From an uncultured Thermoplasmatales archaeon (lineage in GTDB: Archaea > Thermoplasmatota > E2 > UBA202 > DSCA01), in contig CAZESS010000004.1 in assembly GCA_964514975.1 (NCBI GenBank), forward strand, positions 1,708 to 65,707: DNA of 64,000 bases, in the 5' to 3' direction. Made by a program: the position numbers and the translations under genes. The notes below the pieces were generated by a model, which saw nothing but the letters and a program-made list of their open reading frames with translations, was not told where the DNA came from and made no database searches. This document shows, one piece after another, positions 1 through 64,000 of this stretch (the stretch's first letter is position 1; every line of letters starts with the position of its first letter).

Positions 1-595
1 CTGGCGATGTCACCCTGTCAGACCTGCAGATCAACGTGGACATCGCCGATCCCGACGATGACAACGTGAAAGAAGGCATCTTGGAGGACGGCATCACGCT
101 GTCACCGGGGGGCATCCACACCACGGGCTACACCAGCCATTGGACGATTCCCTCAGACGCGGACCTGGGCACCTACACCATCACCGTAGCTCTGAAAAAC
201 ACCTCGACGACCTTTGACACCGAATACCAGATAGACAGCTTCCAGGTCACATCGAATCCCATGGCTCGGGTGAACAGCGGCACCGTTGAGCATGATGAAT
301 ATCTCCGCGGTGACTCCGTTGCGGTGTCGGTTGAGGTTGAGAACACTGGCGATGTCACCCTGTCAGACCTGCAGATCAACGTGGACATCGCCGATCCCGA
401 TGACGTCAACGTGAAAGAAACCATCCTTGAGGACGGCATCACCCTGTCTTCAGGGGAGACCTATGCCACAGGCTACACCAGCTATTGGACGATTCCTGCG
501 GATGCAGATCTGGGCACCTACACCATCACCGTAGCTCTGAAAAACGACACGACGACCTTTGACACCGAATACCAGCTAGACAGCTTCCAGGTCAC
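1..595 (+). repeat. Intragenic tandem domain repeat, 345-bp period (1-250 similar to 346-595)
   Basis: ctggcgatgtcaccctgtcagacctgcagatcaacgtggacatcgccgatcccga occurs at 1 and 346. Similarity continues to ttccaggtcac at ~250 and ~595. Confidence 0.9.
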
Positions 596-3500
596 GGCTG
601 AGGAGACACCTAACCTCTCTGCCCATCCAGTTTATCATGACTTTGGAAGCCTCGATGTTGGGGAGACAGCTAATTATGATTTCTATATCGAAAATACCGG
701 AGGCGGGACATTGTCATGGGAGGTAACCGAATCTCTTTCATGGATAAGTGTGACTCCAACTTCAGGCACAACTACTACTGAAACAGACACCATCACCGTA
801 AGTGTGGATACATCTGAGTTGACGCCGGGACAACATCATGACGGCTACATCCATATTACTTCAAACGGGGGCGATGAAGACATATATATTGAACTGGATA
901 CAAATGCTGAAAACCATCCTCCTAATAAGCCCAATACTCCCTCTGGCGATTCAGCAGGCACCGTTGACGAGCTCCTTACATTTTCAACATCTGCCACGGA
1001 TCCTGATGGTGACAACATAAAATATGGTTGGGACTGGAATGGAGACTCTATGGTTGATGTATGGACAGGATATTATTCATCGGATTCAACAGCAAGTAAA
1101 TCACATTCCTGGGCCGATGCAGGAACCTACACGGTGAAGGTAAAAGCAAAAGATGAACATGGTGCAGAGAGCGGATGGTCAAACACAAAACAGGTTAATA
1201 TTGAAGAGTCATATGTTGATATAGCTGTTTTTAGTGATGAAATAGCTTTTTCTCCTCCGAATCCGGTTGAAGGACAACCCACAATTGTATCAATACCAAT
1301 TCACAATCTGGGAACTGTACATTCGGAGGTAGTACATATTGGGTTTTGGGTCAATACAATGGTAGTGCAAAACTCGATAGATATCAGATACATAGAAGAG
1401 AATGCCGCAAAATTGTTATACGACGGAATCGCTGCAGGGGACACTGTGACGGTTTCCTTCAAATGGAATGCTACTTCCATCTGCAATGATGAAAACCACG
1501 ATTTAGAATTTCGAGTCTCCACGGACGAGGATAACAATGACGATAATGATGTAGCATTTTGCCAAAGTCCTGTTGATACATCATCCAGTTTTAACATTTG
1601 TAGAGACGGCTATCACTTTGGCAATACCGAATTTACTGACTCAGTTAAAATCTCAATTGACACTTATGCAAAATCGTTGTTGGATGACATTAATTGCCCC
1701 AGTTGGCTGGAATCAATCATATTAGAGCAAATAGAGCAAGTAGGCAAAAAAATAATTGGTTTTTGCTATGGCATGTCCGCTACCAGCATACTTTATAACA
1801 AGAATATAATACCTTCTCCCGAAAATGAAGTAACCTTTCATCTAGAGATAGATAACCCGACGGTAAGAGAGAATATCATTCAGTATCAAATACTTCAAAT
1901 TGTTGACTACATATTTTATGATTCACAAAACGATAACAACAAGGAGGAATGTGCCAGGAGTGTTTTTGAGAAAATAGAAGAGGGTGCACCCATAATTTTG
2001 GGCTACCAGAACGAACCCCCGGGTCATGCGGTTGTAGCCTACAATACATTTGAAGTGAATGAAGATATTGGTCATGTAGTTTGTTACGACAATAACGAAC
2101 CAGGTGTATCACGAATCATGGTTTTCAATTTTACAGAGAATACAATTTATTGGCTGCATGATGCTGAAGAAAGATACCGCGATTTTTATGCATTGGCTCC
2201 AGTGTCAGTGTATAGCGCAAAAATAGATTTATGGTTGCAGAATTCCATACAGCAATATATTAACAATTTTGTCCCGCATTTGTATGATGGCGTTAAAAAG
2301 TTAGTATCATTTAACTGCCCGGTAAATGTCACCATTACTGATGCTTACGGAAGGGTTATAAACGAGATGTTAAACGAGATACCAAATGCAACATATAGAA
2401 AAATTGGTGAAGGCAAATACTTTTACTTACCCATGAATATGAATTATAGCATATTCATAGAAGGATATGGTAGTGGCGACTTTACAGTAACACAGATCAC
2501 CCCTATAACCAATAAAACTGCCTCCGTAAACAGCATTGTAAACGTATCTTTATCCAATCAAACAGAGGGATCTATTAATCTCGGAGTCGGGGATACAAAT
2601 TACTGTCTAAACATGGATTATGATGGGGATAACATGACAGATGAGTTGCTATTTCCCTCAACAAATGAAACCATAGAAGTAAATGAGAATCCAATTGCTT
2701 CCTTTGAATATTTCCCCAGTAATCCGGTTGCCCATAAAGATATTGCCTTTAACGCGACAGACTCATATGATCCTGACGGTACACTTGTTAATTGGACCTG
2801 GGATTTTGGGGATGGCAACATGAGTTATGAACCACATCCAACTCACCACTATCCAGATGCTGGTGTATACAACATCACTTTAACAGTAACAGATAATAAT
2901 GGCGCAACTAATTATACAACCAAGCAAATAGTTGTACAGTCTGCTGGCCCCCTTTCATCTGTTTACGTCGACGATGATTATAATTCTTCTACTAATGGCT
3001 GGGGTTATGACCACTTTGACCGCATACAGGATGCGGTAGACGCTGTAGAAGAAAATGGGACTGTACATGTAAAAAACGGGATCTACTACGAGAATGTGGC
3101 GATAAACAAATCAATCACACTTATGGGCAATAACAGAAGCACCACCATTATCGATGGTGGTGGCAGCGGAGATGTTATTAACGTGTCCGCTGACAGCGTA
3201 TCAATTTCTTTATTAACTGTGCGAAACAGCGGAGCAGAATGGTATGATGCAGGGATAAAAATCAAATGGGGCCAGAACTGCCGCATTGAAAATATCATTC
3301 TTATCAACAACAGTTGGGATGGAATCGGAGTGTATCATAGTAACAATACTATCATAACAAACAACATTTTTATCAATAATGCTTACGGTATTGAGCTATA
3401 TTATTGTAACAACAGCACTATTGGCTACAATAATTTGAAAGACCACATAGCTGGTATTGACCTTCATTCTTCTAGCAATGCAAATATCACCAGCAATATT

Positions 3501-6275
3501 GTTACCAACAGCGAGTACGGAGCCATCTCTCTGCGTTCTTCGAGCGACTGCATCATTACTGGCAATACTATGGTGAAGAATGGTATTACTGTGAGAGGTG
3601 ACTTGGTTAGCTGGACCACCCACACCATAGATACATCCAATACAATTAACAGTAAACCAGTAGTCTACTGGAAAAACGTAAACGGTGGTACCATTCCAAC
3701 AGGGGCAGGACAGATTATCCTAGCTAATTGCACGAATGTGAGAATAGAAGATCAAGAAGTGAACAATGGCACTGCTGGGATAGAACTCGGCTTTTTAACT
3801 AACTGCACGATTACAAATAATTCGGTTAGCAACAACACCTACGGTATTCGCTTATCTTCTTCTAGCGGCTGCACTATCATTGATAACAAGGTTAACAAAA
3901 ACAGGCTGGATAGCATCTATTTAGAATCTTCAACCAGTTGTAGCCTAATCAACAATATAATTAACGACAGCGGATATGGCATATGGCTGGATGGCTCCCA
4001 TGCAAACACTTTCATCGGTAATATTATCAGCAATAATTACTATGGAATCCACTCATCATACTCCAATAACAACAATGTCACGAGCAATAATGCTTCTAAC
4101 AATAGAGATGGAATCTTTCTTTTCCATTCTAATAATGTTATTATCGTTAATAATACCATCAGTGACAACAATCATGTTGGTATCTTTCTAGATTGTTCTG
4201 GTAACTGTACCATCCAATATAACACTATTTCGGACAATTATAATCATGGAATTTTTAATGACAATTCCAGTTCTGAATACGCAACTGATGCCCCTTATAA
4301 CTGGTGGGACACCTCTGCTGGCCCTTATCAACCTGATTTGAATCCTAATGGCACTGGTGATAATGTCAGCGACAATGTTGTCTTCGAGCCATGGCTGACC
4401 GCTCCAGTGAAAGGTTTCAAAGAGGCGACATTGGAAAAGGGTGAGCAGGAGATTGATGCTACTGGAGAGGCAGATATTTCCGTCACAGTGAACGCCACGC
4501 AGAATAACAGCATCAGAATAATATCCTATGAGGGGCCCCCTGTTAACGAGTCAGATGTGGTCAAGTCCGTGGGGAAAAATGTTGAGGTCGAGGTGGAGAA
4601 CACCAGCAACGTCAAATGGCCTATCAACCTCAAAATCTACTACACACAAGCGGACATAGACAAGCGGAGCCTTACTGAGAATCAACTCATGGGTATCTAC
4701 TTCTACAACGAAACCAGCGAGACATGGGAACTCTACAATGACACGGGCGTCAACACCACCGACATAACCAAGAGCGGCAAACAGTATGCGGGCTATGCAT
4801 GGGCCAATGCATGGCATCTCACCAAACTCACCGTCGCAGGCGACAACCAGCCACCCGCTATCACCGATGTGGCTGCCACGCCAGAGACACAGCAGCAGGG
4901 CGGCATGGTCAACATCACCTGCACCGTCATAGACAACATTGGTGTTGATACGGTCATGGCCAACATCACGTATCCAGATAGCAGCACAAGTAGCCTAATG
5001 ATGTCAAAGGTTGCTGGGACAGATACCTACTATTATGAGACAACGTACTCTATGGCCGGCGATTATCAGTTCCATGTCTGGGCGAACGACAGCAAAGACA
5101 ACATGAACACATCGACAGAGCAAACCTTTACAATATCCTTGCCACAGTACACACTCTCCACATCGGTTGACCCGTCGGGCTCTGGTTCTATATCTCTGAG
5201 TCCTTCTGACGGCACTTACGATGAGGGTACATTGGTCACTGTGACGGCTAACCCGTCCTCAGGATATGAGTTTGACCACTGGAACGGTGACGGCACGGGC
5301 AGCACCACATCCATTGATATCACCATGGATAGCGACAAAACCGTGACGGCTCACTTCACTGAAATCGTTGAGCGGTACACGCTCACCACATCGGTTGACC
5401 CATCTGGTGGTGGCACGGTATCTCTCAGTCCCTCTGGCGGTACTTACGATGAGGGCACAACGGTCACCGTGACGGCATCAGCATCATCTGGCTACGTGTT
5501 TGACCATTGGAGCGGCGACGCAGGTGGCAGCAGCACGTCCATCGACGTCACCATGAACAACGATAAGAGCATTGTCGCTCATTTTACTGCCGTGAACCAG
5601 CCTCCCTCGGTCTCCCTCGCTTCTCCGACTGACGGCAGCATCGTCAATGGTACAGTCACGGTCTCGGGTACGGCCAGCGATAGCGATGGCAATGTGCAGA
5701 GCGTAGAAGTTAGGATTGATGATGGTTCATGGCAGGCGGCGATTGGAACAGAGAGTTGGACATACAGTTGGGATACCACCGATGTAAATAACGGCAATCA
5801 CACCATCAAAGCCCGGAGTTATGATGGCGAAGACTACTCGGATGTTGCTTCGGTCAACATCAAGGTGTTCAACAATCATCCGCCCTCGGTATCGATTACA
5901 TCGCCGGAGGACGGGGCAACGGTCAACGGTACCGTGGTAGTCAACGGGACGGCAAGCGATGAGGATGGTGGTGAGCCTGCGTTAAACGATACATTCAACA
6001 ACAGGGTGGAGGTGCGGATTGGCGATGGCAATTGGATGACCGCTATCGAGGACTGGATGCATGTCAGCAACACCACGGTCACGGCATGGACGTATACATG
6101 GAACACCACAGAAATGAAGGATGGAGACTACACGGTAGACGTCAGGGCCTATGACGGAATCAACTACTCGAACATCGAATCCATCACTGTCACCATAGAC
6201 AACGAAAAAGAAGGGGTGGTGACACGGCTGGCTTCGAGTTCGTGCTGCTGCTCGCCGCTGCCTTCATCGCCCTAA
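3..6275 (+). CDS. Giant multidomain surface protein, 5'-truncated by the window. Domains: Ig/CARDB-like repeats, BACON-like, PKD, putative papain-fold peptidase, NosD/CASH beta-helix, InlB-B-like repeats, Ig-like. C-terminal anchor is out of frame
   Basis: The frame is open from the window start. PKD motif WTWDFGDG..PTHHY..G.Y.ITLTVTDN; Asn-rich GIxL beta-helix repeats; two GYxFDHWxGD repeats; two Ig-like 'VSGTASD' domains; many N-x-S/T sequons. Confidence 0.85.
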   Translation, partial: GDVTLSDLQINVDIADPDDDNVKEGILEDGITLSPGGIHTTGYTSHWTIPSDADLGTYTITVALKNTSTTFDTEYQIDSFQVTSNPMARVNSGTVEHDEYLRGDSVAVSVEVENTGDVTLSDLQINVDIADPDDVNVKETILEDGITLSSGETYATGYTSYWTIPADADLGTYTITVALKNDTTTFDTEYQLDSFQVTAEETPNLSAHPVYHDFGSLDVGETANYDFYIENTGGGTLSWEVTESLSWISVTPTSGTTTTETDTITVSVDTSELTPGQHHDGYIHITSNGGDEDIYIELDTNAENHPPNKPNTPSGDSAGTVDELLTFSTSATDPDGDNIKYGWDWNGDSMVDVWTGYYSSDSTASKSHSWADAGTYTVKVKAKDEHGAESGWSNTKQVNIEESYVDIAVFSDEIAFSPPNPVEGQPTIVSIPIHNLGTVHSEVVHIGFWVNTMVVQNSIDIRYIEENAAKLLYDGIAAGDTVTVSFKWNATSICNDENHDLEFRVSTDEDNNDDNDVAFCQSPVDTSSSFNICRDGYHFGNTEFTDSVKISIDTYAKSLLDDINCPSWLESIILEQIEQVGKKIIGFCYGMSATSILYNKNIIPSPENEVTFHLEIDNPTVRENIIQYQILQIVDYIFYDSQNDNNKEECARSVFEKIEEGAPIILGYQNEPPGHAVVAYNTFEVNEDIGHVVCYDNNEPGVSRIMVFNFTENTIYWLHDAEERYRDFYALAPVSVYSAKIDLWLQNSIQQYINNFVPHLYDGVKKLVSFNCPVNVTITDAYGRVINEMLNEIPNATYRKIGEGKYFYLPMNMNYSIFIEGYGSGDFTVTQITPITNKTASVNSIVNVSLSNQTEGSINLGVGDTNYCLNMDYDGDNMTDELLFPSTNETIEVNENPIASFEYFPSNPVAHKDIAFNATDSYDPDGTLVNWTWDFGDGNMSYEPHPTHHYPDAGVYNITLTVTDNNGATNYTTKQIVVQSAGPLSSVYVDDDYNSSTNGWGYDHFDRIQDAVDAVEENGTVHVKNGIYYENVAINKSITLMGNNRSTTIIDGGGSGDVINVSADSVSISLLTVRNSGAEWYDAGIKIKWGQNCRIENIILINNSWDGIGVYHSNNTIITNNIFINNAYGIELYYCNNSTIGYNNLKDHIAGIDLHSSSNANITSNIVTNSEYGAISLRSSSDCIITGNTMVKNGITVRGDLVSWTTHTIDTSNTINSKPVVYWKNVNGGTIPTGAGQIILANCTNVRIEDQEVNNGTAGIELGFLTNCTITNNSVSNNTYGIRLSSSSGCTIIDNKVNKNRLDSIYLESSTSCSLINNIINDSGYGIWLDGSHANTFIGNIISNNYYGIHSSYSNNNNVTSNNASNNRDGIFLFHSNNVIIVNNTISDNNHVGIFLDCSGNCTIQYNTISDNYNHGIFNDNSSSEYATDAPYNWWDTSAGPYQPDLNPNGTGDNVSDNVVFEPWLTAPVKGFKEATLEKGEQEIDATGEADISVTVNATQNNSIRIISYEGPPVNESDVVKSVGKNVEVEVENTSNVKWPINLKIYYTQADIDKRSLTENQLMGIYFYNETSETWELYNDTGVNTTDITKSGKQYAGYAWANAWHLTKLTVAGDNQPPAITDVAATPETQQQGGMVNITCTVIDNIGVDTVMANITYPDSSTSSLMMSKVAGTDTYYYETTYSMAGDYQFHVWANDSKDNMNTSTEQTFTISLPQYTLSTSVDPSGSGSISLSPSDGTYDEGTLVTVTANPSSGYEFDHWNGDGTGSTTSIDITMDSDKTVTAHFTEIVERYTLTTSVDPSGGGTVSLSPSGGTYDEGTTVTVTASASSGYVFDHWSGDAGGSSTSIDVTMNNDKSIVAHFTAVNQPPSVSLASPTDGSIVNGTVTVSGTASDSDGNVQSVEVRIDDGSWQAAIGTESWTYSWDTTDVNNGNHTIKARSYDGEDYSDVASVNIKVFNNHPPSVSITSPEDGATVNGTVVVNGTASDEDGGEPALNDTFNNRVEVRIGDGNWMTAIEDWMHVSNTTVTAWTYTWNTTEMKDGDYTVDVRAYDGINYSNIESITVTIDNEKEGVVTRLASSSCCCSPLPSSP

Positions 6276-6353
6276 CTGTGCTGCATAGAAAACGTAAATC
6301 AGCAAATTAACCTTATCCTATCAGATATATTTAAAGTATGCCAGTAAAGAGAG

Positions 6354-6406
6354 GTTCAAATCCCTCCCTCAGCAACACCAATCTCAGGAGTTCAAATCCC
6401 TCCCTC
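6354..6406 (+). repeat. Two 17-bp direct repeats resembling a tRNA T-loop/3' end (att-site-like remnants)
   Basis: gttcaaatccctccctc at 6354-6370 and 6390-6406. The first 15 nt match the tRNA-Leu at 13054-13068. Confidence 0.7.
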
Positions 6407-6816
6407 TAGATAAAAGGCAACGACAGGTGGAGCATTCCCCAGCCCGTAAAGGGAAACCGAAAAATTTTCTGAGTGAATATATTGAAAGGTGGCAGGATCA
6501 ATTTTAAGCGGTCTTACACCTGGCTGGAATACTGAAGATGCTATTCTGTTTTTTTTTTGTCGAGAATGATCTTTGGGGTGCTCCATGGCTGCTGCCAGGA
6601 ATTTTGGCTAAAATCTCGAAATTCCAATCCCCGCATCCACATATATATTATAATATATAAATTAAGGTTCTGAAAAAAATTTTTAAAAATTCTCTGCTGA
6701 CAGAAGGAAACACCGCTGAAACGAACGTCGACATATGCAATATTGCTCTGTGGATTTTACGACGCTGCAACAATTGTGTCAAAGATTTCTCTGTCTCGAT
6801 GCTCTAGGATGGGGCT

Positions 6817-6878
6817 GTGTGGTATAACACTGGCCGTCCATCTCGGTGTTATGTAACACTGCATGTGTTATCTCACAC
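6817..6878. promoter_or_regulatory. Three imperfect 14-bp palindromes GTGT-N6-ACAC (putative operator/iteron sites)
   Basis: gtgtggtataacac 6817-6830, gtgttatgtaacac 6846-6859, gtgttatctcacac 6865-6878, within an ORF-poor stretch with A/T tracts. Confidence 0.5.
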
Positions 6879-7010
6879 AGCGTCCAAAAAAATTTTAAAA
6901 AAAGGTAGAGGTTCCTCGTCGTGATGGTGCCACCGTCTGTTATTGTGGAAAAATTTTTGGTTCTCGTGTGGACTGGATGTCCTATCTGTCTACGGTAGTA
7001 TGTCAGGGTT

Positions 7011-7355
7011 TTAGGTGCTGTAGTGTCGCTCGGCTGTCTCTCGTTTCATTATCTGGAGGTAGCCATTACCATTGGTGACCGTTAGATTTTTTTGCTGGAT
7101 GCGGCGCCAGCCCTCTTCGAAGCTGAGGTGGTCGAGCTCAGGATACTGGTCCATGTGTCCTTTCAGGATGATACGGATGTAACCCCGTCGTGTTGTTGCA
7201 CACGTCAACTCTTTTGCGCGCATAATCTTGTTGACTTCTTGTTTGTCGGCGATATGGGTCATCGGCTGGTAGGTGAAACGTTTCCCGCAGCGTGGACAGC
7301 GTACCTGCAGGCTGCCTCTAGTCATGGTGGTTGCACGTTGTTTTATCGTTGTCAA
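7011..7355 (-). CDS. Small basic hypothetical protein with a CxxC (CPRCG) zinc-knuckle
   Basis: 114-aa ORF containing VRCPRCGKRF. The true start may be the Met at ~7325, overlapping the upstream ORF. Confidence 0.5.
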   Translation of the reverse strand: MTTIKQRATTMTRGSLQVRCPRCGKRFTYQPMTHIADKQEVNKIMRAKELTCATTRRGYIRIILKGHMDQYPELDHLSFEEGWRRIQQKNLTVTNGNGYLQIMKRETAERHYST

Positions 7356-7581
7356 CGGTTACCAGCACCGGCTGGTCGGGAATATCGGTTCTGAGGATTC
7401 CGATGTGTTGTCCTTTGACGTCTGAGGAAAGTGCTTGGAACAGAAGGTGGGAGCATTTCTTGGGCAGCAGGATGGTAAATGATGCGAAGTGGACCGCTAT
7501 GGAGTGAGGGGTTTCCTCCAGGTGGTCGAAGGTGCCAACTGCTTCTTCATAGGAGCCCAGCATGGGTGCATGTTGATCCAT
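7318..7581 (-). CDS. Small hypothetical protein (mobile-element-like)
   Basis: 87-aa ATG-started ORF with gaggga upstream, in tandem with 7011-7355 and divergent from 7727. Confidence 0.5.
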   Translation of the reverse strand: MDQHAPMLGSYEEAVGTFDHLEETPHSIAVHFASFTILLPKKCSHLLFQALSSDVKGQHIGILRTDIPDQPVLVTVDNDKTTCNHHD

Positions 7582-7726
7582 GGATGCCTATCTCCCTCGT
7601 GGTTATCATTTGTCGTATTGGAGCAAGAAGCTCACTCCAGAATCCAGTTCTTCTTCCGTTCATCACGCTGCCAGTCTGGAGTTACATTGGAGTAAAAACT
7701 ATATTACGGCAAAAAGATAATACGAT

Positions 7727-8791
7727 ATGGAACAGCGTCGGACGGAAAAGATTAAACAAATCCTGCGGTATGGCCCCACCACATGGACCGGGCTCCAGAC
7801 ATTCTCCGATATATTTGACAATAAATTTAGTTCGGGCACCCTCAACCGGGGGTTGAAGGCTCTAGAACAGCGAGGAGAGGTCATCAAAATGGAGACCACG
7901 GGCTGGTATATATTGTCGGATCATGTTGAGGGGCTGAAGGACGCTGTGGATGCGGACCTGTCCATCTACCACTGCATAAAAGATCATACCAGGTGGCTGC
8001 AAGATATCTTTCCCGTCGTCCGACAACAGATATTGGATGCGGATGTGCTGTCACGGTATCCTCAATCTATTCAACCTGGCGATGTGAAATGCAGGGACGA
8101 AGCCGACAGGATACGTTTACGGGATCTTTCCCAGCATGTCCCCGCGTTTATCACAAAACTGGAACACTATAAGAAGAAGTTACATGAGCTACAAGAGTTG
8201 GGAACAACAGTGATCAATCGGCTGACTGACGAGATACACAGCCGACTAGATGCAATAATGGCCACCAAGGGCGGTGAAAAGGCAGTTGGCTTCAGTGAAT
8301 GGAACATGGAACGGGATTTTTCAGAGGCGGTCGTCAAGTCGTTGTCCAAGATTGAGGACTGCCAGCGGAGTGTGGATTCGCAGCAACTGCTCGAAAGATA
8401 TCAGGCGGAGTTTGAGCGGCTCCGCGCCATGGACGGCTCCATCAAGCAGCGTGACGATGGTGAGGTGGTATTTTCTCTCAGGCCTGATCCTCGGACCGGG
8501 CCATTACTTGATAGGCATGTTATCCATATGGTATCTTTTTCATCGATGCCGGACGACCGGTTCGCTGTGGAGGATCGTCTCAACCGGTTTAAGGAAGAGT
8601 TTTTAAACGAGCTCTGTGACCGGCAGGATATCACGGAAAACATCATCCATTATCTTGAGCTGTTTGATGAGTTGGAGAAGTTGACTGGTGACATCAGGCG
8701 GCGGTCGGTTGAGCTGGAGAACTACCACATGCTGCCAGGGATATGTGGGGAGCTTGATGAGCGGATACAGATGATGAAAGCATACTCATGA
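7727..8791 (+). CDS. Hypothetical protein with an N-terminal winged-helix DNA-binding domain and a helical C-terminal region
   Basis: The N-terminus (KIKQILRYGPTTWTGL...SSGTLNRGLKALEQRGEVIK...GWYIL) fits a wHTH pattern. The remainder is charged and helical. Confidence 0.65.
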   Translation: MEQRRTEKIKQILRYGPTTWTGLQTFSDIFDNKFSSGTLNRGLKALEQRGEVIKMETTGWYILSDHVEGLKDAVDADLSIYHCIKDHTRWLQDIFPVVRQQILDADVLSRYPQSIQPGDVKCRDEADRIRLRDLSQHVPAFITKLEHYKKKLHELQELGTTVINRLTDEIHSRLDAIMATKGGEKAVGFSEWNMERDFSEAVVKSLSKIEDCQRSVDSQQLLERYQAEFERLRAMDGSIKQRDDGEVVFSLRPDPRTGPLLDRHVIHMVSFSSMPDDRFAVEDRLNRFKEEFLNELCDRQDITENIIHYLELFDELEKLTGDIRRRSVELENYHMLPGICGELDERIQMMKAYS

Positions 8792-9058
8792 GTTGTCCAC
8801 AATGAAGGCAAAGGTGAAACGGGACGGTACAATTGATGTACCCATATCTATTTATGGATGAAAAGATATGCATTGTAGGGGATCTGCGGTCGCCATCACC
8901 AGCATAAAGTTTACTAGTAAACTCGTGCGCAAATCCCGGCGCCCGCATTCTCCATCATTTTTGTATTGCTGTCTGTATCGCTGGCAGGACGGGAGCCAAA
9001 AATATTTAACCACTACTGGTTGAGGATACCGGCATATGATTAGTATGGCCGCGGGGGC

Positions 9059-9415
9059 GATGTCTACCACGAATGGCAGAGGTATAGCTGTCCTTTTCTG
9101 TATGATATGCATGTTTCTCTTTACCATCCCTACATGCATGGCGGCGTGTTCCATGGCCGCTGCAGCGCCTCCGGATGTGGATGAACAGGGAGATACCAGA
9201 ACTCCTCTGTCGGTGTGGTCCGAGCGAGCGAAATGCGTTGCTTCCGGGGGACCAGAGGTGGATGGTTCGGCATCTCCGTTGCCGTTGACAACGGCTCCGC
9301 CATCGTCGGGGCATACTGTGACGACAACGACAACGGCGTAAACGCCGGGTCGGTGTATGTCCTCCATCATACTGCCGGGGGCTGGATGCAGGAGGCAATG
9401 CTCACCGCCGTTCGG
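9059..9415 (+). pseudogene. Remnant of a secreted FG-GAP repeat (beta-propeller) protein
   Basis: A signal-peptide-like start in one frame (IAVLFCMICMFLFTIP...WSERAKCVASG) continues after a frameshift near 9245-9250 with WFGISVAVDNGSAIVGAYCDD...NAGSVYVL...WMQEAMLTA. That is one FG-GAP repeat; the sequence then degenerates. Confidence 0.65.
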
Positions 9416-9544
9416 GTTTGCCATCACCCAGGGTATGGGCGTGTTCGTGTATGTCACAGAGCCCGGGGTATGGGATGGCGAGGGATAGAGAAGTACGGGC
9501 GAAAAAGCCAAAAATGAATTATAATCCAATCCGGATGTCATTTC

Positions 9545-10900
9545 ATGAGCAACGTCTGCCCGCTTGATTTTCGCTACGGCCGCGACCACATCAAACAACT
9601 GTTCAGCGAGGAGGGACGCCTGCGCCATCAACTGCTGGTGGAGGCGGCGCTCGCCCGCGCCCATGCCTCCCTGGGAACGATTCCCGATGCGGCGGCCAGG
9701 GAGATATCCGAGAAGGCGTCGCTTGAGCATGTCGACGTGAAACGCGTCAGGGAGATAGAACGGGAGATACATCATGACGTGATGGCGATGGTGAAGGCGC
9801 TGGCTGAGCAGTGTGGCGGCGATGCCGGCAACTATGTCCATCTCGGCGCCACCTCCTATGACATCGTTGACTCTGCGAATGCGCTGCAGATACAGGAGGC
9901 GCTGGACATCATCCACGGCGACCTGCGCACGTTGCAGCAAACGCTGATGGAGCTGGCCGACAGGTATCAGGATACCGTGATGCTCGGCCGGACCCATGGA
10001 CAGGCGGCGCTGCCGGTCACCTTTGGTCTGAAGATGGCGGTTTTCGCGTCGGAGGTCAGCCGGCATGCCCGCCGCATCGCTGACTGCCGCCGTGAGATAT
10101 CGGTCGGCAAGATGGCCGGGGCGGTGGGCACCGGCGCCGGCTTCGGCGACCGGTTTTTCATGCTGCAGGAGCGGGTGATGCAGGAGCTCGGGCTTGAGGC
10201 TGAACTGCCGGCGACACAGATCGTTGGCCGGGATCGCTACATCCGGCTGCTGTCGACCCTGGCGAACATTGCCGCCTCGCTGGAAAAATTCGCCACTGAG
10301 ATACGGAACCTGCAGCGCACCGAGATAGGGGAAGCAGCGGAATCGTTTGGCAGCAAGCAGGTGGGCTCGTCGACGATGCCCCACAAGAAAAACCCCATCC
10401 TCTGTGAGCAAATATGCGGACTAGCGCGGATGGTTCGGGCGCAGCTTTTGCCCGCCTGGGAGAACGCGGTGCAGTGGCACGAGCGCGACCTGTGCAACTC
10501 GTCGTCCGAGCGCTTCATCGTGCCCCATGCGCTGGTGTTGTCCGACTGGATTCTATTCCGGATGAACAAGGTGTTTTCGGCGCTGGACGTGCATCCCGAC
10601 CGGATGGCGGAAAACATCGAGCGGAGCCAGGGGTTGCCATTGGCGGAGGCGGTGATGCTCCGGCTTGTCGACGAGGGCACGGGACGCCAGGAGGCCCATG
10701 AGCTGCTGCGCCGGTGCTCCCTCGAAGCACTGGAATCCGGGCGTCATCTCCGGGAGGTGTTGATGGAAAACAGCGCGGTTCGCTCCCGGCTGGATGAGAA
10801 GGATATTACACGGGCGCTCGACGCCGCGGCATATGTCGGGGCTGCCCCGGACATCGTCCGGCGGACGCTCAGCCGGCTATCTGAGGAGCTCGAGGAATGA
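9545..10900 (+). CDS. purB: Adenylosuccinate lyase
   Basis: HDVMA, HLGATS, GRTHGQ and the signature GSSTMPHKKNP. Confidence 0.97.
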   Translation: MSNVCPLDFRYGRDHIKQLFSEEGRLRHQLLVEAALARAHASLGTIPDAAAREISEKASLEHVDVKRVREIEREIHHDVMAMVKALAEQCGGDAGNYVHLGATSYDIVDSANALQIQEALDIIHGDLRTLQQTLMELADRYQDTVMLGRTHGQAALPVTFGLKMAVFASEVSRHARRIADCRREISVGKMAGAVGTGAGFGDRFFMLQERVMQELGLEAELPATQIVGRDRYIRLLSTLANIAASLEKFATEIRNLQRTEIGEAAESFGSKQVGSSTMPHKKNPILCEQICGLARMVRAQLLPAWENAVQWHERDLCNSSSERFIVPHALVLSDWILFRMNKVFSALDVHPDRMAENIERSQGLPLAEAVMLRLVDEGTGRQEAHELLRRCSLEALESGRHLREVLMENSAVRSRLDEKDITRALDAAAYVGAAPDIVRRTLSRLSEELEE

Positions 10901-12553
10901 GGACAGCGGCATGATGTCGTGGTCCCGGACGTAGCTGAGCAGGTCGAGGATGGCGTCGCTGGGCAGCGCGTCGATGTCATCTATGTGTATGGAGGTGCCG
11001 CCCTCGCTGCCGCCCGGCGAGGGGAACTGCTGGGAAAAGATGTTGTCGCGCTCGAAGTCCATGAGCATGGCGATGCCGAACAGGGTGCCGTAGCTCTGGG
11101 ATGCGCGCGTTGCCGTGTAGGTGTCCGCACCGAGCAGGTCGGTGAGACATCCCACGCCCGCGAGGGTACCGTAGCCCTGTGCATGTGCCGCCGCCTCATA
11201 CCGGTCGTTGCCCATCACGTCTACCATGAGGCCAGTGCTCATTTTTTTCAGGCCGGTCGTCCAGCCCTCGCCGGCGCCCTGCGCGTTGGAGCCCGAGCGA
11301 TACTGGTCGTCTCCCAGGCAGTCGAGCAGAAGAGCGATGCCGCCGGCCGTGGCGCTCCCCTGCACATAGTTTCCCCCAACATAGACATCGTCGCCGGCAA
11401 TGTCGAGCAGAAGGGCGACGGCGTTGGCGTTGGAGCATCCCTGTGAATGGTTGCCGGCATGGTACCGGTCGGTGCCGTCGGTGTCGACCATGAGCGCGAT
11501 GCCGCCGGCGTGGGCACAGGCCTGTGCATGGTCGCCTGCATGGTAGCTGTCGTCGCCGCCGACGTCCAGCATGAACGAGATGCCGCCGCAGGCGTAGGAC
11601 TGCGACCAGCTGCCGGTCTGGTAGACATCGTTGCCGGCGATGTCGAACTGCATGGCGATGCCGAGAAACGAGCTGGCTGTTTTGCCCTGGTACCGGTCGC
11701 TGCCGCCGGCGTCGATGCACAGCGCTGCCTCGCCGTATCCCCTGGTTGTGTAGATGTCGTCGCCGCCGACGTCGATGCACAGCGCTGCGGCACCGGTATG
11801 GGTGTCATCGCCGCTGCCGCCGATGCAGATGTAGCCGGATGGATCGCGCAGCGTGGTGTTGTAGCCCACACTGCCGGCGATGACGGGTGTGGCGATGCGG
11901 ACGGCCCTGACCATCTGCAGGCTGCCCTCAACGAGCTTTTCGGTGTCGATTTTTTCGATGAGGCTGAACAGGTAGCTGGTGTTGCTCTGGAACAGGCTGA
12001 CGTCGGGGAGTATGTTCAGCCGCTGGGCGAGGGTGTTCCTGACCAGGTCGCCCAGGTCGGTTTCGCTCTGGTTGTGCCGGCTGAGATATATTCGCTCATC
12101 CGCGGATAGATTCTGCGTCGCCTGCCTGGCGAGCACGGTTGCCTGGTTGAGGGCCACGAGCAACAGCGCGGCTGCTTTACGCAATGCATCGGGCATCGCC
12201 GCGGTCTGCTGGAAAAACTGCTGCTGGTCTGTCTGGCTCACCGTGATGTTGTGCAGGCGGTAGAAGGAGACAACGGCGTCCTCGAGCCATGTTTCGTTGT
12301 CCCTGAGAAGCATGTCGATGTTGCCGGTCGCCTGCACCAGCTCCATGGTGATGTTTGCCTGCTGCGCTGTCCCCAGGATGTCCATGCCGGCAGGCAGCGC
12401 ATGGATGAACGAGGAAATGTTCGCCAGCGAGGGCATATCCCTGAACTGGCTGCCAAGGGGCGCCGCTGTCGCTGCACCGGAGGCATGGCCGGTGCTGCCG
12501 GCGAGCGGGGTGAGCAGGAACAGCAGAACGACGGCGACGCACGCCTTTTTCAT
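10877..12553 (-). CDS. Secreted hypothetical protein with ~8 Asp/Gly-rich repeats (LLDxxGDDxY...xQG)
   Basis: Signal peptide MKKACVAVVLLFLLTPLAG; repeated ~29-aa units. Start placed at ATG 12553. Confidence 0.8.
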   Translation of the reverse strand: MKKACVAVVLLFLLTPLAGSTGHASGAATAAPLGSQFRDMPSLANISSFIHALPAGMDILGTAQQANITMELVQATGNIDMLLRDNETWLEDAVVSFYRLHNITVSQTDQQQFFQQTAAMPDALRKAAALLLVALNQATVLARQATQNLSADERIYLSRHNQSETDLGDLVRNTLAQRLNILPDVSLFQSNTSYLFSLIEKIDTEKLVEGSLQMVRAVRIATPVIAGSVGYNTTLRDPSGYICIGGSGDDTHTGAAALCIDVGGDDIYTTRGYGEAALCIDAGGSDRYQGKTASSFLGIAMQFDIAGNDVYQTGSWSQSYACGGISFMLDVGGDDSYHAGDHAQACAHAGGIALMVDTDGTDRYHAGNHSQGCSNANAVALLLDIAGDDVYVGGNYVQGSATAGGIALLLDCLGDDQYRSGSNAQGAGEGWTTGLKKMSTGLMVDVMGNDRYEAAAHAQGYGTLAGVGCLTDLLGADTYTATRASQSYGTLFGIAMLMDFERDNIFSQQFPSPGGSEGGTSIHIDDIDALPSDAILDLLSYVRDHDIMPLSSFLELLR

Positions 12554-12684
12554 ATATGCAGGAAAATAGACAGAGGATATATAAGTAGATTGGTATTTGC
12601 ATCGACCCGGTCTCATTTGGATGCATGGTCACCGAAATGTCAACGTTTTCTAAACATTTTTATCTCGCAGGAGGATAACCGGAT

Positions 12685-12867
12685 ATGGAAAACGGCGTCG
12701 GAGGCATCCTGTTATCCAGCATTCTCACCGTCAGCGGCATACTCGTCGTCATACTGAACATGTTTCATGAAAATATCCCCGCCTACATGGGGCTGGGGAT
12801 GGGACTGGTCGGGCTGGGCGTCATCGTTCACTATGGAACCTGCAGGTGCTCCGGGCCGGAATCCTGA
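12685..12867 (+). CDS. Small two-TM membrane protein
   Basis: 60-aa ORF with two hydrophobic segments and ggagg upstream. Confidence 0.6.
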   Translation: MENGVGGILLSSILTVSGILVVILNMFHENIPAYMGLGMGLVGLGVIVHYGTCRCSGPES

Positions 12868-12930
12868 CCGTCATGCAGCGGTAGGTACCGCACACAGTGC
12901 AGACCCGATGCCCCTCTGGATGGCGCATCT

Positions 12931-12940
12931 CTTTTATATA
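12931..12940 (+). promoter_or_regulatory. TATA box of tRNA-Leu
   Basis: cttttatata ending ~22 nt upstream of the tRNA. Confidence 0.6.
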
Positions 12941-12961
12941 CCTCGGGGCATACAATCGTAG

Positions 12962-13074
12962 GCAGGGGTAGCCAAGCATGGCCAACGGCGCAGGACTTAA
13001 GATCGAAGCAGCAAAGGGTTCGAGGAGACATCCTGTCTCGAAGGAGTCCGGGGGTTCAAATCCCTCCCCCTGCA
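12962..13074 (+). tRNA. tRNA-Leu(TAA) with a 28-nt intron at 37/38 (13002-13029)
   Basis: Acceptor GCAGGGG/CCCCTGC-A; anticodon arm CAGGA-CTTAAG[intron]A-TCCTG; long variable arm; GGTTCAAATCC T-arm; intron stem tcgaa/ttcga. Confidence 0.93.
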
Positions 13075-13122
13075 TTTGCACCCTGGCACAAGATTAATAT
13101 TTCAGAGGGCGATGTGGGAAGC

Positions 13123-13974
13123 ATGGCGCTCCCCGATGTGCAGTCATGGCGTCCCCAGTCCCGGTTCAAGCTCACCAGGGTCGGGATACAGGGCATCAAG
13201 AAGCAGGTCTACATCCAGCGACCGGAGCGGACCGTGCAGCTCATCGTGTCGATGGACGTCTTCGTTGACCTGCCCGCCTCGAAAAAGGGCAGCGACCTGT
13301 CCCGCAACTCGGAGGTCATCGAGGACGTCGTCGAACGAAGCGCCCGGAGCCCGTCATCGAGCCTCGAGGACCTGTGCGGGGACATCGCCGAGCGATTGCT
13401 GGAAAAACATGAATATGCGACGCGCTCGGAGGTCTGCGCCACGGCGGACTATTTCCTCGACCGGTTCACGCCGAACGGCCGGAAGACCATGGAGCCCTAC
13501 CATATCATGGCGGAGGTCACCGCCACCAAGGGGCAGGTGCAGCGGTTCATCGGGGTCGAGGTCACCGGCATGACCGCCTGCCCATGCGCGATGGAGGCCA
13601 TCCGGCAGAGCGAGGGCGTCGATGCGCGGATGACACACAACCAGCGGAACGTTGCGACGCTCGTGATGGAAAGCTGCGATGACGTCGACGCGGACGACCT
13701 CATAGACATCGCGGAGGCGTCGATGAGCTCGCCGACCTACGAGATACTGAAACGGAACGACGAAAAAGACGTGGTGGTAAACGCCCACAGCAACCCAAAA
13801 TTCGTGGAGGACGTGGTGCGGGACCTCCTGAAAAACATCCTGGATCGATATCCCGGGCTGCCCGACGACGTCGAGGTCGTCGCACGGAGCACCAGCCTCG
13901 AGTCAATCCATAAACATAATGCTTACGCCGAGCGGGTGACCACGCTCGGAGAGCTCAGAGAGAAGGAGACATAA
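13123..13974 (+). CDS. mptA: GTP cyclohydrolase MptA (FolE2 family)
   Basis: LPDVQ start, GMTACPCA, THNQR, LKRNDE, NPKFVEDVVR, ESIHKHNAYA. Confidence 0.93.
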   Translation: MALPDVQSWRPQSRFKLTRVGIQGIKKQVYIQRPERTVQLIVSMDVFVDLPASKKGSDLSRNSEVIEDVVERSARSPSSSLEDLCGDIAERLLEKHEYATRSEVCATADYFLDRFTPNGRKTMEPYHIMAEVTATKGQVQRFIGVEVTGMTACPCAMEAIRQSEGVDARMTHNQRNVATLVMESCDDVDADDLIDIAEASMSSPTYEILKRNDEKDVVVNAHSNPKFVEDVVRDLLKNILDRYPGLPDDVEVVARSTSLESIHKHNAYAERVTTLGELREKET

Positions 13975-13976
13975 AT

Positions 13977-14618
13977 ATGCTGGCAAAATGTCAACAACAC
14001 GGCTACTACCGGGGCGGACAGTGCCCGGTATGCGAGGAAAAAGGAAAGTTTTTGATGAACGACCGCGAAATCCGGAATCTCGGCGGCACCGTCACCGGCG
14101 TCCTGCGGCATTTCCCCGAGCAGTTCGGGATCCGCATGGACCATCACGGCTGGGTGAACCTGGGGGCACTCGTCGACGCTATCAAGGGCGAACGCCTGGA
14201 TTTCCACTGGCTTCGCACGGAGCACATCGTCGCGCTCGCTGAAACAGACAAGAAGGGGCGCTACGAGGTGGACGGGGACTGGATACGCGCCACCTATGCG
14301 CACACCATCGACCTTGACCTTTCCGACCTGCCGAAAAGCGATACCGACGAACTCTACTACCCGGTGACCGAGGAGGAGGCAGACCTCATCGTGGAAACCG
14401 GGCTGTATCCCACCGACCGCGCCAAGGTGCATCTCAGCAGAACAAAACGGAAGGCCATGGAAGCCGGAAAAATCCGCACGGAAAACCCGGTTATCCTGGC
14501 GGTCGACGCCGCCCGGGCCCGGGAGGACGGCATCGACATCCGGCGGGCGGGCCGCGACGTCTGCGTCGCCGACGAAATCGATGCGAAATATCTGTCGCTG
14601 GTCGACGGCGAGCAGTAA
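13977..14618 (+). CDS. kptA: RNA 2'-phosphotransferase (Tpt1/KptA)
   Basis: LRHFPEQFGI.MD..GWV, KGRYE, IRATYAHT, VHLS; N-terminal CxxH..CPxC knuckle. Confidence 0.92.
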   Translation: MLAKCQQHGYYRGGQCPVCEEKGKFLMNDREIRNLGGTVTGVLRHFPEQFGIRMDHHGWVNLGALVDAIKGERLDFHWLRTEHIVALAETDKKGRYEVDGDWIRATYAHTIDLDLSDLPKSDTDELYYPVTEEEADLIVETGLYPTDRAKVHLSRTKRKAMEAGKIRTENPVILAVDAARAREDGIDIRRAGRDVCVADEIDAKYLSLVDGEQ

Positions 14619-14648
14619 ATTTTTATATTGATACCGGTATAGCGCTCG

Positions 14649-14722
14649 GGGCTCGTGGCTCAGCTAGGTAGAGCAGCAGGCTCTTAACCTGTCGGTCAGG
14701 GGTTCGAATCCCCTCGAGCCCG
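14649..14722 (+). tRNA. tRNA-Lys(CTT)
   Basis: Acceptor GGGCTCG/CGAGCCC-G; anticodon loop CTCTTAA; GGTTCGAATCC; TATA-like ttttata upstream and a poly-T tract downstream. Confidence 0.95.
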
Positions 14723-14873
14723 TTTTTTTTTTAGAATATTTCGACAGCTTTAAATGACATACCGGGGATAAACATGCGGAATCGACAGGGGTAGAGAGCT
14801 ATTCTTTTATTCGATCCATCAACAGCGGTGGCTGTACAGGCAACGTAATATATTGATATGCTGATAGCATAGT

Positions 14874-15827
14874 ATGGCAAACGATGTCCGGCCGCGAGTG
14901 GTCGTCAGCGCCTGCCTCGAGTTCAAGCCGGTGCGCTACAACGGCCAGGTCATGCCCTCCCGGGTCGTCAGGGACCTGCAGCCCCATGTCGAATATATAA
15001 CGGTCTGCCCGGAGCACGAGATAGGGCTCGGGGTTCCCCGGGACCCCATCCGCATCGTCCGTGAGCAGGGCAAGGAATGGCTCCTGCAGCCCCGGACCGG
15101 GCAGGATGTCACCGAAAAAATGGACAGCTTCACCGATGGGTTTCTCGAAACGCTGCCGCCGGTCGACGGCTTCATCTTCAAGTCGGGGTCGCCCACCATC
15201 GGCCTCCATAACATCAGGGTCTACGCCGGTGTTGACAGCCCGGCCGTCGTCGACAAAACCAGCGGGTTTTTCGCCCGGAAAATCATGGAGCGCTACCACG
15301 GCTACCCGATGGAGGAGGACGACCGGTTGCGCAACAGCCGGATACGGCATCATTTTCTCACCAAACTTTTTTCCTTCGCCGCGTTCAGACAGGCAGCCGA
15401 GAGCGACGACCTGCCCGTCTTCCATGAACGCAACCGGCTGCTGTTCGCCGCCTACGATCCATCGGCGGCAGCACAACTGGACGGCGGCATGGATGCAGCA
15501 CGGTACCGCGATGGGATGAAACATGTGCTGTCACGGCCGCCCACAACAGAGAACATCATGACGATGGCGGGACAGATAATGGATGTCATCGCACCGGAGC
15601 TTACATCGGCAGAGCGGGCGTCCGTCGACGAGCAGATACACGCATATGGTGCCAATCGTCTCTCCGAGCAGGGGCTGTTCGTGCTGCTAAGAAGCATTCT
15701 CATCCGGCAGGGGCATCCCCTGAAGGCGCAGACCCTGTTCGCCCCGTATCCATCCGACCTGCTGCCGCCAGCTGAGCAATACCGCGACCATGACTACTGG
15801 AAAAACGGGGCGTTCACCTATGGATGA
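14874..15827 (+). CDS. DUF523/DUF1722 (YbgA-like; 2-thiouracil desulfurase-related) protein
   Basis: VSACL...VRYNG, VCPE.EIGLGVPR.PIR, GFIFKSGSPT, GFFA, EEDDRL; overlaps the photolyase start. Confidence 0.88.
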   Translation: MANDVRPRVVVSACLEFKPVRYNGQVMPSRVVRDLQPHVEYITVCPEHEIGLGVPRDPIRIVREQGKEWLLQPRTGQDVTEKMDSFTDGFLETLPPVDGFIFKSGSPTIGLHNIRVYAGVDSPAVVDKTSGFFARKIMERYHGYPMEEDDRLRNSRIRHHFLTKLFSFAAFRQAAESDDLPVFHERNRLLFAAYDPSAAAQLDGGMDAARYRDGMKHVLSRPPTTENIMTMAGQIMDVIAPELTSAERASVDEQIHAYGANRLSEQGLFVLLRSILIRQGHPLKAQTLFAPYPSDLLPPAEQYRDHDYWKNGAFTYG

Positions 15828-17157
15828 CCGTCGGGTCCGACAGCTCAACGATGCATCCCGCCGAGCAGGCCCCGTGGTGTACTGGATGAGCCGAGACCAG
15901 CGCGCCCGTGACAACTGGGCGCTCCTCTATGCGCAGGCGCTCGCCGCGGCGCATGACACCACGACGATGGTCGTTTTCTGCCTCGTCCCATCGTTTCTCG
16001 GCGCGACGGCACGGCAGTATGATTTCATGCTCGAGGGGCTCCGGGAGACAGCGGCTGTGCTCCACGAGCACGGCATCCCGTTTTATCTGCTGTCGGGCGA
16101 GCCAGGGGAACGCATCCCTCGCTTCGTTGAACGGCATGACGTCGGTGCCCTGGTCACCGATTTCGACCCGCTGCGGGTCAAACGGGAATGGAGACAGCAG
16201 GTCGCCCGGGCAATCGAGATACCCTGCCTTGAGGTCGACGCGCACAACGTGGTTCCCTGCCGGGTTGCCTCAGACAAAAAAGAATACGCCGCATACACCA
16301 TCCGCCCGAAGATACATCGACAGCTCTCCACGTTTCTCCAGCCCTTCCCCGCGCTGCGGCGGCAGACGCCATCCGAAAACCTGCCCGACAATGACTGGAC
16401 GGCAGCCCGGCCATCCCTCGACATCGATGACAGCGCTACGGTCGACTGGCTGACATCCGGCCCATCCGCGGCGCGTGAAACACTCCAGCGCTTCGTCAGA
16501 GGCAGGCTCGAGGGCTACCCCGACCGGCGGAACGACCCAACCGTCGACGGGCTGTCGAACCTGTCGCCCTATCTGCATTTTGGTCACATCGCAGCGCAGC
16601 GAGTGGCCCTTGAGGTGCAACAGGCCGATGTTTCACGGGAGGCACGGGACGCGTTTCTGGAGGAGCTGCTGGTCCGCCGTGAGCTCTCCGACAACTTTTG
16701 CCTCTACGAGCCCTGGTATGACAGCCCCCAGGGGTTCCCGGACTGGGCACAAAAAACGCTGGCGGAGCACCGCGACGACGAGCGGGAACATGTCTACACG
16801 CTGGAGGAGTTCGAACGGGCGGCGACGCATGACGAGCTGTGGAATGCAGCGCAGATGGAGATGGTGAAGCAGGGCAAGATGCACGGCTACCTCAGGATGT
16901 ACTGGGCGAAAAAAATCCTGGAGTGGACGGCATCGCCCGGGGAGGCAATGAGCATCGCCATCTATCTCAATGACCGCTACGAGCTCGACGGCCGCGACCC
17001 AAACGGATATGCAGGCGTGGCATGGGCAATCGGCGGCGTGCACGACCGTGCGTGGCCGGAACGTCCTGTCTACGGCAAAATCCGTTACATGAGCCATGGC
17101 GGGGCGCAGCGAAAGTTCGACGTCGACGGCTACATCGCATCCGTTATGGCGCGATGA
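15820..17157 (+). CDS. phr: Class II CPD DNA photolyase
   Basis: VVYWMSRDQRARDNWAL, LSNLSPYLHFGHI, GKMHGYLRMYWAKKILEW, LDGRDPNGY, IGGVHDRAW, GKIRYM. Confidence 0.96.
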   Translation: MDDRRVRQLNDASRRAGPVVYWMSRDQRARDNWALLYAQALAAAHDTTTMVVFCLVPSFLGATARQYDFMLEGLRETAAVLHEHGIPFYLLSGEPGERIPRFVERHDVGALVTDFDPLRVKREWRQQVARAIEIPCLEVDAHNVVPCRVASDKKEYAAYTIRPKIHRQLSTFLQPFPALRRQTPSENLPDNDWTAARPSLDIDDSATVDWLTSGPSAARETLQRFVRGRLEGYPDRRNDPTVDGLSNLSPYLHFGHIAAQRVALEVQQADVSREARDAFLEELLVRRELSDNFCLYEPWYDSPQGFPDWAQKTLAEHRDDEREHVYTLEEFERAATHDELWNAAQMEMVKQGKMHGYLRMYWAKKILEWTASPGEAMSIAIYLNDRYELDGRDPNGYAGVAWAIGGVHDRAWPERPVYGKIRYMSHGGAQRKFDVDGYIASVMAR

Positions 17158-17174
17158 CCTCCGGGGGAAGGCTT

Positions 17175-18128
17175 ATGTATGCTCCAGCAGTTGAGAAATG
17201 GAGGTACATGGTCAACCGAGCTACACTGCGAGATGTCGTCATCCTGGGCAGGCTCCCGTTCCTGGCCGGCGGCTTGCTGCTGTTTATCATCGGGGCGCTG
17301 CTGGCGCTGCTCTCCGGCGCCGCGTTTTCCCTGCCGCGTTTTCTGTTCGGCTACATCATTTTTTTCACGGCGCAGCTTTCCCTGTCGTATAGCAACAACT
17401 ATTTCGACGTCGATGCAGACAGGTACAGCGAGCAAACCCCGATATCGGGAGGCAGCGCGGTGCTGGTGCGGCGGCCCGAGCTCAGGCCATTTGCCATCCG
17501 CTTTGCGCTTGCCCTAGTCACCATGTCGCTGGTGCTGGCCGTCGCCTTCACAATGGTGTATGAGTATCCGTGGTGGTTCGTGGGCTTCGTCGCGGGCGGC
17601 AACGCCCTCGGCTGGTTTTACACCGCTCCACCATTGCGGCTGGCCTACCGGGGGTGGGGGGAGCTGGCGACCGCGCTGACCTATGCGTTTTTGATGCCCG
17701 GCATCGGCTATCTAACATTCATGCAGCGGTTCGAATGGCTGTTTCTGTTCATGGCTGCACCATTGCTCCTGTACGGCCTGGAGTTCATCATCACGGTTGA
17801 ACTGCCCGACCTTGAGAGCGACCGCCGGGCTGCCAAGCACACCCTCGTGGTGAGAGTGGGCCGAAGGACATCGCTCGTTGTCGTGGCGCTGGCGCTGCTC
17901 GCCGCCACCCTGTCGTTCGTAGCGCTGTCCATGTATGCCACCGGGGTTCCATTTGACTTCTGGATGATAGCGCTGTTTTCCCTGATACCGCTGTCGACCG
18001 CCGTCGTCGGCCTATACCGGCTGTCCGGCAATCGCGATGTCATCGAGCATATCGCGCTGGGAAACATCGCCGGGCTGAACCTCTTTGCGCTGTCCATCAT
18101 CGTCTATTTCCTGCTGCTCCTGTCATGA
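17175..18128 (+). CDS. UbiA-family (MenA-like) membrane prenyltransferase
   Basis: NNYFDVDAD and ELPDLESD Asp-rich motifs, SGGSAVL, YTAPPLRLAYRGWGE, KHTLVVRVG; ~8-9 TM segments. Start is at 17175 or 17208. Confidence 0.85.
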   Translation: MYAPAVEKWRYMVNRATLRDVVILGRLPFLAGGLLLFIIGALLALLSGAAFSLPRFLFGYIIFFTAQLSLSYSNNYFDVDADRYSEQTPISGGSAVLVRRPELRPFAIRFALALVTMSLVLAVAFTMVYEYPWWFVGFVAGGNALGWFYTAPPLRLAYRGWGELATALTYAFLMPGIGYLTFMQRFEWLFLFMAAPLLLYGLEFIITVELPDLESDRRAAKHTLVVRVGRRTSLVVVALALLAATLSFVALSMYATGVPFDFWMIALFSLIPLSTAVVGLYRLSGNRDVIEHIALGNIAGLNLFALSIIVYFLLLLS

Positions 18129-18199
18129 CCCCGAAAATGGCCGAAAAATTTAGAAATGGTTAAATAAAAGCTGGCTATTTAAATGGCAGGAGGGGTCAT

Positions 18200-18967
18200 A
18201 TGGAAGCAAATGAAACCACGTTTTTGCGACTGCGGCGGTTCAACGCCGTCATGGGCGTCATACATCTGATACAGTCGGGGCTGATGTTCATACTCAGCAA
18301 CGACAACACCTGGGAAGTATTCTACACATACGCGAAATACATCGAGGGCGAAGGACTCGTCCCGCAAACGACACCGTTCGCCGACATCCAGCTCGCGCCG
18401 CTCGTCGCCCTGTTCCTGCTCATCTCAGCCATCGCCCATTTCACCCTGGCCACCATCGGCTACGACTGGTACAAGCGCAACCTCAAACAGCACATGAACC
18501 CGGCGCGGTGGTACGAGTACTCCATCAGCGCCTCGCTCATGATCGTCATCATCGCCATGCTCACCAACATACTCGACCTGGGCACACTGATCGCCCTGTT
18601 CGCGCTGACCGCGGTCATGAACCTCATGGGCCTGATGATGGAGCTGCACAACCAGACGACGGAGCAAACGAACTGGACGGCCTACATCATCGGCTGCATC
18701 GCCGGCATCGTTCCCTGGATCGTCATCGCCATCTCGCTGGTCGGCGCCAGCATCCAATCCGGCGGACAGGTCCCCGACTTCGTTATCGGCATCTACATCT
18801 CCATCGCCGTGTTCTTCAACCTCTTCGCCGTCAACATGGCGCTCCAGTACAAAAAAATCGGGAAATGGCGGGACTACCTCTACGGCGAACGGATGTACAT
18901 CGTCCTCAGCCTTGTCGCCAAATCGGCGCTGGCATGGCAGATATTCTTCGGCACCCTACAGCCCTAG
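18200..18967 (+). CDS. heR: Heliorhodopsin
   Basis: FNAVMGVIHLIQ (TM1 His), AIAH, NPARWYEYSISAS (Arg and counterion Glu), YLYGERMYIVLSLVAKSALAW (retinal-binding Lys); 7 TM. Confidence 0.95.
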   Translation: MEANETTFLRLRRFNAVMGVIHLIQSGLMFILSNDNTWEVFYTYAKYIEGEGLVPQTTPFADIQLAPLVALFLLISAIAHFTLATIGYDWYKRNLKQHMNPARWYEYSISASLMIVIIAMLTNILDLGTLIALFALTAVMNLMGLMMELHNQTTEQTNWTAYIIGCIAGIVPWIVIAISLVGASIQSGGQVPDFVIGIYISIAVFFNLFAVNMALQYKKIGKWRDYLYGERMYIVLSLVAKSALAWQIFFGTLQP

Positions 18968-19158
18968 GGAGACGGCAATGCAGCCATCCCGATCGGAGGA
19001 TGACACCCGTGGGCTGCTGTCAGGGATAAAAGCATGGCTGTATACCCGTGACAAACATAACGCCGAGCAGTCTTACAAGGCTCCATGCATCATCAATTAT
19101 AGCCTCCCCGGAGCTCAGAGATACAACCCGGCGGTCAGGATAGAGGAGACATGAGTGA

Positions 19159-20286
19159 CTATCCCACGGGCGGCAGCTGCGGCTCGCTCAGCCCGGCAGC
19201 CCAGGCAGCACTGCGCCGCACAATCCACCAGTTGTAGTCATGGCTCAGCATCTCGCCGAAATAGTTGAACACGTACCGCTCCACCGGGCCGGCAAAGTTC
19301 GGAATACCATGCCCTAGGTACTCCCGAACGGTGCCGTTGACCACGACGCGGTGCTCTGGATGCGGCCCATACAGCACCACGTTGCCCTCGCCGTAGGATG
19401 TCGCCACGGCCGCAGCGCTGCCCTTGATGTCGGTGGTCACGTTTTTCCATATCGTCCAGCCGTGCAGCGTGGGACGCCAGTAATGCAGCGGCATGGTCTC
19501 CATGGGCTCCTCGCCGTAGCGGAGCATCGTTGACACGCTGCCATGCAGCCCATCACCCCGCCCGGCAGGGGTCATGCCAGGCCCGCCGGCATAGGTGATA
19601 TGTCGCATATCAGCAGCGTAGCCGGCAAAAATAGGATGTTCGTCAGCCAGCGAGGTGTTCACGCTCGCATAGTATGGATAGCTGCCGTTGCCATGATCGG
19701 AGCCGAAGGCATCAAACCCGAACTTCAGCAGATACTGCCACTCGCCAACCACGTCATCGTTGATGTACACGTCGGCGATACGCAAAACACCCTGATTGGC
19801 ACGGCGCTGAAACAGGCTCCGCGGCTCCTCGAACCCCATGCTTGCAGTGTTCGCACCGCCGCAGATACCCAGATAGCCGCCGCCGTCGGCGACAAACCGC
19901 TGCACGGCGCTGCGCCATGCCTCGTCGACGCCGTCGACAAGATACGCGGAGGCACTGGCACCGATGAGCAGCACGTCGAACCGCTCGGTGTTAAACGGGA
20001 TGTCGCCGTCGCCCCGGACATCATCGGCGTCGACCACGGTCACCTCGAACCGGTAGCTCATGTTGCCATGCACCCAGCTGTAGTTGAAAATACCGTCGAA
20101 ATAGCGGTTGTTCCATCCGCAGTCGTAGAGCGCGATGCGGACACGCTGCTGCATGGATGATGCACCGGCAGAGGCATCCTCTTCTCCGCCGGATTCTGGA
20201 ACGCCATGGTGATATATCCCCGGGGCGGTGGCACCCATGCAGAACACGGCCACGAGGAACAGCGCGATAACGACCGTCCGGCTCAT
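19159..20286 (-). CDS. Secreted BPL_N / class I glutamine-amidotransferase-like domain protein
   Basis: Signal peptide; FVADGGGYLGICGGA nucleophile elbow; YAGGP; G.G.VVLYGPHPE. Confidence 0.75.
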   Translation of the reverse strand: MSRTVVIALFLVAVFCMGATAPGIYHHGVPESGGEEDASAGASSMQQRVRIALYDCGWNNRYFDGIFNYSWVHGNMSYRFEVTVVDADDVRGDGDIPFNTERFDVLLIGASASAYLVDGVDEAWRSAVQRFVADGGGYLGICGGANTASMGFEEPRSLFQRRANQGVLRIADVYINDDVVGEWQYLLKFGFDAFGSDHGNGSYPYYASVNTSLADEHPIFAGYAADMRHITYAGGPGMTPAGRGDGLHGSVSTMLRYGEEPMETMPLHYWRPTLHGWTIWKNVTTDIKGSAAAVATSYGEGNVVLYGPHPEHRVVVNGTVREYLGHGIPNFAGPVERYVFNYFGEMLSHDYNWWIVRRSAAWAAGLSEPQLPPVG

Positions 20287-20431
20287 CGCCCGTTTATTTC
20301 ATGGGTAATACTTAAAGCTATCCCTCATAGCGTTTGTGAGTGACCCACTCCGCGGAATGGACATCCCCGCCGGATTATCAGGAAACACCTATGTTTAGAA
20401 AGATATGGGCAATGTCATGTGACGGTGTTGC

Positions 20432-20770
20432 ATGAGCATACGGGCTGAAAAACGGATGACTTCAAACACATAACGGAGGTGAACAGATGGGCATTCAACC
20501 GGGAGGATGAAGGCGAGATGGTTGAGCGTATGCGGACGGGCGAACAGTATATCCCCGAACTGTTGCTGGCGGCAGAAGAAAACGGGCGGATACGTGGCCA
20601 TATTCTGTTTGCAAAAAACGAAAAGTGTTGGAACGGGGGAACACAAGACGCTGATACTCGGCCCCCGTGGCCGTTCTCCCGGAGTTCCAGGGACAGGGGA
20701 TAGGAACGAAACTGGTCGTCGAAGGAGTGCACAAAGCAAAAAAACATGGGTATACGTCGGTGATGCTCGT
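20432..20770 (+). pseudogene. Frameshifted and truncated GNAT (YhbS-like) N-acetyltransferase
   Basis: Pieces in three frames: MSIRAE / DDFKHITEVNRWAF...IPELLLAAEENGRIRGHILFA / HKTLILGP / VAVLPEFQGQGIGTKLV..G...AKKHGY. Indels lie in runs at ~20448, ~20615 and ~20663. Confidence 0.8.
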
Positions 20771-21044
20771 CGTGGTCGCTGCCTTTTTTGCCATTGCCGT
20801 CCTGCTGTTCCGGGAGGTGCTGGCCTCGCTGCAATTCTGGCTGTACCTGCTGTTCAGCTTCATCGGCTTCCTTATCTTCAACCATCTGCTCACCTCGATT
20901 CCCGTGGTGACCTACGGCAGCGACGCTATCTGGGGTGTCCGGGTGACGACGATACCCGTCGAGGACTTCCTGTACAACATTTCGATGCTCGGTTTTTATT
21001 TCCTGGTCTACTGGTGGGCCCGGCAGCGGTTGAGCTCATTCTGA
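20750..21044 (+). pseudogene. C-terminal fragment of a membrane lycopene-cyclase-domain (CrtYc/d-like) protein, in frame with the GNAT remnant
   Basis: FNHLLTSIPVVTY....IWGVRVTTIPVEDFLY matches the lycopene cyclase domain pattern (G.R...IP.EDF.Y). Confidence 0.7.
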
Positions 21045-22550
21045 GCCCTGGCTGTTTCGCTCCCAGATGCCGAGCAGCCGGCGGCGGCCCCACAGGCTGT
21101 TTATCTCGAAGACGGCGATGGCGCCCTCGTAGATGTCGATGAGGTTGAACGAGTTGCCGTAGAGGCTGCGCTGGTAGACGCTGCTCAGCGAGTTGGCATT
21201 GACGACCACGGTGTTGCCAACTCGTGCGGCGAAGGGATGCGACGACGTCCCCGTCAGGATGAGGTCGACGTTGGCGTCGACGAGCTCCCTTAGCAGGTCG
21301 CCGGCGTCCTCGAGCAGTCCCTTTTCACGGCTGTGCGGGATGGGCAGCACGTTGTGATGCAGGAACACCGCCTTGATGTGCTCGGGCGCCGCAGCGAGCT
21401 GGTCGAGTACCGTCCGTCGCTCGGTCGGCCCGACGATGCCTTCGTGGGAGTCATACTGCGCCGAGGAGATACCCTGGAACAGGATGGAGCCATCGGAATA
21501 CGCCTGGTCGAACTGGCCGAAATGCGTGGCATAGAGATGATAGCCCAGGTAGTTGATGTCCCGGCCCGCCGGCGTGTAGATAACGGGGACGTTGAGCCGG
21601 GAGAGCTCGCTGGCGGCCATGTCGTAGTCCTGCGGGATGCCCTCCCGGACGATGCCCCCGCAGTGCACCAGCAGGTCGGGCTGCAGCCCGGATATGGCGT
21701 CCACCGCGTTGCGGAAATGCTGCGGCAGAAACGCCCTGCCGTCGGAGATGTAGCTGTTGGAGACCTGTACCGCCCTGAACATGCGGCGGCCGAAATCTGA
21801 AAACACGTGCCGATGGCGGCGGGAAAACATCTGCTCCCGCTGCGACCCGTCCACCCATCTCGTGGCCACATGCTGCCGCTCGGCGTCGATGTCGACTAGG
21901 TTGTATGAGTTCACGTCGCCGTAGCGCGTCTTCGTCGCCGAGGCCGTCCCCGCGTTGATGAACACCGTGTTCTCTATCCGGTAGATGTTGGGGTAATGCC
22001 GATGGCCCGACAGCACGAGGTCGACGTCGCTGCTCAAAATGAGGTCGAGGATGTCCCCGGCGTTGTACAGCACGTTGCGCTCACGACCCGCCCGGGGAAT
22101 GGGCACCACGTGATGGTGCAGCGCGAGGATCTTGATGGAGGTGTCGCTGTGTTCGTTGAGCGCACGGCGCATCATGTTGTATTTGACCATTCCCACGCGG
22201 CCCTGGTCGCTGTCGGCGAACGCGCTGTTGACCCATATAACCGCGGTGTCGCCGATTTCCCGGACGCCGCTGGTGTCGCCGATGTATTCCTCGAACAGAT
22301 GGAGGCCACCCGACCGGGCGTCATGGTTCCCGGGCAGGATGACCGCTGGCGCCTCTATCCCGGAGAGCATCTGCCGGGCTCGCTTGTACTCGGTTCGCCG
22401 CCCGCCCTGGGTCACGTCGCCGCTGTGGATGACCAGGTCGCAGCCCGACTCGTTGATGGTCTCCAGCAGCCGGTAGAGCGTTCCCTTGTTGAAATCCGAG
22501 GCGGAGCCGACATGGGTGTCCGAGAGATGGAAGATACGCATGTTATTCAC
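21036..22550 (-). CDS. Tandem calcineurin-like metallophosphoesterase (domain 1 intact, domain 2 degenerate)
   Basis: Domain 1: SDTH, SGDVT, GNHD, LHHH, GHRH. Domain 2 at equivalent positions: SNSY, CGGIV, AGRD, LHHN, GTSS. Confidence 0.88.
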   Translation of the reverse strand: MNNMRIFHLSDTHVGSASDFNKGTLYRLLETINESGCDLVIHSGDVTQGGRRTEYKRARQMLSGIEAPAVILPGNHDARSGGLHLFEEYIGDTSGVREIGDTAVIWVNSAFADSDQGRVGMVKYNMMRRALNEHSDTSIKILALHHHVVPIPRAGRERNVLYNAGDILDLILSSDVDLVLSGHRHYPNIYRIENTVFINAGTASATKTRYGDVNSYNLVDIDAERQHVATRWVDGSQREQMFSRRHRHVFSDFGRRMFRAVQVSNSYISDGRAFLPQHFRNAVDAISGLQPDLLVHCGGIVREGIPQDYDMAASELSRLNVPVIYTPAGRDINYLGYHLYATHFGQFDQAYSDGSILFQGISSAQYDSHEGIVGPTERRTVLDQLAAAPEHIKAVFLHHNVLPIPHSREKGLLEDAGDLLRELVDANVDLILTGTSSHPFAARVGNTVVVNANSLSSVYQRSLYGNSFNLIDIYEGAIAVFEINSLWGRRRLLGIWERNSQGSE

Positions 22551-22977
22551 GTGAAATGTAGGTTTCCAGCCGCTGGCGGCTTATGTCCTCCAGGTCCCGG
22601 AGCGTGATGACGCCGACGATGTCCCCCTGTTCGGTGACCAGCATGTGTTTTATCTTCTGCTGCGACATGATTTCGAGCGCCTCCCGGATTGGCGTGCTAA
22701 TGTCAACGGTTATCAGCCCGGTGGTCATCACTTTTTCCACGGGGATATCGGGCGGGAGGCCGTCGGCTACCGCGCGCTTGACATCCGCGTCGGTGATGAG
22801 CCCGACAGGGTCTGTTCCGTCCGTGACGACGAGCGAGCTGATGGTGAACTCGACCATCTTGGCGACGCCCTCCTGCAGCGAGCTGTCGGTGGTGACGCCG
22901 ATGAGCCGCTTGGTGACCACCTCGCGGATGGGCTTGTTGAGCTCGGAAAACGAGGGATAACGGCTGTTCATGTTCAT
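22543..22977 (-). CDS. CBS-pair (Bateman) domain protein
   Basis: Two CBS repeats (ISSLVV..GLITDAD; IKHMLV..GVITLRD). Confidence 0.9.
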   Translation of the reverse strand: MNMNSRYPSFSELNKPIREVVTKRLIGVTTDSSLQEGVAKMVEFTISSLVVTDGTDPVGLITDADVKRAVADGLPPDIPVEKVMTTGLITVDISTPIREALEIMSQQKIKHMLVTEQGDIVGVITLRDLEDISRQRLETYISRE

Positions 22978-23852
22978 TTTTTTCCCTCCAGCGTGGTGAT
23001 GATGTCGTCCATGATGGTGGCGAGCGTCCGGTCGAAGTCACGGTTTTCGATGACCGAGACGTCATGCTGCCGGGCCATGTCGGTGATGAACTGCTGGATG
23101 TCCCGGATGTTGTTCAACCCTTCGACATAGCGGTCGGGGTCCCGGCGGCTGCCTTCCGAGCGGGAATAGATGTGCTGGATGTGCTGCTCGATGTCGGACA
23201 AATGCAGGATGTAATGAAAACAGAACATCTGGTCGCGTTCGTCGGCGAGGTCGAGGTAGCCGGGCACGAGATGGATACCATTGAGCGTCGTATGCAATCC
23301 CTCCTTGATACCCCGCCGGATGAAGGCGAGGACGCCCTCGTTGACCATGTTGACCTGCTGGGTGAACGCATAGACGATGTTTTCCTGCACAAACGGGTTC
23401 TGCAGCCGTTTGCCGGCCACGAAGGATGACTCATGCAGGAGGGGCATAAAATCATGGGGCACCATGTACCGCATGATCTCCCGGATGCCATCCGAGCCGA
23501 TAAACCGGGTGATGCCCAGGCGGTGGGCGAGCTCAGCCGCAATGGTGGACTTGCCGACCCCGGTCCCCCCGCCGATCATAACCACGACCGGTTTTTCCAG
23601 ATACTGTATCTGCCGGGTCACCCGGTAATGCCGCTCCTCGGTCCGATGGTCGCGGCTGAGCAGCGCGTCGCACACCATGTCCTTTATCTCCGATGTGCGG
23701 ACCTCGTCACGTCCCTGCCGCTGCAGCTCCTCCTGGATGTCCTGCACGATCTCGTAGACTTCGTCCAGCCCAAGCCCGGTCCGGGCGATGGACTTCGCCA
23801 GGATACCCTTCGAAAACGGATAGCGCTCCATTCCCTTCCGTACCCGTATCAT
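22974..23852 (-). CDS. pgk2: 2-phosphoglycerate kinase (ATP-cone + P-loop)
   Basis: PFSKGILAKSI ATP-cone; MIGGGTGVGKSTIAAELAHRLGI; PLLHESSF; GIHLVPG; directly downstream of cpgS. Confidence 0.9.
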   Translation of the reverse strand: MIRVRKGMERYPFSKGILAKSIARTGLGLDEVYEIVQDIQEELQRQGRDEVRTSEIKDMVCDALLSRDHRTEERHYRVTRQIQYLEKPVVVMIGGGTGVGKSTIAAELAHRLGITRFIGSDGIREIMRYMVPHDFMPLLHESSFVAGKRLQNPFVQENIVYAFTQQVNMVNEGVLAFIRRGIKEGLHTTLNGIHLVPGYLDLADERDQMFCFHYILHLSDIEQHIQHIYSRSEGSRRDPDRYVEGLNNIRDIQQFITDMARQHDVSVIENRDFDRTLATIMDDIITTLEGKK

Positions 23853-25261
23853 GGTATCTCTCCCTCACATGCTTTTTTGCAGATGGACAGCACCGCCGCG
23901 TCCAGGCTGTCAACGGTGCCGCCGGTGACCACGGGCCGGTTGTGCATAAACACCACGTCGCAGTCCATGGCGCGGGCGGTCGCCGCCGCGACATCGATCG
24001 ATGCAGCCTTAATCTCGGTAAGCAGCACATCCGCTCTCTCGAGCCCGGCCAGGTCCCGTCGGAGCTCCGCACGGTTCGACAGGCTCGTCGACATATCCAC
24101 CACCTCGCAGCGATAGGTCTCCTCGAGATAGCAGCAGAGCGTATCACGCATCGACGGATGCGCGGTCGACGCCACATACACCCGCCGTCCCTCGATGTCG
24201 CCATGGGGCTCCGGCCTGAACACGGTCAGCGCCACGTCTATGTCCGGGCGCACCTCGCGGATACCCTCGTAGACGGCCTGCACTTTTTCATCTGATGCCA
24301 GCGGCTCCTCGCACATGGTCACCACAGCCAGGTCGGCGCGGCGCAGGCGATATTCACCAAAAAACCCGGTGATATAGCGAAGGGGCTGCATCGCACCGAC
24401 GACGACCACCGTGGCATCGGTTGACACTGGCGGCAGCGTCGGACCCGAGCCCTCCATGATGACAAAGCCCTGCGGCATCCCGTTGGCCAGGATGGCGCCC
24501 TCATGAACGTTGGACAGCACCGGGCTGCCCGCCATGCCGCCGCCGCACCGCCGGCAGCCCACCGTGGGAACATCGGCCAGGATGGCATCCTCCCAGTAGT
24601 CGGAGGCCGCATGCCCGCCGCCCTCGGCGATGCCGATCAAAAAATCAAGCGTGATGTCCAGTTCATCCGGGCGGATGACCTCCGGCTCCGGGGGGCCGCC
24701 GCGGCCCATCGCAACGACGACGGGGTCGTATCCTGCAGCATCCAGCAATCGGGCGATGCTCACGCTGACCGCCGTCTTGCCCACTCGCTTGCCGGTGCCG
24801 ATGACCGCCAGGCCGGGCTTTTTAAGCATCTCCCGGCGCTCCGGCGGCGAAAACCAGAAATCAGCGCCCGCATAGCAGGCGCCATGCAGCAGCACCCTCG
24901 TGGCAATGTGGAAGCGCATAGTGTAGCCGACAACGGGCTCATCCGACAGATCGACGACGAGGTCGGGCTGCTGCTCCTCAAGCGCTCTGTCAACAATGTC
25001 GAGCGTTTTGCCCATGGTGTCGCCGGCCATGTACACGCTGTAGCGACGTGTTTCGTCCTGGAGCTCCTCCACCGCATCCCCGACCTTTTCGGTGCCGCCG
25101 AGAAAGACCAGGGCCTCGATGTGTGCACCTGCATGCTCGAGCTCGTCGATTATCCATCTGGTCACCGGCGGATAATGCTCGCCATCGACGAGGCAGAGCA
25201 GCGCTGCTCCGTCAACACGGTCGAAGAGAAACGAATCGGGGGAATACGCCGGCGGGCTCAT
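23849..25261 (-). CDS. cpgS: Cyclic 2,3-diphosphoglycerate synthetase
   Basis: LVDGEHYPPV, GGTEK, DLSDEPV, GTGKRVGKTAVS, MGRGGP, HAASDYWED, GCRRCGGGMAG, EGSG, TEIKAASID. Confidence 0.93.
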   Translation of the reverse strand: MSPPAYSPDSFLFDRVDGAALLCLVDGEHYPPVTRWIIDELEHAGAHIEALVFLGGTEKVGDAVEELQDETRRYSVYMAGDTMGKTLDIVDRALEEQQPDLVVDLSDEPVVGYTMRFHIATRVLLHGACYAGADFWFSPPERREMLKKPGLAVIGTGKRVGKTAVSVSIARLLDAAGYDPVVVAMGRGGPPEPEVIRPDELDITLDFLIGIAEGGGHAASDYWEDAILADVPTVGCRRCGGGMAGSPVLSNVHEGAILANGMPQGFVIMEGSGPTLPPVSTDATVVVVGAMQPLRYITGFFGEYRLRRADLAVVTMCEEPLASDEKVQAVYEGIREVRPDIDVALTVFRPEPHGDIEGRRVYVASTAHPSMRDTLCCYLEETYRCEVVDMSTSLSNRAELRRDLAGLERADVLLTEIKAASIDVAAATARAMDCDVVFMHNRPVVTGGTVDSLDAAVLSICKKACEGEIP

Positions 25262-25408
25262 AAGCAAACAATACAGACCGGTGATTTAAATATAGTGGAA
25301 TCCATGGTGACTCCGTCCTGGATATGCAGATACAGGCTATGAGCCATTCTATCGAGAACCTGATGTGCATCGATATCCATTGATAGATATTTTTGTCCGC
25401 TGGATATG

Positions 25409-26962
25409 CTACCAGTGGCCACCCAGGGTGAAATAGACAAGGTCCAGGGTATCCCAGTCGTCGAAGTCGTTCATCCCGCGGGAGCCATCGGAGTAGTCGA
25501 CGAGGGTGTAGGTATGCCCGTAGTTCATGCAGCTCCGGTAGCCCCGATATTTCCAGTATTCGGGCTGCCAGGGATATATGGCGTTAAAATTGTCGACGCC
25601 GGGATTCCTGATGTTGAGGGAATGGCCCGTCTCGTGCATGAACACGCTGGCGTAGACGATGTCCTCGTCCACGAAAAACAGCTGCCGGCATTTCTCCTCG
25701 ACATATCGGGCGGATATCTGCCACATGTCCCGTCGTATTCCGTAGCCGTTGTGGCCACCATCCCATATCACCAGGCCGTAATGGAAGACGCCCTGCCGCC
25801 AGTTGTCCTCGTCGCCATGCAGAAAATAGTCATAATAGTACTCCTCCCGGAGCTCCTCAACGCCGGTTTCCTCCTCGAAGGGTATCATCTCTCCGCCGCC
25901 CATTGAGCCGTCGTCGAGATGGTAGACGATGTTGTGCTTGTCGTAGGCGGTCCGCAGCCGCTCTTTTGCGCCCTGCGTGAGCGTGCTGGCCTGCTGCCCG
26001 TCGCTGCCCGCTTTCATCTGGTCGAGCTCGATGAACAGGTCGGCTCGGAACGGATCGGAGCCCCACTGCGACGTCCGGTATTCCTCGAGATTTGTGAGGC
26101 CATCGTTGTCTGGGTCCAGCTCGCTGTGGTTTTCCGGCACAAAGGGGTCATATGTCCAGATGTCCTCTACCTCGTCGTCCCACCAGTTCCATTCGAAGGC
26201 ATGGCCCCACCGGTGTTCCCATTCGATGGGCACGCCGTCGCCGTCGGCATCCTCGCCGGTGTTGTCAGCCTGGGGGTCGGTGCCATACCTGTTGACCTCG
26301 GTCCAGTAGGGGATGCCATCGCCGTCGGGGTCGCTCTGCCGGATGTCGAACCAGAGCTCGCAGTCCCGGTCATGTTGATACTGGCTGTTGTCATCGCAGC
26401 CGTTCAGCCGGCCGTATCCACTCCGGTCGGGGCCGCACCAGTATTCCTCATAGGGAACATAGTCATCTCCACACCAGTGACCCGTCTTTATGCTGTATGT
26501 CAGGTTGACGGTGTAACTGGAGGGATACTCCGCATCATTGATGCCCAGGTCGCATAACCGGTCCAGCCCGGGGTTTTTGTCCCAGAGCTCGATGACAATG
26601 TCGACATACTCCTCGTCGTCGGGCACGTCCGCCGTCGCCATCCAGCCATCGGAGACATATCGCTGGTCCCGCCAGACCGGGCTAACGAACTCCTCCCCGT
26701 TGATGAAGACCTTCACGTAGAAGTCTGGGGCATTCAGTCCGTCTATCCTGTCAATCGCCGCCGGGGCCACGTCGTCCGCCACCAGCGACCGAATCTTCTG
26801 GATGTCGACGGTCACCTTGACATCGCTCAGCGGGTCAATGTCATCAGCCCCGACAGATGCATCCATGGTCGACGCATGCTCGTTCTCGTACAGTGCGATA
26901 CCGGTCAGCGGCGCCATCCCGATAATGGCAGCCGCAATGATACACAGATACACGGTTTTCAT
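25409..26962 (-). CDS. Secreted protein with a C2-like beta domain, Asp-rich Ca-binding (DxDxDG) repeats and a C-terminal HExxH zinc-metalloprotease-like domain
   Basis: N-terminal hydrophobic helix; DPDGDGIP, DADGDGVP, DPDNDGL; FMHETGHSL followed by a SCMNY Met-turn-like motif. Confidence 0.78.
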   Translation of the reverse strand: MKTVYLCIIAAAIIGMAPLTGIALYENEHASTMDASVGADDIDPLSDVKVTVDIQKIRSLVADDVAPAAIDRIDGLNAPDFYVKVFINGEEFVSPVWRDQRYVSDGWMATADVPDDEEYVDIVIELWDKNPGLDRLCDLGINDAEYPSSYTVNLTYSIKTGHWCGDDYVPYEEYWCGPDRSGYGRLNGCDDNSQYQHDRDCELWFDIRQSDPDGDGIPYWTEVNRYGTDPQADNTGEDADGDGVPIEWEHRWGHAFEWNWWDDEVEDIWTYDPFVPENHSELDPDNDGLTNLEEYRTSQWGSDPFRADLFIELDQMKAGSDGQQASTLTQGAKERLRTAYDKHNIVYHLDDGSMGGGEMIPFEEETGVEELREEYYYDYFLHGDEDNWRQGVFHYGLVIWDGGHNGYGIRRDMWQISARYVEEKCRQLFFVDEDIVYASVFMHETGHSLNIRNPGVDNFNAIYPWQPEYWKYRGYRSCMNYGHTYTLVDYSDGSRGMNDFDDWDTLDLVYFTLGGHW

Positions 26963-27069
26963 ACAGCAAGCATCATCATCCTGCTATAAAATCGTTATCC
27001 ACCCGGGCAGTTTCCATGTCCCTTTTTTTGATGGCTGTATCACCGGTGTACAGAGCAAACAGTACAGGG

Positions 27070-27296
27070 TCACCGCAGCGCCGTCCCCGCTGTCGTTGTG
27101 TTGCCGCGCTCCAGATTGATTTTTCTGCCCGCATCGCGTCCGATGACGGCGCCGCATGTGCAGAGGTAGCGGTCGCCGTCATGGATGCCGTCATCCCGGC
27201 TGATATGTTGTTTCCAGCTGTCTGCAGCCTTCCCTTGCCGACCTTTTGATACCGGAAGAGCTCCCGGCCGCAGTTGCAGCACGTGACAGTAATCAT
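27070..27296 (-). pseudogene. Small zinc-ribbon protein split by one frameshift
   Basis: MITVTCCNCGRELFRYQKVGKGRL in one frame continues as SWKQHISRD...YLCTCGAVIGRD in another, switching at ~27220. Confidence 0.6.
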
Positions 27297-27441
27297 GGCC
27301 GAGCCTCCACACAGCAAGCGGAGCGACGAAGGCAGTGGCACACAGCAGGAACATGACCTTGATGTGGCAGCAGACATTTAGTGTATGCGGCAGGTAGCAT
27401 TTCTTCCATGCCCAATCCTGACAGTTGAAAAAAGAGAGGTA

Positions 27442-27573
27442 TGCTCCCGCCGGGATTTGAACCCGGGTGATCGGCTCTCTTCGAACCCCTCTTTGGGTGT
27501 GAAGCACCTTTTTTAAAGGGGCTCTGAGGTTCTCGAAAGGCCGAGATGATTGGCCGGACTACACCACGGGAGC
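27442..27573 (-). tRNA. tRNA-Glu(TTC) with a 57-nt intron at 37/38 (27477-27533)
   Basis: Minus strand reads GCTCCCGTGGTGTAGTCCGGCCAATCATCTCGGC-CTTTCG[intron]A-GCCGA...GGGTTCAAATCCCGGCGGGAGC-A. Confidence 0.92.
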
Positions 27574-27581
27574 AGCCATCA

Positions 27582-27654
27582 TAGCCCTGGGCAGATTCGA
27601 ACTGCCGTCACCGGGTCCAAAGCCCGATATGATTGGCCGCTACACCACAGGGCT
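27582..27654 (-). tRNA. tRNA-Gln(TTG)
   Basis: AGCCCTGTGGTGTAGCGGCCAATCATATCGGG-CTTTGGA-CCCGG...GTTCGAATCTGCCCAGGGCT-A; 8 nt upstream of tRNA-Glu; minus-strand ttatata box at ~27682-27688. Confidence 0.95.
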
Positions 27655-27697
27655 ATTTCACTCTGGCAATACCATTTCCCTATATAACTTTTAACGG

Positions 27698-28618
27698 TCA
27701 GGACCGAACGATGCCGTCCTCGGTGATGATACCCGTGACATATCGAGCGGGCGTGACATCAAAAGCCGGGTTGCAGACCTGCCTGGGCGTGTAATCATGC
27801 CACTTGGACACCTCGACCGGGTCGCGTTCCTCTATCTCGATGTCAGCACCGCTCTCGACATCCTCGTCGAACGTGTTGCGGGGCGCCGCCACATAAAATG
27901 GCACATTGTTGTCATGGGCAAGCACCGCCTTCTCATATGTCCCGATCTTGTTCGCAACATCATGGTTGGCCGCAATACGATCAGCGCCCACGATAACCAT
28001 GTCCACCTCGCCGTGCTGCATGTAATGCCCTGCTGCGTTGTCAGCAATGTAGGCATGCTCGATATCCTCCTGCTCAAGCTCCCAGGCGGTCAGCAATCCC
28101 TGGCAGCGGGGTCTGGTCTCGTCCACCCAGACAAAGATGTCGCGGTCCCTGGCAACGCGCATCGGTGCCAGCGCGGTCCCCCAGTCAACCGTGGCCAGCG
28201 CGCCGGCGTTGCAATGCGTCAGGATGCGGCTGCCCGGCTCTATCAGCGCAGCGCCGTGTTCGCCGATACGACGGCATCGCTCGACCACGTCCTCCACGTA
28301 GGCATGCGCGGCCTCCAGCTCGCATTCATGGTCGAGCATGTAGTCGATGGCGTAGAACAGGTCATGTGCGGTCGGCCTCGTCCGCCGGAGTTTCCGCGCC
28401 GCTTTTTTGCCGTCCTCGCCGAGGGCCATGCCATAGCAGGCTGCGCAGCCGATGGCCGGGGCACCCCTGACCACCATTTTTTTGATCGCCTCTGCAACGT
28501 CCGCGACGCTGTCAGCCTCGTAAAACCTGAGCATAAACGGCAGCCGTCGCTGGTCGATGAGCACGAGCCTGTCGTTCTCCCACCACAGGGAGCGCATGTC
28601 CTTGCCTTCTACACGCAT
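27698..28618 (-). CDS. mtnA: S-methyl-5-thioribose-1-phosphate isomerase
   Basis: IDQRRLP, MVVRGAPAIG, TRPTA, ILTHCNAGALAT, DETRP..QG..TAWEL, VGADRIA, NKIGTY, NPAFDVTP. Confidence 0.93.
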   Translation of the reverse strand: MRVEGKDMRSLWWENDRLVLIDQRRLPFMLRFYEADSVADVAEAIKKMVVRGAPAIGCAACYGMALGEDGKKAARKLRRTRPTAHDLFYAIDYMLDHECELEAAHAYVEDVVERCRRIGEHGAALIEPGSRILTHCNAGALATVDWGTALAPMRVARDRDIFVWVDETRPRCQGLLTAWELEQEDIEHAYIADNAAGHYMQHGEVDMVIVGADRIAANHDVANKIGTYEKAVLAHDNNVPFYVAAPRNTFDEDVESGADIEIEERDPVEVSKWHDYTPRQVCNPAFDVTPARYVTGIITEDGIVRS

Positions 28619-29097
28619 GGTATCGCCTCCACTGCGGCGGCGATGCTGCCGCCGATAGCGATGCAGTCATCATCGCCCAGGTTGATAAACATGTTGTTTT
28701 TCAGCAGCCGGAGCGCCTCCATGACCTCGTCGATAGCTCCATCGGGGTCGATGTCGGCCGTTGGTGCATCCTCGAACCTGCGGTGGAGCTGCACGGCGGC
28801 GTTGACCTCGCTGCGGCGGTACAGCAGCCAGTGCAACGGCACCGATCGGGGTGGAGGCATTGTCCCGATGACCATCGCAATGTGGCGGGATGGGTCGTAG
28901 TCTGCCAGCTCGACGAAGTCCCCGGTTGAAAGATTACCAAGCGAGACAGTGGACAGGACAACGCGGTTGCCATACCTGGCGCTGATGATCCCGTCGGCGC
29001 AGCCATGTTCGGTCAGTGTTTTGCCGGCGTCGATGAGCCCGGGCAGTAGCGGGTTGCTGACCGTTTCCCGGGAGACAAAAAAGGTTTCGAAGGTCAT
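28609..29097 (-). CDS. Short class II aldolase/adducin-like protein (divergent)
   Basis: GIISARYG, P..SVPLHWLLYRRSEVNAAVQLH. Start placed at ATG 29097, which overlaps the cupin stop. Confidence 0.65.
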   Translation of the reverse strand: MTFETFFVSRETVSNPLLPGLIDAGKTLTEHGCADGIISARYGNRVVLSTVSLGNLSTGDFVELADYDPSRHIAMVIGTMPPPRSVPLHWLLYRRSEVNAAVQLHRRFEDAPTADIDPDGAIDEVMEALRLLKNNMFINLGDDDCIAIGGSIAAAVEAIPCV

Positions 29098-29435
29098 TGG
29101 AGCGGTATCATGCAGAGGAACACGAAGTCGTCGCTCCCCATGTTTTTGAATTGATGGGTTTCGCCGGCGGGCACATAGCCAAAGCGATTTGGAGCCAGGG
29201 AATGCTCCCTGCCGTCTTCGTCGATGAGCGCTCCCTCGCCCTCGAGGACGTATATCTCGTGTTCCCATGGATGCTCGTGCAACGGCGTATGGCCATCGGG
29301 GCCGACAACGAAGCGGCGCATCGCAAAATTGGGCGCGCCGCGTTTGTCGTCGATGAGCCACTGGATGGTCACGTTCTCGGCGTCCTCCATCTCCACCTTT
29401 TCCATCTCGACGTCCTGCTGGTGTTCGATTATCAT
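29094..29435 (-). CDS. Cupin-domain protein
   Basis: FAMRRF, TPLHEHPWEHEIYVLEGEG, VPAGETHQFKN. Confidence 0.9.
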   Translation of the reverse strand: MIIEHQQDVEMEKVEMEDAENVTIQWLIDDKRGAPNFAMRRFVVGPDGHTPLHEHPWEHEIYVLEGEGALIDEDGREHSLAPNRFGYVPAGETHQFKNMGSDDFVFLCMIPLQ

Positions 29436-29470
29436 ACGGGCATAACAGCCAGATATTTAAAAATGTGACC

Positions 29471-30544
29471 TCAGTCCTGCCAGTCATCCCTGACGCTGTC
29501 CATGAAGGCGTCGACCTCGCTGCTGTCAATGTCTTGGCCGTAGACGTCGTTGACGACCTGGGCCAGGCGCCCGTCGTCCATCAGCTCCTTGAGCACCCAT
29601 GACGGCATCTGCTCGAGCGCCTTTTGTGCGACGGATGCATCGAGCTCATCGCGGTCGAGCATGCTCTTGAAGGAGCCATAGCCGGGGATGACGGTCATGC
29701 CGTGCTCCGGGTGGGAGACCAGCGCCGTCTCTCCGTCACTCCACTCATCCTCCGGTGCTTCTTCGTCGCTGTCGCGCCATTCCATGAACGCGGACAGGAT
29801 GTCCCTGGCCTCGGCCTCGTCGGGAAACAGGGGGTCCCATCGCCCGAAGTAGTCGAGGAAGTCCTGGTGGATATGGCGCTGCATCTCCCGGCTTTTTTCC
29901 TGCAACCCGGCGAACTGCTCGGCCATCTGCCGTATCTGCTCTGCTTCTTTTTTGCCGTACATGGCCAGCGCGCCGCCCGAGAGATGGGTGTCGAGCCATG
30001 GATAGATTTTGTTGCCGATGACATCGCCTTCCTGCAAATCGATGTTGCCGTAGAGCTCGTAGTTCCTGTCGTCCATGAGATGCCGGATGGTGTAGCGGTC
30101 CTCCGCGAGTTTTTCGGTGACCTCGAAAAATCCGCGGATGGGCTGCTGCAACCGCCGTATCGCTGTGGCTATCCATTCGGGCATGCTGTAGTAGGCGGCG
30201 AAGCGCTGTGCGGGCGTTGTCCCGTCGTCGAGCTCCCGCTCGAAGGCAAACCAGTTCATGAAAACGGGGAAGGTTTGCTCGGATACCTTGCCGTCGTAGT
30301 CCCGCATGGCCTGTCTGAGCTGGTCGCGGAAGCGCATCGCATACTGCTGTATCATCCGGATGAGCCTGATGCCCGCCTGCTCGTTTTGTTCGAGCTCATT
30401 GAGCGGCTGCTCGACCTTTTGTTTGACCTCCTGCTCCAGCGCTTTGACGTCGTCGCTGCGTTTGGTCCAGCAGGTATGGCAGATGTAGATGTCGCCCAGC
30501 CGGTGGCTCTGGGTTGGCTTGCCGCAGAGATGGCAGTTGCCCAT
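29471..30544 (-). CDS. Hypothetical protein with an N-terminal C4 zinc ribbon
   Basis: CHLCGK...ICHTC; FMNWFAFERELDDGTTPA..F motif; starts 2 nt after the ileS stop, with ggagg upstream. Confidence 0.75.
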   Translation of the reverse strand: MGNCHLCGKPTQSHRLGDIYICHTCWTKRSDDVKALEQEVKQKVEQPLNELEQNEQAGIRLIRMIQQYAMRFRDQLRQAMRDYDGKVSEQTFPVFMNWFAFERELDDGTTPAQRFAAYYSMPEWIATAIRRLQQPIRGFFEVTEKLAEDRYTIRHLMDDRNYELYGNIDLQEGDVIGNKIYPWLDTHLSGGALAMYGKKEAEQIRQMAEQFAGLQEKSREMQRHIHQDFLDYFGRWDPLFPDEAEARDILSAFMEWRDSDEEAPEDEWSDGETALVSHPEHGMTVIPGYGSFKSMLDRDELDASVAQKALEQMPSWVLKELMDDGRLAQVVNDVYGQDIDSSEVDAFMDSVRDDWQD

Positions 30545-30546
30545 TG

Positions 30547-33500
30547 TTATCGCCTCCCGACGCCGATGGTGATGGTTTCGCCGTCTATGTTCCATTCCCG
30601 GACGAGGTCGCCGTTCGGGCTGCCCGTGACGAGCTCGTCGGAGCGGGTTTCGGTTTTGATGTAGTCCGTCCAGCCCTCTATCCGGCTGCCGTCTATGTCG
30701 ATGGAGGTGACGATGCGTTCCTCCATGTCGAGGTCGAGATCCTTGCGCATCTCCTGTATGCGGCGGACCAGTTCACGGGCGAATCCCTCCGCCAGCAGTT
30801 CGTCGGTCTGCTCGAGCGACAGGACGACGTGCAGGTCGCCGGCGGTGTCGATGGCGTAGCCCTCGCGTTCCCGTTCCTCGACGGTGTAGTCCTCCTCCTC
30901 GATGGTGTATGTGTCGCCGTCGAGGTCTACCGCGGTGCCGGGCAGCGTGTCCGGTGCGCTGTCTTCGATGGCTGCGGCGACCATGTTGACCTTGTCCTTG
31001 AGCTTGGGGCCCAGCACGGAAAAATTGGGGGTGGCAACCCGCTGCAGGTAGGGTTCCAGGCTGTCCTCAAAGATGACGTTTTTGACGTTTATCTCGTTTT
31101 CGAGCAGCGGGGCCAGCGTCGACAGGTCGTCGCCGACGATGACTGCCGTGGCGAGGGGATAGCGGAGCTTGACGTCGTGCCGGGCGCGGAGCGACCGCGC
31201 TACCTCGGTGATGGTGCGGGCCTGCTCCATCTGCGCCTCAAGCTGCTCGTCGACCATGTTTGCGTTGACGGAGGGATAGTCGCAGAGATGGACGCTCTCG
31301 GGCTCGATGCCGGTGGCAAAACGCTGCTTGAGATTCCGGTAGATGTGCTCCGAGATGAACGGCACGAACGGCGCCACGAGGCATGACAGCGTTTCCAGCA
31401 CCTCGTAGATGGTGGCGTAGCCAGCGAGCTTGTCGGGGTTTTCCTCCTCCAGCCAGAAGCGCTTCCGGCTGTTGCGGATGTACCAGTTGCTGATGTCGTT
31501 GACCACGAAGTCCTCTATCAGCCGGGCGGCTTTGTGGAGCTCGAACCGCTCGACATGCTCGTTTACCTGACTGGTGACGGTGTTGAGCCGGGACAGCACC
31601 CATCTGTCCAGGTTGCTGCGCTCCGCCGGCTCAATGGACTGCTCGTCATAGGTGAAATCATCGAGCGAGGCATAGGTGTCATAGAAGGAATACACGTTCC
31701 ACAGGGTGAGCAGAAACTTGCCCAGCGCCTCCCGGACGACCTCCTCGTAGAAGCGCTTGGGCGACCATGGCGCGGAGGCAGAGAGGAGATACCAGCGCAT
31801 CGCATCCGCTCCCTCCCGGCCGAATATTTGGTCGGGGCTGACATAGTTTCGGTCTTTTTTCGACATTTTTTGGCCCTCCCGGTCAAGGATGAGGCCGAGG
31901 GAGACCACCTGCTCGTAGGGATGGCTGTCGAACGTCAGCGTTGAGATGGCGAGCAGCGAGTAAAACCATCCCCTTGTTTGGTCGATGGCCTCGCAGATGA
32001 AATCCGCGGGAAAGTTTTTCTCGAACGCCTCGCGGTTTTCGAAGGGATAATGCCACTGCGCGAAAAACGCTGAGCCGGAGTCATACCAGGCGTCGATGAC
32101 GTCGGGCTCCCTCTCCATGGCCCCGTTGCATTCCGGGCAGGAAAGCTCGAGCTCGTCGACGAACGGACGGTGGAGATTGTAGTCTCTCGGTACCTCCGCG
32201 GCATGCTCGCAAAGCTCCGCAACGCTCCCGATGCATATCTCATGGTCGCATTCCTGGCATGTCCAGATGGGCAGTGGCGTCCCCCAGTAGCGCTTCCTGG
32301 ACAGCGACCAATCACGCGCTTCCTCGATGAACCCGCCGAAGCGCCCGTGCTTGAGATGCTCGGGGTACCAGTCGATGTGCTCGTTGTTGTCCATGAGCTC
32401 CTCGCGCAGCCTGGACATCGTGATGAACCATGATTCGATGGCGTAGTAGAGCAATGGCGAGCTGCAGCGCCAGCAAAACGGGTACTGATGGGTGACCTCG
32501 TGCGACGCGAGCAGCAGCCCGCGCTCCTCCAGGTCGGCGATGATATCCGGGTCGGCGTCCTTGACAAATTGCCCGGCCCATTTTTCAACCTCGGGCGGAA
32601 ACGTGCCGTCTTCATCCACCAGCTGCACCACGGGCAGGTCGTTTTCTTTGCCAGCCTCGTAGTCTTCCTCTCCGAAGGCGGGGGCGATGTGCACGACGCC
32701 GGTGCCGTCGTCCATCGTTACGTAGCCGGCGGTGATGACGCGCCATGCCGGCCTGTCTGGTTCAGCGTAGCGGTACAGGGGCTCATATTCCATGCCCTCC
32801 AGCTCCTCGCCCTTCCATGCATCCAGCATCCGGATTTCGTCGTCCTCGAACAGCTCGATGGCACGTTGCTCCGCCAGGATGAGCTCCTCGCCCTGGTACT
32901 CGATTTTGACGTAGAGCTCGTCGGGGTGGACGGCCAGCGCCACGTTGGATATCAGCGTCCAGGGCGTCGTCGTCCACGCCAGCAGAAACGCATCGCTGTC
33001 CCTGACCCTGAACTTGATGTATATCGAGGGGTCGGTGACCTCCTTGTAGCCCTGCGCGACCTCGTGCGAGGACAGCGTCGTGCCGCAGCGCGGGCAGTAC
33101 GGGGTGACACGGTGGCCACGAGTGAGCAATCCTCGTTTCCAGGCCTGCTTGAGCGACCACCAGACCGACTCGATGTAATCATTTTTGAGTGTGACATATG
33201 GATGCTCCATGTCCAGCCAGAAGCCCACGCGCTCGGTCATCTGTTTCCAGGCCTCCTCGTAGCGGAACACGCTCTCCTGGCATTGCTCGTTGAAGCGCTC
33301 GATGCCGTAGTCCTCTATCTCCTGTTTTTCCTCGAGCCCCAGTGATTTTTCGACCTCTATCTCGACGGGCAGCCCATGGGTGTCCCAGCCGGCTTTGCGT
33401 GCAACGTAGTAGCCCTGCATGGTCCTGTAACGGAGGACCACATCCTTTATCGTCCTCGTCAGCACGTGCCCGGGGTGCGGCAGCCCGTTGGCGGTCGGCG

Positions 33501-33648
33501 GCCCCTCGAGGAATACGAAGGGCTCATTATCGCGGCGCTGCTCCATTGATTTCTCAAAAATGTGGTTGTTCCGCCAGAACGTGATGACGTCCTGCTCGAC
33601 GCTCGGTGGGTCATACTGCTGCGGTTCCCGGTCGCTGTCGGCGCTCAT
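30547..33648 (-). CDS. ileS: Isoleucine--tRNA ligase (archaeal type)
   Basis: EGPPTANGLPHPGH, GWDTHGLPVE, WTTTPWTL, GTGVVHIAPAFGEED, DWSLSRKRYWGTP, DQTRGWFY, KMSKK. Confidence 0.98.
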   Translation of the reverse strand: MSADSDREPQQYDPPSVEQDVITFWRNNHIFEKSMEQRRDNEPFVFLEGPPTANGLPHPGHVLTRTIKDVVLRYRTMQGYYVARKAGWDTHGLPVEIEVEKSLGLEEKQEIEDYGIERFNEQCQESVFRYEEAWKQMTERVGFWLDMEHPYVTLKNDYIESVWWSLKQAWKRGLLTRGHRVTPYCPRCGTTLSSHEVAQGYKEVTDPSIYIKFRVRDSDAFLLAWTTTPWTLISNVALAVHPDELYVKIEYQGEELILAEQRAIELFEDDEIRMLDAWKGEELEGMEYEPLYRYAEPDRPAWRVITAGYVTMDDGTGVVHIAPAFGEEDYEAGKENDLPVVQLVDEDGTFPPEVEKWAGQFVKDADPDIIADLEERGLLLASHEVTHQYPFCWRCSSPLLYYAIESWFITMSRLREELMDNNEHIDWYPEHLKHGRFGGFIEEARDWSLSRKRYWGTPLPIWTCQECDHEICIGSVAELCEHAAEVPRDYNLHRPFVDELELSCPECNGAMEREPDVIDAWYDSGSAFFAQWHYPFENREAFEKNFPADFICEAIDQTRGWFYSLLAISTLTFDSHPYEQVVSLGLILDREGQKMSKKDRNYVSPDQIFGREGADAMRWYLLSASAPWSPKRFYEEVVREALGKFLLTLWNVYSFYDTYASLDDFTYDEQSIEPAERSNLDRWVLSRLNTVTSQVNEHVERFELHKAARLIEDFVVNDISNWYIRNSRKRFWLEEENPDKLAGYATIYEVLETLSCLVAPFVPFISEHIYRNLKQRFATGIEPESVHLCDYPSVNANMVDEQLEAQMEQARTITEVARSLRARHDVKLRYPLATAVIVGDDLSTLAPLLENEINVKNVIFEDSLEPYLQRVATPNFSVLGPKLKDKVNMVAAAIEDSAPDTLPGTAVDLDGDTYTIEEEDYTVEEREREGYAIDTAGDLHVVLSLEQTDELLAEGFARELVRRIQEMRKDLDLDMEERIVTSIDIDGSRIEGWTDYIKTETRSDELVTGSPNGDLVREWNIDGETITIGVGRR

Positions 33649-33690
33649 TGGAGGGATAAAGCACGTGCCGTTAAAACATTTTTGCTACTG

Positions 33691-34926
33691 CTACAGATTG
33701 AACACGAGCGCCCGTATCTCCTGCTCCCGGGCGTTGCCGGCGGTGTCGACGGCTCGTGCCTCGATGCTGTGGAACAACACCGCCCGCTCGTTCCATACAA
33801 CGGTGTAGGGTGCCTCACGGTCGACCGCCAGCAACTCGCCGTCTATGGAAAACGCGACATGGTCGACCGCGCTGTCGTTGTCCACGGCGCTGACCTCTAT
33901 GGTGATGCCGCCAACGATGACCGATGCGTCGAATGGCAGTGGCGCCGCCTCGTTGTCCTGCACGTAGAGCATGCCCTGCCGTGGTCGCTGAAAGGACAGC
34001 ACAGGGGGCTCCCAGTCCTCCTCGGTGAGCGTGGCGAGCTCGGTCAGGGTGCCGACCATGAGCCGGGTGACCCTGGTCGCATAGTCAAGGTCCATCTTGT
34101 CGATGGTGTCATCCGGCGAGTGGTAGTAGTCGTTGAACTCGTATTCGAAGAAAAAGGTTGCGTTGAACCCGTAGCGGATGAAGGAATGATGGTCGCTGTA
34201 GGGATGGCTGGGCTCCCTCGCCACGGTGAGGTTGAGCGCATGGTAGCGGCCGGTGACATTGATTGACATGTTGGTTATCCACTGCGATGCAGGGGTTTCC
34301 TGTACCTCGATGGTGTGCCGCCCTACGTCGCTTTTGGCGTAGCCGATCATGTCGGCGTTGAGGACGCCCACAATGTTTTCATGGCTCTCGTTGGCCTCCC
34401 TGGCGTATTCGTGGCTGCCGAGCAGGCCCTCCTCCTCGCCTGAAAACGTGACGAAGCGGACGGTGTGCTGGAACCGGTAGCTGCTGAGCGTATGCGCTGC
34501 GGCGAGCACCGCCGCCACGCCGGAGCCGTCGTCGTCGGCGCCCGGCGAGCCCGGGACGGTGTCATAGTGGGCGCAGATGACATAGACGCGGTCGCTCGTC
34601 TGGTTGACGCCGGGCAGTGTCGCCTCGACGTTGACGCCCTCGTAGCCGTTGTACTCCCACTCGTGCATCCGGACCGACAGGTCGTAGGAGGAAAAAGCAC
34701 CGGCGATGTAGTCGGCTGCCTCCTGGCACTCCGAAGTTTCGGTGACCCGGGGACCGATGTCCTGCAGGGCCTGGACGTAGCCCGTGACCATGCTCTGGCT
34801 GACGTCGTCCATGACGTCGCCGGTGTCAATCGAGGCGTGTGCAACGGCGAGGGATGCATCAAAAACAGCGAACGACGGTGCCACCAGGCAGACCGCGACC
34901 AGCATGACTCCAAGCGCTTTGTGCAT
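33691..34926 (-). CDS. Secreted M28-family aminopeptidase with a C-terminal Ig-like domain
   Basis: Signal peptide; AHYDT, PGADDDGSG, FSGEEEGLLGS, NADMIG, SDHHSF, YHSPDDT. Confidence 0.92.
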   Translation of the reverse strand: MHKALGVMLVAVCLVAPSFAVFDASLAVAHASIDTGDVMDDVSQSMVTGYVQALQDIGPRVTETSECQEAADYIAGAFSSYDLSVRMHEWEYNGYEGVNVEATLPGVNQTSDRVYVICAHYDTVPGSPGADDDGSGVAAVLAAAHTLSSYRFQHTVRFVTFSGEEEGLLGSHEYAREANESHENIVGVLNADMIGYAKSDVGRHTIEVQETPASQWITNMSINVTGRYHALNLTVAREPSHPYSDHHSFIRYGFNATFFFEYEFNDYYHSPDDTIDKMDLDYATRVTRLMVGTLTELATLTEEDWEPPVLSFQRPRQGMLYVQDNEAAPLPFDASVIVGGITIEVSAVDNDSAVDHVAFSIDGELLAVDREAPYTVVWNERAVLFHSIEARAVDTAGNAREQEIRALVFNL

Positions 34927-35121
34927 ACATAGAGCAACGGCGGCTGAATTTAAATATTATGGCCACATCTGCTCCATCATTCCATGTCGTGTGCCGTTAT
35001 TGCTCCCACATCCCCCGGGGACGCCGATGACACCCCCGGATGGAGCCTCGGCAATGATGCACCAGCAGGAAAAGAAAAATGCCCTGAATACCGGGGCACC
35101 GGCATGAGCAGTCCCCGGACG

Positions 35122-36105
35122 CTATCCCTCGAAGACGAGCTGCGGCGACCGGTCAAGGGTTACCCGGGGCATGCGCGCGCTGTAGCCGGCACGCGTCGAG
35201 CTGTCGTAGCTGTCCATGTCGGTCTCCTCCAGCATCTCGCGGCCGCGCTCCCTGGCCTTTTCAACGCTCATGTTTATCTTCATGACCTCGCCGGGGAGCG
35301 CCCGCTTCACCAGGAAGTTCCAGCCGGCGCCCGCGCCATAGGGCAGCCCCTCAAGCACCATCATGGTGTCTTCGACGGGATAGTTCCACATGCCGGTCGG
35401 GTCGTCCCCAAACTTGGCGAGGGGGACGCCCATCGCGACCTCGTATTCCGGGGTGAACGTGGGGTCGGTGGTGACCCATTCACCGTCGATGAGCACCTCC
35501 GCCGTGCCGTGCAGCATGAACGAGCCAAAGGCGTCATACCAGTGCTGGAGCACCCGGCTGGCGCCGATCATATTGTCATACATGGATTCAACGAGCGCAA
35601 GGCTGTACAGCCGATAGCGCGCCGACAGGCCGGCGGTGCGGCACAGGGCTGCAAAAAGCGACAGCTGGTGCAGGCAGGTTCCGCTGCCCCGCCGGAGCGT
35701 TTCAACGGCGCCGTCGAGCGGCACGAAGGAAAGCCTGATATTGTTTTTGACGAAGTCGAAGACCGCCTCAGCATATGCCCGGTCGGGAAGCTCAAATGCG
35801 CCGAGCCGGTGGGCCATGGCAACGATGTCGGGGGCATGGCTGTTGCAGAAATGTGTCGGGCGGAGATATCGCCTGTTTTCGTCATAATAGCGCATGTCGT
35901 CATGGTGCTCGGGTACACTATAGGGCGGGTCGGCCTGTATCGCCTCCCGGTCGATATGTTTGGCCGCCTTGTTAGCCCTGACGACGGCGACGGGATGCAA
36001 AAGGATGCCCTTCAAAAGCGCGGGGATGGTCCGTGCGACGTTTTTGAACATCCGCCAGGGCATGATGTAGTTTTTTTCCCTGACCTCTCTGAGCCTCTGT
36101 ATCAC
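35122..36105 (-). CDS. Transglutaminase-like (Cys-His-Asp) domain protein
   Basis: ETLRRGSGTCLHQLSLFAALCRTAGLSARY, HGTAEV, WVTTDPT; GTG start overlaps the upstream TGA; no signal peptide. Confidence 0.88.
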   Translation of the reverse strand: MIQRLREVREKNYIMPWRMFKNVARTIPALLKGILLHPVAVVRANKAAKHIDREAIQADPPYSVPEHHDDMRYYDENRRYLRPTHFCNSHAPDIVAMAHRLGAFELPDRAYAEAVFDFVKNNIRLSFVPLDGAVETLRRGSGTCLHQLSLFAALCRTAGLSARYRLYSLALVESMYDNMIGASRVLQHWYDAFGSFMLHGTAEVLIDGEWVTTDPTFTPEYEVAMGVPLAKFGDDPTGMWNYPVEDTMMVLEGLPYGAGAGWNFLVKRALPGEVMKINMSVEKARERGREMLEETDMDSYDSSTRAGYSARMPRVTLDRSPQLVFEG

Positions 36106-37511
36106 TGGCTCACCTCGTCGAGGTCGCTGAGCAGCATCTTGCGCATCTCCTCCGCGCAGCCCCGTATTTCCTCGCCGGCCATCCGGCTGACCTCGGGCTC
36201 CAGCACCGGTCCCTCGCGGCCGCAGACGGGGCAGCGCTCAAGCAGCTTCACCCGGTCGCCGGTGAAAATGAAGCCGGGGTAGCTCATTGCCAGGCCGTCG
36301 AGGAACGCGAACTTGCCGTATTCGCCGTAGCCGAGCGGCTGATTGCTCTCGTCGAGCACCATCGGCTGGATGTAGTTGTGCGGAATGTGCAGATAATGGC
36401 CCTCGGGGCACTGCATCATGAAAGCGTTGCTTTCCACCATCGCATAGAGGTCGAGGCACTGCCGGTCGGGGATCCCCAGATATTTCTCCACCTTGTCCCT
36501 GAAATCCTCGACGGGCAATCGCTTGTCCTCGTGGACCTTCCATCCACCGCCGGTGATCACGGCACCGCGCTCGCCGAAGTCGAAGCGCATGCCCTCCTGC
36601 TCCATCCGGTTCATGACCAGGTCGAGGATAAATGGGGCGCCAAAAAAGCCGATGTGCCGGCCGGTGGGCTCGAGGCGTTCAAGCCAGCTGATGATGTCGC
36701 CGACCATTTTCTGGTTGCGGCGCTTGGAGGTGAGCCGGGCGACGCCGCTCATCAGTTTTTCCTTCAACCCCTGCGGTCGTCCCATCGAGATGCGGATGAG
36801 GTCGGTGGTGATCTCGCGGTCGATGGCGACCTCGACGTTTTTCACGACGGCATTGGGGAGCACAGCGGTGACCTTGCCCACCCAGAGGTTGGTTTTGTGG
36901 GGATGCGGAAACAGCAGGTAGGCATCGGAGTCATATTCCCACCAGTCGCTCAGCATTTCCAGGCAGCATCGGGCGATGGCATATTCTGCATTGTGATAGG
37001 TCCGCCGGTCGCGGGGGATGAACGTAAACCGGCCGGTTGTGCCGCTGGAATATGCGATCGTGACACCGGAGCGCTCGAAGCTTTCGATGACGTCGTCATA
37101 GGTCGGCTCCGCCGAGTCAATCGTCACCCTGGGTATCTCCCCAGTCATGACGTTGGCGACCCACATGGCGAACTCTTTGCCCTCCGGGTAGTCCTTGAAA
37201 AACCGGTGGGAGAGCAATGGAATCCGGTGGAAGTCATCGAATCCCTTGATGTCATCGGGCGAGACGTCGTGCTCGCGGCAGAAGTCATGATAAAACGTGT
37301 TGTTTTCATAGTGATGTCTGAAGGCATGCCGGATGGCATCGAGCCGGTACCGCTCGGCCTGCTCCGCAGAGGTGCCATACATGCTCTGGGGCTCATAGAG
37401 CGCCACCTCCCCGGGATGCTGCGGGCCCTGTTCCGGCAGATAGCTGGCCAGGCGCCTGTTGACTTCTTCAAGAAACGGGGAATCGGTGTCTTTCGTTGTT
37501 GCAAATGCCAT
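36102..37511 (-). CDS. LuxE-like acyl-protein synthetase (adenylate-forming)
   Basis: IPLL...FK, YSSGTTGR phosphate loop, TGGGWK, DLYAMVE, CPEGHYLHIP, SYPGFIFTGD, C-terminal EIRGC. Confidence 0.85.
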   Translation of the reverse strand: MAFATTKDTDSPFLEEVNRRLASYLPEQGPQHPGEVALYEPQSMYGTSAEQAERYRLDAIRHAFRHHYENNTFYHDFCREHDVSPDDIKGFDDFHRIPLLSHRFFKDYPEGKEFAMWVANVMTGEIPRVTIDSAEPTYDDVIESFERSGVTIAYSSGTTGRFTFIPRDRRTYHNAEYAIARCCLEMLSDWWEYDSDAYLLFPHPHKTNLWVGKVTAVLPNAVVKNVEVAIDREITTDLIRISMGRPQGLKEKLMSGVARLTSKRRNQKMVGDIISWLERLEPTGRHIGFFGAPFILDLVMNRMEQEGMRFDFGERGAVITGGGWKVHEDKRLPVEDFRDKVEKYLGIPDRQCLDLYAMVESNAFMMQCPEGHYLHIPHNYIQPMVLDESNQPLGYGEYGKFAFLDGLAMSYPGFIFTGDRVKLLERCPVCGREGPVLEPEVSRMAGEEIRGCAEEMRKMLLSDLDEVSQ

Positions 37512-37785
37512 GGTATCTCCTGATAGGTGACGAATGATTGAGCGGTTGTTAAATAACGTTTTCTCAACGGGAATTGAACCCGGTTAAAAAAAATTTTAAC
37601 TCCTGTTGCCGGCACGCCGCATCCGACAAAAACGGCCACAATACATGTATACACGCACGGGATACACACACGTTAGATACAAATATCACAGAGCATCACC
37701 CGATGGCACACCGGCGACATTCCCTGTTCCGCCAAAAACAACTTTTATATAACACATCGCCATTCCGATGTCTGTCGCGATTGCT

Positions 37786-38430
37786 ATGGCAGCTACAGAA
37801 ATAGTTACCGCAGTACAAAAAGCACTGGATGAAGACCACAACAAAAAACGGAACTTCACCCAGACCGTAGACCTGGCTATAAACCTCAAAGACATCGACA
37901 TGAACGAGCCCTCAAACCGCGTCGACGAAGAAATACACCTGCCGTCGGGACGAGGCGAAGACGCAAAGGTGGGCGTATTCGGCAGCGGAGAAATGGCTCT
38001 CAAGGCAAAAGAGGTTGCCGACGACGTCTTCGAACCCGACGAAATAGAGGACATCGCCGACGATGCCGCACAGGCCAAACAAATAGCGGAAACCTATGAC
38101 TTTTTCATCGCAGCGGCGCCACTCATGCCGAGCATCGGTAAACACCTCGGTCGGTTCCTGGGGCCCCGCGGCAAGATGCCGACACCGGTACCCCCGACGG
38201 TCGACATCGCCGACGAGGTCGAACGGCTCCGCCACACCGCCCGTATCCGCTCCCGAAGCGCCACCACGTTCCACTGCCGGGTGGGCACGGAAACCATGGA
38301 CCCGGAGGACATCGCCGACAACATCGACGCCATCCTCAAAATCCTCGAAGAAAAGCTGGAGCGCGGCCGCAACAACATCGACGCCATCTACGTGAAAACG
38401 ACAATGGGTAAACCCGTCGAGGTGGCCTAA
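37786..38430 (+). CDS. rpl1: 50S ribosomal protein uL1
   Basis: KRNFTQTVDLAINLKD, LGRFLGPRGKMP, YVKTTMGKPV; TATA-like ttttatataa at ~37743. Confidence 0.97.
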   Translation: MAATEIVTAVQKALDEDHNKKRNFTQTVDLAINLKDIDMNEPSNRVDEEIHLPSGRGEDAKVGVFGSGEMALKAKEVADDVFEPDEIEDIADDAAQAKQIAETYDFFIAAAPLMPSIGKHLGRFLGPRGKMPTPVPPTVDIADEVERLRHTARIRSRSATTFHCRVGTETMDPEDIADNIDAILKILEEKLERGRNNIDAIYVKTTMGKPVEVA

Positions 38431-39270
38431 ATGCCGGCACAGTGGAAGATAAAAGAAGTCCAGGAGCTCAAAGACATCATCGACAGCTCCCCCGTCGTCG
38501 GCATCGTCGACATCCACGGCATCCCGGCATCACAGATGCACGAAATGCGCCGGGAACTCCGCGGCGACGCCACCCTCAGAGTATCAAAAAACACCCTCAT
38601 CAAGCTCGCCCTCGCCGACAAAAACGGTCAGCAGGAACTGACCGACCACGTCGAGGGACAGAGCGCCATCATCGCCACCGACATGAACCCTTTCAAGCTC
38701 TACAAACGGCTGGAAGCAGCAAAGATGGACGCCCCGGCCAAGGGCGGCGAAACCGCGCCCCACGACATCGTGGTGCAGAAGGGCAAAACCCCGTTCAAGC
38801 CGGGCCCCATCGTCGGCGACCTGCAGCAGGTCGGCATCCCGGCAGCCATCCGCGAAGGTGCCATCGTCATCGAAAAAACGGTCACGGTCGCAAAAGAAGG
38901 CGAAACCATCGAACCCCGCATGGCGCAGATGCTGACCCAGCTCGAAATCTATCCGATGGAGGTCGGTCTCGACATCCGCGCCATCTACGAGGACGGCTCC
39001 CTGTTCATGCCGGACGTGCTCAGCATCGACGAGCAGGAGGTCATCGGCAACCTCAGGACAGCGATTGGCAGAGCAATGGCCCTCGCCCACGACATCGCAT
39101 TTCCTGCCGCACAGGTGCTGCCACAGCTCCTCCAGAAAGCGCATCGGGATGCGCTCGCGCTGGCGCTGGAAACCGACACCTACACCAAGGAAACCATTAC
39201 GCAGTTCATCGGTCGCGCTCATATGCAGGCGGCAACACTGGCAAAAGAGTTAAAAACCGAACCTGAATGA
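38431..39270 (+). CDS. rpl10: 50S ribosomal protein uL10 (P0)
   Basis: WKIKEVQEL, VSKNTL, NPFKLY, APAKGGE.AP.DIVV..G.TPFKPGP. Confidence 0.96.
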   Translation: MPAQWKIKEVQELKDIIDSSPVVGIVDIHGIPASQMHEMRRELRGDATLRVSKNTLIKLALADKNGQQELTDHVEGQSAIIATDMNPFKLYKRLEAAKMDAPAKGGETAPHDIVVQKGKTPFKPGPIVGDLQQVGIPAAIREGAIVIEKTVTVAKEGETIEPRMAQMLTQLEIYPMEVGLDIRAIYEDGSLFMPDVLSIDEQEVIGNLRTAIGRAMALAHDIAFPAAQVLPQLLQKAHRDALALALETDTYTKETITQFIGRAHMQAATLAKELKTEPE

Positions 39271-39291
39271 GGAAAAAAAGGTGATATAAAA

Positions 39292-39603
39292 ATGGAATAT
39301 GTATATGGAGCAATGCTTCTCCATTCCGCCGGAAAAGAGGTCAACGAGGAAAACCTGAGCAAGGTCCTGGACGCAGCGGGCATCGGTGTTGAAGATGCAC
39401 GCATCAAGGCGTTGACTGCCTCGCTCGACGGCGTCGACATCGAAGACGTCATCGCAAGCGCCGTTGCGGCACCGGCTGCAGCTGCACCGGCCGCGGCACC
39501 CGCCGAAGAGGGCGGCGCCGAGGAAGAGGAAGCGACGGAAGAGGAAGAAGAGGAAGTCAGCGAAGAAGAAGTCGAAGAAGGACTCGGCGCGCTGTTCGGC
39601 TGA
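39292..39603 (+). CDS. rpl12: 50S ribosomal stalk protein P1 (archaeal L12)
   Basis: [11 protein letters not shown], Ala-rich hinge, acidic tail, GLGALFG end. Confidence 0.97.
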
Positions 39604-39608
39604 GGCCG

Positions 39609-39662
39609 TTTCTTCTTTTCCGTCACCGCCACCCGGCGGTTTTTTTCCTGTCTTTTATTTTT
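39609..39662 (+). terminator. T-rich archaeal terminator region of the rpl1-rpl10-rpl12 operon
   Basis: Several oligo-T tracts and a short ccgcc/ggcgg hairpin right after the rpl12 stop. Confidence 0.5.
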
Positions 39663-39720
39663 ACTCGTGAGCCATGCGGCTAAAAAGATATAACTATATA
39701 AACCGGTTGGCATTTCACTG

Positions 39721-40134
39721 GTGATGACTGACAGGCCGTACATCGTTCTCGTTGTCGACGATGAGGACACCATGCAGGACCTCATCCGGCGTAACCTGTC
39801 GCTGCTCGACCTGCCCGTCAAGGTCCACATGGCGCTGACCGGCGAGGAGGGCGTCGACATGTACAATGACCTGATGGACAGAGGATTGACCCCCGACCTG
39901 GTCATCATGGACCTCAACCTGACCCAGTGGGGTGAGGGGGAAATCGACGGCGTTGAGGCAACCCGGCGCATCCTGGACATCGATCCGGAGGCCCGCATCT
40001 ATGGCTACACGGCCTGGTTTGCAACCCGGTGGGCGAACGAGCTCGAAAAGGCCGGCGCTGAGGAGGTCATCGAGCGGACCACGCTGCCCTCCGACTTCCG
40101 CAAAATCGTTGCGGACATCCTGACGAAAGCCTAG
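39721..40134 (+). CDS. Stand-alone response regulator receiver domain
   Basis: VLVVDDE, PDLVIMDLNL, DGVEATRRI, YTA. Confidence 0.88.
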   Translation: MMTDRPYIVLVVDDEDTMQDLIRRNLSLLDLPVKVHMALTGEEGVDMYNDLMDRGLTPDLVIMDLNLTQWGEGEIDGVEATRRILDIDPEARIYGYTAWFATRWANELEKAGAEEVIERTTLPSDFRKIVADILTKA

Positions 40135-40156
40135 CCACGGATACATTTTTAAGGTC

Positions 40157-41053
40157 ATGCTTATTGTAGGATTTGAGGAAATGGCCACGATATGTGATAT
40201 CTGCGGGGAGGAAAATCCGGATGATGCCAAACGATGCGAGGCATGCAGCGCTCCGCTTGACGGCCCGTCGATAGCCGACCGGGTCGCCTCGGCCAAGGTT
40301 CTGGTCGCTCTTTTCGTAGCGGTGCTTCTCGTCATCGCGGCTATCATCATCGCGCCCATGCTCTACAACGAAGACAACGGCGGCAGCAGTGGTCCCGACG
40401 GCGACAACGACGGCATGCCCGACGACTGGGAGGAAGCCAACGGGCTCGACCCGGATGACCCCGCGGACAGAAACGGGGACCCGGACGGCGACGGGCTGTA
40501 CAACTATGAGGAATACCAGCTCGGCACCGACCCGCAAAACCCCGATACCGACGGCGACGGCGTTGAAGACGGGCTTGATCTCATACCGCTGAAAGACGCA
40601 GGCATCCAGATATCCATCGACTCCGTCAGGATAAACGACCCTGTTGACGGAATTCTCGACCAGAACATCAACGACCCCGCCGAGGCATTTATCCGCGTCT
40701 ATGTTGATGGAGAGCTCATCGGCGAGCTTCCAAGCGGCGGCCCCGTCGAGCTTGAAATCGACGTGGACGTCCGGCTCAACTGGAGTATGCGCGTCAACGT
40801 GTCGGATGACCGTTCACATATCATTCGTTTCGAGTTATTTGACAAGGACGCCATCGGGGAGCAACAGATAGACATCAACAAAGACCCGGATGACAAACAG
40901 CTGCTGGTCGAATATCATCTCGGGAACGAAATCGGCCGCAGCTACCAGGGTTCATCCGATGGCTCCGACGACGGCAACGACACCTTCTGGCGCGACGAAA
41001 AAGACGCGAAGATAACCTACACCATCACCACCATCGACATGCGCGCTCCCTGA
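40157..41053 (+). CDS. Membrane protein: zinc ribbon, single TM, Asp-rich Ca-binding repeats and a C2-like extracellular domain
   Basis: CDICG..NP.DAKRCEAC; TM helix; DGDNDGMPDDWE, DPDGDGL..YEEY..GTDP..PDTDGDGVEDG. Start may be 40181. Confidence 0.8.
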   Translation: MLIVGFEEMATICDICGEENPDDAKRCEACSAPLDGPSIADRVASAKVLVALFVAVLLVIAAIIIAPMLYNEDNGGSSGPDGDNDGMPDDWEEANGLDPDDPADRNGDPDGDGLYNYEEYQLGTDPQNPDTDGDGVEDGLDLIPLKDAGIQISIDSVRINDPVDGILDQNINDPAEAFIRVYVDGELIGELPSGGPVELEIDVDVRLNWSMRVNVSDDRSHIIRFELFDKDAIGEQQIDINKDPDDKQLLVEYHLGNEIGRSYQGSSDGSDDGNDTFWRDEKDAKITYTITTIDMRAP

Positions 41054-41098
41054 ACGATGGAAAGAGTTGTTTAAATATCATGGTGTGCTTGTGGTATC

Positions 41099-42412
41099 AT
41101 GTATGTCACCAACCGCGATGTGCTGCTCGACGTGGCGGAGCCATTCCGGTCGATGCGGCGGGACGCGCTCGACATGCTCGAGGCGGCGCTGGACAGCGTC
41201 GACCCGCAGCGAGCGACCGGTGAGGCGCTGTCGCTGGACAACGATCGGTTGACGGTGGGCGACGTCACCGTTGACCTGTCATCGGTAGAGCACATATACG
41301 TGGTCGGTTTTGGCAAGGCCAGCGTCGGGATGGCACGCGCCGTCGAACGACTGCTGCCGGTCGACGACGCCCTCGTTATCGCCACCGAGGCTGCAGACCT
41401 TGACAGTAACAGTATAGTGGTGCGGCAGGGTGACCATCCGCTGCCGAGCGAGCGGAACATCGATGCAACGGGGGAGCTGCTCGACATTGTCGACCGGGCG
41501 GAGAAAAACGACCTCGTTGTCGTGCTGGTCTCCGGCGGCGGCTCGGCGCTGCTCTGCCGGCCCGCCGTTTCGCTGGAGGCGATGCGCGACGCGACCCGTG
41601 AGCTCATGCATGCGGGCTGCACCATCCAGGAGCTCAACACGGTCCGGAAGCACCTGTCCATGGTGAAGGGGGGACGGCTGGCAGCCCGGTGCCCCGCCCG
41701 CATTATCTCCCTTGTCATTTCCGACGTCATCGGCGACCCGCTCGAGTACATTGCGAGCGGGCCGACGGCTCCCGATCCTTCTACATATTCCGATGCGCGG
41801 GATGTGCTCGAAAAATATGGGCTCTGGCGGGACGGCGAGGTCATGCGCCGCATAGAGCGGGGCTGCACGGGTGAGCTCGAGGAGACCCCGGACCGGCTGG
41901 ACAACGTCGACCATGTCATCGTGGCAAGCAACGAGCAAGCCTGCCGGCATGCATGCACCGTGGCCACAAAAACGGGGTACCATGCAGACGTGGCGAGCAC
42001 GTCGCTGTCGGGTGAGGCACGCCGGGCCGGCCGGGATGTCGCCCGGTATGCGCGGATGCTGCCCCGTGACCATGCCGTCGTGATATTCGGCGGTGAAACA
42101 ACGGTTACCGTGACCGGTGACGGCAGGGGAGGGAGAAACCAGGAACTCGTGCTTGCCACACTGCAGGAAATCGAGGGGGAGCACATGGTTGTCCTGTCGT
42201 GCGGCACAGACGGCGTCGACGGCCGCAGCCCAGCCGCGGGGGCAATCGCCGACGGCGCCTCGCTGCGACGGACGCGGCAGCGCGGCCTTGACCCGGCGGC
42301 GGCGCTCCGTGACAATGACTCCTACACGTTTTTTAAAGCTCTCGGAGACGCTATCGTGACCGGTCCGACCGGCACGAACGTGATGGACATCCAGATAGTG
42401 GTAAAAGGTTAG
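41099..42412 (+). CDS. Glycerate 2-kinase (class II, MOFRL family)
   Basis: [67 protein letters not shown]. Confidence 0.93.
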
Positions 42413-42633
42413 ACGGCGACGACCTTTGTGACGTCCGGCACCTGTTTTTTGAGCTCCTGTTCAATTCCCATCTGCAGGGTCATCTGTGACATCGGGCAGC
42501 CCCGGCATGCCCCGGTCAGACGGACCTTGACCACGCCTTCCTCTTCGTCGACGTCGACGAGCTCGACGTCGCCCCCGTCGGCCTGCAGCGCGGGACGGAT
42601 TTCGTCGATGACTTCAGCGACTTTTTCTTTCAT
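42409..42633 (-). CDS. NifU/NfuA-like Fe-S carrier domain protein
   Basis: [15 protein letters not shown]...[13 protein letters not shown]; ATG at 42633. Confidence 0.92.
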
Positions 42634-42715
42634 CGTATCTCGCTGTGATATTTGCCGGCAGGTATTTATTTTTATCGCATAACAACGTTTTAAACGACCG
42701 CCGGGATATTGAAGC

Positions 42716-43192
42716 ATGAAAGAACTCATGCAGCGCCTTGCAGACCTGCTGACCGAGCGTGATGTGATGGTTGCCACCGCGGAGTCCTGCACCGGCGGGC
42801 TCATCGGGGACACGCTGACGAGCGTTCCGGGCAGCTCCACGTATTATGAGGGCGGCGTCATCTCGTACAGCAACGCCCTGAAACAGCGATTCCTCAACGT
42901 TGCGGCGGAGACCCTCATGCGGCATGGAGCCGTCTCGGAGCAGACAGCCCGGGAGATGGCCATCGGAATACGCAATGCTGCGGACGTCGACGTCGGCCTG
43001 GCGACCACAGGCATCGCGGGTCCGGGCGGCGGCACACCCGGGAAGCCGGTCGGCCTCGTCTACATCGGCTTCGCTAGTGACAACGGGGTAACAGTGCAAA
43101 AACACGTGTTCGACGGCAGCCGGCAGGAAAACAAACAGGCGACCGTGCGGATGGCCTTGCAGATGCTGTATGACCATGTCAGCCATGATTGA
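42716..43192 (+). CDS. pncC: CinA C-terminal domain / NMN deamidase
   Basis: [46 protein letters not shown]. Confidence 0.9.
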
Positions 43193-44213
43193 CGTCGACG
43201 GCTCCCATGGCGAGGGTGGCGGACAGATACTCCGGATGACGGTGGCGCTGTCCGCGCTGACCGGCAGACCAATCCATGTCTCCAACATCCGGGCCGGGCG
43301 CTCGAACCCCGGGCTGCGCCCGCAGCACATCGCGGCTATCGAGGCGGTCCGGCGGCTCTGCAACGGCCATGCCGAAAACCTGCACGAGCATGCCACCGAT
43401 ATAACGTTTCATCCCCGCGAGGTGGCGGGCGGCAGCCATTTCGTTGACATCGGCACCGCTGGCAGCATCACGCTTGCGATGCAGGCCTGTCTCCCTCCGA
43501 TGCTGCACGCCATGGAGCCGGCCGGGATGCGACTGCGGGGTGGCACCGACGTAAGATGGTCGCCGCCCTGGGATTATTTCACCCGGGTGTTCCTGCCGTT
43601 GCTCCGCCACATGGACGTGGATGCAGCGGCGACGCTGGAGAAGCGGGGCTATTACCCGAAGGGTGGCGGCATCGCATCTCTTGAAATGCAGCCCTGCACA
43701 CATCTCACGCCGCCCTCGTTCGACCGGGACGGCGACTGGCATATCGAGGGAAAAATAAACATCGCCGGATTGCCGGGGCACATCGCCCGCCGCATTCGGA
43801 AGGCAGCCCGGAAAGAATTCATCAGCCGGGGGATGGACGCCGACATCGCCATCGAAACATATGAGGCGGCGTCGCCCGGTGTGGGCATCGTGCTCTGGAC
43901 GACAGGGCCGCGGCGGCTGGGCGCCGACGTGCTCGGCGAGAAGGGAAAACCGGCGGAGGCCGTCGGCAGGGAGGCAGCGCAGATGCTGCTGGAGGAAATC
44001 GATGCCGGCGCCGACCTGGACGTCCACGCGGTCGACCACCTCGTTCCCTACATGGCGCTCGCCGATGAGCCGTCATGCTTTCGCTGCCGTGAGCTGAGCG
44101 GACACGCGGAGACAGAGCTCTGGCTCCTCCAGCGATTTATGGACATATCATGGGAAAAAAAGATGGGCGATGGATGCATCGAGGTCGGTGTCAGCCCAGG
44201 AGAAACAGGATGA
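43185..44213 (+). CDS. rtcA: RNA 3'-terminal phosphate cyclase
   Basis: DGSHGEGGGQILR, PGLRPQH, GTAGSITL, GGTDV..SP, RGYYPKGGG, D.HAVDHL. Confidence 0.94.
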   Translation: MIDVDGSHGEGGGQILRMTVALSALTGRPIHVSNIRAGRSNPGLRPQHIAAIEAVRRLCNGHAENLHEHATDITFHPREVAGGSHFVDIGTAGSITLAMQACLPPMLHAMEPAGMRLRGGTDVRWSPPWDYFTRVFLPLLRHMDVDAAATLEKRGYYPKGGGIASLEMQPCTHLTPPSFDRDGDWHIEGKINIAGLPGHIARRIRKAARKEFISRGMDADIAIETYEAASPGVGIVLWTTGPRRLGADVLGEKGKPAEAVGREAAQMLLEEIDAGADLDVHAVDHLVPYMALADEPSCFRCRELSGHAETELWLLQRFMDISWEKKMGDGCIEVGVSPGETG

Positions 44214-44382
44214 ACATGACCACGAGCACCGCCAGAGCCCCATACATGATGTACATGTAGGTTTTCCGTTTTTTGATGAATGATTCGTATTCCTCGCGGC
44301 ATTCATCCGAGCAGACGGTCTCCCCGGTAGGGATGGCCTTGCCGCATATCTGGCAGTGGTCATGTTGCGGGATTCGTTCCAT
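44191..44382 (-). CDS. DUF2116-family zinc-ribbon membrane protein
   Basis: PQHDHCQICGKAIP...CSDEC followed by a C-terminal TM; directly downstream of pyrH. Confidence 0.85.
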   Translation of the reverse strand: MERIPQHDHCQICGKAIPTGETVCSDECREEYESFIKKRKTYMYIMYGALAVLVVMFILFLLG

Positions 44383-44383
44383 G

Positions 44384-45049
44384 TTATACCTCTATCCGTG
44401 TGCCATTAAACTCCCGGCCGTATATAGCGTTTTCCAATGCCGCCAGGCCGGTGCCGTTGACCACCATCGTGGCGATCGATGCCTCCTCGATGACGCGGCA
44501 GGCGATGCCGTCGATGGGCGAGGAGGTGCCCGCCTGCTGCCATCTGTCGGGTATCATGCGCCGCAGCTCTGCGATGGCGATGGAATCATACCTTGCTGCA
44601 TCGGGGTCGCTCTTTGGGTCGTCGGTGTAGATGCCGTCGACGTCGGTGGCGATGACGAAGCGGTTGGCATCGACCTCGCGGGCGAGCGTCGCCCCCACCG
44701 CGTCGGTCGAATGCCCGGGGACGGTGCCGCCCATCACCACGGGCGGTGTCATGCCTGCCGCCGCCTCTATCGTGGAGGGAACGTTGATGTCGATGTCCAT
44801 GGCCCCGGCGAGAAGCATGGCGTTGAGGCGGGTGGCCGCGATGCCCATCAGGTCGAGCCGGTGCTCCGACATGCCGAGCGCTCTCCCGGCCTTGATATAG
44901 CGTCGGGCGGTGGCGCCGCCGCCGGTGACCACGTAGAGCGCCATGTCATCCGAGGCATGAGTGAGCAGGTCGCCGAGCTGCCGGAGCATCGCAACTTTGC
45001 TGGTGCCGAGCAGGGAGCCCCCGAGGGAGACGACCACGTTCATGGACAT
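44384..45049 (-). CDS. pyrH: UMP kinase (archaeal)
   Basis: VVSLGGS, VTGGGATARRYI, D.MGI.ATRLNA, MGGTVPGHSTDAV, TDVDGIYTDDPK. Confidence 0.94.
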   Translation of the reverse strand: MSMNVVVSLGGSLLGTSKVAMLRQLGDLLTHASDDMALYVVTGGGATARRYIKAGRALGMSEHRLDLMGIAATRLNAMLLAGAMDIDINVPSTIEAAAGMTPPVVMGGTVPGHSTDAVGATLAREVDANRFVIATDVDGIYTDDPKSDPDAARYDSIAIAELRRMIPDRWQQAGTSSPIDGIACRVIEEASIATMVVNGTGLAALENAIYGREFNGTRIEV

Positions 45050-45280
45050 GTAAGCACGAGGCTGTTAAAGCATTTTCGCGGGCATGCCCCCTGTATATGG
45101 GAGTTCGATTGGCGGGTGGCAGCAAACAAACCGTCGTGCATGCTCGATGATTTGTAGCCGTATCGCCCGTTGTTCGAGCATAATAGCGAAACAGGGCGTG
45201 TGCAGGCATCGTGATGACGCCTTCGGCAGGGTTGGCCATAACATTAATATTCACTGGCTCTATTACCGGCTTGGATAATC

Positions 45281-46180
45281 ATGTATGAAATACGGTTTCA
45301 CGGCAGAGGAGGCCAGGGTGGCCAGATGGCCGCTCAGACCTACGCGCTCGCCGCCGTGCGGGAGGACAACTATGCTGTTTCCTTCCCGTTTTTTGGTGCG
45401 GAGCGACGTGGTGCGCCGGTCATGGCCTTCACCCGTGTCGACAAGGACCAGATACGGATAAAAACCCAGATCTATGAGCCCGACTACGTGGTCGTGCTCG
45501 ACGAAACATTGCTGGACACCGTCGACGTGCTCAAGGGGCTGAAGGACGACGGCATGGTGATCATCAACACCGACAAAGCACCGGATGAGGTCGAGCTGTC
45601 CCGGGAGGTCAACTGCGCAACCGTCGATGCAACATCGATAGCACTTGACACCCTCGGACGGGCGATTACCAACACGTCGATGCTCGGTGCGCTGGCCAAG
45701 GCGACGGGCGAGGTGTCCATCGAGTCCATCGAGGATGCGATCATGGAGAAGTTTGGCTCCAAGATGGGCGAAAAAATCGGCCGGAAGAACGCCGAGGCGG
45801 CCCGCCGTGCATACGAGGAGCTCGAAGTCGGCGTCTGCCAGGGCGGCAAGGAGTTCATGGCGCAGGAGGAATGGATGCCGACGGCGCAGGAGCTTCCACT
45901 GGGCGGCTCCGTGGGAACCCGGGAGACCGACGCCGGCCTGATTGGACCTGGCTCGTTCGTGAAGAACAAGACCGGTGACTGGCGGACGTTTATCCCCAGC
46001 ATCGACGTGGACACCTGCATCGGCTGCCGGCAGTGCTGGTTTTACTGCCCGGAGGGATGTATTTCCATGGAAGACGGCAAGGCGGTCATCAACTTCGACT
46101 ACTGCAAGGGATGCGGCATCTGCGCGGAGGAATGCCCCGTGGATGCCATCACGATGAGCCGAGAGGTAAAGGAGGTGTAA
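45281..46180 (+). CDS. Pyruvate/2-oxoacid:ferredoxin oxidoreductase, fused gamma and delta subunits
   Basis: [11 protein letters not shown] and [10 protein letters not shown] (gamma); [32 protein letters not shown] (2x[4Fe-4S], delta). Confidence 0.93.
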
Positions 46181-46184
46181 TAAA

Positions 46185-47381
46185 ATGGTACAACAGATTG
46201 AAAGTAAGAGAATGGTCGTCACGGGAGACTACAGCGCAGCATATGGAGCGCTCATATGCGACGTCGACGTCGTGGCTGCCTATCCGATTACGCCGCAGAC
46301 GTTCATCGTCGAGGATTTCTCGGAGTTCGTCAACGATGGATTAACCGAGACGGAGTTCGTCATGGTGGAATCCGAGCATTCCGCAATGTCGGCCTGTATC
46401 GCCGCGGAGGCAGCAGGCGCCCGCACCTTTACGGCGACGGCGTCGCAGGGCCTGGCCCTGATGCACGAGATGCTGTTCGTCGCGGCGGCGCTGCACATGC
46501 CCATCGTGATGCCCGTGGTCAACCGGACGGTCGCATCGCCCATTGGCATCTGGTGCGAATACAATGACACGATGCCGCAGCGTGACTCGGGATGGCTGCA
46601 GGTCTACTGCGAGAACAACCAGGAGGTGCTCGACATGGTCATCCAGTCCTACAAGATCGCCGAGCACAGCGACGTGCTGCTGCCGGTGATGCCTTCTCTG
46701 GACGCATTTATTTTGTCGCATACCGTGGAGCCGGTCGATGCGCCTTCGACGGACGAGGTAGCAGACTTCCTGCCGCCCTACGAGCCCGAGGCAGTGCTGG
46801 ACACGAAGAACCCGATGACCATCGGGTCGTTCGCGCCGCCCGAATACATCCAGGAGATACGGTGGCAGAACGAGCAGACCATGCAGAACGCCCGGAAGGT
46901 TATCCGTGACGTTAACGACGAGTTCGCAAAGGAGTTCGGACGCGACTACCACGGCCTGATCGAGAAATATCGATGTGATGACGCGGATGTGGTGCTCATA
47001 ACCATGGGCACCGTGACGGGGACGGCCCGCGACGTGGTCGACGAGATGCGCCAGGAGGGCAAAAAGGTCGGCCTGGTCAAGCTTCGGTTCTTCCGTCCGT
47101 TCCCCGCCGAGGAGCTGAAAGAGGTCGCCGAGGGCGTCGAGGCCATCGGGGTCTACGACCGCTCGATTTCGTTCAGCAGCGGCGGCCCGGCGTTTATCGA
47201 AACGAGGCATACGCTGTACGGCCATGACATCCCGATTGTGAACTTCCTGGCCGGTCTGGGCGGCAGAGATGTCGTCAAGGATGACGTGCGCACGATGTTC
47301 GAGAAGACATTGAAGGCAGCGAAGGAGGGCCAGCCCGAGAAAGAGGTTGTCTGGATCGGCACACGGGGGGTGGAAGCATGA
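46185..47381 (+). CDS. porA: Pyruvate/2-oxoacid:ferredoxin oxidoreductase alpha subunit
   Basis: AAYPITPQT, VESEHSAMS, TATASQGL.LMHE, RFFRPFP, GLGGRD. Confidence 0.92.
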   Translation: MVQQIESKRMVVTGDYSAAYGALICDVDVVAAYPITPQTFIVEDFSEFVNDGLTETEFVMVESEHSAMSACIAAEAAGARTFTATASQGLALMHEMLFVAAALHMPIVMPVVNRTVASPIGIWCEYNDTMPQRDSGWLQVYCENNQEVLDMVIQSYKIAEHSDVLLPVMPSLDAFILSHTVEPVDAPSTDEVADFLPPYEPEAVLDTKNPMTIGSFAPPEYIQEIRWQNEQTMQNARKVIRDVNDEFAKEFGRDYHGLIEKYRCDDADVVLITMGTVTGTARDVVDEMRQEGKKVGLVKLRFFRPFPAEELKEVAEGVEAIGVYDRSISFSSGGPAFIETRHTLYGHDIPIVNFLAGLGGRDVVKDDVRTMFEKTLKAAKEGQPEKEVVWIGTRGVEA

Positions 47382-48277
47382 GCCCGGGTATCAAGGACCT
47401 GCCCGAGGAAAACCTGTTCACCGAGGGACATACGGCCTGCCCCGGCTGCGGTGCCCCCATCGTGGTGCGCAACCTGATGAAGGTCCTCGGCGAGGACACC
47501 ATCATCTACGCGCCGGCGAACTGCCTGCTGGTCTTCGGCGGCACCTATCCAAAGATAGCCTGGAAGATACCCTACCTGCACGAGGCGTTCGAGAACACCG
47601 GAGCCTGCATATCCGGCGTGACCCGCGCACTGCGCAAAAAGGGCAACGACCACACCACGGTGCTGGGCGTGGCGGGCGACGGCGGCACCTACGACATCGG
47701 CATCCAGGCGTTGTCGGGTGCTGCGGAGCGAAACGAGGACGTCATCTATGTCTGCTACGACAACGAGGCCTACATGAACACGGGCATCCAGCGCTCCGGC
47801 TCGACGCCCTACGGCGCCGCGACGACCACGACCCCGGTCGGCAAAAAGATACCGGGAAAGATGCGGCACAAGAAAAACATGCCGGAAATCATGCGCGCCC
47901 ACGACATCCCGTATATGGCGACCGCGAGCATCTCGTATCCCAGGGATTTCCTCAACAAGGTAGAAAAAGCCCGCGACATGGATGGATTCCGCTACCTGCA
48001 CATCTTTTCGCCCTGTCCGACCGGCTGGCGGCATGATCCCGCCAAGACCATCGAGATGGGACGCCTGGCCGTCCAGAGCGGCATGTGGACGCTGTATGAA
48101 GCGGAGCATGGAGAGATAACGGACATCTACGAGCCCAAGAAAAAGATACCGGTGAAGGACTACATCGGCGAGCAGGGCCGCTTCCGTCATTTCAGCGAGG
48201 AGATGCTCGACACGCTGCAGCAGTGGACTGACCGCAAATGGAAGCGGATGTACGGCTCCCTCCCCGACGAAGAATAA
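47378..48277 (+). CDS. porB: Pyruvate/2-oxoacid:ferredoxin oxidoreductase beta subunit
   Basis: GHTACPGCG, AGDGGTYDIG (ThDP motif), YDNEAYMNTGIQRS, PCPTGW. Confidence 0.93.
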   Translation: MSPGIKDLPEENLFTEGHTACPGCGAPIVVRNLMKVLGEDTIIYAPANCLLVFGGTYPKIAWKIPYLHEAFENTGACISGVTRALRKKGNDHTTVLGVAGDGGTYDIGIQALSGAAERNEDVIYVCYDNEAYMNTGIQRSGSTPYGAATTTTPVGKKIPGKMRHKKNMPEIMRAHDIPYMATASISYPRDFLNKVEKARDMDGFRYLHIFSPCPTGWRHDPAKTIEMGRLAVQSGMWTLYEAEHGEITDIYEPKKKIPVKDYIGEQGRFRHFSEEMLDTLQQWTDRKWKRMYGSLPDEE

Positions 48278-48324
48278 GCCTTTCCCCATCCCTTTTTTCC
48301 TCTCCGTTTTTTTTTTATCTCCTG

Positions 48325-49086
48325 TTATACCAGCCCTGTCTCTATAGTGCCGGCTGCCATCAGCATCGCTACGAGCAGGGGCTGGTGTACCAGGTAGATT
48401 GCCAGGGAATGCTGGCCCATCCATGCGAGGAGGCCCGTCATCGGCCGCGTGGTAAAATCAGGCAGCGGGAAACGTCGCTCCCCGCCGGGATATAGCGCCC
48501 CGCCGAGAAACACGCCGAGGAGGACGACGCCAAGCCAGGGCAACAATGGAAAATAGTCAAACATGTACATGTCACCCGTCCTGACGCCAAGCCAGAGCAG
48601 CAGATTCGTGTTCGCCTCGGCGCTGCTCACCACGATGCCAGCGGCGATACATGCCAGGCCAAATGGCAGCGCCAGCCAGCGACGGCACAGCACCGGGTAT
48701 ACAAGGATGATGGACAGGCCGATGCAGTGCAGGATACCAAACAAAATGATGCCGTCGGGCAGAAACAGCCACGTCACCACCGTTATCGCCATGCCATACA
48801 AAAAAATGCGAGCGCCCCGCCGCACATATTTCAACGGCAGCTCCATCCCGTCGAGGTGACATCTGGCCCGGCTGTAGCTCAACGTTAAGGAGACGCCGAC
48901 GAGGAGGAGGAACAGCGATGCGGTCGCCTGCGCGAAGCCACGCCAAAACCCCGATGTGGCACCGATGCCCGCGCTGCCGAAATGGTCGAGGTCGTAGACC
49001 ACGTGGAACGTGACCATCATCAGGATGGCGACGCCCCGCGCTGCGTCGATCTCCCGATATCGGCGGCTGCCCGCAGCCATCGTCAC
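48325..49086 (-). CDS. DUF1624 / heparan-alpha-glucosaminide N-acetyltransferase-like membrane protein
   Basis: REIDAARGVAILMMVTFH, FLLLVGVS, FGILHCIG, DYFPLLPW.G, GQHSLAIYLVHQP. Confidence 0.88.
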   Translation of the reverse strand: MTMAAGSRRYREIDAARGVAILMMVTFHVVYDLDHFGSAGIGATSGFWRGFAQATASLFLLLVGVSLTLSYSRARCHLDGMELPLKYVRRGARIFLYGMAITVVTWLFLPDGIILFGILHCIGLSIILVYPVLCRRWLALPFGLACIAAGIVVSSAEANTNLLLWLGVRTGDMYMFDYFPLLPWLGVVLLGVFLGGALYPGGERRFPLPDFTTRPMTGLLAWMGQHSLAIYLVHQPLLVAMLMAAGTIETGLV

Positions 49087-49168
49087 CGTAGCCGAAGGCG
49101 ATATTTAACCATGTGGCCGTATGGAGCGCTGCAAAAAGATTATATAAAGCGAGGGTTTTGTCCGAATC

Positions 49169-51205
49169 GTGGCAGAAGAACAGGAAGAACTGAAGGAGCA
49201 GCTTCCACCCATAGATACATGGATGCAGGAGCAGGACGTCGAAACGTCGGATGACATCGAGATACCCGATACGTTGATGGAGCAGGTCATCGGACAGGAT
49301 CATGCCGTCGAAGTCGTCCGGCAGGCCGCCCGGCAGAAGCGCCATATCATGCTCATCGGCGACCCGGGCACCGGCAAATCGATGATAGCCCGGGCGATGA
49401 CCGAGTTCCTGCCGACCGAGGAGCTCGAGGACATCCTCACCTATCCAAACCAGGACGACCCCAACACGCCTCGGGTGCGCATCGTTCCCGCCGGCAAGGG
49501 CAAGGACATCGTCGACGCGATGAAGGCCGAGGCCCGAAAGCGCAAGCAGCAGCAGTCCCAGATGATGGCCACCATCCTCGCACTCATCGTCGGCGGTGCC
49601 ATCATCGGCGCCATCGTCACCGGTGAGCTCACCATCGCCCTGTTCGGCATCATCGCCGCGGCGATGATATATCTCATCGGGATGCGCGGCGGCATGATGC
49701 AGAATCAGGAGGAAAAGGACGTGCCCAAGCTCCTTGTGTCACATGAAGACGAGGACTCGCCGCCGTTTGTCGACGCGACGGCCGCACATTCGGGGGCGTT
49801 GCTCGGCGACGTTCGCCATGACCCGTTTCAGGCGGGCGGCCTTGAGACGCCGCCGCATCTGCGCGTTGAGGCAGGCGCCATCCACAAGTCACATCGCGGG
49901 GTCCTGTACATCGACGAGATCAACACGTTGAGCCTGCCGTCACAGCAGCACCTTTTGACGGCGATCCAGGAAGAGGAATTCCAGATCACCGGGCAGTCGG
50001 AGCGGAGCAGCGGCGCCATGGTGAAGACAGAGTCGGTGCCCTGCGATTTCATTCTGGTCTGTGCGGGCAACCTCGACGCCGTCGAGGGGATGCATCCCGC
50101 ATTGCGGAGCCGCATCCGGGGCTACGGCTACGAGATATATATCAAGAGCGACATGGAGGACAACGACGAAAACCGGACGAAGCTCATCCGATTCGTCGCG
50201 CAGGAGGTCGCCAAGGATGGCCAGATCCCGCATTTCGACCGGGCGGCCATCACCGAGATCATCCGGGAGGCACAGCGCCGGGCCGGCCGGAAGGGAAAGC
50301 TGTCGCTTCGCCTGCGTGAGCTCGGCGGGCTCGTCCGGGCGTCGGGTGACCTCGCCATCAGGGAGGAGGCGGACATCGTGACCGCCGATCATGTCGTCAG
50401 GGCGAAAGAGCTTTCCTCGTCGCTTGAGCAGCAGGTGGCTGAGCGCTACCTGCAGAAAAAGAAGACCTATCAGTCGTTCAAGACCATGGGCGCCGAGATC
50501 GGCACGGTGAACGGCCTCGCCGTTATGTCCGCCGACCCGTCTATGAGCGAGTTCGCGGGCCTGATTTTGCCGATCGTCGCCGAGGTCACCCCTGCCGGCT
50601 CCAAGTCGGAGGGCAAGATCATCGCCACGGGGCGCCTGGGAGAAATTGCCAGTGAGGCGGTGCAGAACGTCTCCGCCATCCTCAAAAAATACATGGGAAA
50701 AGACATTTCGAAGCGCGATATCCACATCCAGTTCGTCGGCACCTATGAGGGTGTGGAGGGTGACTCCGCCTCGATTTCTGTTGCAACGGCGGTCATCTCG
50801 GCGATGGAAAACGTGCCACTGTCACAGGAGGTCGGCATGACCGGGTCATTGAGCGTCCACGGCGCCGTGCTGCCCGTCGGCGGCGTCACCGCGAAGATAG
50901 AGGCAGCGGCCAAGGTCGGCCTGAAAAAGGTGCTCATCCCGCGGGCGAACATGCAGGACGTGCTCATCGAGGACAAGTACAAGGACCAGATAGAGATCGT
51001 GCCCGTTGAAACATTGAAGGACGTGCTGGACAACGTGCTGGTCGGCGGCAAAAAGGACGGGTTGATGCAGAAGCTCGAGAAGCTGCAGCCGTCGGTGGTC
51101 AGCAAGGTCGACCTGGAGTCGGAGCGGGCAACGAGCAAGGTACCCCGCACGGGAAAACAGCAGGGGCAGCCGCAGAGTGCCTCCAGCAATGATGGCGAGG
51201 GCTAG
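49169..51205 (+). CDS. lonB: Membrane-bound ATP-dependent protease LonB
   Basis: [18 protein letters not shown] insertion, [27 protein letters not shown] (catalytic Ser), GGVTAK (Lys). Confidence 0.97.
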
Positions 51206-52482
51206 CTCACCCAGCCGGGGCCGACCTGCGCCATAATATTTGTCCGTGTCGTCGTGAAATCGATGTCGTAGCTGTCATCGGCCGCGGGGCCATGCAGTGT
51301 GAGGGCGACCGCGCTGGATGTGTTGGTAAGGGTGTAGGACGATGCGCCAAGGTTTGCCCGGGTGAGCGTATTGTTCAGATAGCGATACCAGGCAGCGACA
51401 TGCTTGGTGGCGATGGTAATGGTGATGTTGCTGGCGATGTATTCCTGTTCCTGCATGGAGGAATAGTTGGTTTTGATGGAATAGGTGCCGTAGCCGCTCA
51501 CGCTGGTCTTACCCGCCAGGCCGGTGACGTCGACCATGCCGAGGCTGACCATATGCGTTGGGTCGCCGCCCGTGGTATCGTTTTGTATCGAAAGCGCCGG
51601 CGCTGATATGACGGCCTGACCCTGGCTCTGGGTGAGGATGACGGCACCGCCCTCGTAGACATAGGTCTGGTCGACGAAGTAGGCGTTTTCGGAGCTGTAT
51701 TCGATGGTGCCCATGCGGATGGTTCTGCCGATGGAGCCCCCGGGGTCGTAGCGGCTGCCGGTCATGACGAATGCGCCGCCGTTGGTGTTCGAGCTGTCGA
51801 ACGACATGGTGAACGGTGTCGACAGGAAGGGCAGGATACGGGTGGAAAACCGGTATCCGTCGTCGAGCAGGTTTACAATGTAGCTCGCGTTTTTGGGAAT
51901 CCATGCCACCGGCTGTTTGTAGACGGGGACCGCCGACAGGTTGGACACCCGGAGGTCGAGCTGCCAGAAGTCAGCAGAGAAGCTCGACACGGTCACGTTG
52001 ACATATGCGGTGCCCGTCGACGCGTTGAAGTAGTCACCGCTGTAGAGATTGCTTCCATGGAGCTGGAGGTCGAAGGAGCTGAGGGAGCGAACGTTGGTCA
52101 GGTTGCCACCGGTTTTTTCGACGTTGGACATGCCCGTGGAGGAGAGCCCGTCCCCTGCTATGTCCACCTGGAAGCCGCTGTTCGCCGTTGAAAGGATGCT
52201 CAGGGACCCAAAGGCGCGGGCTGACACGAAAAACGGGAGCTCTTTGCTGCCGAGGGTGATGGAGTTGATGAGAGACATGTCCCGCTGCGCCATCGTCTCG
52301 ATGTCTATCGAGGCTTTTATCTGGGAGAACTGGTTGGCAACGGTGTCCATGTGCTCTGCCTCCCGGTCCTTCATCCAGTTGGGGACATAGTATACCTGGA
52401 CGAGGACGATGACCGCGACGAACAGGCTCACCATCAGGATAGCGACGACGACGCCGACCTGTCCGCGCTCGTTTTTTTCCAT
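51202..52482 (-). CDS. Large pilin-like protein with a class III signal peptide
   Basis: MEKNERG|[37 protein letters not shown]; later [22 protein letters not shown]; own TATA-like element at ~52504-52512. Confidence 0.75.
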
Positions 52483-52562
52483 CGGGGAAATAACCGCCCC
52501 TGGTTTAAATAAGTTTATGAAAAATTTGCTGTCTGCATCTGGCTCGCCGTGTTCCCGGTGTT

Positions 52563-55238
52563 TCATGACAGCATCCCCCGTCTGAACATGAGGTATATGG
52601 TCGCCCCAGCACCGATGATTGCGACGGCGGCGCCGATGATGAGCCAGGAGGGTCCACCGCTGTCGTCGTCTCCTCCGGGGACGGAAAACTGCATGGTTTG
52701 TTGGTTGTTGTCCTCGTTTTGCTCGTGGATGTCATCGTTCGGGTCGACATCCGCTTTGAGCGTGTGGGTTCCGGCGGTGACGTTGACGGCCTGCGTATGC
52801 TCTACCTGGCCGCCGGCTTCGATGGAGGGCAGCATGATGGAGGCTATCACTGTGTCGTCCATGATGATGTCCAGCGATGTCTGGTTTGCATTTCCGGTTC
52901 CGTTGTTGGCCACGGTGACGGTGACCTGAACCGTGTCACCGGCGTCCGGTGATGCAGGGGTCATGGCCAGGCCGGCGAGTATGAGGTCGGGCTGCAATGG
53001 CTCCGGCGCTGCCACGGATATCTCCGTGCTTGTTTCGTCGGTCATGCCGTCGTTGTCCGTCACGGACAGCGTGACCGTGTAGGTGCCGTCTTCGCTGTAG
53101 CTATGCGACGGATTCTCCTGGATGGCAGTGGCGCCGTCTCCGTAGCTCCACTGCCATGCGGTGATGCTGCCGTCGGGGTCGCTGCTCTGGTCGGTAAACG
53201 TCACGGTGCGGCCGTCCATGCTGTATGAGAAGGTAGCGGTGGGCGGCCTGGGCTCCGGAGGCGGAGGCGTGGGCTCCTGCCGGACCATGAAGCTCCATGT
53301 GTCCGATTGGGTGGCGGCGGCGCCGTCGTCGGCGACCGCATACCAGCGATATGTGGCGGCGTAGCTCAGGCCGCTCCATGTCACGCTGGCCGTATCACCG
53401 CTGGCAACGGCGGCTACAGACTCTATTTCGCTGCCGACATCCGTGTAAAACGTGACATCCATACTGTCTCCATCGGGGTCGAATACCGTGACCTGCAGGG
53501 TAACCGTCCGCGCCGTGCCGCTCGCCCCATCATTCGGCGAGGGATTGGACGGCTGCTCTGGCGGCTCGTTCACCGGCATGGTCTCGGTGGTAAACATCCA
53601 TGCCTGGGAGGTAGTGGCGTTGCGGCCGTCGTCGGCGACCGCATACCAGCGATATGTAGCGGCGTAGCTCAGGCCGCTCCATGTCACGCTGGCCATGGTG
53701 CCGCTGACCACGTCGGATATTGTATCGATGATGTCGTCGTTGCTGGCATCGTGAAAGGTGACATTCATCGAGTCGCCGTCCTGGTCCGCAACCGAAACCT
53801 GCAGTACAGCGTTCCGGGATACATTGTTCGCTCCATCATCCGGCGAGGGGTCGGATGGCTGCTCCGGCGGATTGTTGGCCGTTACCGTGACATCCCGCCG
53901 GGTTGTGTTAATCGCCCCGTCGTCATCGGTGACCGTCAGGGCGACCGTGTAGGTGTCGGCATGCTCATAGACATGCGTGGGGTGCTGCTCATGGGCGGTG
54001 GTACCGTCGCCGAAATCCCATGTCCAGTTGACGATGTCGCCGTCGTCGGTGCTCTCGTCGGTGAACGCAACCGGGTGTCCCGCACGGGGTTCCACCGGGG
54101 TATAGGAAAAATGTGCGGTGGGTGGCGGACTGGCAATTGTGAGCATCGCCGTGGTGGTGTTCGTCAGCCCGTCGTCGTCCGTCACGGACAGCGTCACCGT
54201 CTGGTTTCCCATTGCCTGATACCGATGGGTGACAACGGTGCCCGTATCGCCGGCGCCGTCTCCAAATGCCCAGGTGTAAGCGACGATGTCGCCGTCGGGG
54301 TCGCTGCTGTTCGCTGCGTCGAAGGTAACGGTCTCGTTTTTCACGGGCATCCGGGGATGCCATGCAAACGACGCCGTCGGCGCAACCGGCGAGGTAGACT
54401 CAAGGAGCACCTGTGCATTCCGGACATATACGGGTATCTCCTGTGCTGCCGTGTCGCTCAGGGTGACGTTCGAGATGTTGAGGTAACAGAGAGCGCCCTC
54501 GGTCCTGGGACTGAAGTGCAGCGTGGCGATATGGCCGCTCCCGGTTGTGTTTGTCCGGCCGACGAGGTGTACGATGCCGTCCTCCTGGCTCAGGGTGACG
54601 GATACCGGCGCGCCGTCGATTGAGCCATTGTCTGCCCCGGTGAACGACAGCAGGACGGGATCGTAGTGCAGGTCGAGGTTTACGCTGCTGAGGTTGGTGA
54701 CGTTGGAAACATTGATGGATGCATCGAAGGCTCCCTGCACGGTCTCGGGTGCCTGTACCTCGAGCAGCGTGCCGGCAACGGTAACCCGATGGCCATGCCA
54801 CGATGCCGGTATCTCCTGGCCGTCTCCATCGCTCAGGTTTCCCTCGATATCGAGGTCCGAATGGCCTGCTGCGGTGCAGGAAAACATTACCGTGGCGAGA
54901 TAGCCGGAGCCGTTGACCGGCTGCAATCCCATGTCGTTGACGATGTGCAGCACGCCGTCGTGCACGCTCGCGCTGGTCGGCACATCGGTGCCGTTGACGC
55001 TGCCGTTTTCGACCGATGCGACCGTGAGATATGAGGCGTTGTAGGAAACGGTAACGCTGGCCGCGTTGAATCCGGTCAGCTCTGACACTGATATCTGCAC
55101 CGAGATGTTCTGGCCGAGCAGCGCCATGTCCGGTCCCGCCAGGGACACCGATGGCTGCCCTTCGCCGGCGGCGGGCACGGCGGCGCCGATGGTCATGATG
55201 CAGCATGCACAGGCCAGCAGCGCAGCAACCTGTTTCAT
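52563..55238 (-). CDS. Membrane-anchored scaffoldin-like protein: signal peptide, 2 cohesins, 3 PKD, 2 Ig/FN3-like, CARDB, C-terminal TM with basic tail
   Basis: Cohesin-like units ISVQISV...VSYNASYL...GSGYLATVMF and ASINV...LHYDPVLL...GSGHIATLHF; W.FGDG/YGDG PKD motifs; VDPNDDIHEQNEDNN (CARDB); WLIIGAAVAIIGAGATIYLMFRRG. Confidence 0.82.
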   Translation of the reverse strand: MKQVAALLACACCIMTIGAAVPAAGEGQPSVSLAGPDMALLGQNISVQISVSELTGFNAASVTVSYNASYLTVASVENGSVNGTDVPTSASVHDGVLHIVNDMGLQPVNGSGYLATVMFSCTAAGHSDLDIEGNLSDGDGQEIPASWHGHRVTVAGTLLEVQAPETVQGAFDASINVSNVTNLSSVNLDLHYDPVLLSFTGADNGSIDGAPVSVTLSQEDGIVHLVGRTNTTGSGHIATLHFSPRTEGALCYLNISNVTLSDTAAQEIPVYVRNAQVLLESTSPVAPTASFAWHPRMPVKNETVTFDAANSSDPDGDIVAYTWAFGDGAGDTGTVVTHRYQAMGNQTVTLSVTDDDGLTNTTTAMLTIASPPPTAHFSYTPVEPRAGHPVAFTDESTDDGDIVNWTWDFGDGTTAHEQHPTHVYEHADTYTVALTVTDDDGAINTTRRDVTVTANNPPEQPSDPSPDDGANNVSRNAVLQVSVADQDGDSMNVTFHDASNDDIIDTISDVVSGTMASVTWSGLSYAATYRWYAVADDGRNATTSQAWMFTTETMPVNEPPEQPSNPSPNDGASGTARTVTLQVTVFDPDGDSMDVTFYTDVGSEIESVAAVASGDTASVTWSGLSYAATYRWYAVADDGAAATQSDTWSFMVRQEPTPPPPEPRPPTATFSYSMDGRTVTFTDQSSDPDGSITAWQWSYGDGATAIQENPSHSYSEDGTYTVTLSVTDNDGMTDETSTEISVAAPEPLQPDLILAGLAMTPASPDAGDTVQVTVTVANNGTGNANQTSLDIIMDDTVIASIMLPSIEAGGQVEHTQAVNVTAGTHTLKADVDPNDDIHEQNEDNNQQTMQFSVPGGDDDSGGPSWLIIGAAVAIIGAGATIYLMFRRGMLS
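53322..53694. repeat. 70-bp near-identical intragenic repeat (53322-53391 and 53625-53694, one mismatch)
   Basis: Both copies encode ASVTWSGLSYAATYRWYAVADDG; offset 303 bp. Confidence 0.85.
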
Positions 55239-57736
55239 GCCAATCCCAGGATCATCTGGATAACGAGGGTCACGTCGGCGGTGGTCACCGTGCCGTCAGC
55301 GTTGGCGTCAGCCGGCGGCGGATACTCCGCGCCGGGATGAGCGGCAAGGTGCTGTACGACCAGGTCTGTCTTCGTGATGTCGAGCGCGTTGATGCGGCCG
55401 TCCATGGTGGCGTCGCCGCGTCGCCAGACCGATATCTCCCGCGATGTCACCTGACTGTTTCCGTAGCTGTCGGTCGTGCTCAGCGTCACGGTGTAGGAGC
55501 CAGGCTGGCTGTAGGTATGGGATACGTTCGGACCCGTTGCGCTTCCGCCGTCGCCAAACGTCCATGTCCATGTGGCTATGCTGCCGTCGGCGGTACCGTT
55601 GAACGACACGGTTTCGTTGACGAACGGGAATGAATGAGTGTAGTTCACCGCTGTACGCTCCACCGTCGTGAACAAACGGGTCGGGGATGTCGTGGTGGCC
55701 ATGCCGTCCGATGCCGTCACATGCCAGGTATAGGTTTGCCCGTGCTCGAGGGTGCAGGCGACGCTCATGGTGCCGTTGCCGGTCTCCGTGGTGTGCACTG
55801 CCGTTCCGTTGAGATAAAACACGGCGTCCATGGTGTCGCTGTCGGGATCGGTGACCGTGGCTCTGAGGGAAAGGTTTGCATTGGTGGTGCTTCCGTTGCC
55901 GGGGGATTCCAGCGCGATGGATGGCGGATGGTTGTCGCCGGCGGGAACCGTGACGTTGCGCTTTTCGCCATATGCGATCCGCCCGGTGTCGCCCACGGCG
56001 ATTGCCCGGTAGTAATAGGTCTTGCCTGCTGCAACGCCGGGTATGCTCGCATTGAAACCGCCCGTCCGGTTGGTGGCCACAACGTTGGTGGAGGATTTTT
56101 TGCCGTTCCAGTATTCGAACCAGAGGTAGCATGATGTGCTGTCGCCGAGCGCTGTTAGGTTGCCGTGCAGCGTGGCGTTTTCTCCGGTGATGGTGGCCTG
56201 TCCCGTGGTGACCGTTGGGGCTGCGGGCACGGATGTCATCCGGAATGACAGCATGGTGCCGTTGTATCTGCCCTGGCTGTTGTTGACGACGGCCCGGTAA
56301 TGGTAGGTGGTGTTCCCGGCGAGTCCTGTTACCACCGTGCTGACCGGGCCCTCGCCGGTGATTGTCTGCACGGGCGTGGTCATCGTGAGATTATCGTTTT
56401 GGCCGTATTCGAACCAGACCTCGCATGTCTGGTCGCCGCCCATGTCGGTGACGTTTGCCTGCAGCACGACCGCGTGCTCCACCGAGCCGGTGTCCACCTG
56501 CGCCTTGACCGCCGTGGTGGTAAACGTGCCGTCCTGCCCGTAGGTGGCGCCCGCGCTGTTTTCGGCTACCGCCCGATAATGATAGGTCGTGCCCGGCTGG
56601 AGTCCGGTCAGCGTGCCGGTGAAGGAGCCGTCGTCAAGGGACATTGCCTGGGTGGCCGAGCCGTAGGCCGTCGTTGGCCCGTATTCGAACCATACAGTGC
56701 ATTGTTCGCCGCCCCAGTCGTCAAGGGTGCCCCTGAGCGTGGCGGTGCTGCTGGTGACATTGTCGGCGCTCCCGGTTGTCACGGCGGGCCGGACGACATG
56801 GGTGGTAAACGTTTTGGTGGAGCCATCTGTCTCCCCGGCGGTGTTGCTGGCATACGCCCGGTATTGATAGGTGGTGTCGAGCGACAGGTCGGTGAGCGTG
56901 TGGGAAAAGCTCCCGGAAGAATGCATCGTGGTATTCCCGACGGCGACATGGCTGCCGTCCGTCCAGTATTCGAACCATACGGTGCAGTTGTTCGCGCCCG
57001 GGCTGCTCAGGTAGCCGTTCAGCCTGGCGCTGTCGTAGTCGACCGAGCTCGCCGCGTTGGTTGACACCGAGGGCTTCGCCGCCGATGTGTGAAACGTTTT
57101 GTCGTCTCCGTAGCTCTTTTTTTGGCTGTTCTCGGCGACGGCCCTGTAATGATAGGTGGTGTCGGGGTCGAGGCCTGACACCGAGATGGAAAACGAGCCG
57201 GTGCCCGTTTTTTCAACCTTGTCGTCGGTCGATTGGCCATAGGACTGGCTCGTGCCATACTGGAACCATACCTGACAGGTGCCCGTATCCGGGTCGTTCA
57301 GGTCGTTGAGCGTTCCATGCAGCGTTGCGCCGCCGCTGCCTACATCGCTCTCGTCGTTTGTAACAACAGCCGGGAAGCCGACGAGGGAAAAACTGATGTT
57401 CCGGGATGGCTCGCTGACGTCGAGCACGAAGCTTTTGCGGTTTTCCTGCTGGTCATGAACGCAGGACACCTGGATGGTGTCCCCGTTTTCGCAGTTTTCC
57501 AGCGCCGACAGATCCGCCTGGTAGTATCCATCGCTGTTCGTGGTGACAGTCATAAGCGTTGACTTGGACACATCTTTCACCGTCACGGTCACGCCGGACG
57601 GCAGCGTATCCCCGTCAGCGTTTTTGATGACACCGTAGACGGGAAACGACTGGTCGAGCGCGTCGCTCGAAAGCAGCATCGGTATCAGGCTGGTCAACAG
57701 CAGGATGGCTATCATGACACTTTGTATTTTTTTCAT
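55235..57736 (-). CDS. Secreted protein with ~5 FN3-like repeats, PKD and a C-terminal dockerin
   Basis: Signal peptide; repeated (C)xVWFEYG...L.P.TTYHYRAVA; C-terminal GDATMDGRINALDI...ADANADGTVTTADVTLV (duplicated Ca-binding loop-helix). Confidence 0.85.
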   Translation of the reverse strand: MKKIQSVMIAILLLTSLIPMLLSSDALDQSFPVYGVIKNADGDTLPSGVTVTVKDVSKSTLMTVTTNSDGYYQADLSALENCENGDTIQVSCVHDQQENRKSFVLDVSEPSRNISFSLVGFPAVVTNDESDVGSGGATLHGTLNDLNDPDTGTCQVWFQYGTSQSYGQSTDDKVEKTGTGSFSISVSGLDPDTTYHYRAVAENSQKKSYGDDKTFHTSAAKPSVSTNAASSVDYDSARLNGYLSSPGANNCTVWFEYWTDGSHVAVGNTTMHSSGSFSHTLTDLSLDTTYQYRAYASNTAGETDGSTKTFTTHVVRPAVTTGSADNVTSSTATLRGTLDDWGGEQCTVWFEYGPTTAYGSATQAMSLDDGSFTGTLTGLQPGTTYHYRAVAENSAGATYGQDGTFTTTAVKAQVDTGSVEHAVVLQANVTDMGGDQTCEVWFEYGQNDNLTMTTPVQTITGEGPVSTVVTGLAGNTTYHYRAVVNNSQGRYNGTMLSFRMTSVPAAPTVTTGQATITGENATLHGNLTALGDSTSCYLWFEYWNGKKSSTNVVATNRTGGFNASIPGVAAGKTYYYRAIAVGDTGRIAYGEKRNVTVPAGDNHPPSIALESPGNGSTTNANLSLRATVTDPDSDTMDAVFYLNGTAVHTTETGNGTMSVACTLEHGQTYTWHVTASDGMATTTSPTRLFTTVERTAVNYTHSFPFVNETVSFNGTADGSIATWTWTFGDGGSATGPNVSHTYSQPGSYTVTLSTTDSYGNSQVTSREISVWRRGDATMDGRINALDITKTDLVVQHLAAHPGAEYPPPADANADGTVTTADVTLVIQMILGLA

Positions 57737-60700
57737 GTTTTCACCTCTATGTGATACTGACCGGACTGCGCTATCCTGAGAACGGCGCAGTCTCCGGGAT
57801 GGATGACGAAGTCATATTCGGGCGGGGAGACACCGACGACATAGCTGTCAAAGCTGCCAGTGCTGGTATTCCACCGGCTCACCACGCTCCCAGGGGGCAT
57901 GATAGCGCCGCCTATCTGCGACGCGAGCGCCGACGCCTGTACGGCGGTGACGCTGCTCCACACCACGTGGTTGGCGACGTTGTCGCTGTTTTTGTGGAGC
58001 TGGACGATCCGGTCCGCCAGCCGGTAGGCCTGCTCGGTGAAGTTGCCCGCGGCTGCAACGCGGAGTACCACCGCGTCGTAGGGATGGATGACGAAGTCAT
58101 ATTCGGGCGGGGAGACACCGACGACATAGCTGTCAAAGCTGCCAGTGCTGGTATTCCACCGGCTCACCACGCTCCCAGGGGGCATGATAGCGCCGCCTAT
58201 CTGCGACGCGAGCGCCGACGCCGTTATGTTGTCGCCCAGCCAGGGGATATAGTTGACCACGTTGTTGGCGTTTTTGACGATGTGGATGGTGGTGTCAACT
58301 GGCACGGTTTTGCTCATGGTGGCGTTTGCGCTGCCGTTGGTAATGGTGAGCGTGACGTTGTAATAGTTGCCGATGTGGTAGGTATGCGAGGGATTTGTCT
58401 GGTTGCTTGTTTTGCCGTCCCCGAAAGTCCACTGCCATGTGGCGGCATACGACGAGTTATCATGGAAGGCTACGGGGCTGCCGGTGGCGGGGTCTGCCCC
58501 ATAGGTGAAATCGGCTGCCAGGTATGTGCCGACGGATATGTGCGCGGATGTGCTGGCGGTGGCGTTGTCGTCGTCGGTAACGGTGAGCGTAACGGTGTAG
58601 CCTCCATCCTGGCTATATCGATGTGTCACGTCTGTACTCGTGTTCTCGTATTTTATGGTGCCGTCGCCGAAGTTCCATGTCCAGTTGACGATGGTGCCGT
58701 CGGGGTCAGATGCGTTGGGGGAGACGCCTATCTGCATCCCGCTCTGGGCATATCCGAAATCGGCGGCCGGTGGAACGTTGTCCACGGTGACGTTCTGCTG
58801 CACCTGGCTGGATGCGCCGTCGTCGTCGGTCACGGTGAGCGTGACCATATAGGTGCCATCGTCTTGATAGCTATGGGTGGCGATGGCGCCCGTAGTCGTG
58901 GTGCCGTCGCCGAAGCTCCAGTTGTACCCGGTGATATTTCCGTCGGGGTCGGTGGAGCCTGATGCGTTGAACGTAATGGTATCGAGGTCGGTGGGCTGCC
59001 CCGGCGTGTAGGTTAAGGTCGCTGTCGGCGGCACGTTTTCAACCGTTATCTGCCTGGACAATGTGGCGGTGGCGCTGTCATTGTCGGTGACGGTCAGCGT
59101 GACCGTGTAGGTGGCGTCCTCGCTGTAGCTATGCGTGGGATGCTGAGCAGTGCTGGTGTTGCCGTCGCCAAAGGTCCAGTGCCATGCGGTTATGCTACCG
59201 TCGGGGTCATTGCTGTGATCTGTGAACGTTATGTTTTCCCGGCTGACCGGGGAGGCAGGACTGAAGGTAAAGTTTGCCGTGGGAAATATGGTTATGGAAA
59301 ACTGCCCGCTGAATGATGCAAGGTTCCCCAGTGTGTCGTTGGCGTGGATGGTGACGTTGTAGCGTCCCTGCTGGCTGTAGCTCTGTGTGAGGAAATACAG
59401 TGAGGAGGTGTTCATTGTTTTGTGTGCCATGGTGTCGCCAGCATGGGTGATGGTGATGGACACGTTCTGCATCGCGAGGTTGTCGGCAACGGTGCAGGAC
59501 ACGTTGACCGTCTCGTTTGGCTCCTGTATCCCCGGACTGATGGAGAGATTGGTCATGTGGGGCGGCATGGTGTCAACGATGGTGAACTGGTGGATGGATG
59601 AATTGGAGACGTAGTCGTTCACGTCGGTTGCCCATATCCTGTAGCTGTAGTTGCCGAGCGATGGGTATGTTTGGTTGTGGAAATATATGCCGTTGCAGTC
59701 GTCGTCTATACCGGCAGGGTCCATGCTCGTGTTGATGCTGCTGCCGTCCGGAAAGGTGACGTTTATGGTGACGGATGACAGGGCGACGTTGTCGCTGGCG
59801 TTGCATGATATGTTAACGGGGTAACCATACTGTTTTTCCTGAGGAACGTCCTGCACGTCGTGTATTTCCGGGGGCATCGCCGGGTGGAAAATCTGGAATG
59901 TATAGGGGTTGCTCGTGTTGCTGTTGCCGCTCGGGTCATCTGCCCATATTTTCACGGAATAGTTGCCGGCGGTGTTGTATGGTGCCTCGTGCCACCATGT
60001 CGTGCCATCGTTGCTGTGCATGCTCATGTTGTCGGAGGTGGGACCGGTGATGTTTATCCATACCTGGTCGACTGCTACGTCGTCGGTGACCCGGCAGGTC
60101 ACGTTGACTCTGCCCTTTATTTCCTGGGGGTTTGGATACGCGGAAACATTCTCTATCCGGGGCGGCTCGACATCCCTGACGGTTATCTCCCCTGTCATGG
60201 TATCGTTGCCGTCATCCCCGTCGGTGACGGTCAGCGTGACAGTGAAATTGCCGTTGGAGGCATATGCGTGGGTGGGATTGTCGTTGTTGCTCGTTGCGCC
60301 GTCGCCAAAGCTCCATTCGTGTTCGTAGACATCACCGTCGGGGTCATATGACAGGTCGGTGAAGGAGACGGGTTCTCCCACGGTTGCATTGTCCGGCGTG
60401 AACGAGAAATCGGCGACGGGCAGAATGTTGCGGATGGTAACCTCTTGCTGTGCGGTGTCCCATGCTCCATGGTTGTCGGTGACGGTCAGGGTAACGGTGT
60501 AGGTCCGGTTTTTGCTGTACTGATATCCGACCGTTTCCCCGGTCATCGTTGTGCCATCTCCAAGATTCCATGTGTAGTTTATGATGCTGCCGTCGGGGTC
60601 AGACGAGCTGGTTGCATTGAAGGTGACGGTATCCAGCCTGGTTGGGCTGGCTGGTGTGTATGTGAAGCTGGCCGTCGGCTTGTTGGCTATAACAAATTTT

Positions 60701-61695
60701 TTTTCGGCGGACCGGACCGTGTTGTTGTTGGTGTCGTTGGCCCACACGGTATAGCGGTAGGTGCCCTTGGCAGTGTAATTTCGGGTATAATGGTAGTTGG
60801 TGGTGTTGCCCGTCCGATTCATGCTGGTGTTGTGGCATGTGCCGTTTGGAAGCGTGATGTTGATGTAGTTCATGCTCACGTTGGCGGAGCTGGTTATCCG
60901 GCATGAGATGTTGACCTGTCCACCGGGCGACTGTATCTGGGGGGTTGCCTGCAGATGGAAAATGTTTATCCCGGCGTACGGCCGCATCAGGGGATAGCGA
61001 TCGAAAGTTGAACCTGTGGCTGGCTGGATGGGATACGGGGTGTCACCGATGCCGTCGTTGTTGGTGTCGTTTCCGTCATAGCTATCCCAGTAGTTGCCCT
61101 CTTCGAGCGTGGCATTGTACCAGAAGTTGTCATGTCCGGCATCGTAGGCGCTGTTGTTGAGAAATGAGTTGTGAAACATGGTGTTGCCTGTGCAAAATTT
61201 CTCGACATACAGCCCGTGGTTGGCGGAATTTTCTATCCGGTTTTCCTGTACCACATTGTTGTCGGCAAGCCGGAGCCGTATCCCGTCATAGTTGTCGGTG
61301 ACGGTACACTGTGAAATCGTTACACGCTCTGTGCCGTCGAGGAGCATGCCGCCTTTTCCGGAGCCGCCGTTCCTGATGGTGCAGCCCGTTATGGATGCCC
61401 CGCTGGCCTTCACGGTCACCACGTATCCCTGTCCCTCCCCGTCGATGATAACGGCATCCCGACCGGAGCCCACCAGGCTGACCTGTTTGCTGATGGATAC
61501 GCGTTCATTGTATGTCCCCGCGTATACGAAAACGGTGTCTCCAGAGCCGGCGTCGTTGATCGCCTGCTGGATTGAGGTGTAATCCTCGCCCCCGTTGACA
61601 TCCACCGTGATTGTCTCCCCCTCCGTAACATATCCCCTGAAGGAAAAGAGCAGGAGGCAGACAGCTAGGAGAGCGAGCGGGAAGCTTTTTTTCAT
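57733..61695 (-). CDS. Secreted NosD/CASH beta-helix + multi-PKD protein with a duplicated C-terminal domain
   Basis: Signal peptide; DYTSIQQAINDA..GDTVFVYAGTYNE; EGNYWDSY.G.D.N.DGIGDTPY; six PKD motifs; two ~95-aa C-terminal repeats. Confidence 0.88.
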   Translation of the reverse strand: MKKSFPLALLAVCLLLFSFRGYVTEGETITVDVNGGEDYTSIQQAINDAGSGDTVFVYAGTYNERVSISKQVSLVGSGRDAVIIDGEGQGYVVTVKASGASITGCTIRNGGSGKGGMLLDGTERVTISQCTVTDNYDGIRLRLADNNVVQENRIENSANHGLYVEKFCTGNTMFHNSFLNNSAYDAGHDNFWYNATLEEGNYWDSYDGNDTNNDGIGDTPYPIQPATGSTFDRYPLMRPYAGINIFHLQATPQIQSPGGQVNISCRITSSANVSMNYINITLPNGTCHNTSMNRTGNTTNYHYTRNYTAKGTYRYTVWANDTNNNTVRSAEKKFVIANKPTASFTYTPASPTRLDTVTFNATSSSDPDGSIINYTWNLGDGTTMTGETVGYQYSKNRTYTVTLTVTDNHGAWDTAQQEVTIRNILPVADFSFTPDNATVGEPVSFTDLSYDPDGDVYEHEWSFGDGATSNNDNPTHAYASNGNFTVTLTVTDGDDGNDTMTGEITVRDVEPPRIENVSAYPNPQEIKGRVNVTCRVTDDVAVDQVWINITGPTSDNMSMHSNDGTTWWHEAPYNTAGNYSVKIWADDPSGNSNTSNPYTFQIFHPAMPPEIHDVQDVPQEKQYGYPVNISCNASDNVALSSVTINVTFPDGSSINTSMDPAGIDDDCNGIYFHNQTYPSLGNYSYRIWATDVNDYVSNSSIHQFTIVDTMPPHMTNLSISPGIQEPNETVNVSCTVADNLAMQNVSITITHAGDTMAHKTMNTSSLYFLTQSYSQQGRYNVTIHANDTLGNLASFSGQFSITIFPTANFTFSPASPVSRENITFTDHSNDPDGSITAWHWTFGDGNTSTAQHPTHSYSEDATYTVTLTVTDNDSATATLSRQITVENVPPTATLTYTPGQPTDLDTITFNASGSTDPDGNITGYNWSFGDGTTTTGAIATHSYQDDGTYMVTLTVTDDDGASSQVQQNVTVDNVPPAADFGYAQSGMQIGVSPNASDPDGTIVNWTWNFGDGTIKYENTSTDVTHRYSQDGGYTVTLTVTDDDNATASTSAHISVGTYLAADFTYGADPATGSPVAFHDNSSYAATWQWTFGDGKTSNQTNPSHTYHIGNYYNVTLTITNGSANATMSKTVPVDTTIHIVKNANNVVNYIPWLGDNITASALASQIGGAIMPPGSVVSRWNTSTGSFDSYVVGVSPPEYDFVIHPYDAVVLRVAAAGNFTEQAYRLADRIVQLHKNSDNVANHVVWSSVTAVQASALASQIGGAIMPPGSVVSRWNTSTGSFDSYVVGVSPPEYDFVIHPGDCAVLRIAQSGQYHIEVKT
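57796..58222. repeat. Perfect 142-bp direct repeat (57796-57937 = 58081-58222)
   Basis: Base-for-base identical by manual comparison; encodes ASALASQIGGAIMPPGSVVSRWNTSTGSFDSYVVGVSPPEYDFVIHP twice. Confidence 0.92.
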
Positions 61696-61704
61696 CGTGA
61701 CCTC

Positions 61705-63999
61705 TTATTCGACACGGCTGATGAGCGGACGGATGTCCTCTTCGCTGCTGGGGCCAGCAATGTCGTAATAAACGCTCCAGTACCAGGCGGTGCCGCTCTC
61801 GGGCTGCTGCGTTGCATTGGGATACCGCTGCTCGTAGTTCTTCCAGTAGTTGCCCTCTTTTTCCTCGGAGTCCGGATTGTACCAGCTGTTGCCGCCGCCT
61901 TCGTCGTAGCACAGGCTGGAACTCCTGAAGCTGGTGTTTTCGAAGTTGTTCGAGTATATCTTGTTGTTTTTGGAATTGTTTCCAAGGATGTAGACGCCGT
62001 AGCTGGCGGACAGGTCGATGGTGAACGTGTTTTCTTTGAGGACATTGTTACTCGTGGAAGAGGTCAGGTAGATTCCTCTACCATTGTATTCAAGTATGTT
62101 ATCCTGGATTGTGCCATCCGTGGCGGCTTCCATATATATGCCTTGCGTGCTGCCCGAGATGGTGTTGCCGGTGATGGTACAGTAGGTGGAGGATTGCACG
62201 TAGATGCTCTCGTTTGTGTTCGATGACATGGTGTTGCCGCTGATGGTGCAGGACCCCGAGTTCACGATGTATATTCCCCGTTCATTGTAGGATATGGTGT
62301 TTCCGTTTTCGACATGGGTGCCGTTGGAGCTCCTGATCTCTATGCCGATGCTGTTGTTGCAGATAGTGTTGCTCTGTATGGGGCGCGACGAACCAAGCGT
62401 CGATGAAAGCACTTTAACGGCGGCCGAGGTGTTATGCCAGTACAGGTGGTTGTTTTTAACGTCGGCGGTGTCGGAGTTGTTGATGACGATGCCCGGCGCG
62501 TTCTGCCACAGCGTGTTGTTGTTGACGACGTTGTTATCGGAGGAGGAGGCAAGGTAGATACCCGAGCCAGCGTGGCCATAGACCCGGTTTCCTCCCTCCG
62601 CGTTGTTGCCGACGCTGTTGCTGTTTGAAGCGGAGAGATAGATGCCGTCCGTGTTGCCATACACGGTGTTGTCAAAGATGCTGTTGCCGTTCGAGGACGA
62701 CAGATAGACGCCCCGCTGGTTGCCATACACCGTGTTATCCTCGATGGAGTTGCCCTTCGAGGTGGCCAGGATGATGCCATTGCCGCCATTGTCATGCACC
62801 GTGTTGTTACGTATTTCGTTGTTGCCCGCGGTCGCCGGCTTGGAGTTCTCCAGGTAGATGCCGTGGGACGTGCTCGAATGGACGACGTTGTCCACGATGA
62901 TGTTTCCGTTTCCTCCAGACGAGGAGAGATGAATACCGATGTCGTTGTGCTCGACGGTGTTGGACAGCACGTCGTTGTTGTTCCCCGAGGTGAGCAGCAG
63001 GCCCGTCTGCGTGTTGTTGTGGAGATAGTTGCCGGCTATCCGGTTGTTGGAGGAACTCGTTGACAGGATGCCGAAGCCCTGGTTCCATCGGATGACGTTG
63101 CCGGTGATGTTGTTCGTGGACGAGGACTGCACCTTCATGCCGTTGCCAGTGTACTCGACGAGGTTGTCAACAATGGTGTTTTCCTGAGCGTAGTTGTTGA
63201 GATAGATGCCGCTGATGCTGCTGTTGTTGATGGCGTTGCCGGTCACGTTGTTGTAGCTGCTCCCCTCGACATAGATACCATAAACGTTCTCCCAGAGCGT
63301 GTTGTTGTAGATGGCGTTGGTGTTCGAAAACGAGTACAGACGGATGCCGCTTTGCCCGTTGCCATATATATCGTTCTGTGTTATCTCGTTTTCATTTGAC
63401 GACTGCATGTAGATACCATGTCTGCCGTTTCCAGTGATAACGTTGTAGATAACGACGTTTCCGCCGGGGAGATTGTAGAGAGCCCGGTTGAAATGTATGC
63501 CGTCGCCGGTGCTGTTGGAAATTGTGCAATGCTCAATGGTGTTGTTCTTTGAATCATAGATGTATATGCCCCGCGAGTTGTTGTGAACCGTGTTGTTGTA
63601 GATGGTGTTGAAGTTGGAGGAGGAAGACAGAGATATCCCGGTTTCCGTGTGATTCATAATCTGGTTTGCCTGTATCACGTTGTTGCTCGAGCTGCTCCCC
63701 AGGATACCGTACTGGTTGCTTTCTATCTGGTTGTGCACGATGTCGTTGTTGCTTGAATCCTGTAGCTCCAAACCGTTCAGATTTGACTGCAGGGTGTTAT
63801 CTTCGATGGTGTTTGAATGGGAATAGTCGCTTATCAGGAAAGCGCTCCCGGAGTGGTCGGTTATCACGTTGTCGGTAACGATGTTGCTGTTCGATATGTT
63901 GAGATAGATGCCTCGCGTGTTGTTTTGTATCGTGTTGTATCTGAGGGTGTTCAGGTCGGTGGCGGACACGAGTTCTATTGCGGTGCCGGTGTTGTCTTT
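61705..63999 (-). CDS. Long right-handed parallel beta-helix (NosD/CASH) protein, 5'-truncated by the window
   Basis: About 30 ~22-aa repeats GIYL..S..N.I..N.I..N; EGNYW C-terminal cap; frame open to the window end. Confidence 0.88.
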   Translation of the reverse strand, partial: KDNTGTAIELVSATDLNTLRYNTIQNNTRGIYLNISNSNIVTDNVITDHSGSAFLISDYSHSNTIEDNTLQSNLNGLELQDSSNNDIVHNQIESNQYGILGSSSSNNVIQANQIMNHTETGISLSSSSNFNTIYNNTVHNNSRGIYIYDSKNNTIEHCTISNSTGDGIHFNRALYNLPGGNVVIYNVITGNGRHGIYMQSSNENEITQNDIYGNGQSGIRLYSFSNTNAIYNNTLWENVYGIYVEGSSYNNVTGNAINNSSISGIYLNNYAQENTIVDNLVEYTGNGMKVQSSSTNNITGNVIRWNQGFGILSTSSSNNRIAGNYLHNNTQTGLLLTSGNNNDVLSNTVEHNDIGIHLSSSGGNGNIIVDNVVHSSTSHGIYLENSKPATAGNNEIRNNTVHDNGGNGIILATSKGNSIEDNTVYGNQRGVYLSSSNGNSIFDNTVYGNTDGIYLSASNSNSVGNNAEGGNRVYGHAGSGIYLASSSDNNVVNNNTLWQNAPGIVINNSDTADVKNNHLYWHNTSAAVKVLSSTLGSSRPIQSNTICNNSIGIEIRSSNGTHVENGNTISYNERGIYIVNSGSCTISGNTMSSNTNESIYVQSSTYCTITGNTISGSTQGIYMEAATDGTIQDNILEYNGRGIYLTSSTSNNVLKENTFTIDLSASYGVYILGNNSKNNKIYSNNFENTSFRSSSLCYDEGGGNSWYNPDSEEKEGNYWKNYEQRYPNATQQPESGTAWYWSVYYDIAGPSSEEDIRPLISRVE

Positions 64000-64000
64000 G

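Follow-up and report, generated by a model that had tools for sequence, protein, structure and literature searches.

The window, i.e. the whole stretch of 64,000 nucleotides that was analyzed, encodes a two-gene unit on its minus strand, and we refer to its genes as E and T. The genes, their surroundings and the putative control signals are as follows.

36102..37511, minus strand: gene E, an open reading frame of 469 amino acids with an ATG start
35122..36105, minus strand: gene T, an open reading frame of 327 amino acids with a GTG start
36102..36105, minus strand: GTGA, in which the stop codon TGA of E (36104-36102) overlaps the start codon GTG of T (36105-36103), from the sequence and the ORF ends
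37768-38430, plus strand: rpl1 (Ribosomal_L1, 179 bits), divergent from E-T
37516..37556, minus strand: TATA-like box ttatttaa (37549-37556) and GGAG ribosome-binding site (37516-37522) upstream of E, read by eye
35070..35118, minus strand: terminator-like hairpin (ccgggg..ccccgg), then TTTTTCTTTT, directly 3' of the stop codon of T, read by eye
33691-34926: gene for an M28 peptidase, the next gene after T

The first-pass annotation had described a two-gene unit with a GTGA overlap, divergent from rpl1. The ORF ends, the minus-strand text across the E/T junction ('...gag gtg agc cag tga tac aga ggc...') and the position of rpl1 on the plus strand bear this out, and the sequence observations of that annotation are correct in all details. 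The overlap of E and T is a predicted translational coupling. The GTG start of T is supported because orthologues open with identical residues (alignment A1, n=27). Reading of the sequence also revealed an AT-rich box between the hairpin 3' of T and the next gene; the hairpin appears terminator-like, and the TATA-like box and the GGAG site upstream of E may serve as control signals.

The product of gene E belongs to the LuxE family. It matches Pfam LuxE (PF04443) with 84.7 bits at a cut-off of 24.9, the corresponding scores of three E paralogues are 98.5-125.5 bits, and the match to the LuxE chain in PDB (7xc6_E) has an E-value of 4.4e-19. E is not an ortholog of the bioluminescence enzyme, as the NCBIfam equivalog LCFA_lig_LuxE gives 94.5 bits against a cut-off of 550. 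The structure model of E (pLDDT 88.5, pTM 0.90) has its nearest solved folds in the PaaK family (PaaK1/2, BT_0428, EhpF, AjiA1 and ClxA; TM 0.54-0.56 normalised to the query, with PaaK1/2 at 0.56, and E-values to 2e-16), where the N-terminal region and the P-loop align with E. Enzymes of this family, to which AjiA1 and ClxA among the fold matches belong, are able to form ester or amide bonds alone, and this counts against the relay proposed below. In contrast to the PaaK family, E lacks the C-terminal subdomain and carries the cysteine tail of LuxE, and CoA use is not expected. The residues of E that are relevant to catalysis are found at the following positions.

37029..37052, minus strand: E residues 154-161, YSSGTTGR, phosphate-binding loop, from conservation among 64 members
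36537..36551, minus strand: E residues 321-325, GGGWK, catalytic-lysine loop (equivalent of LuxE Lys238), from the alignment to GGGWK of LuxE
36222..36233, minus strand: E residues 427-430, CPVC, conserved CxxC ahead of the tail (C427 and C430 invariant in 64/64)
36141..36185, minus strand: E residues 443-457, C-terminal arm that carries Arg443 and, in its RGC motif, the putative acceptor of the acyl group, Cys452, from the alignment to LuxE

The adenylation loop YSSGTTGR, already recognized in the first-pass annotation, is presumably the phosphate-binding loop of adenylate-forming (ANL) enzymes; S155, S156, G157, T158 and G160 are invariant in all 64 family members, as is K325. The catalytic residues of Photobacterium phosphoreum LuxE are given in its structural description as Lys238 (GGGWK), Arg355 and Cys364 (PMC9157457). 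R443 of E, kept in at least 97% of the family (n=64), aligns with Arg355. C452 aligns with Cys364 (KGC in LuxE, RGC at residues 450-452 in E), and both C452 and G451 are invariant (64/64); its codon at 36156-36158 is where the first-pass annotation had placed a C-terminal RGC cysteine. In the alignment, Photobacterium LuxE has no CxxC motif at the corresponding position, whereas a PaaK-like ligase has a similar one, C-x-CGR. E does not have the C-terminal subdomain of CoA ligases; about 40 residues lie beyond the CxxCGR motif, a short helix (452-461) is all that comes after Cys452 in the model, and pLDDT drops to 75, 67 and 40 over the last three 10-residue blocks of the tail. By analogy with LuxE, E probably loads an acid on its own tail cysteine, Cys452.

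The product of gene T is a protein of the transglutaminase fold. It matches Pfam Transglut_core (PF01841) with 46.3 bits at a cut-off of 23, and no Pfam family besides this one matched at E <= 0.01. The best fold match of its structure model (pLDDT 87.3, pTM 0.88) is 3isr (Z 10.4, rmsd 5.3, 173 aligned residues), which is annotated as an uncharacterised 'putative cysteine protease'. Animal transglutaminases (factor XIII, TG2 and TG3) match with Z 8.3-8.4, arylamine N-acetyltransferases with Z 7.0-7.8 over 172-202 aligned residues, a range that the tool rates as a common arrangement, and the amide synthase GdmF with Z 6.6. Pseudomurein endoisopeptidases and LapG-type proteases are also present among the fold matches. 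The conserved residues of T are listed below.

35845..35868, minus strand: T residues 80-87, YLRPTHFC, family-specific motif before the core (Y80, L81, R82 and C87 invariant in alignment A1, n=27)
35674..35676, minus strand: T Cys144, nucleophile of the transglutaminase core (G-T-C), the G-x-C motif of the Transglut_core match, invariant in 86/86
35509..35511, minus strand: T His199, triad histidine (start of HGTAEV), present in 52/86
35464..35466, minus strand: T Asp214, triad aspartate (TDPT), present in 51/86

The window's copy has the intact Cys-His-Asp triad (C144, H199, D214) and no signal peptide, both as the first-pass annotation had stated; the highest 19-residue Kyte-Doolittle mean in a simple hydropathy scan is 1.38, which corresponds to neither a signal peptide nor a membrane span. 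Among the 86 relatives C87 is present in 84, His199 is replaced by Glu in 34, which are members of the C1-type clade, and position 214 has His in 27, Val in 6 and Asn in 2 in place of Asp; both His and Asp are retained in 51. Many core residues around Cys144 are invariant too, though paralogues share only 27-39% identity. Taken on these residues, T looks like an active cysteine enzyme, and judged by the hydropathy scan it is cytoplasmic.

A neighborhood survey found the recurrent transglutaminase partners of archaeal LuxE homologs that the first-pass annotation had raised. A T match lies directly downstream of an E match in 101 of the 122 cases from 40-41 genomes, and in 65 of the 85 from 79 public loci, which include Methanomassiliicoccales, one Bathyarchaeia genome and one Anaerolineales bacterium. 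Most of the relatives that we examined carry the unit, and among the genomes of the order all that are sufficiently complete have it in several copies, three to five per genome; the genome of the window encodes four E-T pairs and one lone T. Additionally, the trees of E and T mirror each other (r 0.81 over 54 pairs), with a maximum of 0.20 reached in 500 permutations. The E-T pairing is more than chance and represents a conserved functional unit.

We identified no fusion of E and T among proteins of 574-2000 residues, which the tool itself rates as weak evidence. An open frame of 1170 amino acids across the E-T pair of a relative was considered as a fusion and rejected, since the frame runs through N's that fill a gap in the assembly. 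The viral contigs searched gave no relative of T, and PADLOC reported no anti-phage defence matches for either E or T. Relatives of T in the Protein Atlas fall only into unnamed Transglut_core clusters from Thermoplasmatota. The first-pass annotation was not aware of any characterization of this pairing; a literature search on LuxE or acyl-protein synthetase with transglutaminase, outside of which most subscription-journal papers lie, likewise returned no paper that describes it.

Two Chloroflexota genomes carry a related T, flanked by MFS transporters, and have no LuxE-family match; therefore, the T fold can work without E, on a soluble substrate. These T genes bring up the possibility that the two enzymes form no relay at all, with E releasing acyl-AMP, acyl-CoA or another small thioester and T using this soluble donor in the way arylamine N-acetyltransferases use acetyl-CoA, so that the tail of T would serve for channelling only. 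The resemblance of T to arylamine N-acetyltransferases described above fits such an arrangement, as does the position of PaaK-family CoA ligases as the nearest solved folds to E. E, however, has no C-terminal subdomain for CoA thioester formation and has the tail cysteine of LuxE in its place in 64/64 members (compare PMC9157457), and we consider a soluble donor quite unlikely.

In luminous bacteria the acyl group on LuxE is destined for LuxC, and the first-pass annotation had noted that luxC and luxD are missing here. This holds for the 98.9% complete genome of the window, where neither LuxC (PF05893) nor LuxD (PF02273) has a match, and for LuxC it extends to all 41 genomes, 24 of which are at least 90% complete. 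LuxC as an acyl acceptor of E other than T is thus not found in these 41 genomes. One weak PP-binding match (27.5 bits) with uninformative neighbors is present on another contig of the window's genome, and it neither supports nor excludes a carrier; it is plausible that the E-T system is 'carrier-free'.

The genes around the window's pair are housekeeping genes that are not conserved beyond close relatives and give no hint of the substrate, and there is neither a third conserved gene nor a conserved small ORF beside the pair. Elsewhere in the same genome, the pair designated C18 is encoded near a thiolase, an HMG-CoA synthase and a DUF35-type protein, and the pair designated C11 near an HMG-CoA reductase, i.e. 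both are near mevalonate-pathway genes; the lone T follows a geranylgeranyl-reductase-like flavoprotein. We rejected the mevalonate-pathway and flavoprotein neighbors as a clue to the substrate because none of them recurs in the 79 public loci. The sole recurrent neighbor of the window's E-T subtype is a Mut7-C RNase-like gene (14 loci), which suggests no chemistry. In the C1-type subfamily, genes for a multi-span membrane protein (21 loci), an MFS transporter (8) and an ABC ATPase (5) are found next to T, and the recurrence of transporters there indicates a small molecule.

These neighborhoods bear on whether the pair might act in protein tagging. E would then activate the carboxylate of a peptide or protein (the C-terminus or a side chain) and T would join it to lysine, forming an isopeptide bond in the manner of E1/E2 enzymes or of a transglutaminase. 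Transglutaminases make isopeptide bonds, the passage from adenylate to Cys thioester to second Cys to amine follows the logic of a ubiquitin-type cascade, and the location of the pairs among housekeeping genes would suit such a role. On the other hand, PaaK/LuxE-type enzymes have pockets for small-molecule acids, no small ORF that could encode a tag is conserved beside the pairs, and the transporters next to C1-type T point to a small molecule, which together make tagging improbable in our view.

The first-pass annotation had proposed structure prediction of an E-T complex and proximity of the two cysteines within it. A complex is predicted with a score of 0.61 (0.62, 0.60 and 0.61 in three runs), at least 76% of contacts in agreement among the runs and partner pLDDT of at least 81, and the controls are clean, the best of three scoring 0.00. 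Of 157 solved complexes 116 attain the score mark, as do 2 of 215 mismatched pairs; these counts are only roughly valid here because our own alignments were used. The parts involved are listed below.

37110..37178, minus strand: E residues 112-134, platform on which the tail of T is predicted to dock, from the interface in the predicted complex
35125..35190, minus strand: T residues 306-327, conserved C-terminal tail (..MPRVTLDRSPQLVFEG), predicted tether to E, the sole part of T in confident contacts

The predicted interface places the C-terminal tail of T on E residues 72-134 and 388-390. P313, L317 and F325 of the tail are nearly invariant (alignment A1, n=27). In weak alignments to PaaK, E residues 110-142 face merely about five PaaK residues, which suggests that this segment is an insertion in E. 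Platform and tail covary: 48 of 54 pairs combine a '(T/S)Gx(L/I)P'-type platform with an '(I/L)(V/I)F' tail and the remaining 6 combine another platform type with another tail type, but these are two clades and the covariation therefore may reflect a single evolutionary event. The tail is missing in two bacterial copies of T, both from genomes without a LuxE-family gene. The proposed proximity of the cysteines did not appear, and docking of the tail was predicted instead; neither cysteine (Cys452 of E, Cys144 of T) takes part in a confident contact, and the catalytic domain of T is absent from these contacts altogether. The prediction therefore supports the tether but not the geometry of a relay. 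We also considered the tail of T as a substrate of E, adenylated at its C-terminus, and rejected this because the last residue is variable (G, S, D, E, K and others) and because, in the listed interface, the tail stays clear of the P-loop and of K325 and R443.

With the tail as the sole part of T that touches E in the model, and with both His and Asp lost in one large clade, T could be seen as a protein without catalysis of its own whose triad is a relic and which activates E or serves as its scaffold, much as MbtH-type proteins assist adenylation domains. The invariance of Cys144 (86/86) and of many core residues around it, maintained among paralogues that are only 27-39% identical, speaks against a relic, and we regard this explanation as highly improbable.

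A predicted tether would also not be called for under an explanation in which E is a ligase and T a hydrolase. T would be a cysteine amidase or peptidase that either frees the acid used by E (salvage or catabolism) or removes the group that E attached (reversible modification), and E would acylate the final acceptor alone. The top fold match of T, 3isr, is a putative cysteine protease, pseudomurein endoisopeptidases and LapG-type proteases follow among the matches, and there are bacterial loci with T and no E. Pairings of a ligase with a transglutaminase-like protein are, moreover, functionally unsettled, an example being the bacterial ATP-grasp/alpha-E/transglutaminase-like/Anbu operons (Iyer et al. 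2009, cited in PMC6376114), whose function is unproven according to the citing paper. These operons, like E-T, combine a conserved ATP-dependent carboxylate ligase with a cytoplasmic transglutaminase-like protein; unlike E, which is of the ANL/LuxE type with an acyl-adenylate, their ligase is an ATP-grasp enzyme with an acyl-phosphate, and they have alpha-E and Anbu as extra components and no tail-cysteine thioester, whereas E-T has no third conserved gene. Against a hydrolase, the tether and the co-diversification of paralogues would be superfluous if the two enzymes shared only a diffusible molecule, and the invariance of the Cys452 arm of E suggests a protein acceptor, as in LuxE-LuxC. We find the hydrolase unlikely.

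The explanation that we favor, with a probability of a little under one half (about 45%), is that E and T form a two-protein module for acyl activation and transfer, in which the acyl group is relayed from E to T to an amine. The first-pass annotation had suggested such a Cys-to-Cys passage, and our results support its interpretation in part. E would bind a carboxylic acid and ATP and form the acyl-adenylate by means of the P-loop, K325 and R443, and the acyl group would move, as in LuxE, to Cys452 on the flexible C-terminal arm. T would be held on E by its conserved tail, which is predicted to add a strand to E residues 112-134, so that the acylated arm may reach the active site of T and pass the acyl group to Cys144. 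T would finally transfer it to a nucleophile, most likely an amine, to give an amide. T would here play the part taken in luminous bacteria by the reductase LuxC, and neither a carrier protein nor CoA would be involved. T probably takes over the acid from E. Each of the four pairs in the window's genome would serve an acid or an acceptor of its own, in parallel to the others. Four elements of this scheme are inferred by us: formation of a thioester on E, its hand-over between the two cysteines, the acceptor, and which acid is used. Besides the contacts of the predicted complex and the T genes without E described above, further points argue against the relay: the Glu/His-or-Val combination of C1-type T (34/86) does not fit the textbook triad of an acyl-enzyme, and the fold of T alone cannot tell a transferase from a hydrolase.

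In a more elaborate form, this would be a relay free of carrier proteins and CoA and built from two unrelated folds, with E being E1-like and the tail-tethered T being an E2-like or condensation catalyst. The three to five copies per genome would be mutually orthogonal, each with its own docking code, and each pair would make a different N-acyl amide (a small molecule, an acylated protein or a lipid head group); one subfamily would have changed His-Asp to Glu-His and recruited a second, canonical T to the same E. We regard this elaborate form as possible but rather doubtful.

The proposed relay has partial counterparts among known systems. E is similar to LuxE of the LuxE-LuxC complex (PDB 7XC6) in its family, in the missing C-terminal subdomain, and in the GGGWK lysine, the arginine and the tail G-C cysteine. 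According to PMC9157457, the flexible tail of LuxE probably delivers its acyl group to a partner-protein cysteine that lies more than 30 Å away. That partner is the aldehyde-dehydrogenase-like reductase LuxC, whereas the partner of E is the transglutaminase-fold T. E also exceeds the solved LuxE chain by about 95 residues, among them the predicted docking segment for the tail of T, and differs further in its conserved CxxC and in the multiplicity of E-T copies.

Arylamine N-acetyltransferases and GdmF may share the papain/transglutaminase-like fold with T (Z 6.6-7.8). They have a Cys-His-Asp triad and carry out ping-pong acyl transfer through an acyl-cysteine. Their donor is acyl-CoA or a polyketide chain, and T differs in having its own N-terminal helices and the C-terminal docking tail. 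Chemical precedents are AdmF (andrimid) and CtaJ (closthioamide), transglutaminase homologues that form an amide or thioamide from carrier-bound thioesters via a Cys-His-Asp triad (PMC7898593). Our preferred reading would assign to T the same chemistry, i.e. transfer of an acyl group from a protein thioester to an amine; the likeness considered here is one of fold and triad. The donor of AdmF and CtaJ is a phosphopantetheinyl carrier protein encoded in a secondary-metabolite cluster, whereas the proposed donor of T is a cysteine of E itself, in a stand-alone archaeal pair among housekeeping genes.

The E-T pair is a conserved two-gene unit that is uncharacterised in the literature searched. 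If the relay is real, it would constitute a third route, beside CoA and carrier proteins, for handing over ATP-activated acyl groups, would give LuxE-type enzymes a role outside bioluminescence, and would add members to the small set of transglutaminase-fold enzymes that build amides rather than cross-link or cut proteins. The predicted docking of tail on platform is a simple handle, and E-T pairs are candidates for orthogonal two-enzyme amide-forming tools. The products of E-T could be relevant to the ways in which archaea modify lipids, cofactors or proteins, chemistry for some of which, to our knowledge, no enzymes are known, and a real relay would be part of core metabolism throughout an order of uncultured archaea from sediments and mats.

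The LuxE-family adenylating enzyme gene of the window (E) and its transglutaminase-fold partner (T) form a tight pair (E-T):

36102-37511, minus strand: E, 469 amino acids, ATG start, Pfam LuxE match at 84.7 bits (cut-off 24.9)
35122-36105, minus strand: T, 327 amino acids, GTG start, Transglut_core match at 46.3 bits (cut-off 23)

As the first-pass annotation had read from the sequence, the two genes overlap in the GTGA at 36102-36105, which is common to the E stop and the T start, and the pair is divergent from rpl1, which lies upstream of E in the opposite orientation. Genes for an M28 peptidase and IleRS are found downstream. Reading the sequence by eye, we noted a GC hairpin about 5 nt past the T stop followed by TTTTTCTTTT, an AT-rich box between this run and the peptidase gene, and a TATA-like box and a GGAG site ahead of E; because of these elements downstream and upstream, the pair looks like a self-contained bicistronic unit. 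T was also said to have no signal peptide, in agreement with the absence of any hydrophobic span (highest 19-residue hydropathy 1.38).

Elsewhere in the window, a DNA photolyase gene (15790-17157, plus strand) is followed about 1 kb further on by a heliorhodopsin gene (18200-18967, plus strand; Pfam 329 bits), both of them light-related. Very large surface-protein genes at 36-6275 (plus strand) and 52563-63969 (minus strand) encode beta-helix/NosD, PKD, Big_7, cohesin, dockerin and CARDB domains, and the first (2079 amino acids) is situated in a stretch whose G+C content is much lower (0.40-0.49 against about 0.60 elsewhere). Ordinary housekeeping genes are also present:

13977-14618, plus strand: RNA 2'-phosphotransferase Tpt1/KptA
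43170-44213, plus strand: RNA 3'-phosphate cyclase RtcA
49169-51205, plus strand: archaeal LonB protease

A survey of archaeal LuxE homologs for recurrent transglutaminase partners had been proposed, and the pairing does recur. Among 41 genomes (the window's own and 40 relatives) T is found in 40 and E in 40, with 24 of 24 among the good-quality genomes. The pair count covers 122 T matches (E-value ≤ 1e-18) and 109 E matches (E-value ≤ 7.6e-16), and excludes 10 weaker T matches and weak N-terminal matches to other adenylating enzymes (76 of them unlisted). Among the matches listed, 101 of 122 T genes have E directly upstream on the same strand; the remaining 21 are at contig ends or in a lone-T clade. 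Additionally, a scan with the T alignment, using one genome per species, returned 394 relatives, the best 80 of which were taken as 79 loci. E is directly upstream in 65 of the 85 T matches in these loci; four occupy the second T position in an E-T-T operon, five have E upstream with a gene intervening, six lack E over at least 1.5 kb of upstream sequence, and for five the upstream sequence is too short to judge. Paired loci occur in archaea such as Methanomassiliicoccales and a Bathyarchaeia genome, and also in bacteria, among them a member of Anaerolineales and one without classification. When the phylum was sampled evenly, 21 of 121 genomes had the T family: all 11 from the window's order, eight of nine from another family in the class, and one more genome. 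The family is small, with 453, 109 and 37 matches among 1.84 billion representative proteins at E-values of 0.001, 1e-10 and 1e-30 or below, respectively, and we found no NCBIfam model for it.

The window's own genome (98.9% complete) carries four E genes, each with T directly after it, on contigs C4 (the window contig), C18, C11 and C1, and a fifth T that stands alone:

C18:1321-3745 (L107): E-T pair adjoining response regulator, TBP and thiolase/HMG-CoA synthase/DUF35 genes
C11:7772-10106 (L108): E-T pair preceded by HMG-CoA reductase and followed by an EamA transporter
C1:59253-61579 (L109): E-T pair
C35:7430-8401 (L110): lone T whose Cys-His-Asp triad is intact and whose tail has 'IVFEG'

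The further pairs are tightly coupled, with E-T gaps of 1-4 nt, and identity among the paralogues is 35-58% for E and 27-39% for T. In other genomes, T genes of the C35 type take the second T position in E-T-T operons (L055, L056, L079, L080). The lone gene itself adjoins a geranylgeranyl-reductase-like flavoprotein and a secreted protein, on a short contig that also bears a phage-type integrase. The E and T clades match almost one to one, with a mirror-tree correlation of 0.81 over 54 pairs (maximum of 500 permutations, 0.20); because kin share history, this shows only that the pairs duplicated and diverged as units. An apparent E-T fusion in one relative (G002 contig C64, L111:1-2754), a 918-aa (1170-aa) open frame over T, was rejected as an assembly N-run artefact.

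E truly belongs to the LuxE type but is not orthologous to the bioluminescence enzyme: its match to the solved LuxE chain 7xc6_E has an E-value of 4.4e-19, and it scores 94.5 bits against the NCBI LuxE equivalog, which requires 550. In the LuxE structure paper (PMC9157457), adenylation and self-thioesterification are assigned to Lys238 (loop GGGWK), Arg355 and Cys364 (tail motif TRxxKGCxLS), and the lack of the C-terminal subdomain of CoA ligases is stressed. These residues align with K325, R443 and C452 of E, so that catalytic Lys, Arg and tail Cys are common to both proteins. Among 64 family members drawn from the window's own genome and 79 public loci, S155, S156, G157, T158, G160, K325, E360, D419, C368, C427, C430, G451 and C452 are invariant and R443 is kept in at least 97%. 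The structure model of E (pLDDT 88.5, pTM 0.90) has PaaK1/2 and other PaaK-family ligases as its nearest folds (TM 0.54-0.56). The partner of LuxE in luminous bacteria, the reductase LuxC, had been reported missing, as had LuxD; PF05893 is indeed found in none of the 41 genomes, while the same search is positive in 8 of 14 control genomes, and PF02273 has no match in the window's own genome. The sole carrier-protein-like hit in that genome is a 176-aa ORF at C6:87564-88091 (L115:1393-1920), whose phosphopantetheine-attachment match is weak (25.9-27.5 bits) and whose neighbouring ORFs have no Pfam matches.

We put at about 0.45 the probability that the pair performs LuxE chemistry with a new acceptor. 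E would convert an acid and ATP to acyl-AMP and load the acyl group onto Cys452 of its flexible arm; the group would then pass to Cys144 of a tethered T and from there to an amine. AdmF and CtaJ, transglutaminase homologues described in PMC7898593 as transferring acyl groups from a protein thioester into an amide-type bond via their triad, are a precedent for the chemistry proposed for T.

The partner T is a cysteine enzyme of the transglutaminase fold that also carries elements peculiar to itself. Its model (pLDDT 87.3, pTM 0.88) best matches 3isr, an uncharacterised 'putative cysteine protease' (Z 10.4, rmsd 5.3, 173 aligned), followed by S. pyogenes TglA (Z 9.2), animal transglutaminases (Z 8.3-8.4), arylamine N-acetyltransferases (Z 7.0-7.8) and the amide synthase GdmF (Z 6.6). 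The modelled fold by itself cannot tell a hydrolase from a transferase, and a ligase coupled to a hydrolase, with the protease-like best match on its side, seems to us unlikely. Cys144 is invariant in all 86 relatives, and the canonical Cys-His-Asp triad is present in 51. The C1-type clade (34 of 86, named after the contig bearing that pair) retains the Cys but has Glu for the triad His, and His (27), Val (6) or Asn (1) for the Asp. This altered dyad speaks against the relay. The change has the look of a swap within the dyad, not of plain decay. A T that serves E as a non-catalytic partner is very hard to credit beside the invariant Cys. The clade comprises the T gene at C1:60599-61579 plus 33 relatives found in loci L055-L103.

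Complex prediction from our own alignments (30 E and 27 T sequences) gave an E-T score of 0.61 (runs 0.62, 0.60 and 0.61) against 0.00 for the best of three controls, with at least 76% of contacts agreeing between runs and partner pLDDT of at least 81. The score is the model's own confidence rather than a measurement, and the benchmark for the mark used, passed by 116 of 157 solved complexes and 2 of 215 mismatched pairs, is only a rough guide because the alignments were our own. The predicted interface is unexpected: T contributes only its C-terminal tail (residues 306-327), which is of low confidence in the monomer model, and E contributes residues 72-80, 100-134 and 388-390. The Cys-Cys proximity suggested as a check is not among the confident contacts: Cys452, Cys144 and the T catalytic domain are all absent from that interface. 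For LuxE-LuxC, the structure paper proposes a swinging arm between active sites more than 30 Å apart (PMC9157457); given this precedent, the missing contact in a static model neither excludes nor supports transfer.

Relatives of T keep the motif ..P-K-I-T-L-E..P-x-L-V-F-E in the tail, and P313, L317 and F325 are almost invariant. A '(T/S)Gx(L/I)P' platform (the E segment, residues 112-134, on which the tail is predicted to dock) goes with an '(I/L)(V/I)F' tail in 48 pairs, while the platform ('VDIGDY..') and the tails both differ in the six C11- and C18-type pairs; with only two clades, this covariation may represent a single event. In weak alignments E residues 110-142 face only about five PaaK residues, so the platform may be an insertion specific to the E family. 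Two T genes of Chloroflexota (L086, L092) end without the tail, and nothing in their genomes matches the LuxE family; of the three lone T genes that do have a tail, two are from genomes with E and the third is from a 1.0-Mb bin of unstated completeness. Conservation, covariation and the tracking of E by the tail are consistent with a predicted docking tail. T genes without E in Chloroflexota, adjoining MFS transporters, count against the relay; a T that takes a soluble acyl donor, with no relay from E, could be read from them, and we regard it as improbable.

Genes around E-T pairs are housekeeping ones (rpl1, eRF1, PdxS, TBP, AspRS-like and others) and are unconserved past close relatives; no substrate hints were found for the window's subtype, which likewise counts against the relay. 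In the C1-type subfamily, T is directly followed by a multi-span membrane protein (about 430-490 aa) in 21 loci (L048-L089, e.g. L048:3289-4716), which has no Pfam match or, in two members, a weak Nramp match, by an MFS transporter in eight loci and by an ABC ATPase in five. An extended SDR, also matching NAD_binding_4, separates E from T or adjoins T in seven loci. Because transporter-like genes follow T, a small-molecule rather than a protein substrate is favored, at least in this subfamily, and protein tagging, in which E would activate a peptide or protein carboxylate for T to link to a lysine, is a decidedly remote prospect. A Mut7-C RNase-like gene (178.7 bits) begins at the T stop in 14 loci (L033-L044, e.g. 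L033:3710-4177), mostly of the window's subtype, and is absent after T in the window.

A literature search, which left out most subscription-journal papers, found no publication on a LuxE-transglutaminase pairing. The E-T pair would join LuxE-type self-thioesterification to transglutaminase-fold acyl transfer, both of kinds already known.

Follow-up and report, generated by a model that had tools for sequence, protein, structure and literature searches.

The window, by which we mean the whole 64,000-nucleotide stretch of DNA that was analysed, carries a cassette of five genes that probably serves non-cellulosomal display or adhesion at the cell surface in an uncultured order of the Thermoplasmatota. 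At its core, a secreted protein ending in a type I dockerin (gene 3) is encoded directly before a membrane-anchored protein bearing two cohesins (gene 4). A cohesin-dockerin tether at the archaeal surface is a known kind of arrangement, and there is no sign here of a sugar-degrading cellulosome. The genes and the one spacer between them are as follows.

61705 to 63999, minus strand: gene 1, 3' part; the full gene spans contig C4:63412-68997 and encodes 1861 aa
61696 to 61704, minus strand: spacer between genes 1 and 2, 9 bp with GAGG inside
57733 to 61695, minus strand: gene 2, 1320 aa; Sec-type signal, beta-helix, Ig-like, PKD, C-terminal double domain
55235 to 57736, minus strand: gene 3, 833 aa; Sec-type signal, prealbumin-like domain, FN3-like array, dockerin
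52563 to 55238, minus strand: gene 4, 891 aa; signal peptide, two cohesins, PKD/Ig-like, CARDB, transmembrane helix, basic tail
51202 to 52566, minus strand: gene 5, pilin-like, DUF7289 (PF23960) at 34.9 bits against a cut-off of 27

The junction of genes 1 and 2 reads TAA-gaggtcacg-ATG, and 4-bp ATGA overlaps join gene 2 to gene 3 (57733-57736) and gene 3 to gene 4 (55235-55238). An earlier sequence-only reading had described four co-oriented genes with a 9-bp gap and ATGA overlaps, with which the ORF coordinates and junction letters agree, and the protein types it had assigned to them (beta-helix, beta-helix/PKD, FN3-like array with dockerin, cohesins with anchor) are borne out by Pfam. The cassette has five genes where that reading had four, and two of them, genes 1 and 5, have pilin-type N-termini; gene 5, the start of gene 1 beyond the window and the C-terminal double domain of gene 2 had been missed. 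Gene 1 starts at contig C4:68997, about 3.3 kb past the end of the window. The gene 5 ORF opens at 52566, giving a 4-bp overlap with gene 4; its true start is likely the ATG at 52482, since the orthologs begin at the equivalent methionine. In the source genome the cassette lies between scpB and lonB, and gene 5 and the convergent lonB overlap by 4 bp at their stops. The genes may well be co-transcribed. A search for sequencing runs listed four of DNA or contigs, one of them containing 0.99 of the words and perhaps the source, and none of RNA. Bacterial-type models, uninformative for an archaeon, gave 2 promoter-like sites between 51000 and 64000, where 5.9±2.5 were expected, and 16 terminator-like sites, where 12.8±3.8 were expected.

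The modules that would form the tether, and the anchor of gene 4, are placed as follows.

54771 to 55157, minus strand: cohesin 1, gene 4 aa 28-156; 43.7 bits in the genome search
54384 to 54770, minus strand: cohesin 2, gene 4 aa 157-285; 36.7 bits in the genome search
52584 to 52646, minus strand: C-terminal transmembrane anchor, gene 4 aa 865-885
55247 to 55417, minus strand: type I dockerin module, gene 3 aa 774-830, two calcium-loop repeats

In gene 4 the Cohesin profile (PF00963) scores 76.5 bits against a cut-off of 24.1 in two stretches (aa 28-285, window 54384-55157), the second cohesin being 33% identical to the first. A profile of the orthologous cohesins matches the solved cohesins 4ums_A (E 2.8e-6), 2xdh_A (3.8e-5), which we take to be the A. 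fulgidus cohesin, and 1g1k_A. The stalk gives three PKD matches and CARDB, and the C-terminus consists of a hydrophobic stretch and the residues RRGMLS (aa 865-891); this transmembrane helix and basic tail are seen in the window's gene 4 and in all 11 orthologs compared. The protein is thereby much as the sequence-only reading had drawn it, with two N-terminal cohesins on a PKD/Ig/CARDB stalk and a C-terminal transmembrane anchor.

In gene 3 a prealbumin-like N-terminal domain leads into an array of five FN3-like repeats; one Ig-like and one PKD domain then lie between this array and the C-terminal dockerin (Pfam: fn3 37.6, Pur_ac_phosph_N 52.6 and PhoD_N 47.3 bits, plus PKD). The suggested Dockerin_1 (PF00404) scan places the dockerin above the cut-off, at 28.8 against 22.9 bits, and it reaches 33.4 bits in a genome-wide search. 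Both calcium-loop repeats align, end to end, with those of the solved type I dockerins 4fl4_A (E 2.9e-5) and 1ohz_B. Twelve gene 3 orthologs (alignment A1) are 43-58% identical to the window's protein from end to end; in all 12 the dockerin core and the loop Asp, Asn and Gly residues are invariant, and five invariant Cys mark the repeats. The best-conserved part is the prealbumin-like domain. Pfam and NCBIfam scans of gene 3 agree with the earlier claim that the dockerin partner has no recognisable catalytic domain, which makes the modular adhesin or cell-envelope scaffold proposed at the time a sensible class.

Comparison with relatives, also proposed earlier, found the cassette syntenic and its gene order kept in 12 relatives' loci, which represent two of the order's families. 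Gene 1 precedes gene 2 in 6/6 loci, gene 2 precedes gene 3 in all 11 informative loci, and gene 3 precedes gene 4 in 12/12, with a 4-bp overlap in 10 and a distance of 1 nt in the other two. Gene 4 is followed by gene 5 in 10 of 11 loci, the exception being G016. Wherever the contig permits, lonB lies beside the cassette; scpB is upstream in the source genome and in one of the 12 loci (G003). Among 40 relatives, gene 3 and the two-cohesin module occur together in 29, the cohesins without gene 3 in one, where the contig ends, and gene 3 without the cohesins in none. Families f1 and f2 include 37 relatives, and seven of them have no strong match to gene 3 or gene 4, several on cut contigs; the contig of G001 ends inside gene 5 and is uninformative on the presence of genes 3 and 4. 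Gene 5, found in 37 of 41 genomes, is more widespread than genes 3 and 4, and so is not tied to them. One variant is G009, a 94% complete genome in which the cassette has neither gene 3, nor cohesins, nor the C-terminal domain of gene 2. There the gene 2 body is fused directly to the gene 4 anchor and genes 1 and 5 persist, so that the cohesin-dockerin link is dispensable in at least one species.

From the domain arrangement, the products would each be retained at the surface in a way of their own. Gene 4 would be a type I membrane protein with two distal cohesins atop its stalk. Gene 3, after Sec-dependent secretion, would dock through its dockerin on to a gene 4 cohesin in a calcium-dependent manner, holding the FN3-like array and the conserved N-terminal domain off the membrane. 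The products of genes 1 and 5 may be cleaved by a prepilin peptidase, for which the genome has two A24 homologs besides three T2SSE ATPases, and then anchored or assembled through their N-terminal hydrophobic helices, and the beta-helix/PKD protein of gene 2 could be kept at the surface by its C-terminal double domain. The assembly would thus present non-catalytic beta-helix and Ig-like arrays. Its job is most likely adhesion or the formation of a surface coat and not enzyme scaffolding, an adhesive role being suggested purely by the types of domain.

The two proteins with pilin-type N-termini differ greatly in build. Gene 1 combines a class III (pilin-type) signal and an N-terminal hydrophobic helix with three PKD domains and about 1400 aa of parallel beta-helix, in which 17 para_beta_helix repeats are recognised. 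The part within the window scores 332.7 bits for NosD and 291.8 for Beta_helix, and the full gene 412.3 for Beta_helix, 359.3 for NosD and 179.7 for PKD_4. Pilin_N (PF07790) matches aa 12-83 at 53.2 bits against a cut-off of 25.2 (60.6 in the genome search), and arch_flag_Nterm falls slightly below its cut-off (18.4 against 20). This N-terminus, which would be cleaved, is kept in five orthologs. In gene 5 a K/R-G-Q motif precedes a hydrophobic stretch in a class III-like signal, and the AF2 model (pLDDT 82.5) has a helix at residues 5-65 and then a beta-rich head; in the Atlas it has DUF7289 clusters as neighbours, at 0.96-0.97. A literature search on DUF7289 returned no paper. In G040, a relative outside the order, a DUF7289 homolog lies directly before a PilB3-like ATPase (T2SSE/PilB3_C), and the motif, the modelled helix and this neighbour suggest that gene 5 may be pilin-like.

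Such features would also fit a pilus-type appendage, in which gene 5 is the shaft or a minor pilin, gene 1 the tip adhesin and the PilB/PilC machine is encoded elsewhere, the cohesin-dockerin pair then being an accessory at the fibre base or unrelated cargo. We regard this as rather unlikely, even though the source genome has the T2SSE ATPases and A24 homologs mentioned above, both proteins resemble archaeal type IV pilin-like proteins in passing the cut-off for Pilin_N or DUF7289, and G009 retains genes 1 and 5 without the cohesin-dockerin link. Neither pilB nor pilC is present in or beside the cassette in the source genome or in the 12 relatives' loci, the cassette itself contains no assembly ATPase or platform gene, and gene 1 specifies an 1861-aa beta-helix protein that far exceeds the size of a shaft subunit. 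Class III signals occur on non-pilus surface proteins too. In addition, Pilin_N had no match at E<=1 in the first 122 aa of gene 5, nor did Foldseek match its model to any PDB entry, solved pilins included, at E<=1e-3.

A second possibility is a cell-envelope coat, likened to the two-component archaeal S-layers, with gene 4 as the membrane stalk, gene 3 as a canopy clipped on to it and the beta-helix proteins as further components. The cassette is single-copy, order-wide and fixed between housekeeping genes, gene 3, consisting of Ig-like arrays, is its best-conserved product, and the 4-bp overlaps suggest coupled translation. A coat of this kind is nevertheless improbable, as G009 lacks gene 3 entirely, and strong matches to gene 3 or gene 4 are missing from the f1 and f2 relatives noted above, allowing for their cut contigs.

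Display of gene 3 on gene 4, as we favour, depends upon the two proteins pairing. Complex prediction with the cohesins (aa 28-285), two calcium ions and the dockerin (aa 765-833) gave a score of 0.35, the best of three controls giving 0.00. The score is weak and came with no interface. Of 157 solved complexes 116 reach the mark for this score, as do 2 of 215 mismatched pairs, and scores of 0.60 or under were given by only 18 of the 157 solved complexes and by both of the mismatches that passed. The runs agree in >=98% of contacts, with a pLDDT of >=87 for the partner and 93 for the chain; since similar complexes have already been solved, the pass may reflect memory of them.

The search for dockerin proteins in the genome suggested earlier found seven, one of them a 207-aa fragment. 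Directly downstream of five of the seven dockerin genes lies a cohesin gene, and cohesin type tracks the type of the neighbouring dockerin: an identity of 76% between the C14 and C5 cohesins is matched by one of 68-72% between the dockerins encoded upstream of them. Compared over its full length, the gene 3 dockerin shares no more than 29% identity with any other, although one 20-residue stretch reaches 60%. In all, the genome has about four different types of cohesin-dockerin pair encoded by neighbouring genes. Of the six full-length cohesin proteins, four end in a transmembrane helix and one in the C-terminal double domain.

It might be that genes 3 and 4 do not pair with one another, the dockerin binding some other cohesin or ligand and the cohesins holding other partners. 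In this respect the complex score is low, two cohesins face a single dockerin, and the cohesins are only modestly conserved (mean pairwise identity among 13 gene 4 orthologs 41% for cohesin 1 and 36% for cohesin 2). We think this unlikely, however, given that the two genes are strictly adjacent in all 12 loci and gene 3 is always accompanied by gene 4, that cohesin and neighbouring dockerin co-vary at other loci, and that the genome has no second dockerin of the gene 3 type. The dockerin of gene 3 probably pairs with a cohesin of gene 4.

The remaining member of the cassette, gene 2, has a NosD-like beta-helix (aa ~42-208), Ig-like domains and six to seven PKD domains (Pfam: NosD 61.6 bits, Beta_helix, and PKD_4 368.2 bits in six stretches), and ends in a module of a different kind.

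57736 to 58305, minus strand: C-terminal tandem double domain of gene 2, 2 x ~95 aa

The same domain terminates at least 18 other secreted proteins of the source genome, the gene 2 copy being divergent (27-33% identity). A Pfam/NCBIfam scan of 26 members (alignment A3) gave no family in more than two of them, and the domain falls outside the families of Pfam and NCBIfam and is undescribed. It occurs in 2567 representative clusters, almost always at the extreme C-terminus. Its AF2 model (pLDDT 84.6) had no Foldseek match in the PDB at E<=1e-3, and the best hit of a wide VIA-align search (Z 5.0, rmsd 2.6, 58 aligned) lies in that tool's noise range. A word-index homology search with the gene 2 C-terminus returned 18 proteins, 17 gene 2 orthologs and one C25 peptidase. 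All eight peptidases examined in the source genome end in the double domain and have no dockerin. The family is large and uncharacterised, is carried by secreted peptidases of Thermoplasmatota from sediments and vents, and bears on how these archaea retain extracellular enzymes at the cell. Gene 3 was considered as a general receptor for the domain, a proposal weakened by five genomes outside the order that carry the domain: gene 3 matched only PKD/Ig/FN3 pieces in four and nothing in the fifth, with no full-length ortholog in any of the five.

It is conceivable, though a long shot, that the proteins form a non-covalent chain in which the gene 4 stalk holds gene 3 through cohesin and dockerin, and gene 3 in turn holds gene 2 through the double domain, the whole being the lineage's display platform and the double domain a new archaeal docking or sorting module. 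G009 would fit, because there the whole chain has collapsed into one polypeptide. Were this so, at least 18 other secreted proteins, eight peptidases among them, would be fixed to the cell by the double domain, a 'proteolysome' analogous to the cellulosome with another connector.

The simpler arrangement, in which gene 4 tethers gene 3, can be set beside known systems. The parts of PMC9012536 that deal with these modules describe non-cellulosomal cohesins and dockerins on secreted or surface proteins of archaea without cellulose metabolism, such as Archaeoglobus fulgidus and ANME, where there is no large multi-cohesin scaffoldin and attachment of proteins to the outer layer is the proposed role; they call the function of such pairs unclear as of 2022, and refer to Peer 2009, Bayer 1999 and Haimovitz 2008 on how widespread the modules are and on verified archaeal binding. 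The present proteins are similar in being secreted or at the surface and in having no large multi-cohesin scaffoldin. They differ in that the pair belongs to a five-gene cassette, with two pilin-signal proteins and an undescribed C-terminal domain, that is fixed between scpB and lonB in two families of the order, and in that the cargo is an FN3-like array, whereas the same parts of PMC9012536 note that ANME dockerin proteins are often substrate-binding proteins. Among the titles listed by literature searches, none dealt with dockerins in Thermoplasmata or with this cassette, and the one paper that joined dockerins with class III signal peptides concerned giant bacterial genes. What the locus adds is a pair in a fixed, order-wide setting with defined neighbours, and in G009 a natural variant in which a covalent fusion of the gene 2 body to the gene 4 anchor replaces it; together these give a concrete topology, with the pair linking a membrane stalk to displayed non-catalytic arrays.

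With the anchoring scaffoldins of cellulosomes (4ums_A, 'cellulosomal anchoring scaffoldin B'; 2b59 and 3kcp, both SdbA-type), whose solved cohesins its sequence profile matches, gene 4 shares attachment to the cell, distal cohesins and a probable type I dockerin partner, and the gene 3 dockerin aligns with those of GH9, CelD and Xyn10B enzymes; the gene 4 anchor, unlike theirs, is a C-terminal transmembrane helix and not an SLH or sortase signal, and dockerin enzymes, CBM and primary scaffoldin are all absent here. That gene 4 gathers dockerin-tagged hydrolases encoded elsewhere, as the sequence-only reading had also entertained, is very improbable despite its two anchored cohesins and the many secreted peptidases of the genome, since none of the seven dockerin proteins has a catalytic Pfam domain (E<=1e-3), five have their own cohesin neighbour, the peptidases examined carry the double domain instead, and Pfam and NCBIfam find no carbohydrate-binding module and no glycoside hydrolase in the cassette.

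The double domain of gene 2 also contains a pair of repeats at the nucleotide level.

57796 to 57937 and 58081 to 58222, no strand assigned: two perfect 142-nt direct repeats, spacing 285 nt

They indicate sequence homogenisation between the two halves of the domain, and all 8 gene 2 orthologs examined likewise have exact repeats, 56-148 nt long, at this offset.

The sequence-only reading described four co-oriented genes for surface proteins between 52563 and 63999, and ORF calling in the window finds them there on the minus strand, with the 9-bp gap at 61696-61704 between genes 1 and 2 (TAA, 9 nt containing GAGG, then ATG) and the ATGA overlaps at 57733-57736 and 55235-55238 as described. The window corresponds to C4:1708-65707 of the source genome G000. 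A Pfam scan recovered all of the domains named in that reading. Gene 1, the first in transcriptional order, runs past the end of the window to a full length of 1861 amino acids, and scpB, scpA and smc are located upstream of it. The spacer between scpB and gene 1 contains repeated TATA-like boxes, with GGAGG 8-10 nt ahead of the ATG, and is likely to be the promoter of the cassette. A fifth gene follows gene 4, its stop overlapped by that of the convergent lonB (TIGR00764, 887 bits).

C4:68998-69137 of the source genome G000 (locus L016:5999-6138), just outside the window, minus strand: 140-bp, AT-rich spacer between scpB and gene 1
51202-52566, minus strand: gene 5, the fifth co-oriented gene (DUF7289, 34.9 bits, Pfam)

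Genes 1 and 2 both match NosD/Beta_helix in Pfam. Gene 1 has an archaeal pilin-type N-terminus (Pilin_N, residues 12-83, 53.2 bits; 60.6 bits in the genome search), followed by three PKD domains and then by a parallel beta-helix of great length (17 repeat matches), and gene 2 carries 6-7 PKD domains. Gene 3 combines FN3-type Pfam matches (fn3, 37.6 bits; Pur_ac_phosph_N, 52.6 bits; PhoD_N, 47.3 bits), one PKD domain and, at residues 774-830, a Dockerin_1 domain scoring 28.8 bits against a cut-off of 22.9, whose alignment to solved type I dockerins covers both calcium-loop repeats. In gene 4 the Pfam Cohesin family is matched over two stretches (76.5 bits), and a profile of 13 gene-4 N-termini matches solved cohesins in both halves; further along the protein are three PKD domains and CARDB, and it ends in a hydrophobic helix plus basic tail.

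It would seem probable that the cassette is a non-cellulosomal set for surface display or adhesion, in which gene 4 would hold gene 3 at the surface through cohesin and dockerin, while every other product would have an anchor of its own. As far as the contigs reach, the gene order is 1-2-3-4-5-lonB (12 fetched loci, two families). Gene 4 comes after gene 3 at all 12 loci and gene 5 after gene 4 at 10 of the 11 informative ones, the exception being relative G016, where gene 4 is followed by topoisomerase-VI-like genes, identified by their translations rather than by family profiles. Of 41 genomes, the source among them, 33 contain the two-cohesin module at E<=1e-5 (31 at E<=1e-20) and 30, again with the source, a gene-3 ortholog, full-length or contig-split; three more matched gene 3 by single domains only. 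In each of the 29 relatives that carry gene 3 the cohesin module is present too, and among the 41 genomes no relative had gene 3 without it; one relative has cohesins, located at a contig start, without gene 3. Gene 5 is more widespread (37/41). Among related public contigs, full-length relatives of gene 3 came only from uncultured Thermoplasmata, Thermoplasmatales or Thermoplasmatota MAGs.

That the genes instead make a pilus-type appendage seems unlikely, and of the alternatives it survives best. The pilin-type N-terminus of gene 1 speaks for it, as do several features of gene 5. Orthologs and an AT-rich stretch suggest that the true start of gene 5 is the ATG at 52482, where a basic-Gly-Gln motif precedes a hydrophobic stretch, and the AF2 model (pLDDT 82.5) has a long helix (residues 5-65) and a beta-rich head, giving a pilin-like predicted outline. 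The Pilin_N profile did not match this N-terminus, and a PDB fold search with the model was without a match. G040 belongs to a different family of the class; its DUF7289 homolog, sharing 30% identity with gene 5, adjoins a secretion-type ATPase. This connects the gene-5 family with machinery of the pilus type, and in the G040 lineage the family is part of a pilus-type gene cluster. The three T2SSE/PilB-type ATPases and two A24 peptidases of the source genome are encoded outside the cassette.

L119:1301-5550 in genome G040, plus strand: DUF7289 homolog with a 957-aa T2SSE/PilB3_C ATPase directly after it

Binding of the gene-3 dockerin to a gene-4 cohesin is inferred mainly from comparative evidence. 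Profile searches of the source genome gave seven dockerin and eight cohesin matches. All seven dockerins are C-terminal, and for five of the seven genes the next gene downstream has an N-terminal cohesin (one such pair on C4, one on C14, two on C5 and one on C16, of 3612 aa then 1330 aa). Between C14 and C5 the cohesins share 76% identity and the dockerins upstream of them 68-72%, and a third dockerin of this type lies ahead of a same-type cohesin fragment at a contig end. Such co-varying adjacent types are the pattern expected of cognate pairs encoded by neighbours. No other dockerin of the genome is closely related to that of gene 3.

G000 C16:27329-48286 (loci L019/L020), plus strand: second, larger cohesin-dockerin cluster, four giant surface-protein genes in a row

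The genes of this cluster encode, in order, a 1182-aa dockerin protein, a 3612-aa dockerin protein, a 1330-aa protein with cohesin and TM helix, and a 781-aa cohesin protein. For the window's pair, a complex prediction with the cohesins (residues 28-285), two Ca, the dockerin (residues 765-833) and an ortholog alignment for each protein scored 0.35, graded 'weak support' by the tool, with the best of three controls at 0.00. The mark it reached is attained by 116 of 157 solved complexes versus 2 of 215 mismatched pairs; scores of 0.60 or below came from only 18 of the 157, plus both passing mismatches. Contacts agree between the runs to 98% or more, partner pLDDT is 87 or higher, and no interface came with the result. 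Since cohesin-dockerin complexes have already been solved, the score may mirror likeness to these. From the adjacency and shared occurrence of genes 3 and 4, we think it improbable that their modules are not partners of each other.

Gene 2 ends, over its last ~190 residues, in two ~95-aa units in tandem, for which library scans gave no Pfam or NCBIfam family. At least 18 other large secreted proteins of the source genome (about 19-21 in all) end in this double domain, and the gene-2 copy is a divergent member of the set (27-33% identity).

57736-58305 (gene 2) and G000 loci L080-L114: double-domain carriers
57796-57937 and 58081-58222: perfect 142-nt direct repeat between the two units of the gene-2 double domain, offset 285 nt

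Pfam names 8 of 17 carriers as peptidases, spanning six families (C25, C25 propeptide, M14, C11, C13, two S8 and M28), and the others include beta-helix/PKD or FG-GAP proteins. The C14 cohesin protein ends in the double domain and its close C5 paralog in a TM helix, a swap which suggests that the double domain is a surface anchor; probably it is a lineage-wide surface-anchoring or sorting module. Its profile found 2567 proteins at E<=1e-3 among 1.84 billion representatives (987 at 1e-10, 228 at 1e-30), and for 135 of the 150 matches listed, no more than 14 residues separate the end of the best stretch from the C-terminus. In a phylum sample, 23 of 151 genomes carry it, among them every one of the 12 drawn from the two main families of the order. 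Fold searches with the AF2 model (pLDDT 84.6) gave no convincing PDB match. All eight gene-2 orthologs examined likewise contain exact repeats (56-148 nt) with the 285-nt offset, even though their double domains share only 55-78% identity with that of the window. The two units are undergoing homogenisation, a form of concerted evolution. Such a repeat was not seen in canonical copies on other proteins.

Two relatives carry natural variants of the cassette.

L116:3916-10005 in genome G009, minus strand: 2030-aa fusion protein, gene-2 body joined to gene-4 end
L038:1824-5699 in genome G024, minus strand: genes 4 and 5 in one frame (1291 aa), the stop between them absent

In G009, which is 94% complete and of the same family, gene 1 is followed by the fusion, gene 5 and then lonB. 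The fusion consists of the gene-2 body (residues 3-1188), extra PKD domains and the PKD-CARDB-TM part of gene 4 (residues 666-887); it has neither the C-terminal double domain nor cohesins, and gene 3 was not found in this genome. It looks like the product of a deletion between PKD repeats. The arrangement shows that the cohesin-dockerin link can be dispensed with and that a gene-2 body anchored in the membrane is viable as an end state; it agrees with a role of the cohesin-dockerin pair, of gene 3 and of the C-terminal domain as non-covalent connectors within the usual cassette. In the G024 frame a short basic stretch connects the TM helix to the pilin-type signal of gene 5, a topology that would still be workable; either the two genes are really fused or the missing stop is an error of sequencing.

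An archaeal cohesin-dockerin pair as such is of a known kind. One account (PMC9012536, section 32) describes both modules in archaea that are not cellulose degraders, demonstrated binding of archaeal pairs, systems without large scaffoldins, and ANME dockerins on substrate-binding or S-layer-domain proteins, and treats the roles of the modules as still open. Unlike those pairs, the present one has a fixed five-gene context with pilin-signal proteins, synteny across a whole order, a fusion variant of gene-2 body and gene-4 end, and a tie to an undescribed C-terminal domain family; judged by titles, nothing was found in the literature on the five-gene cassette or its lineage. An envelope coat has a small chance of being the better description, the absence of gene 3 from G009 telling against it. 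The sequence-only reading had also allowed for dockerin-bearing enzymes encoded elsewhere, and an enzyme scaffold is now very improbable, none of the seven dockerin proteins of the source genome having a catalytic Pfam domain.

That genome encodes another cohesin protein.

G000 C26:90-3158 (locus L022), minus strand: 1022-aa cohesin protein with a TM helix and a Cys-rich cytoplasmic tail

The tail gives a weak Prok-RING_1 match (22.3 bits, under the cut-off), and the protein might be a cohesin surface protein with an intracellular zinc-ribbon-like tail.
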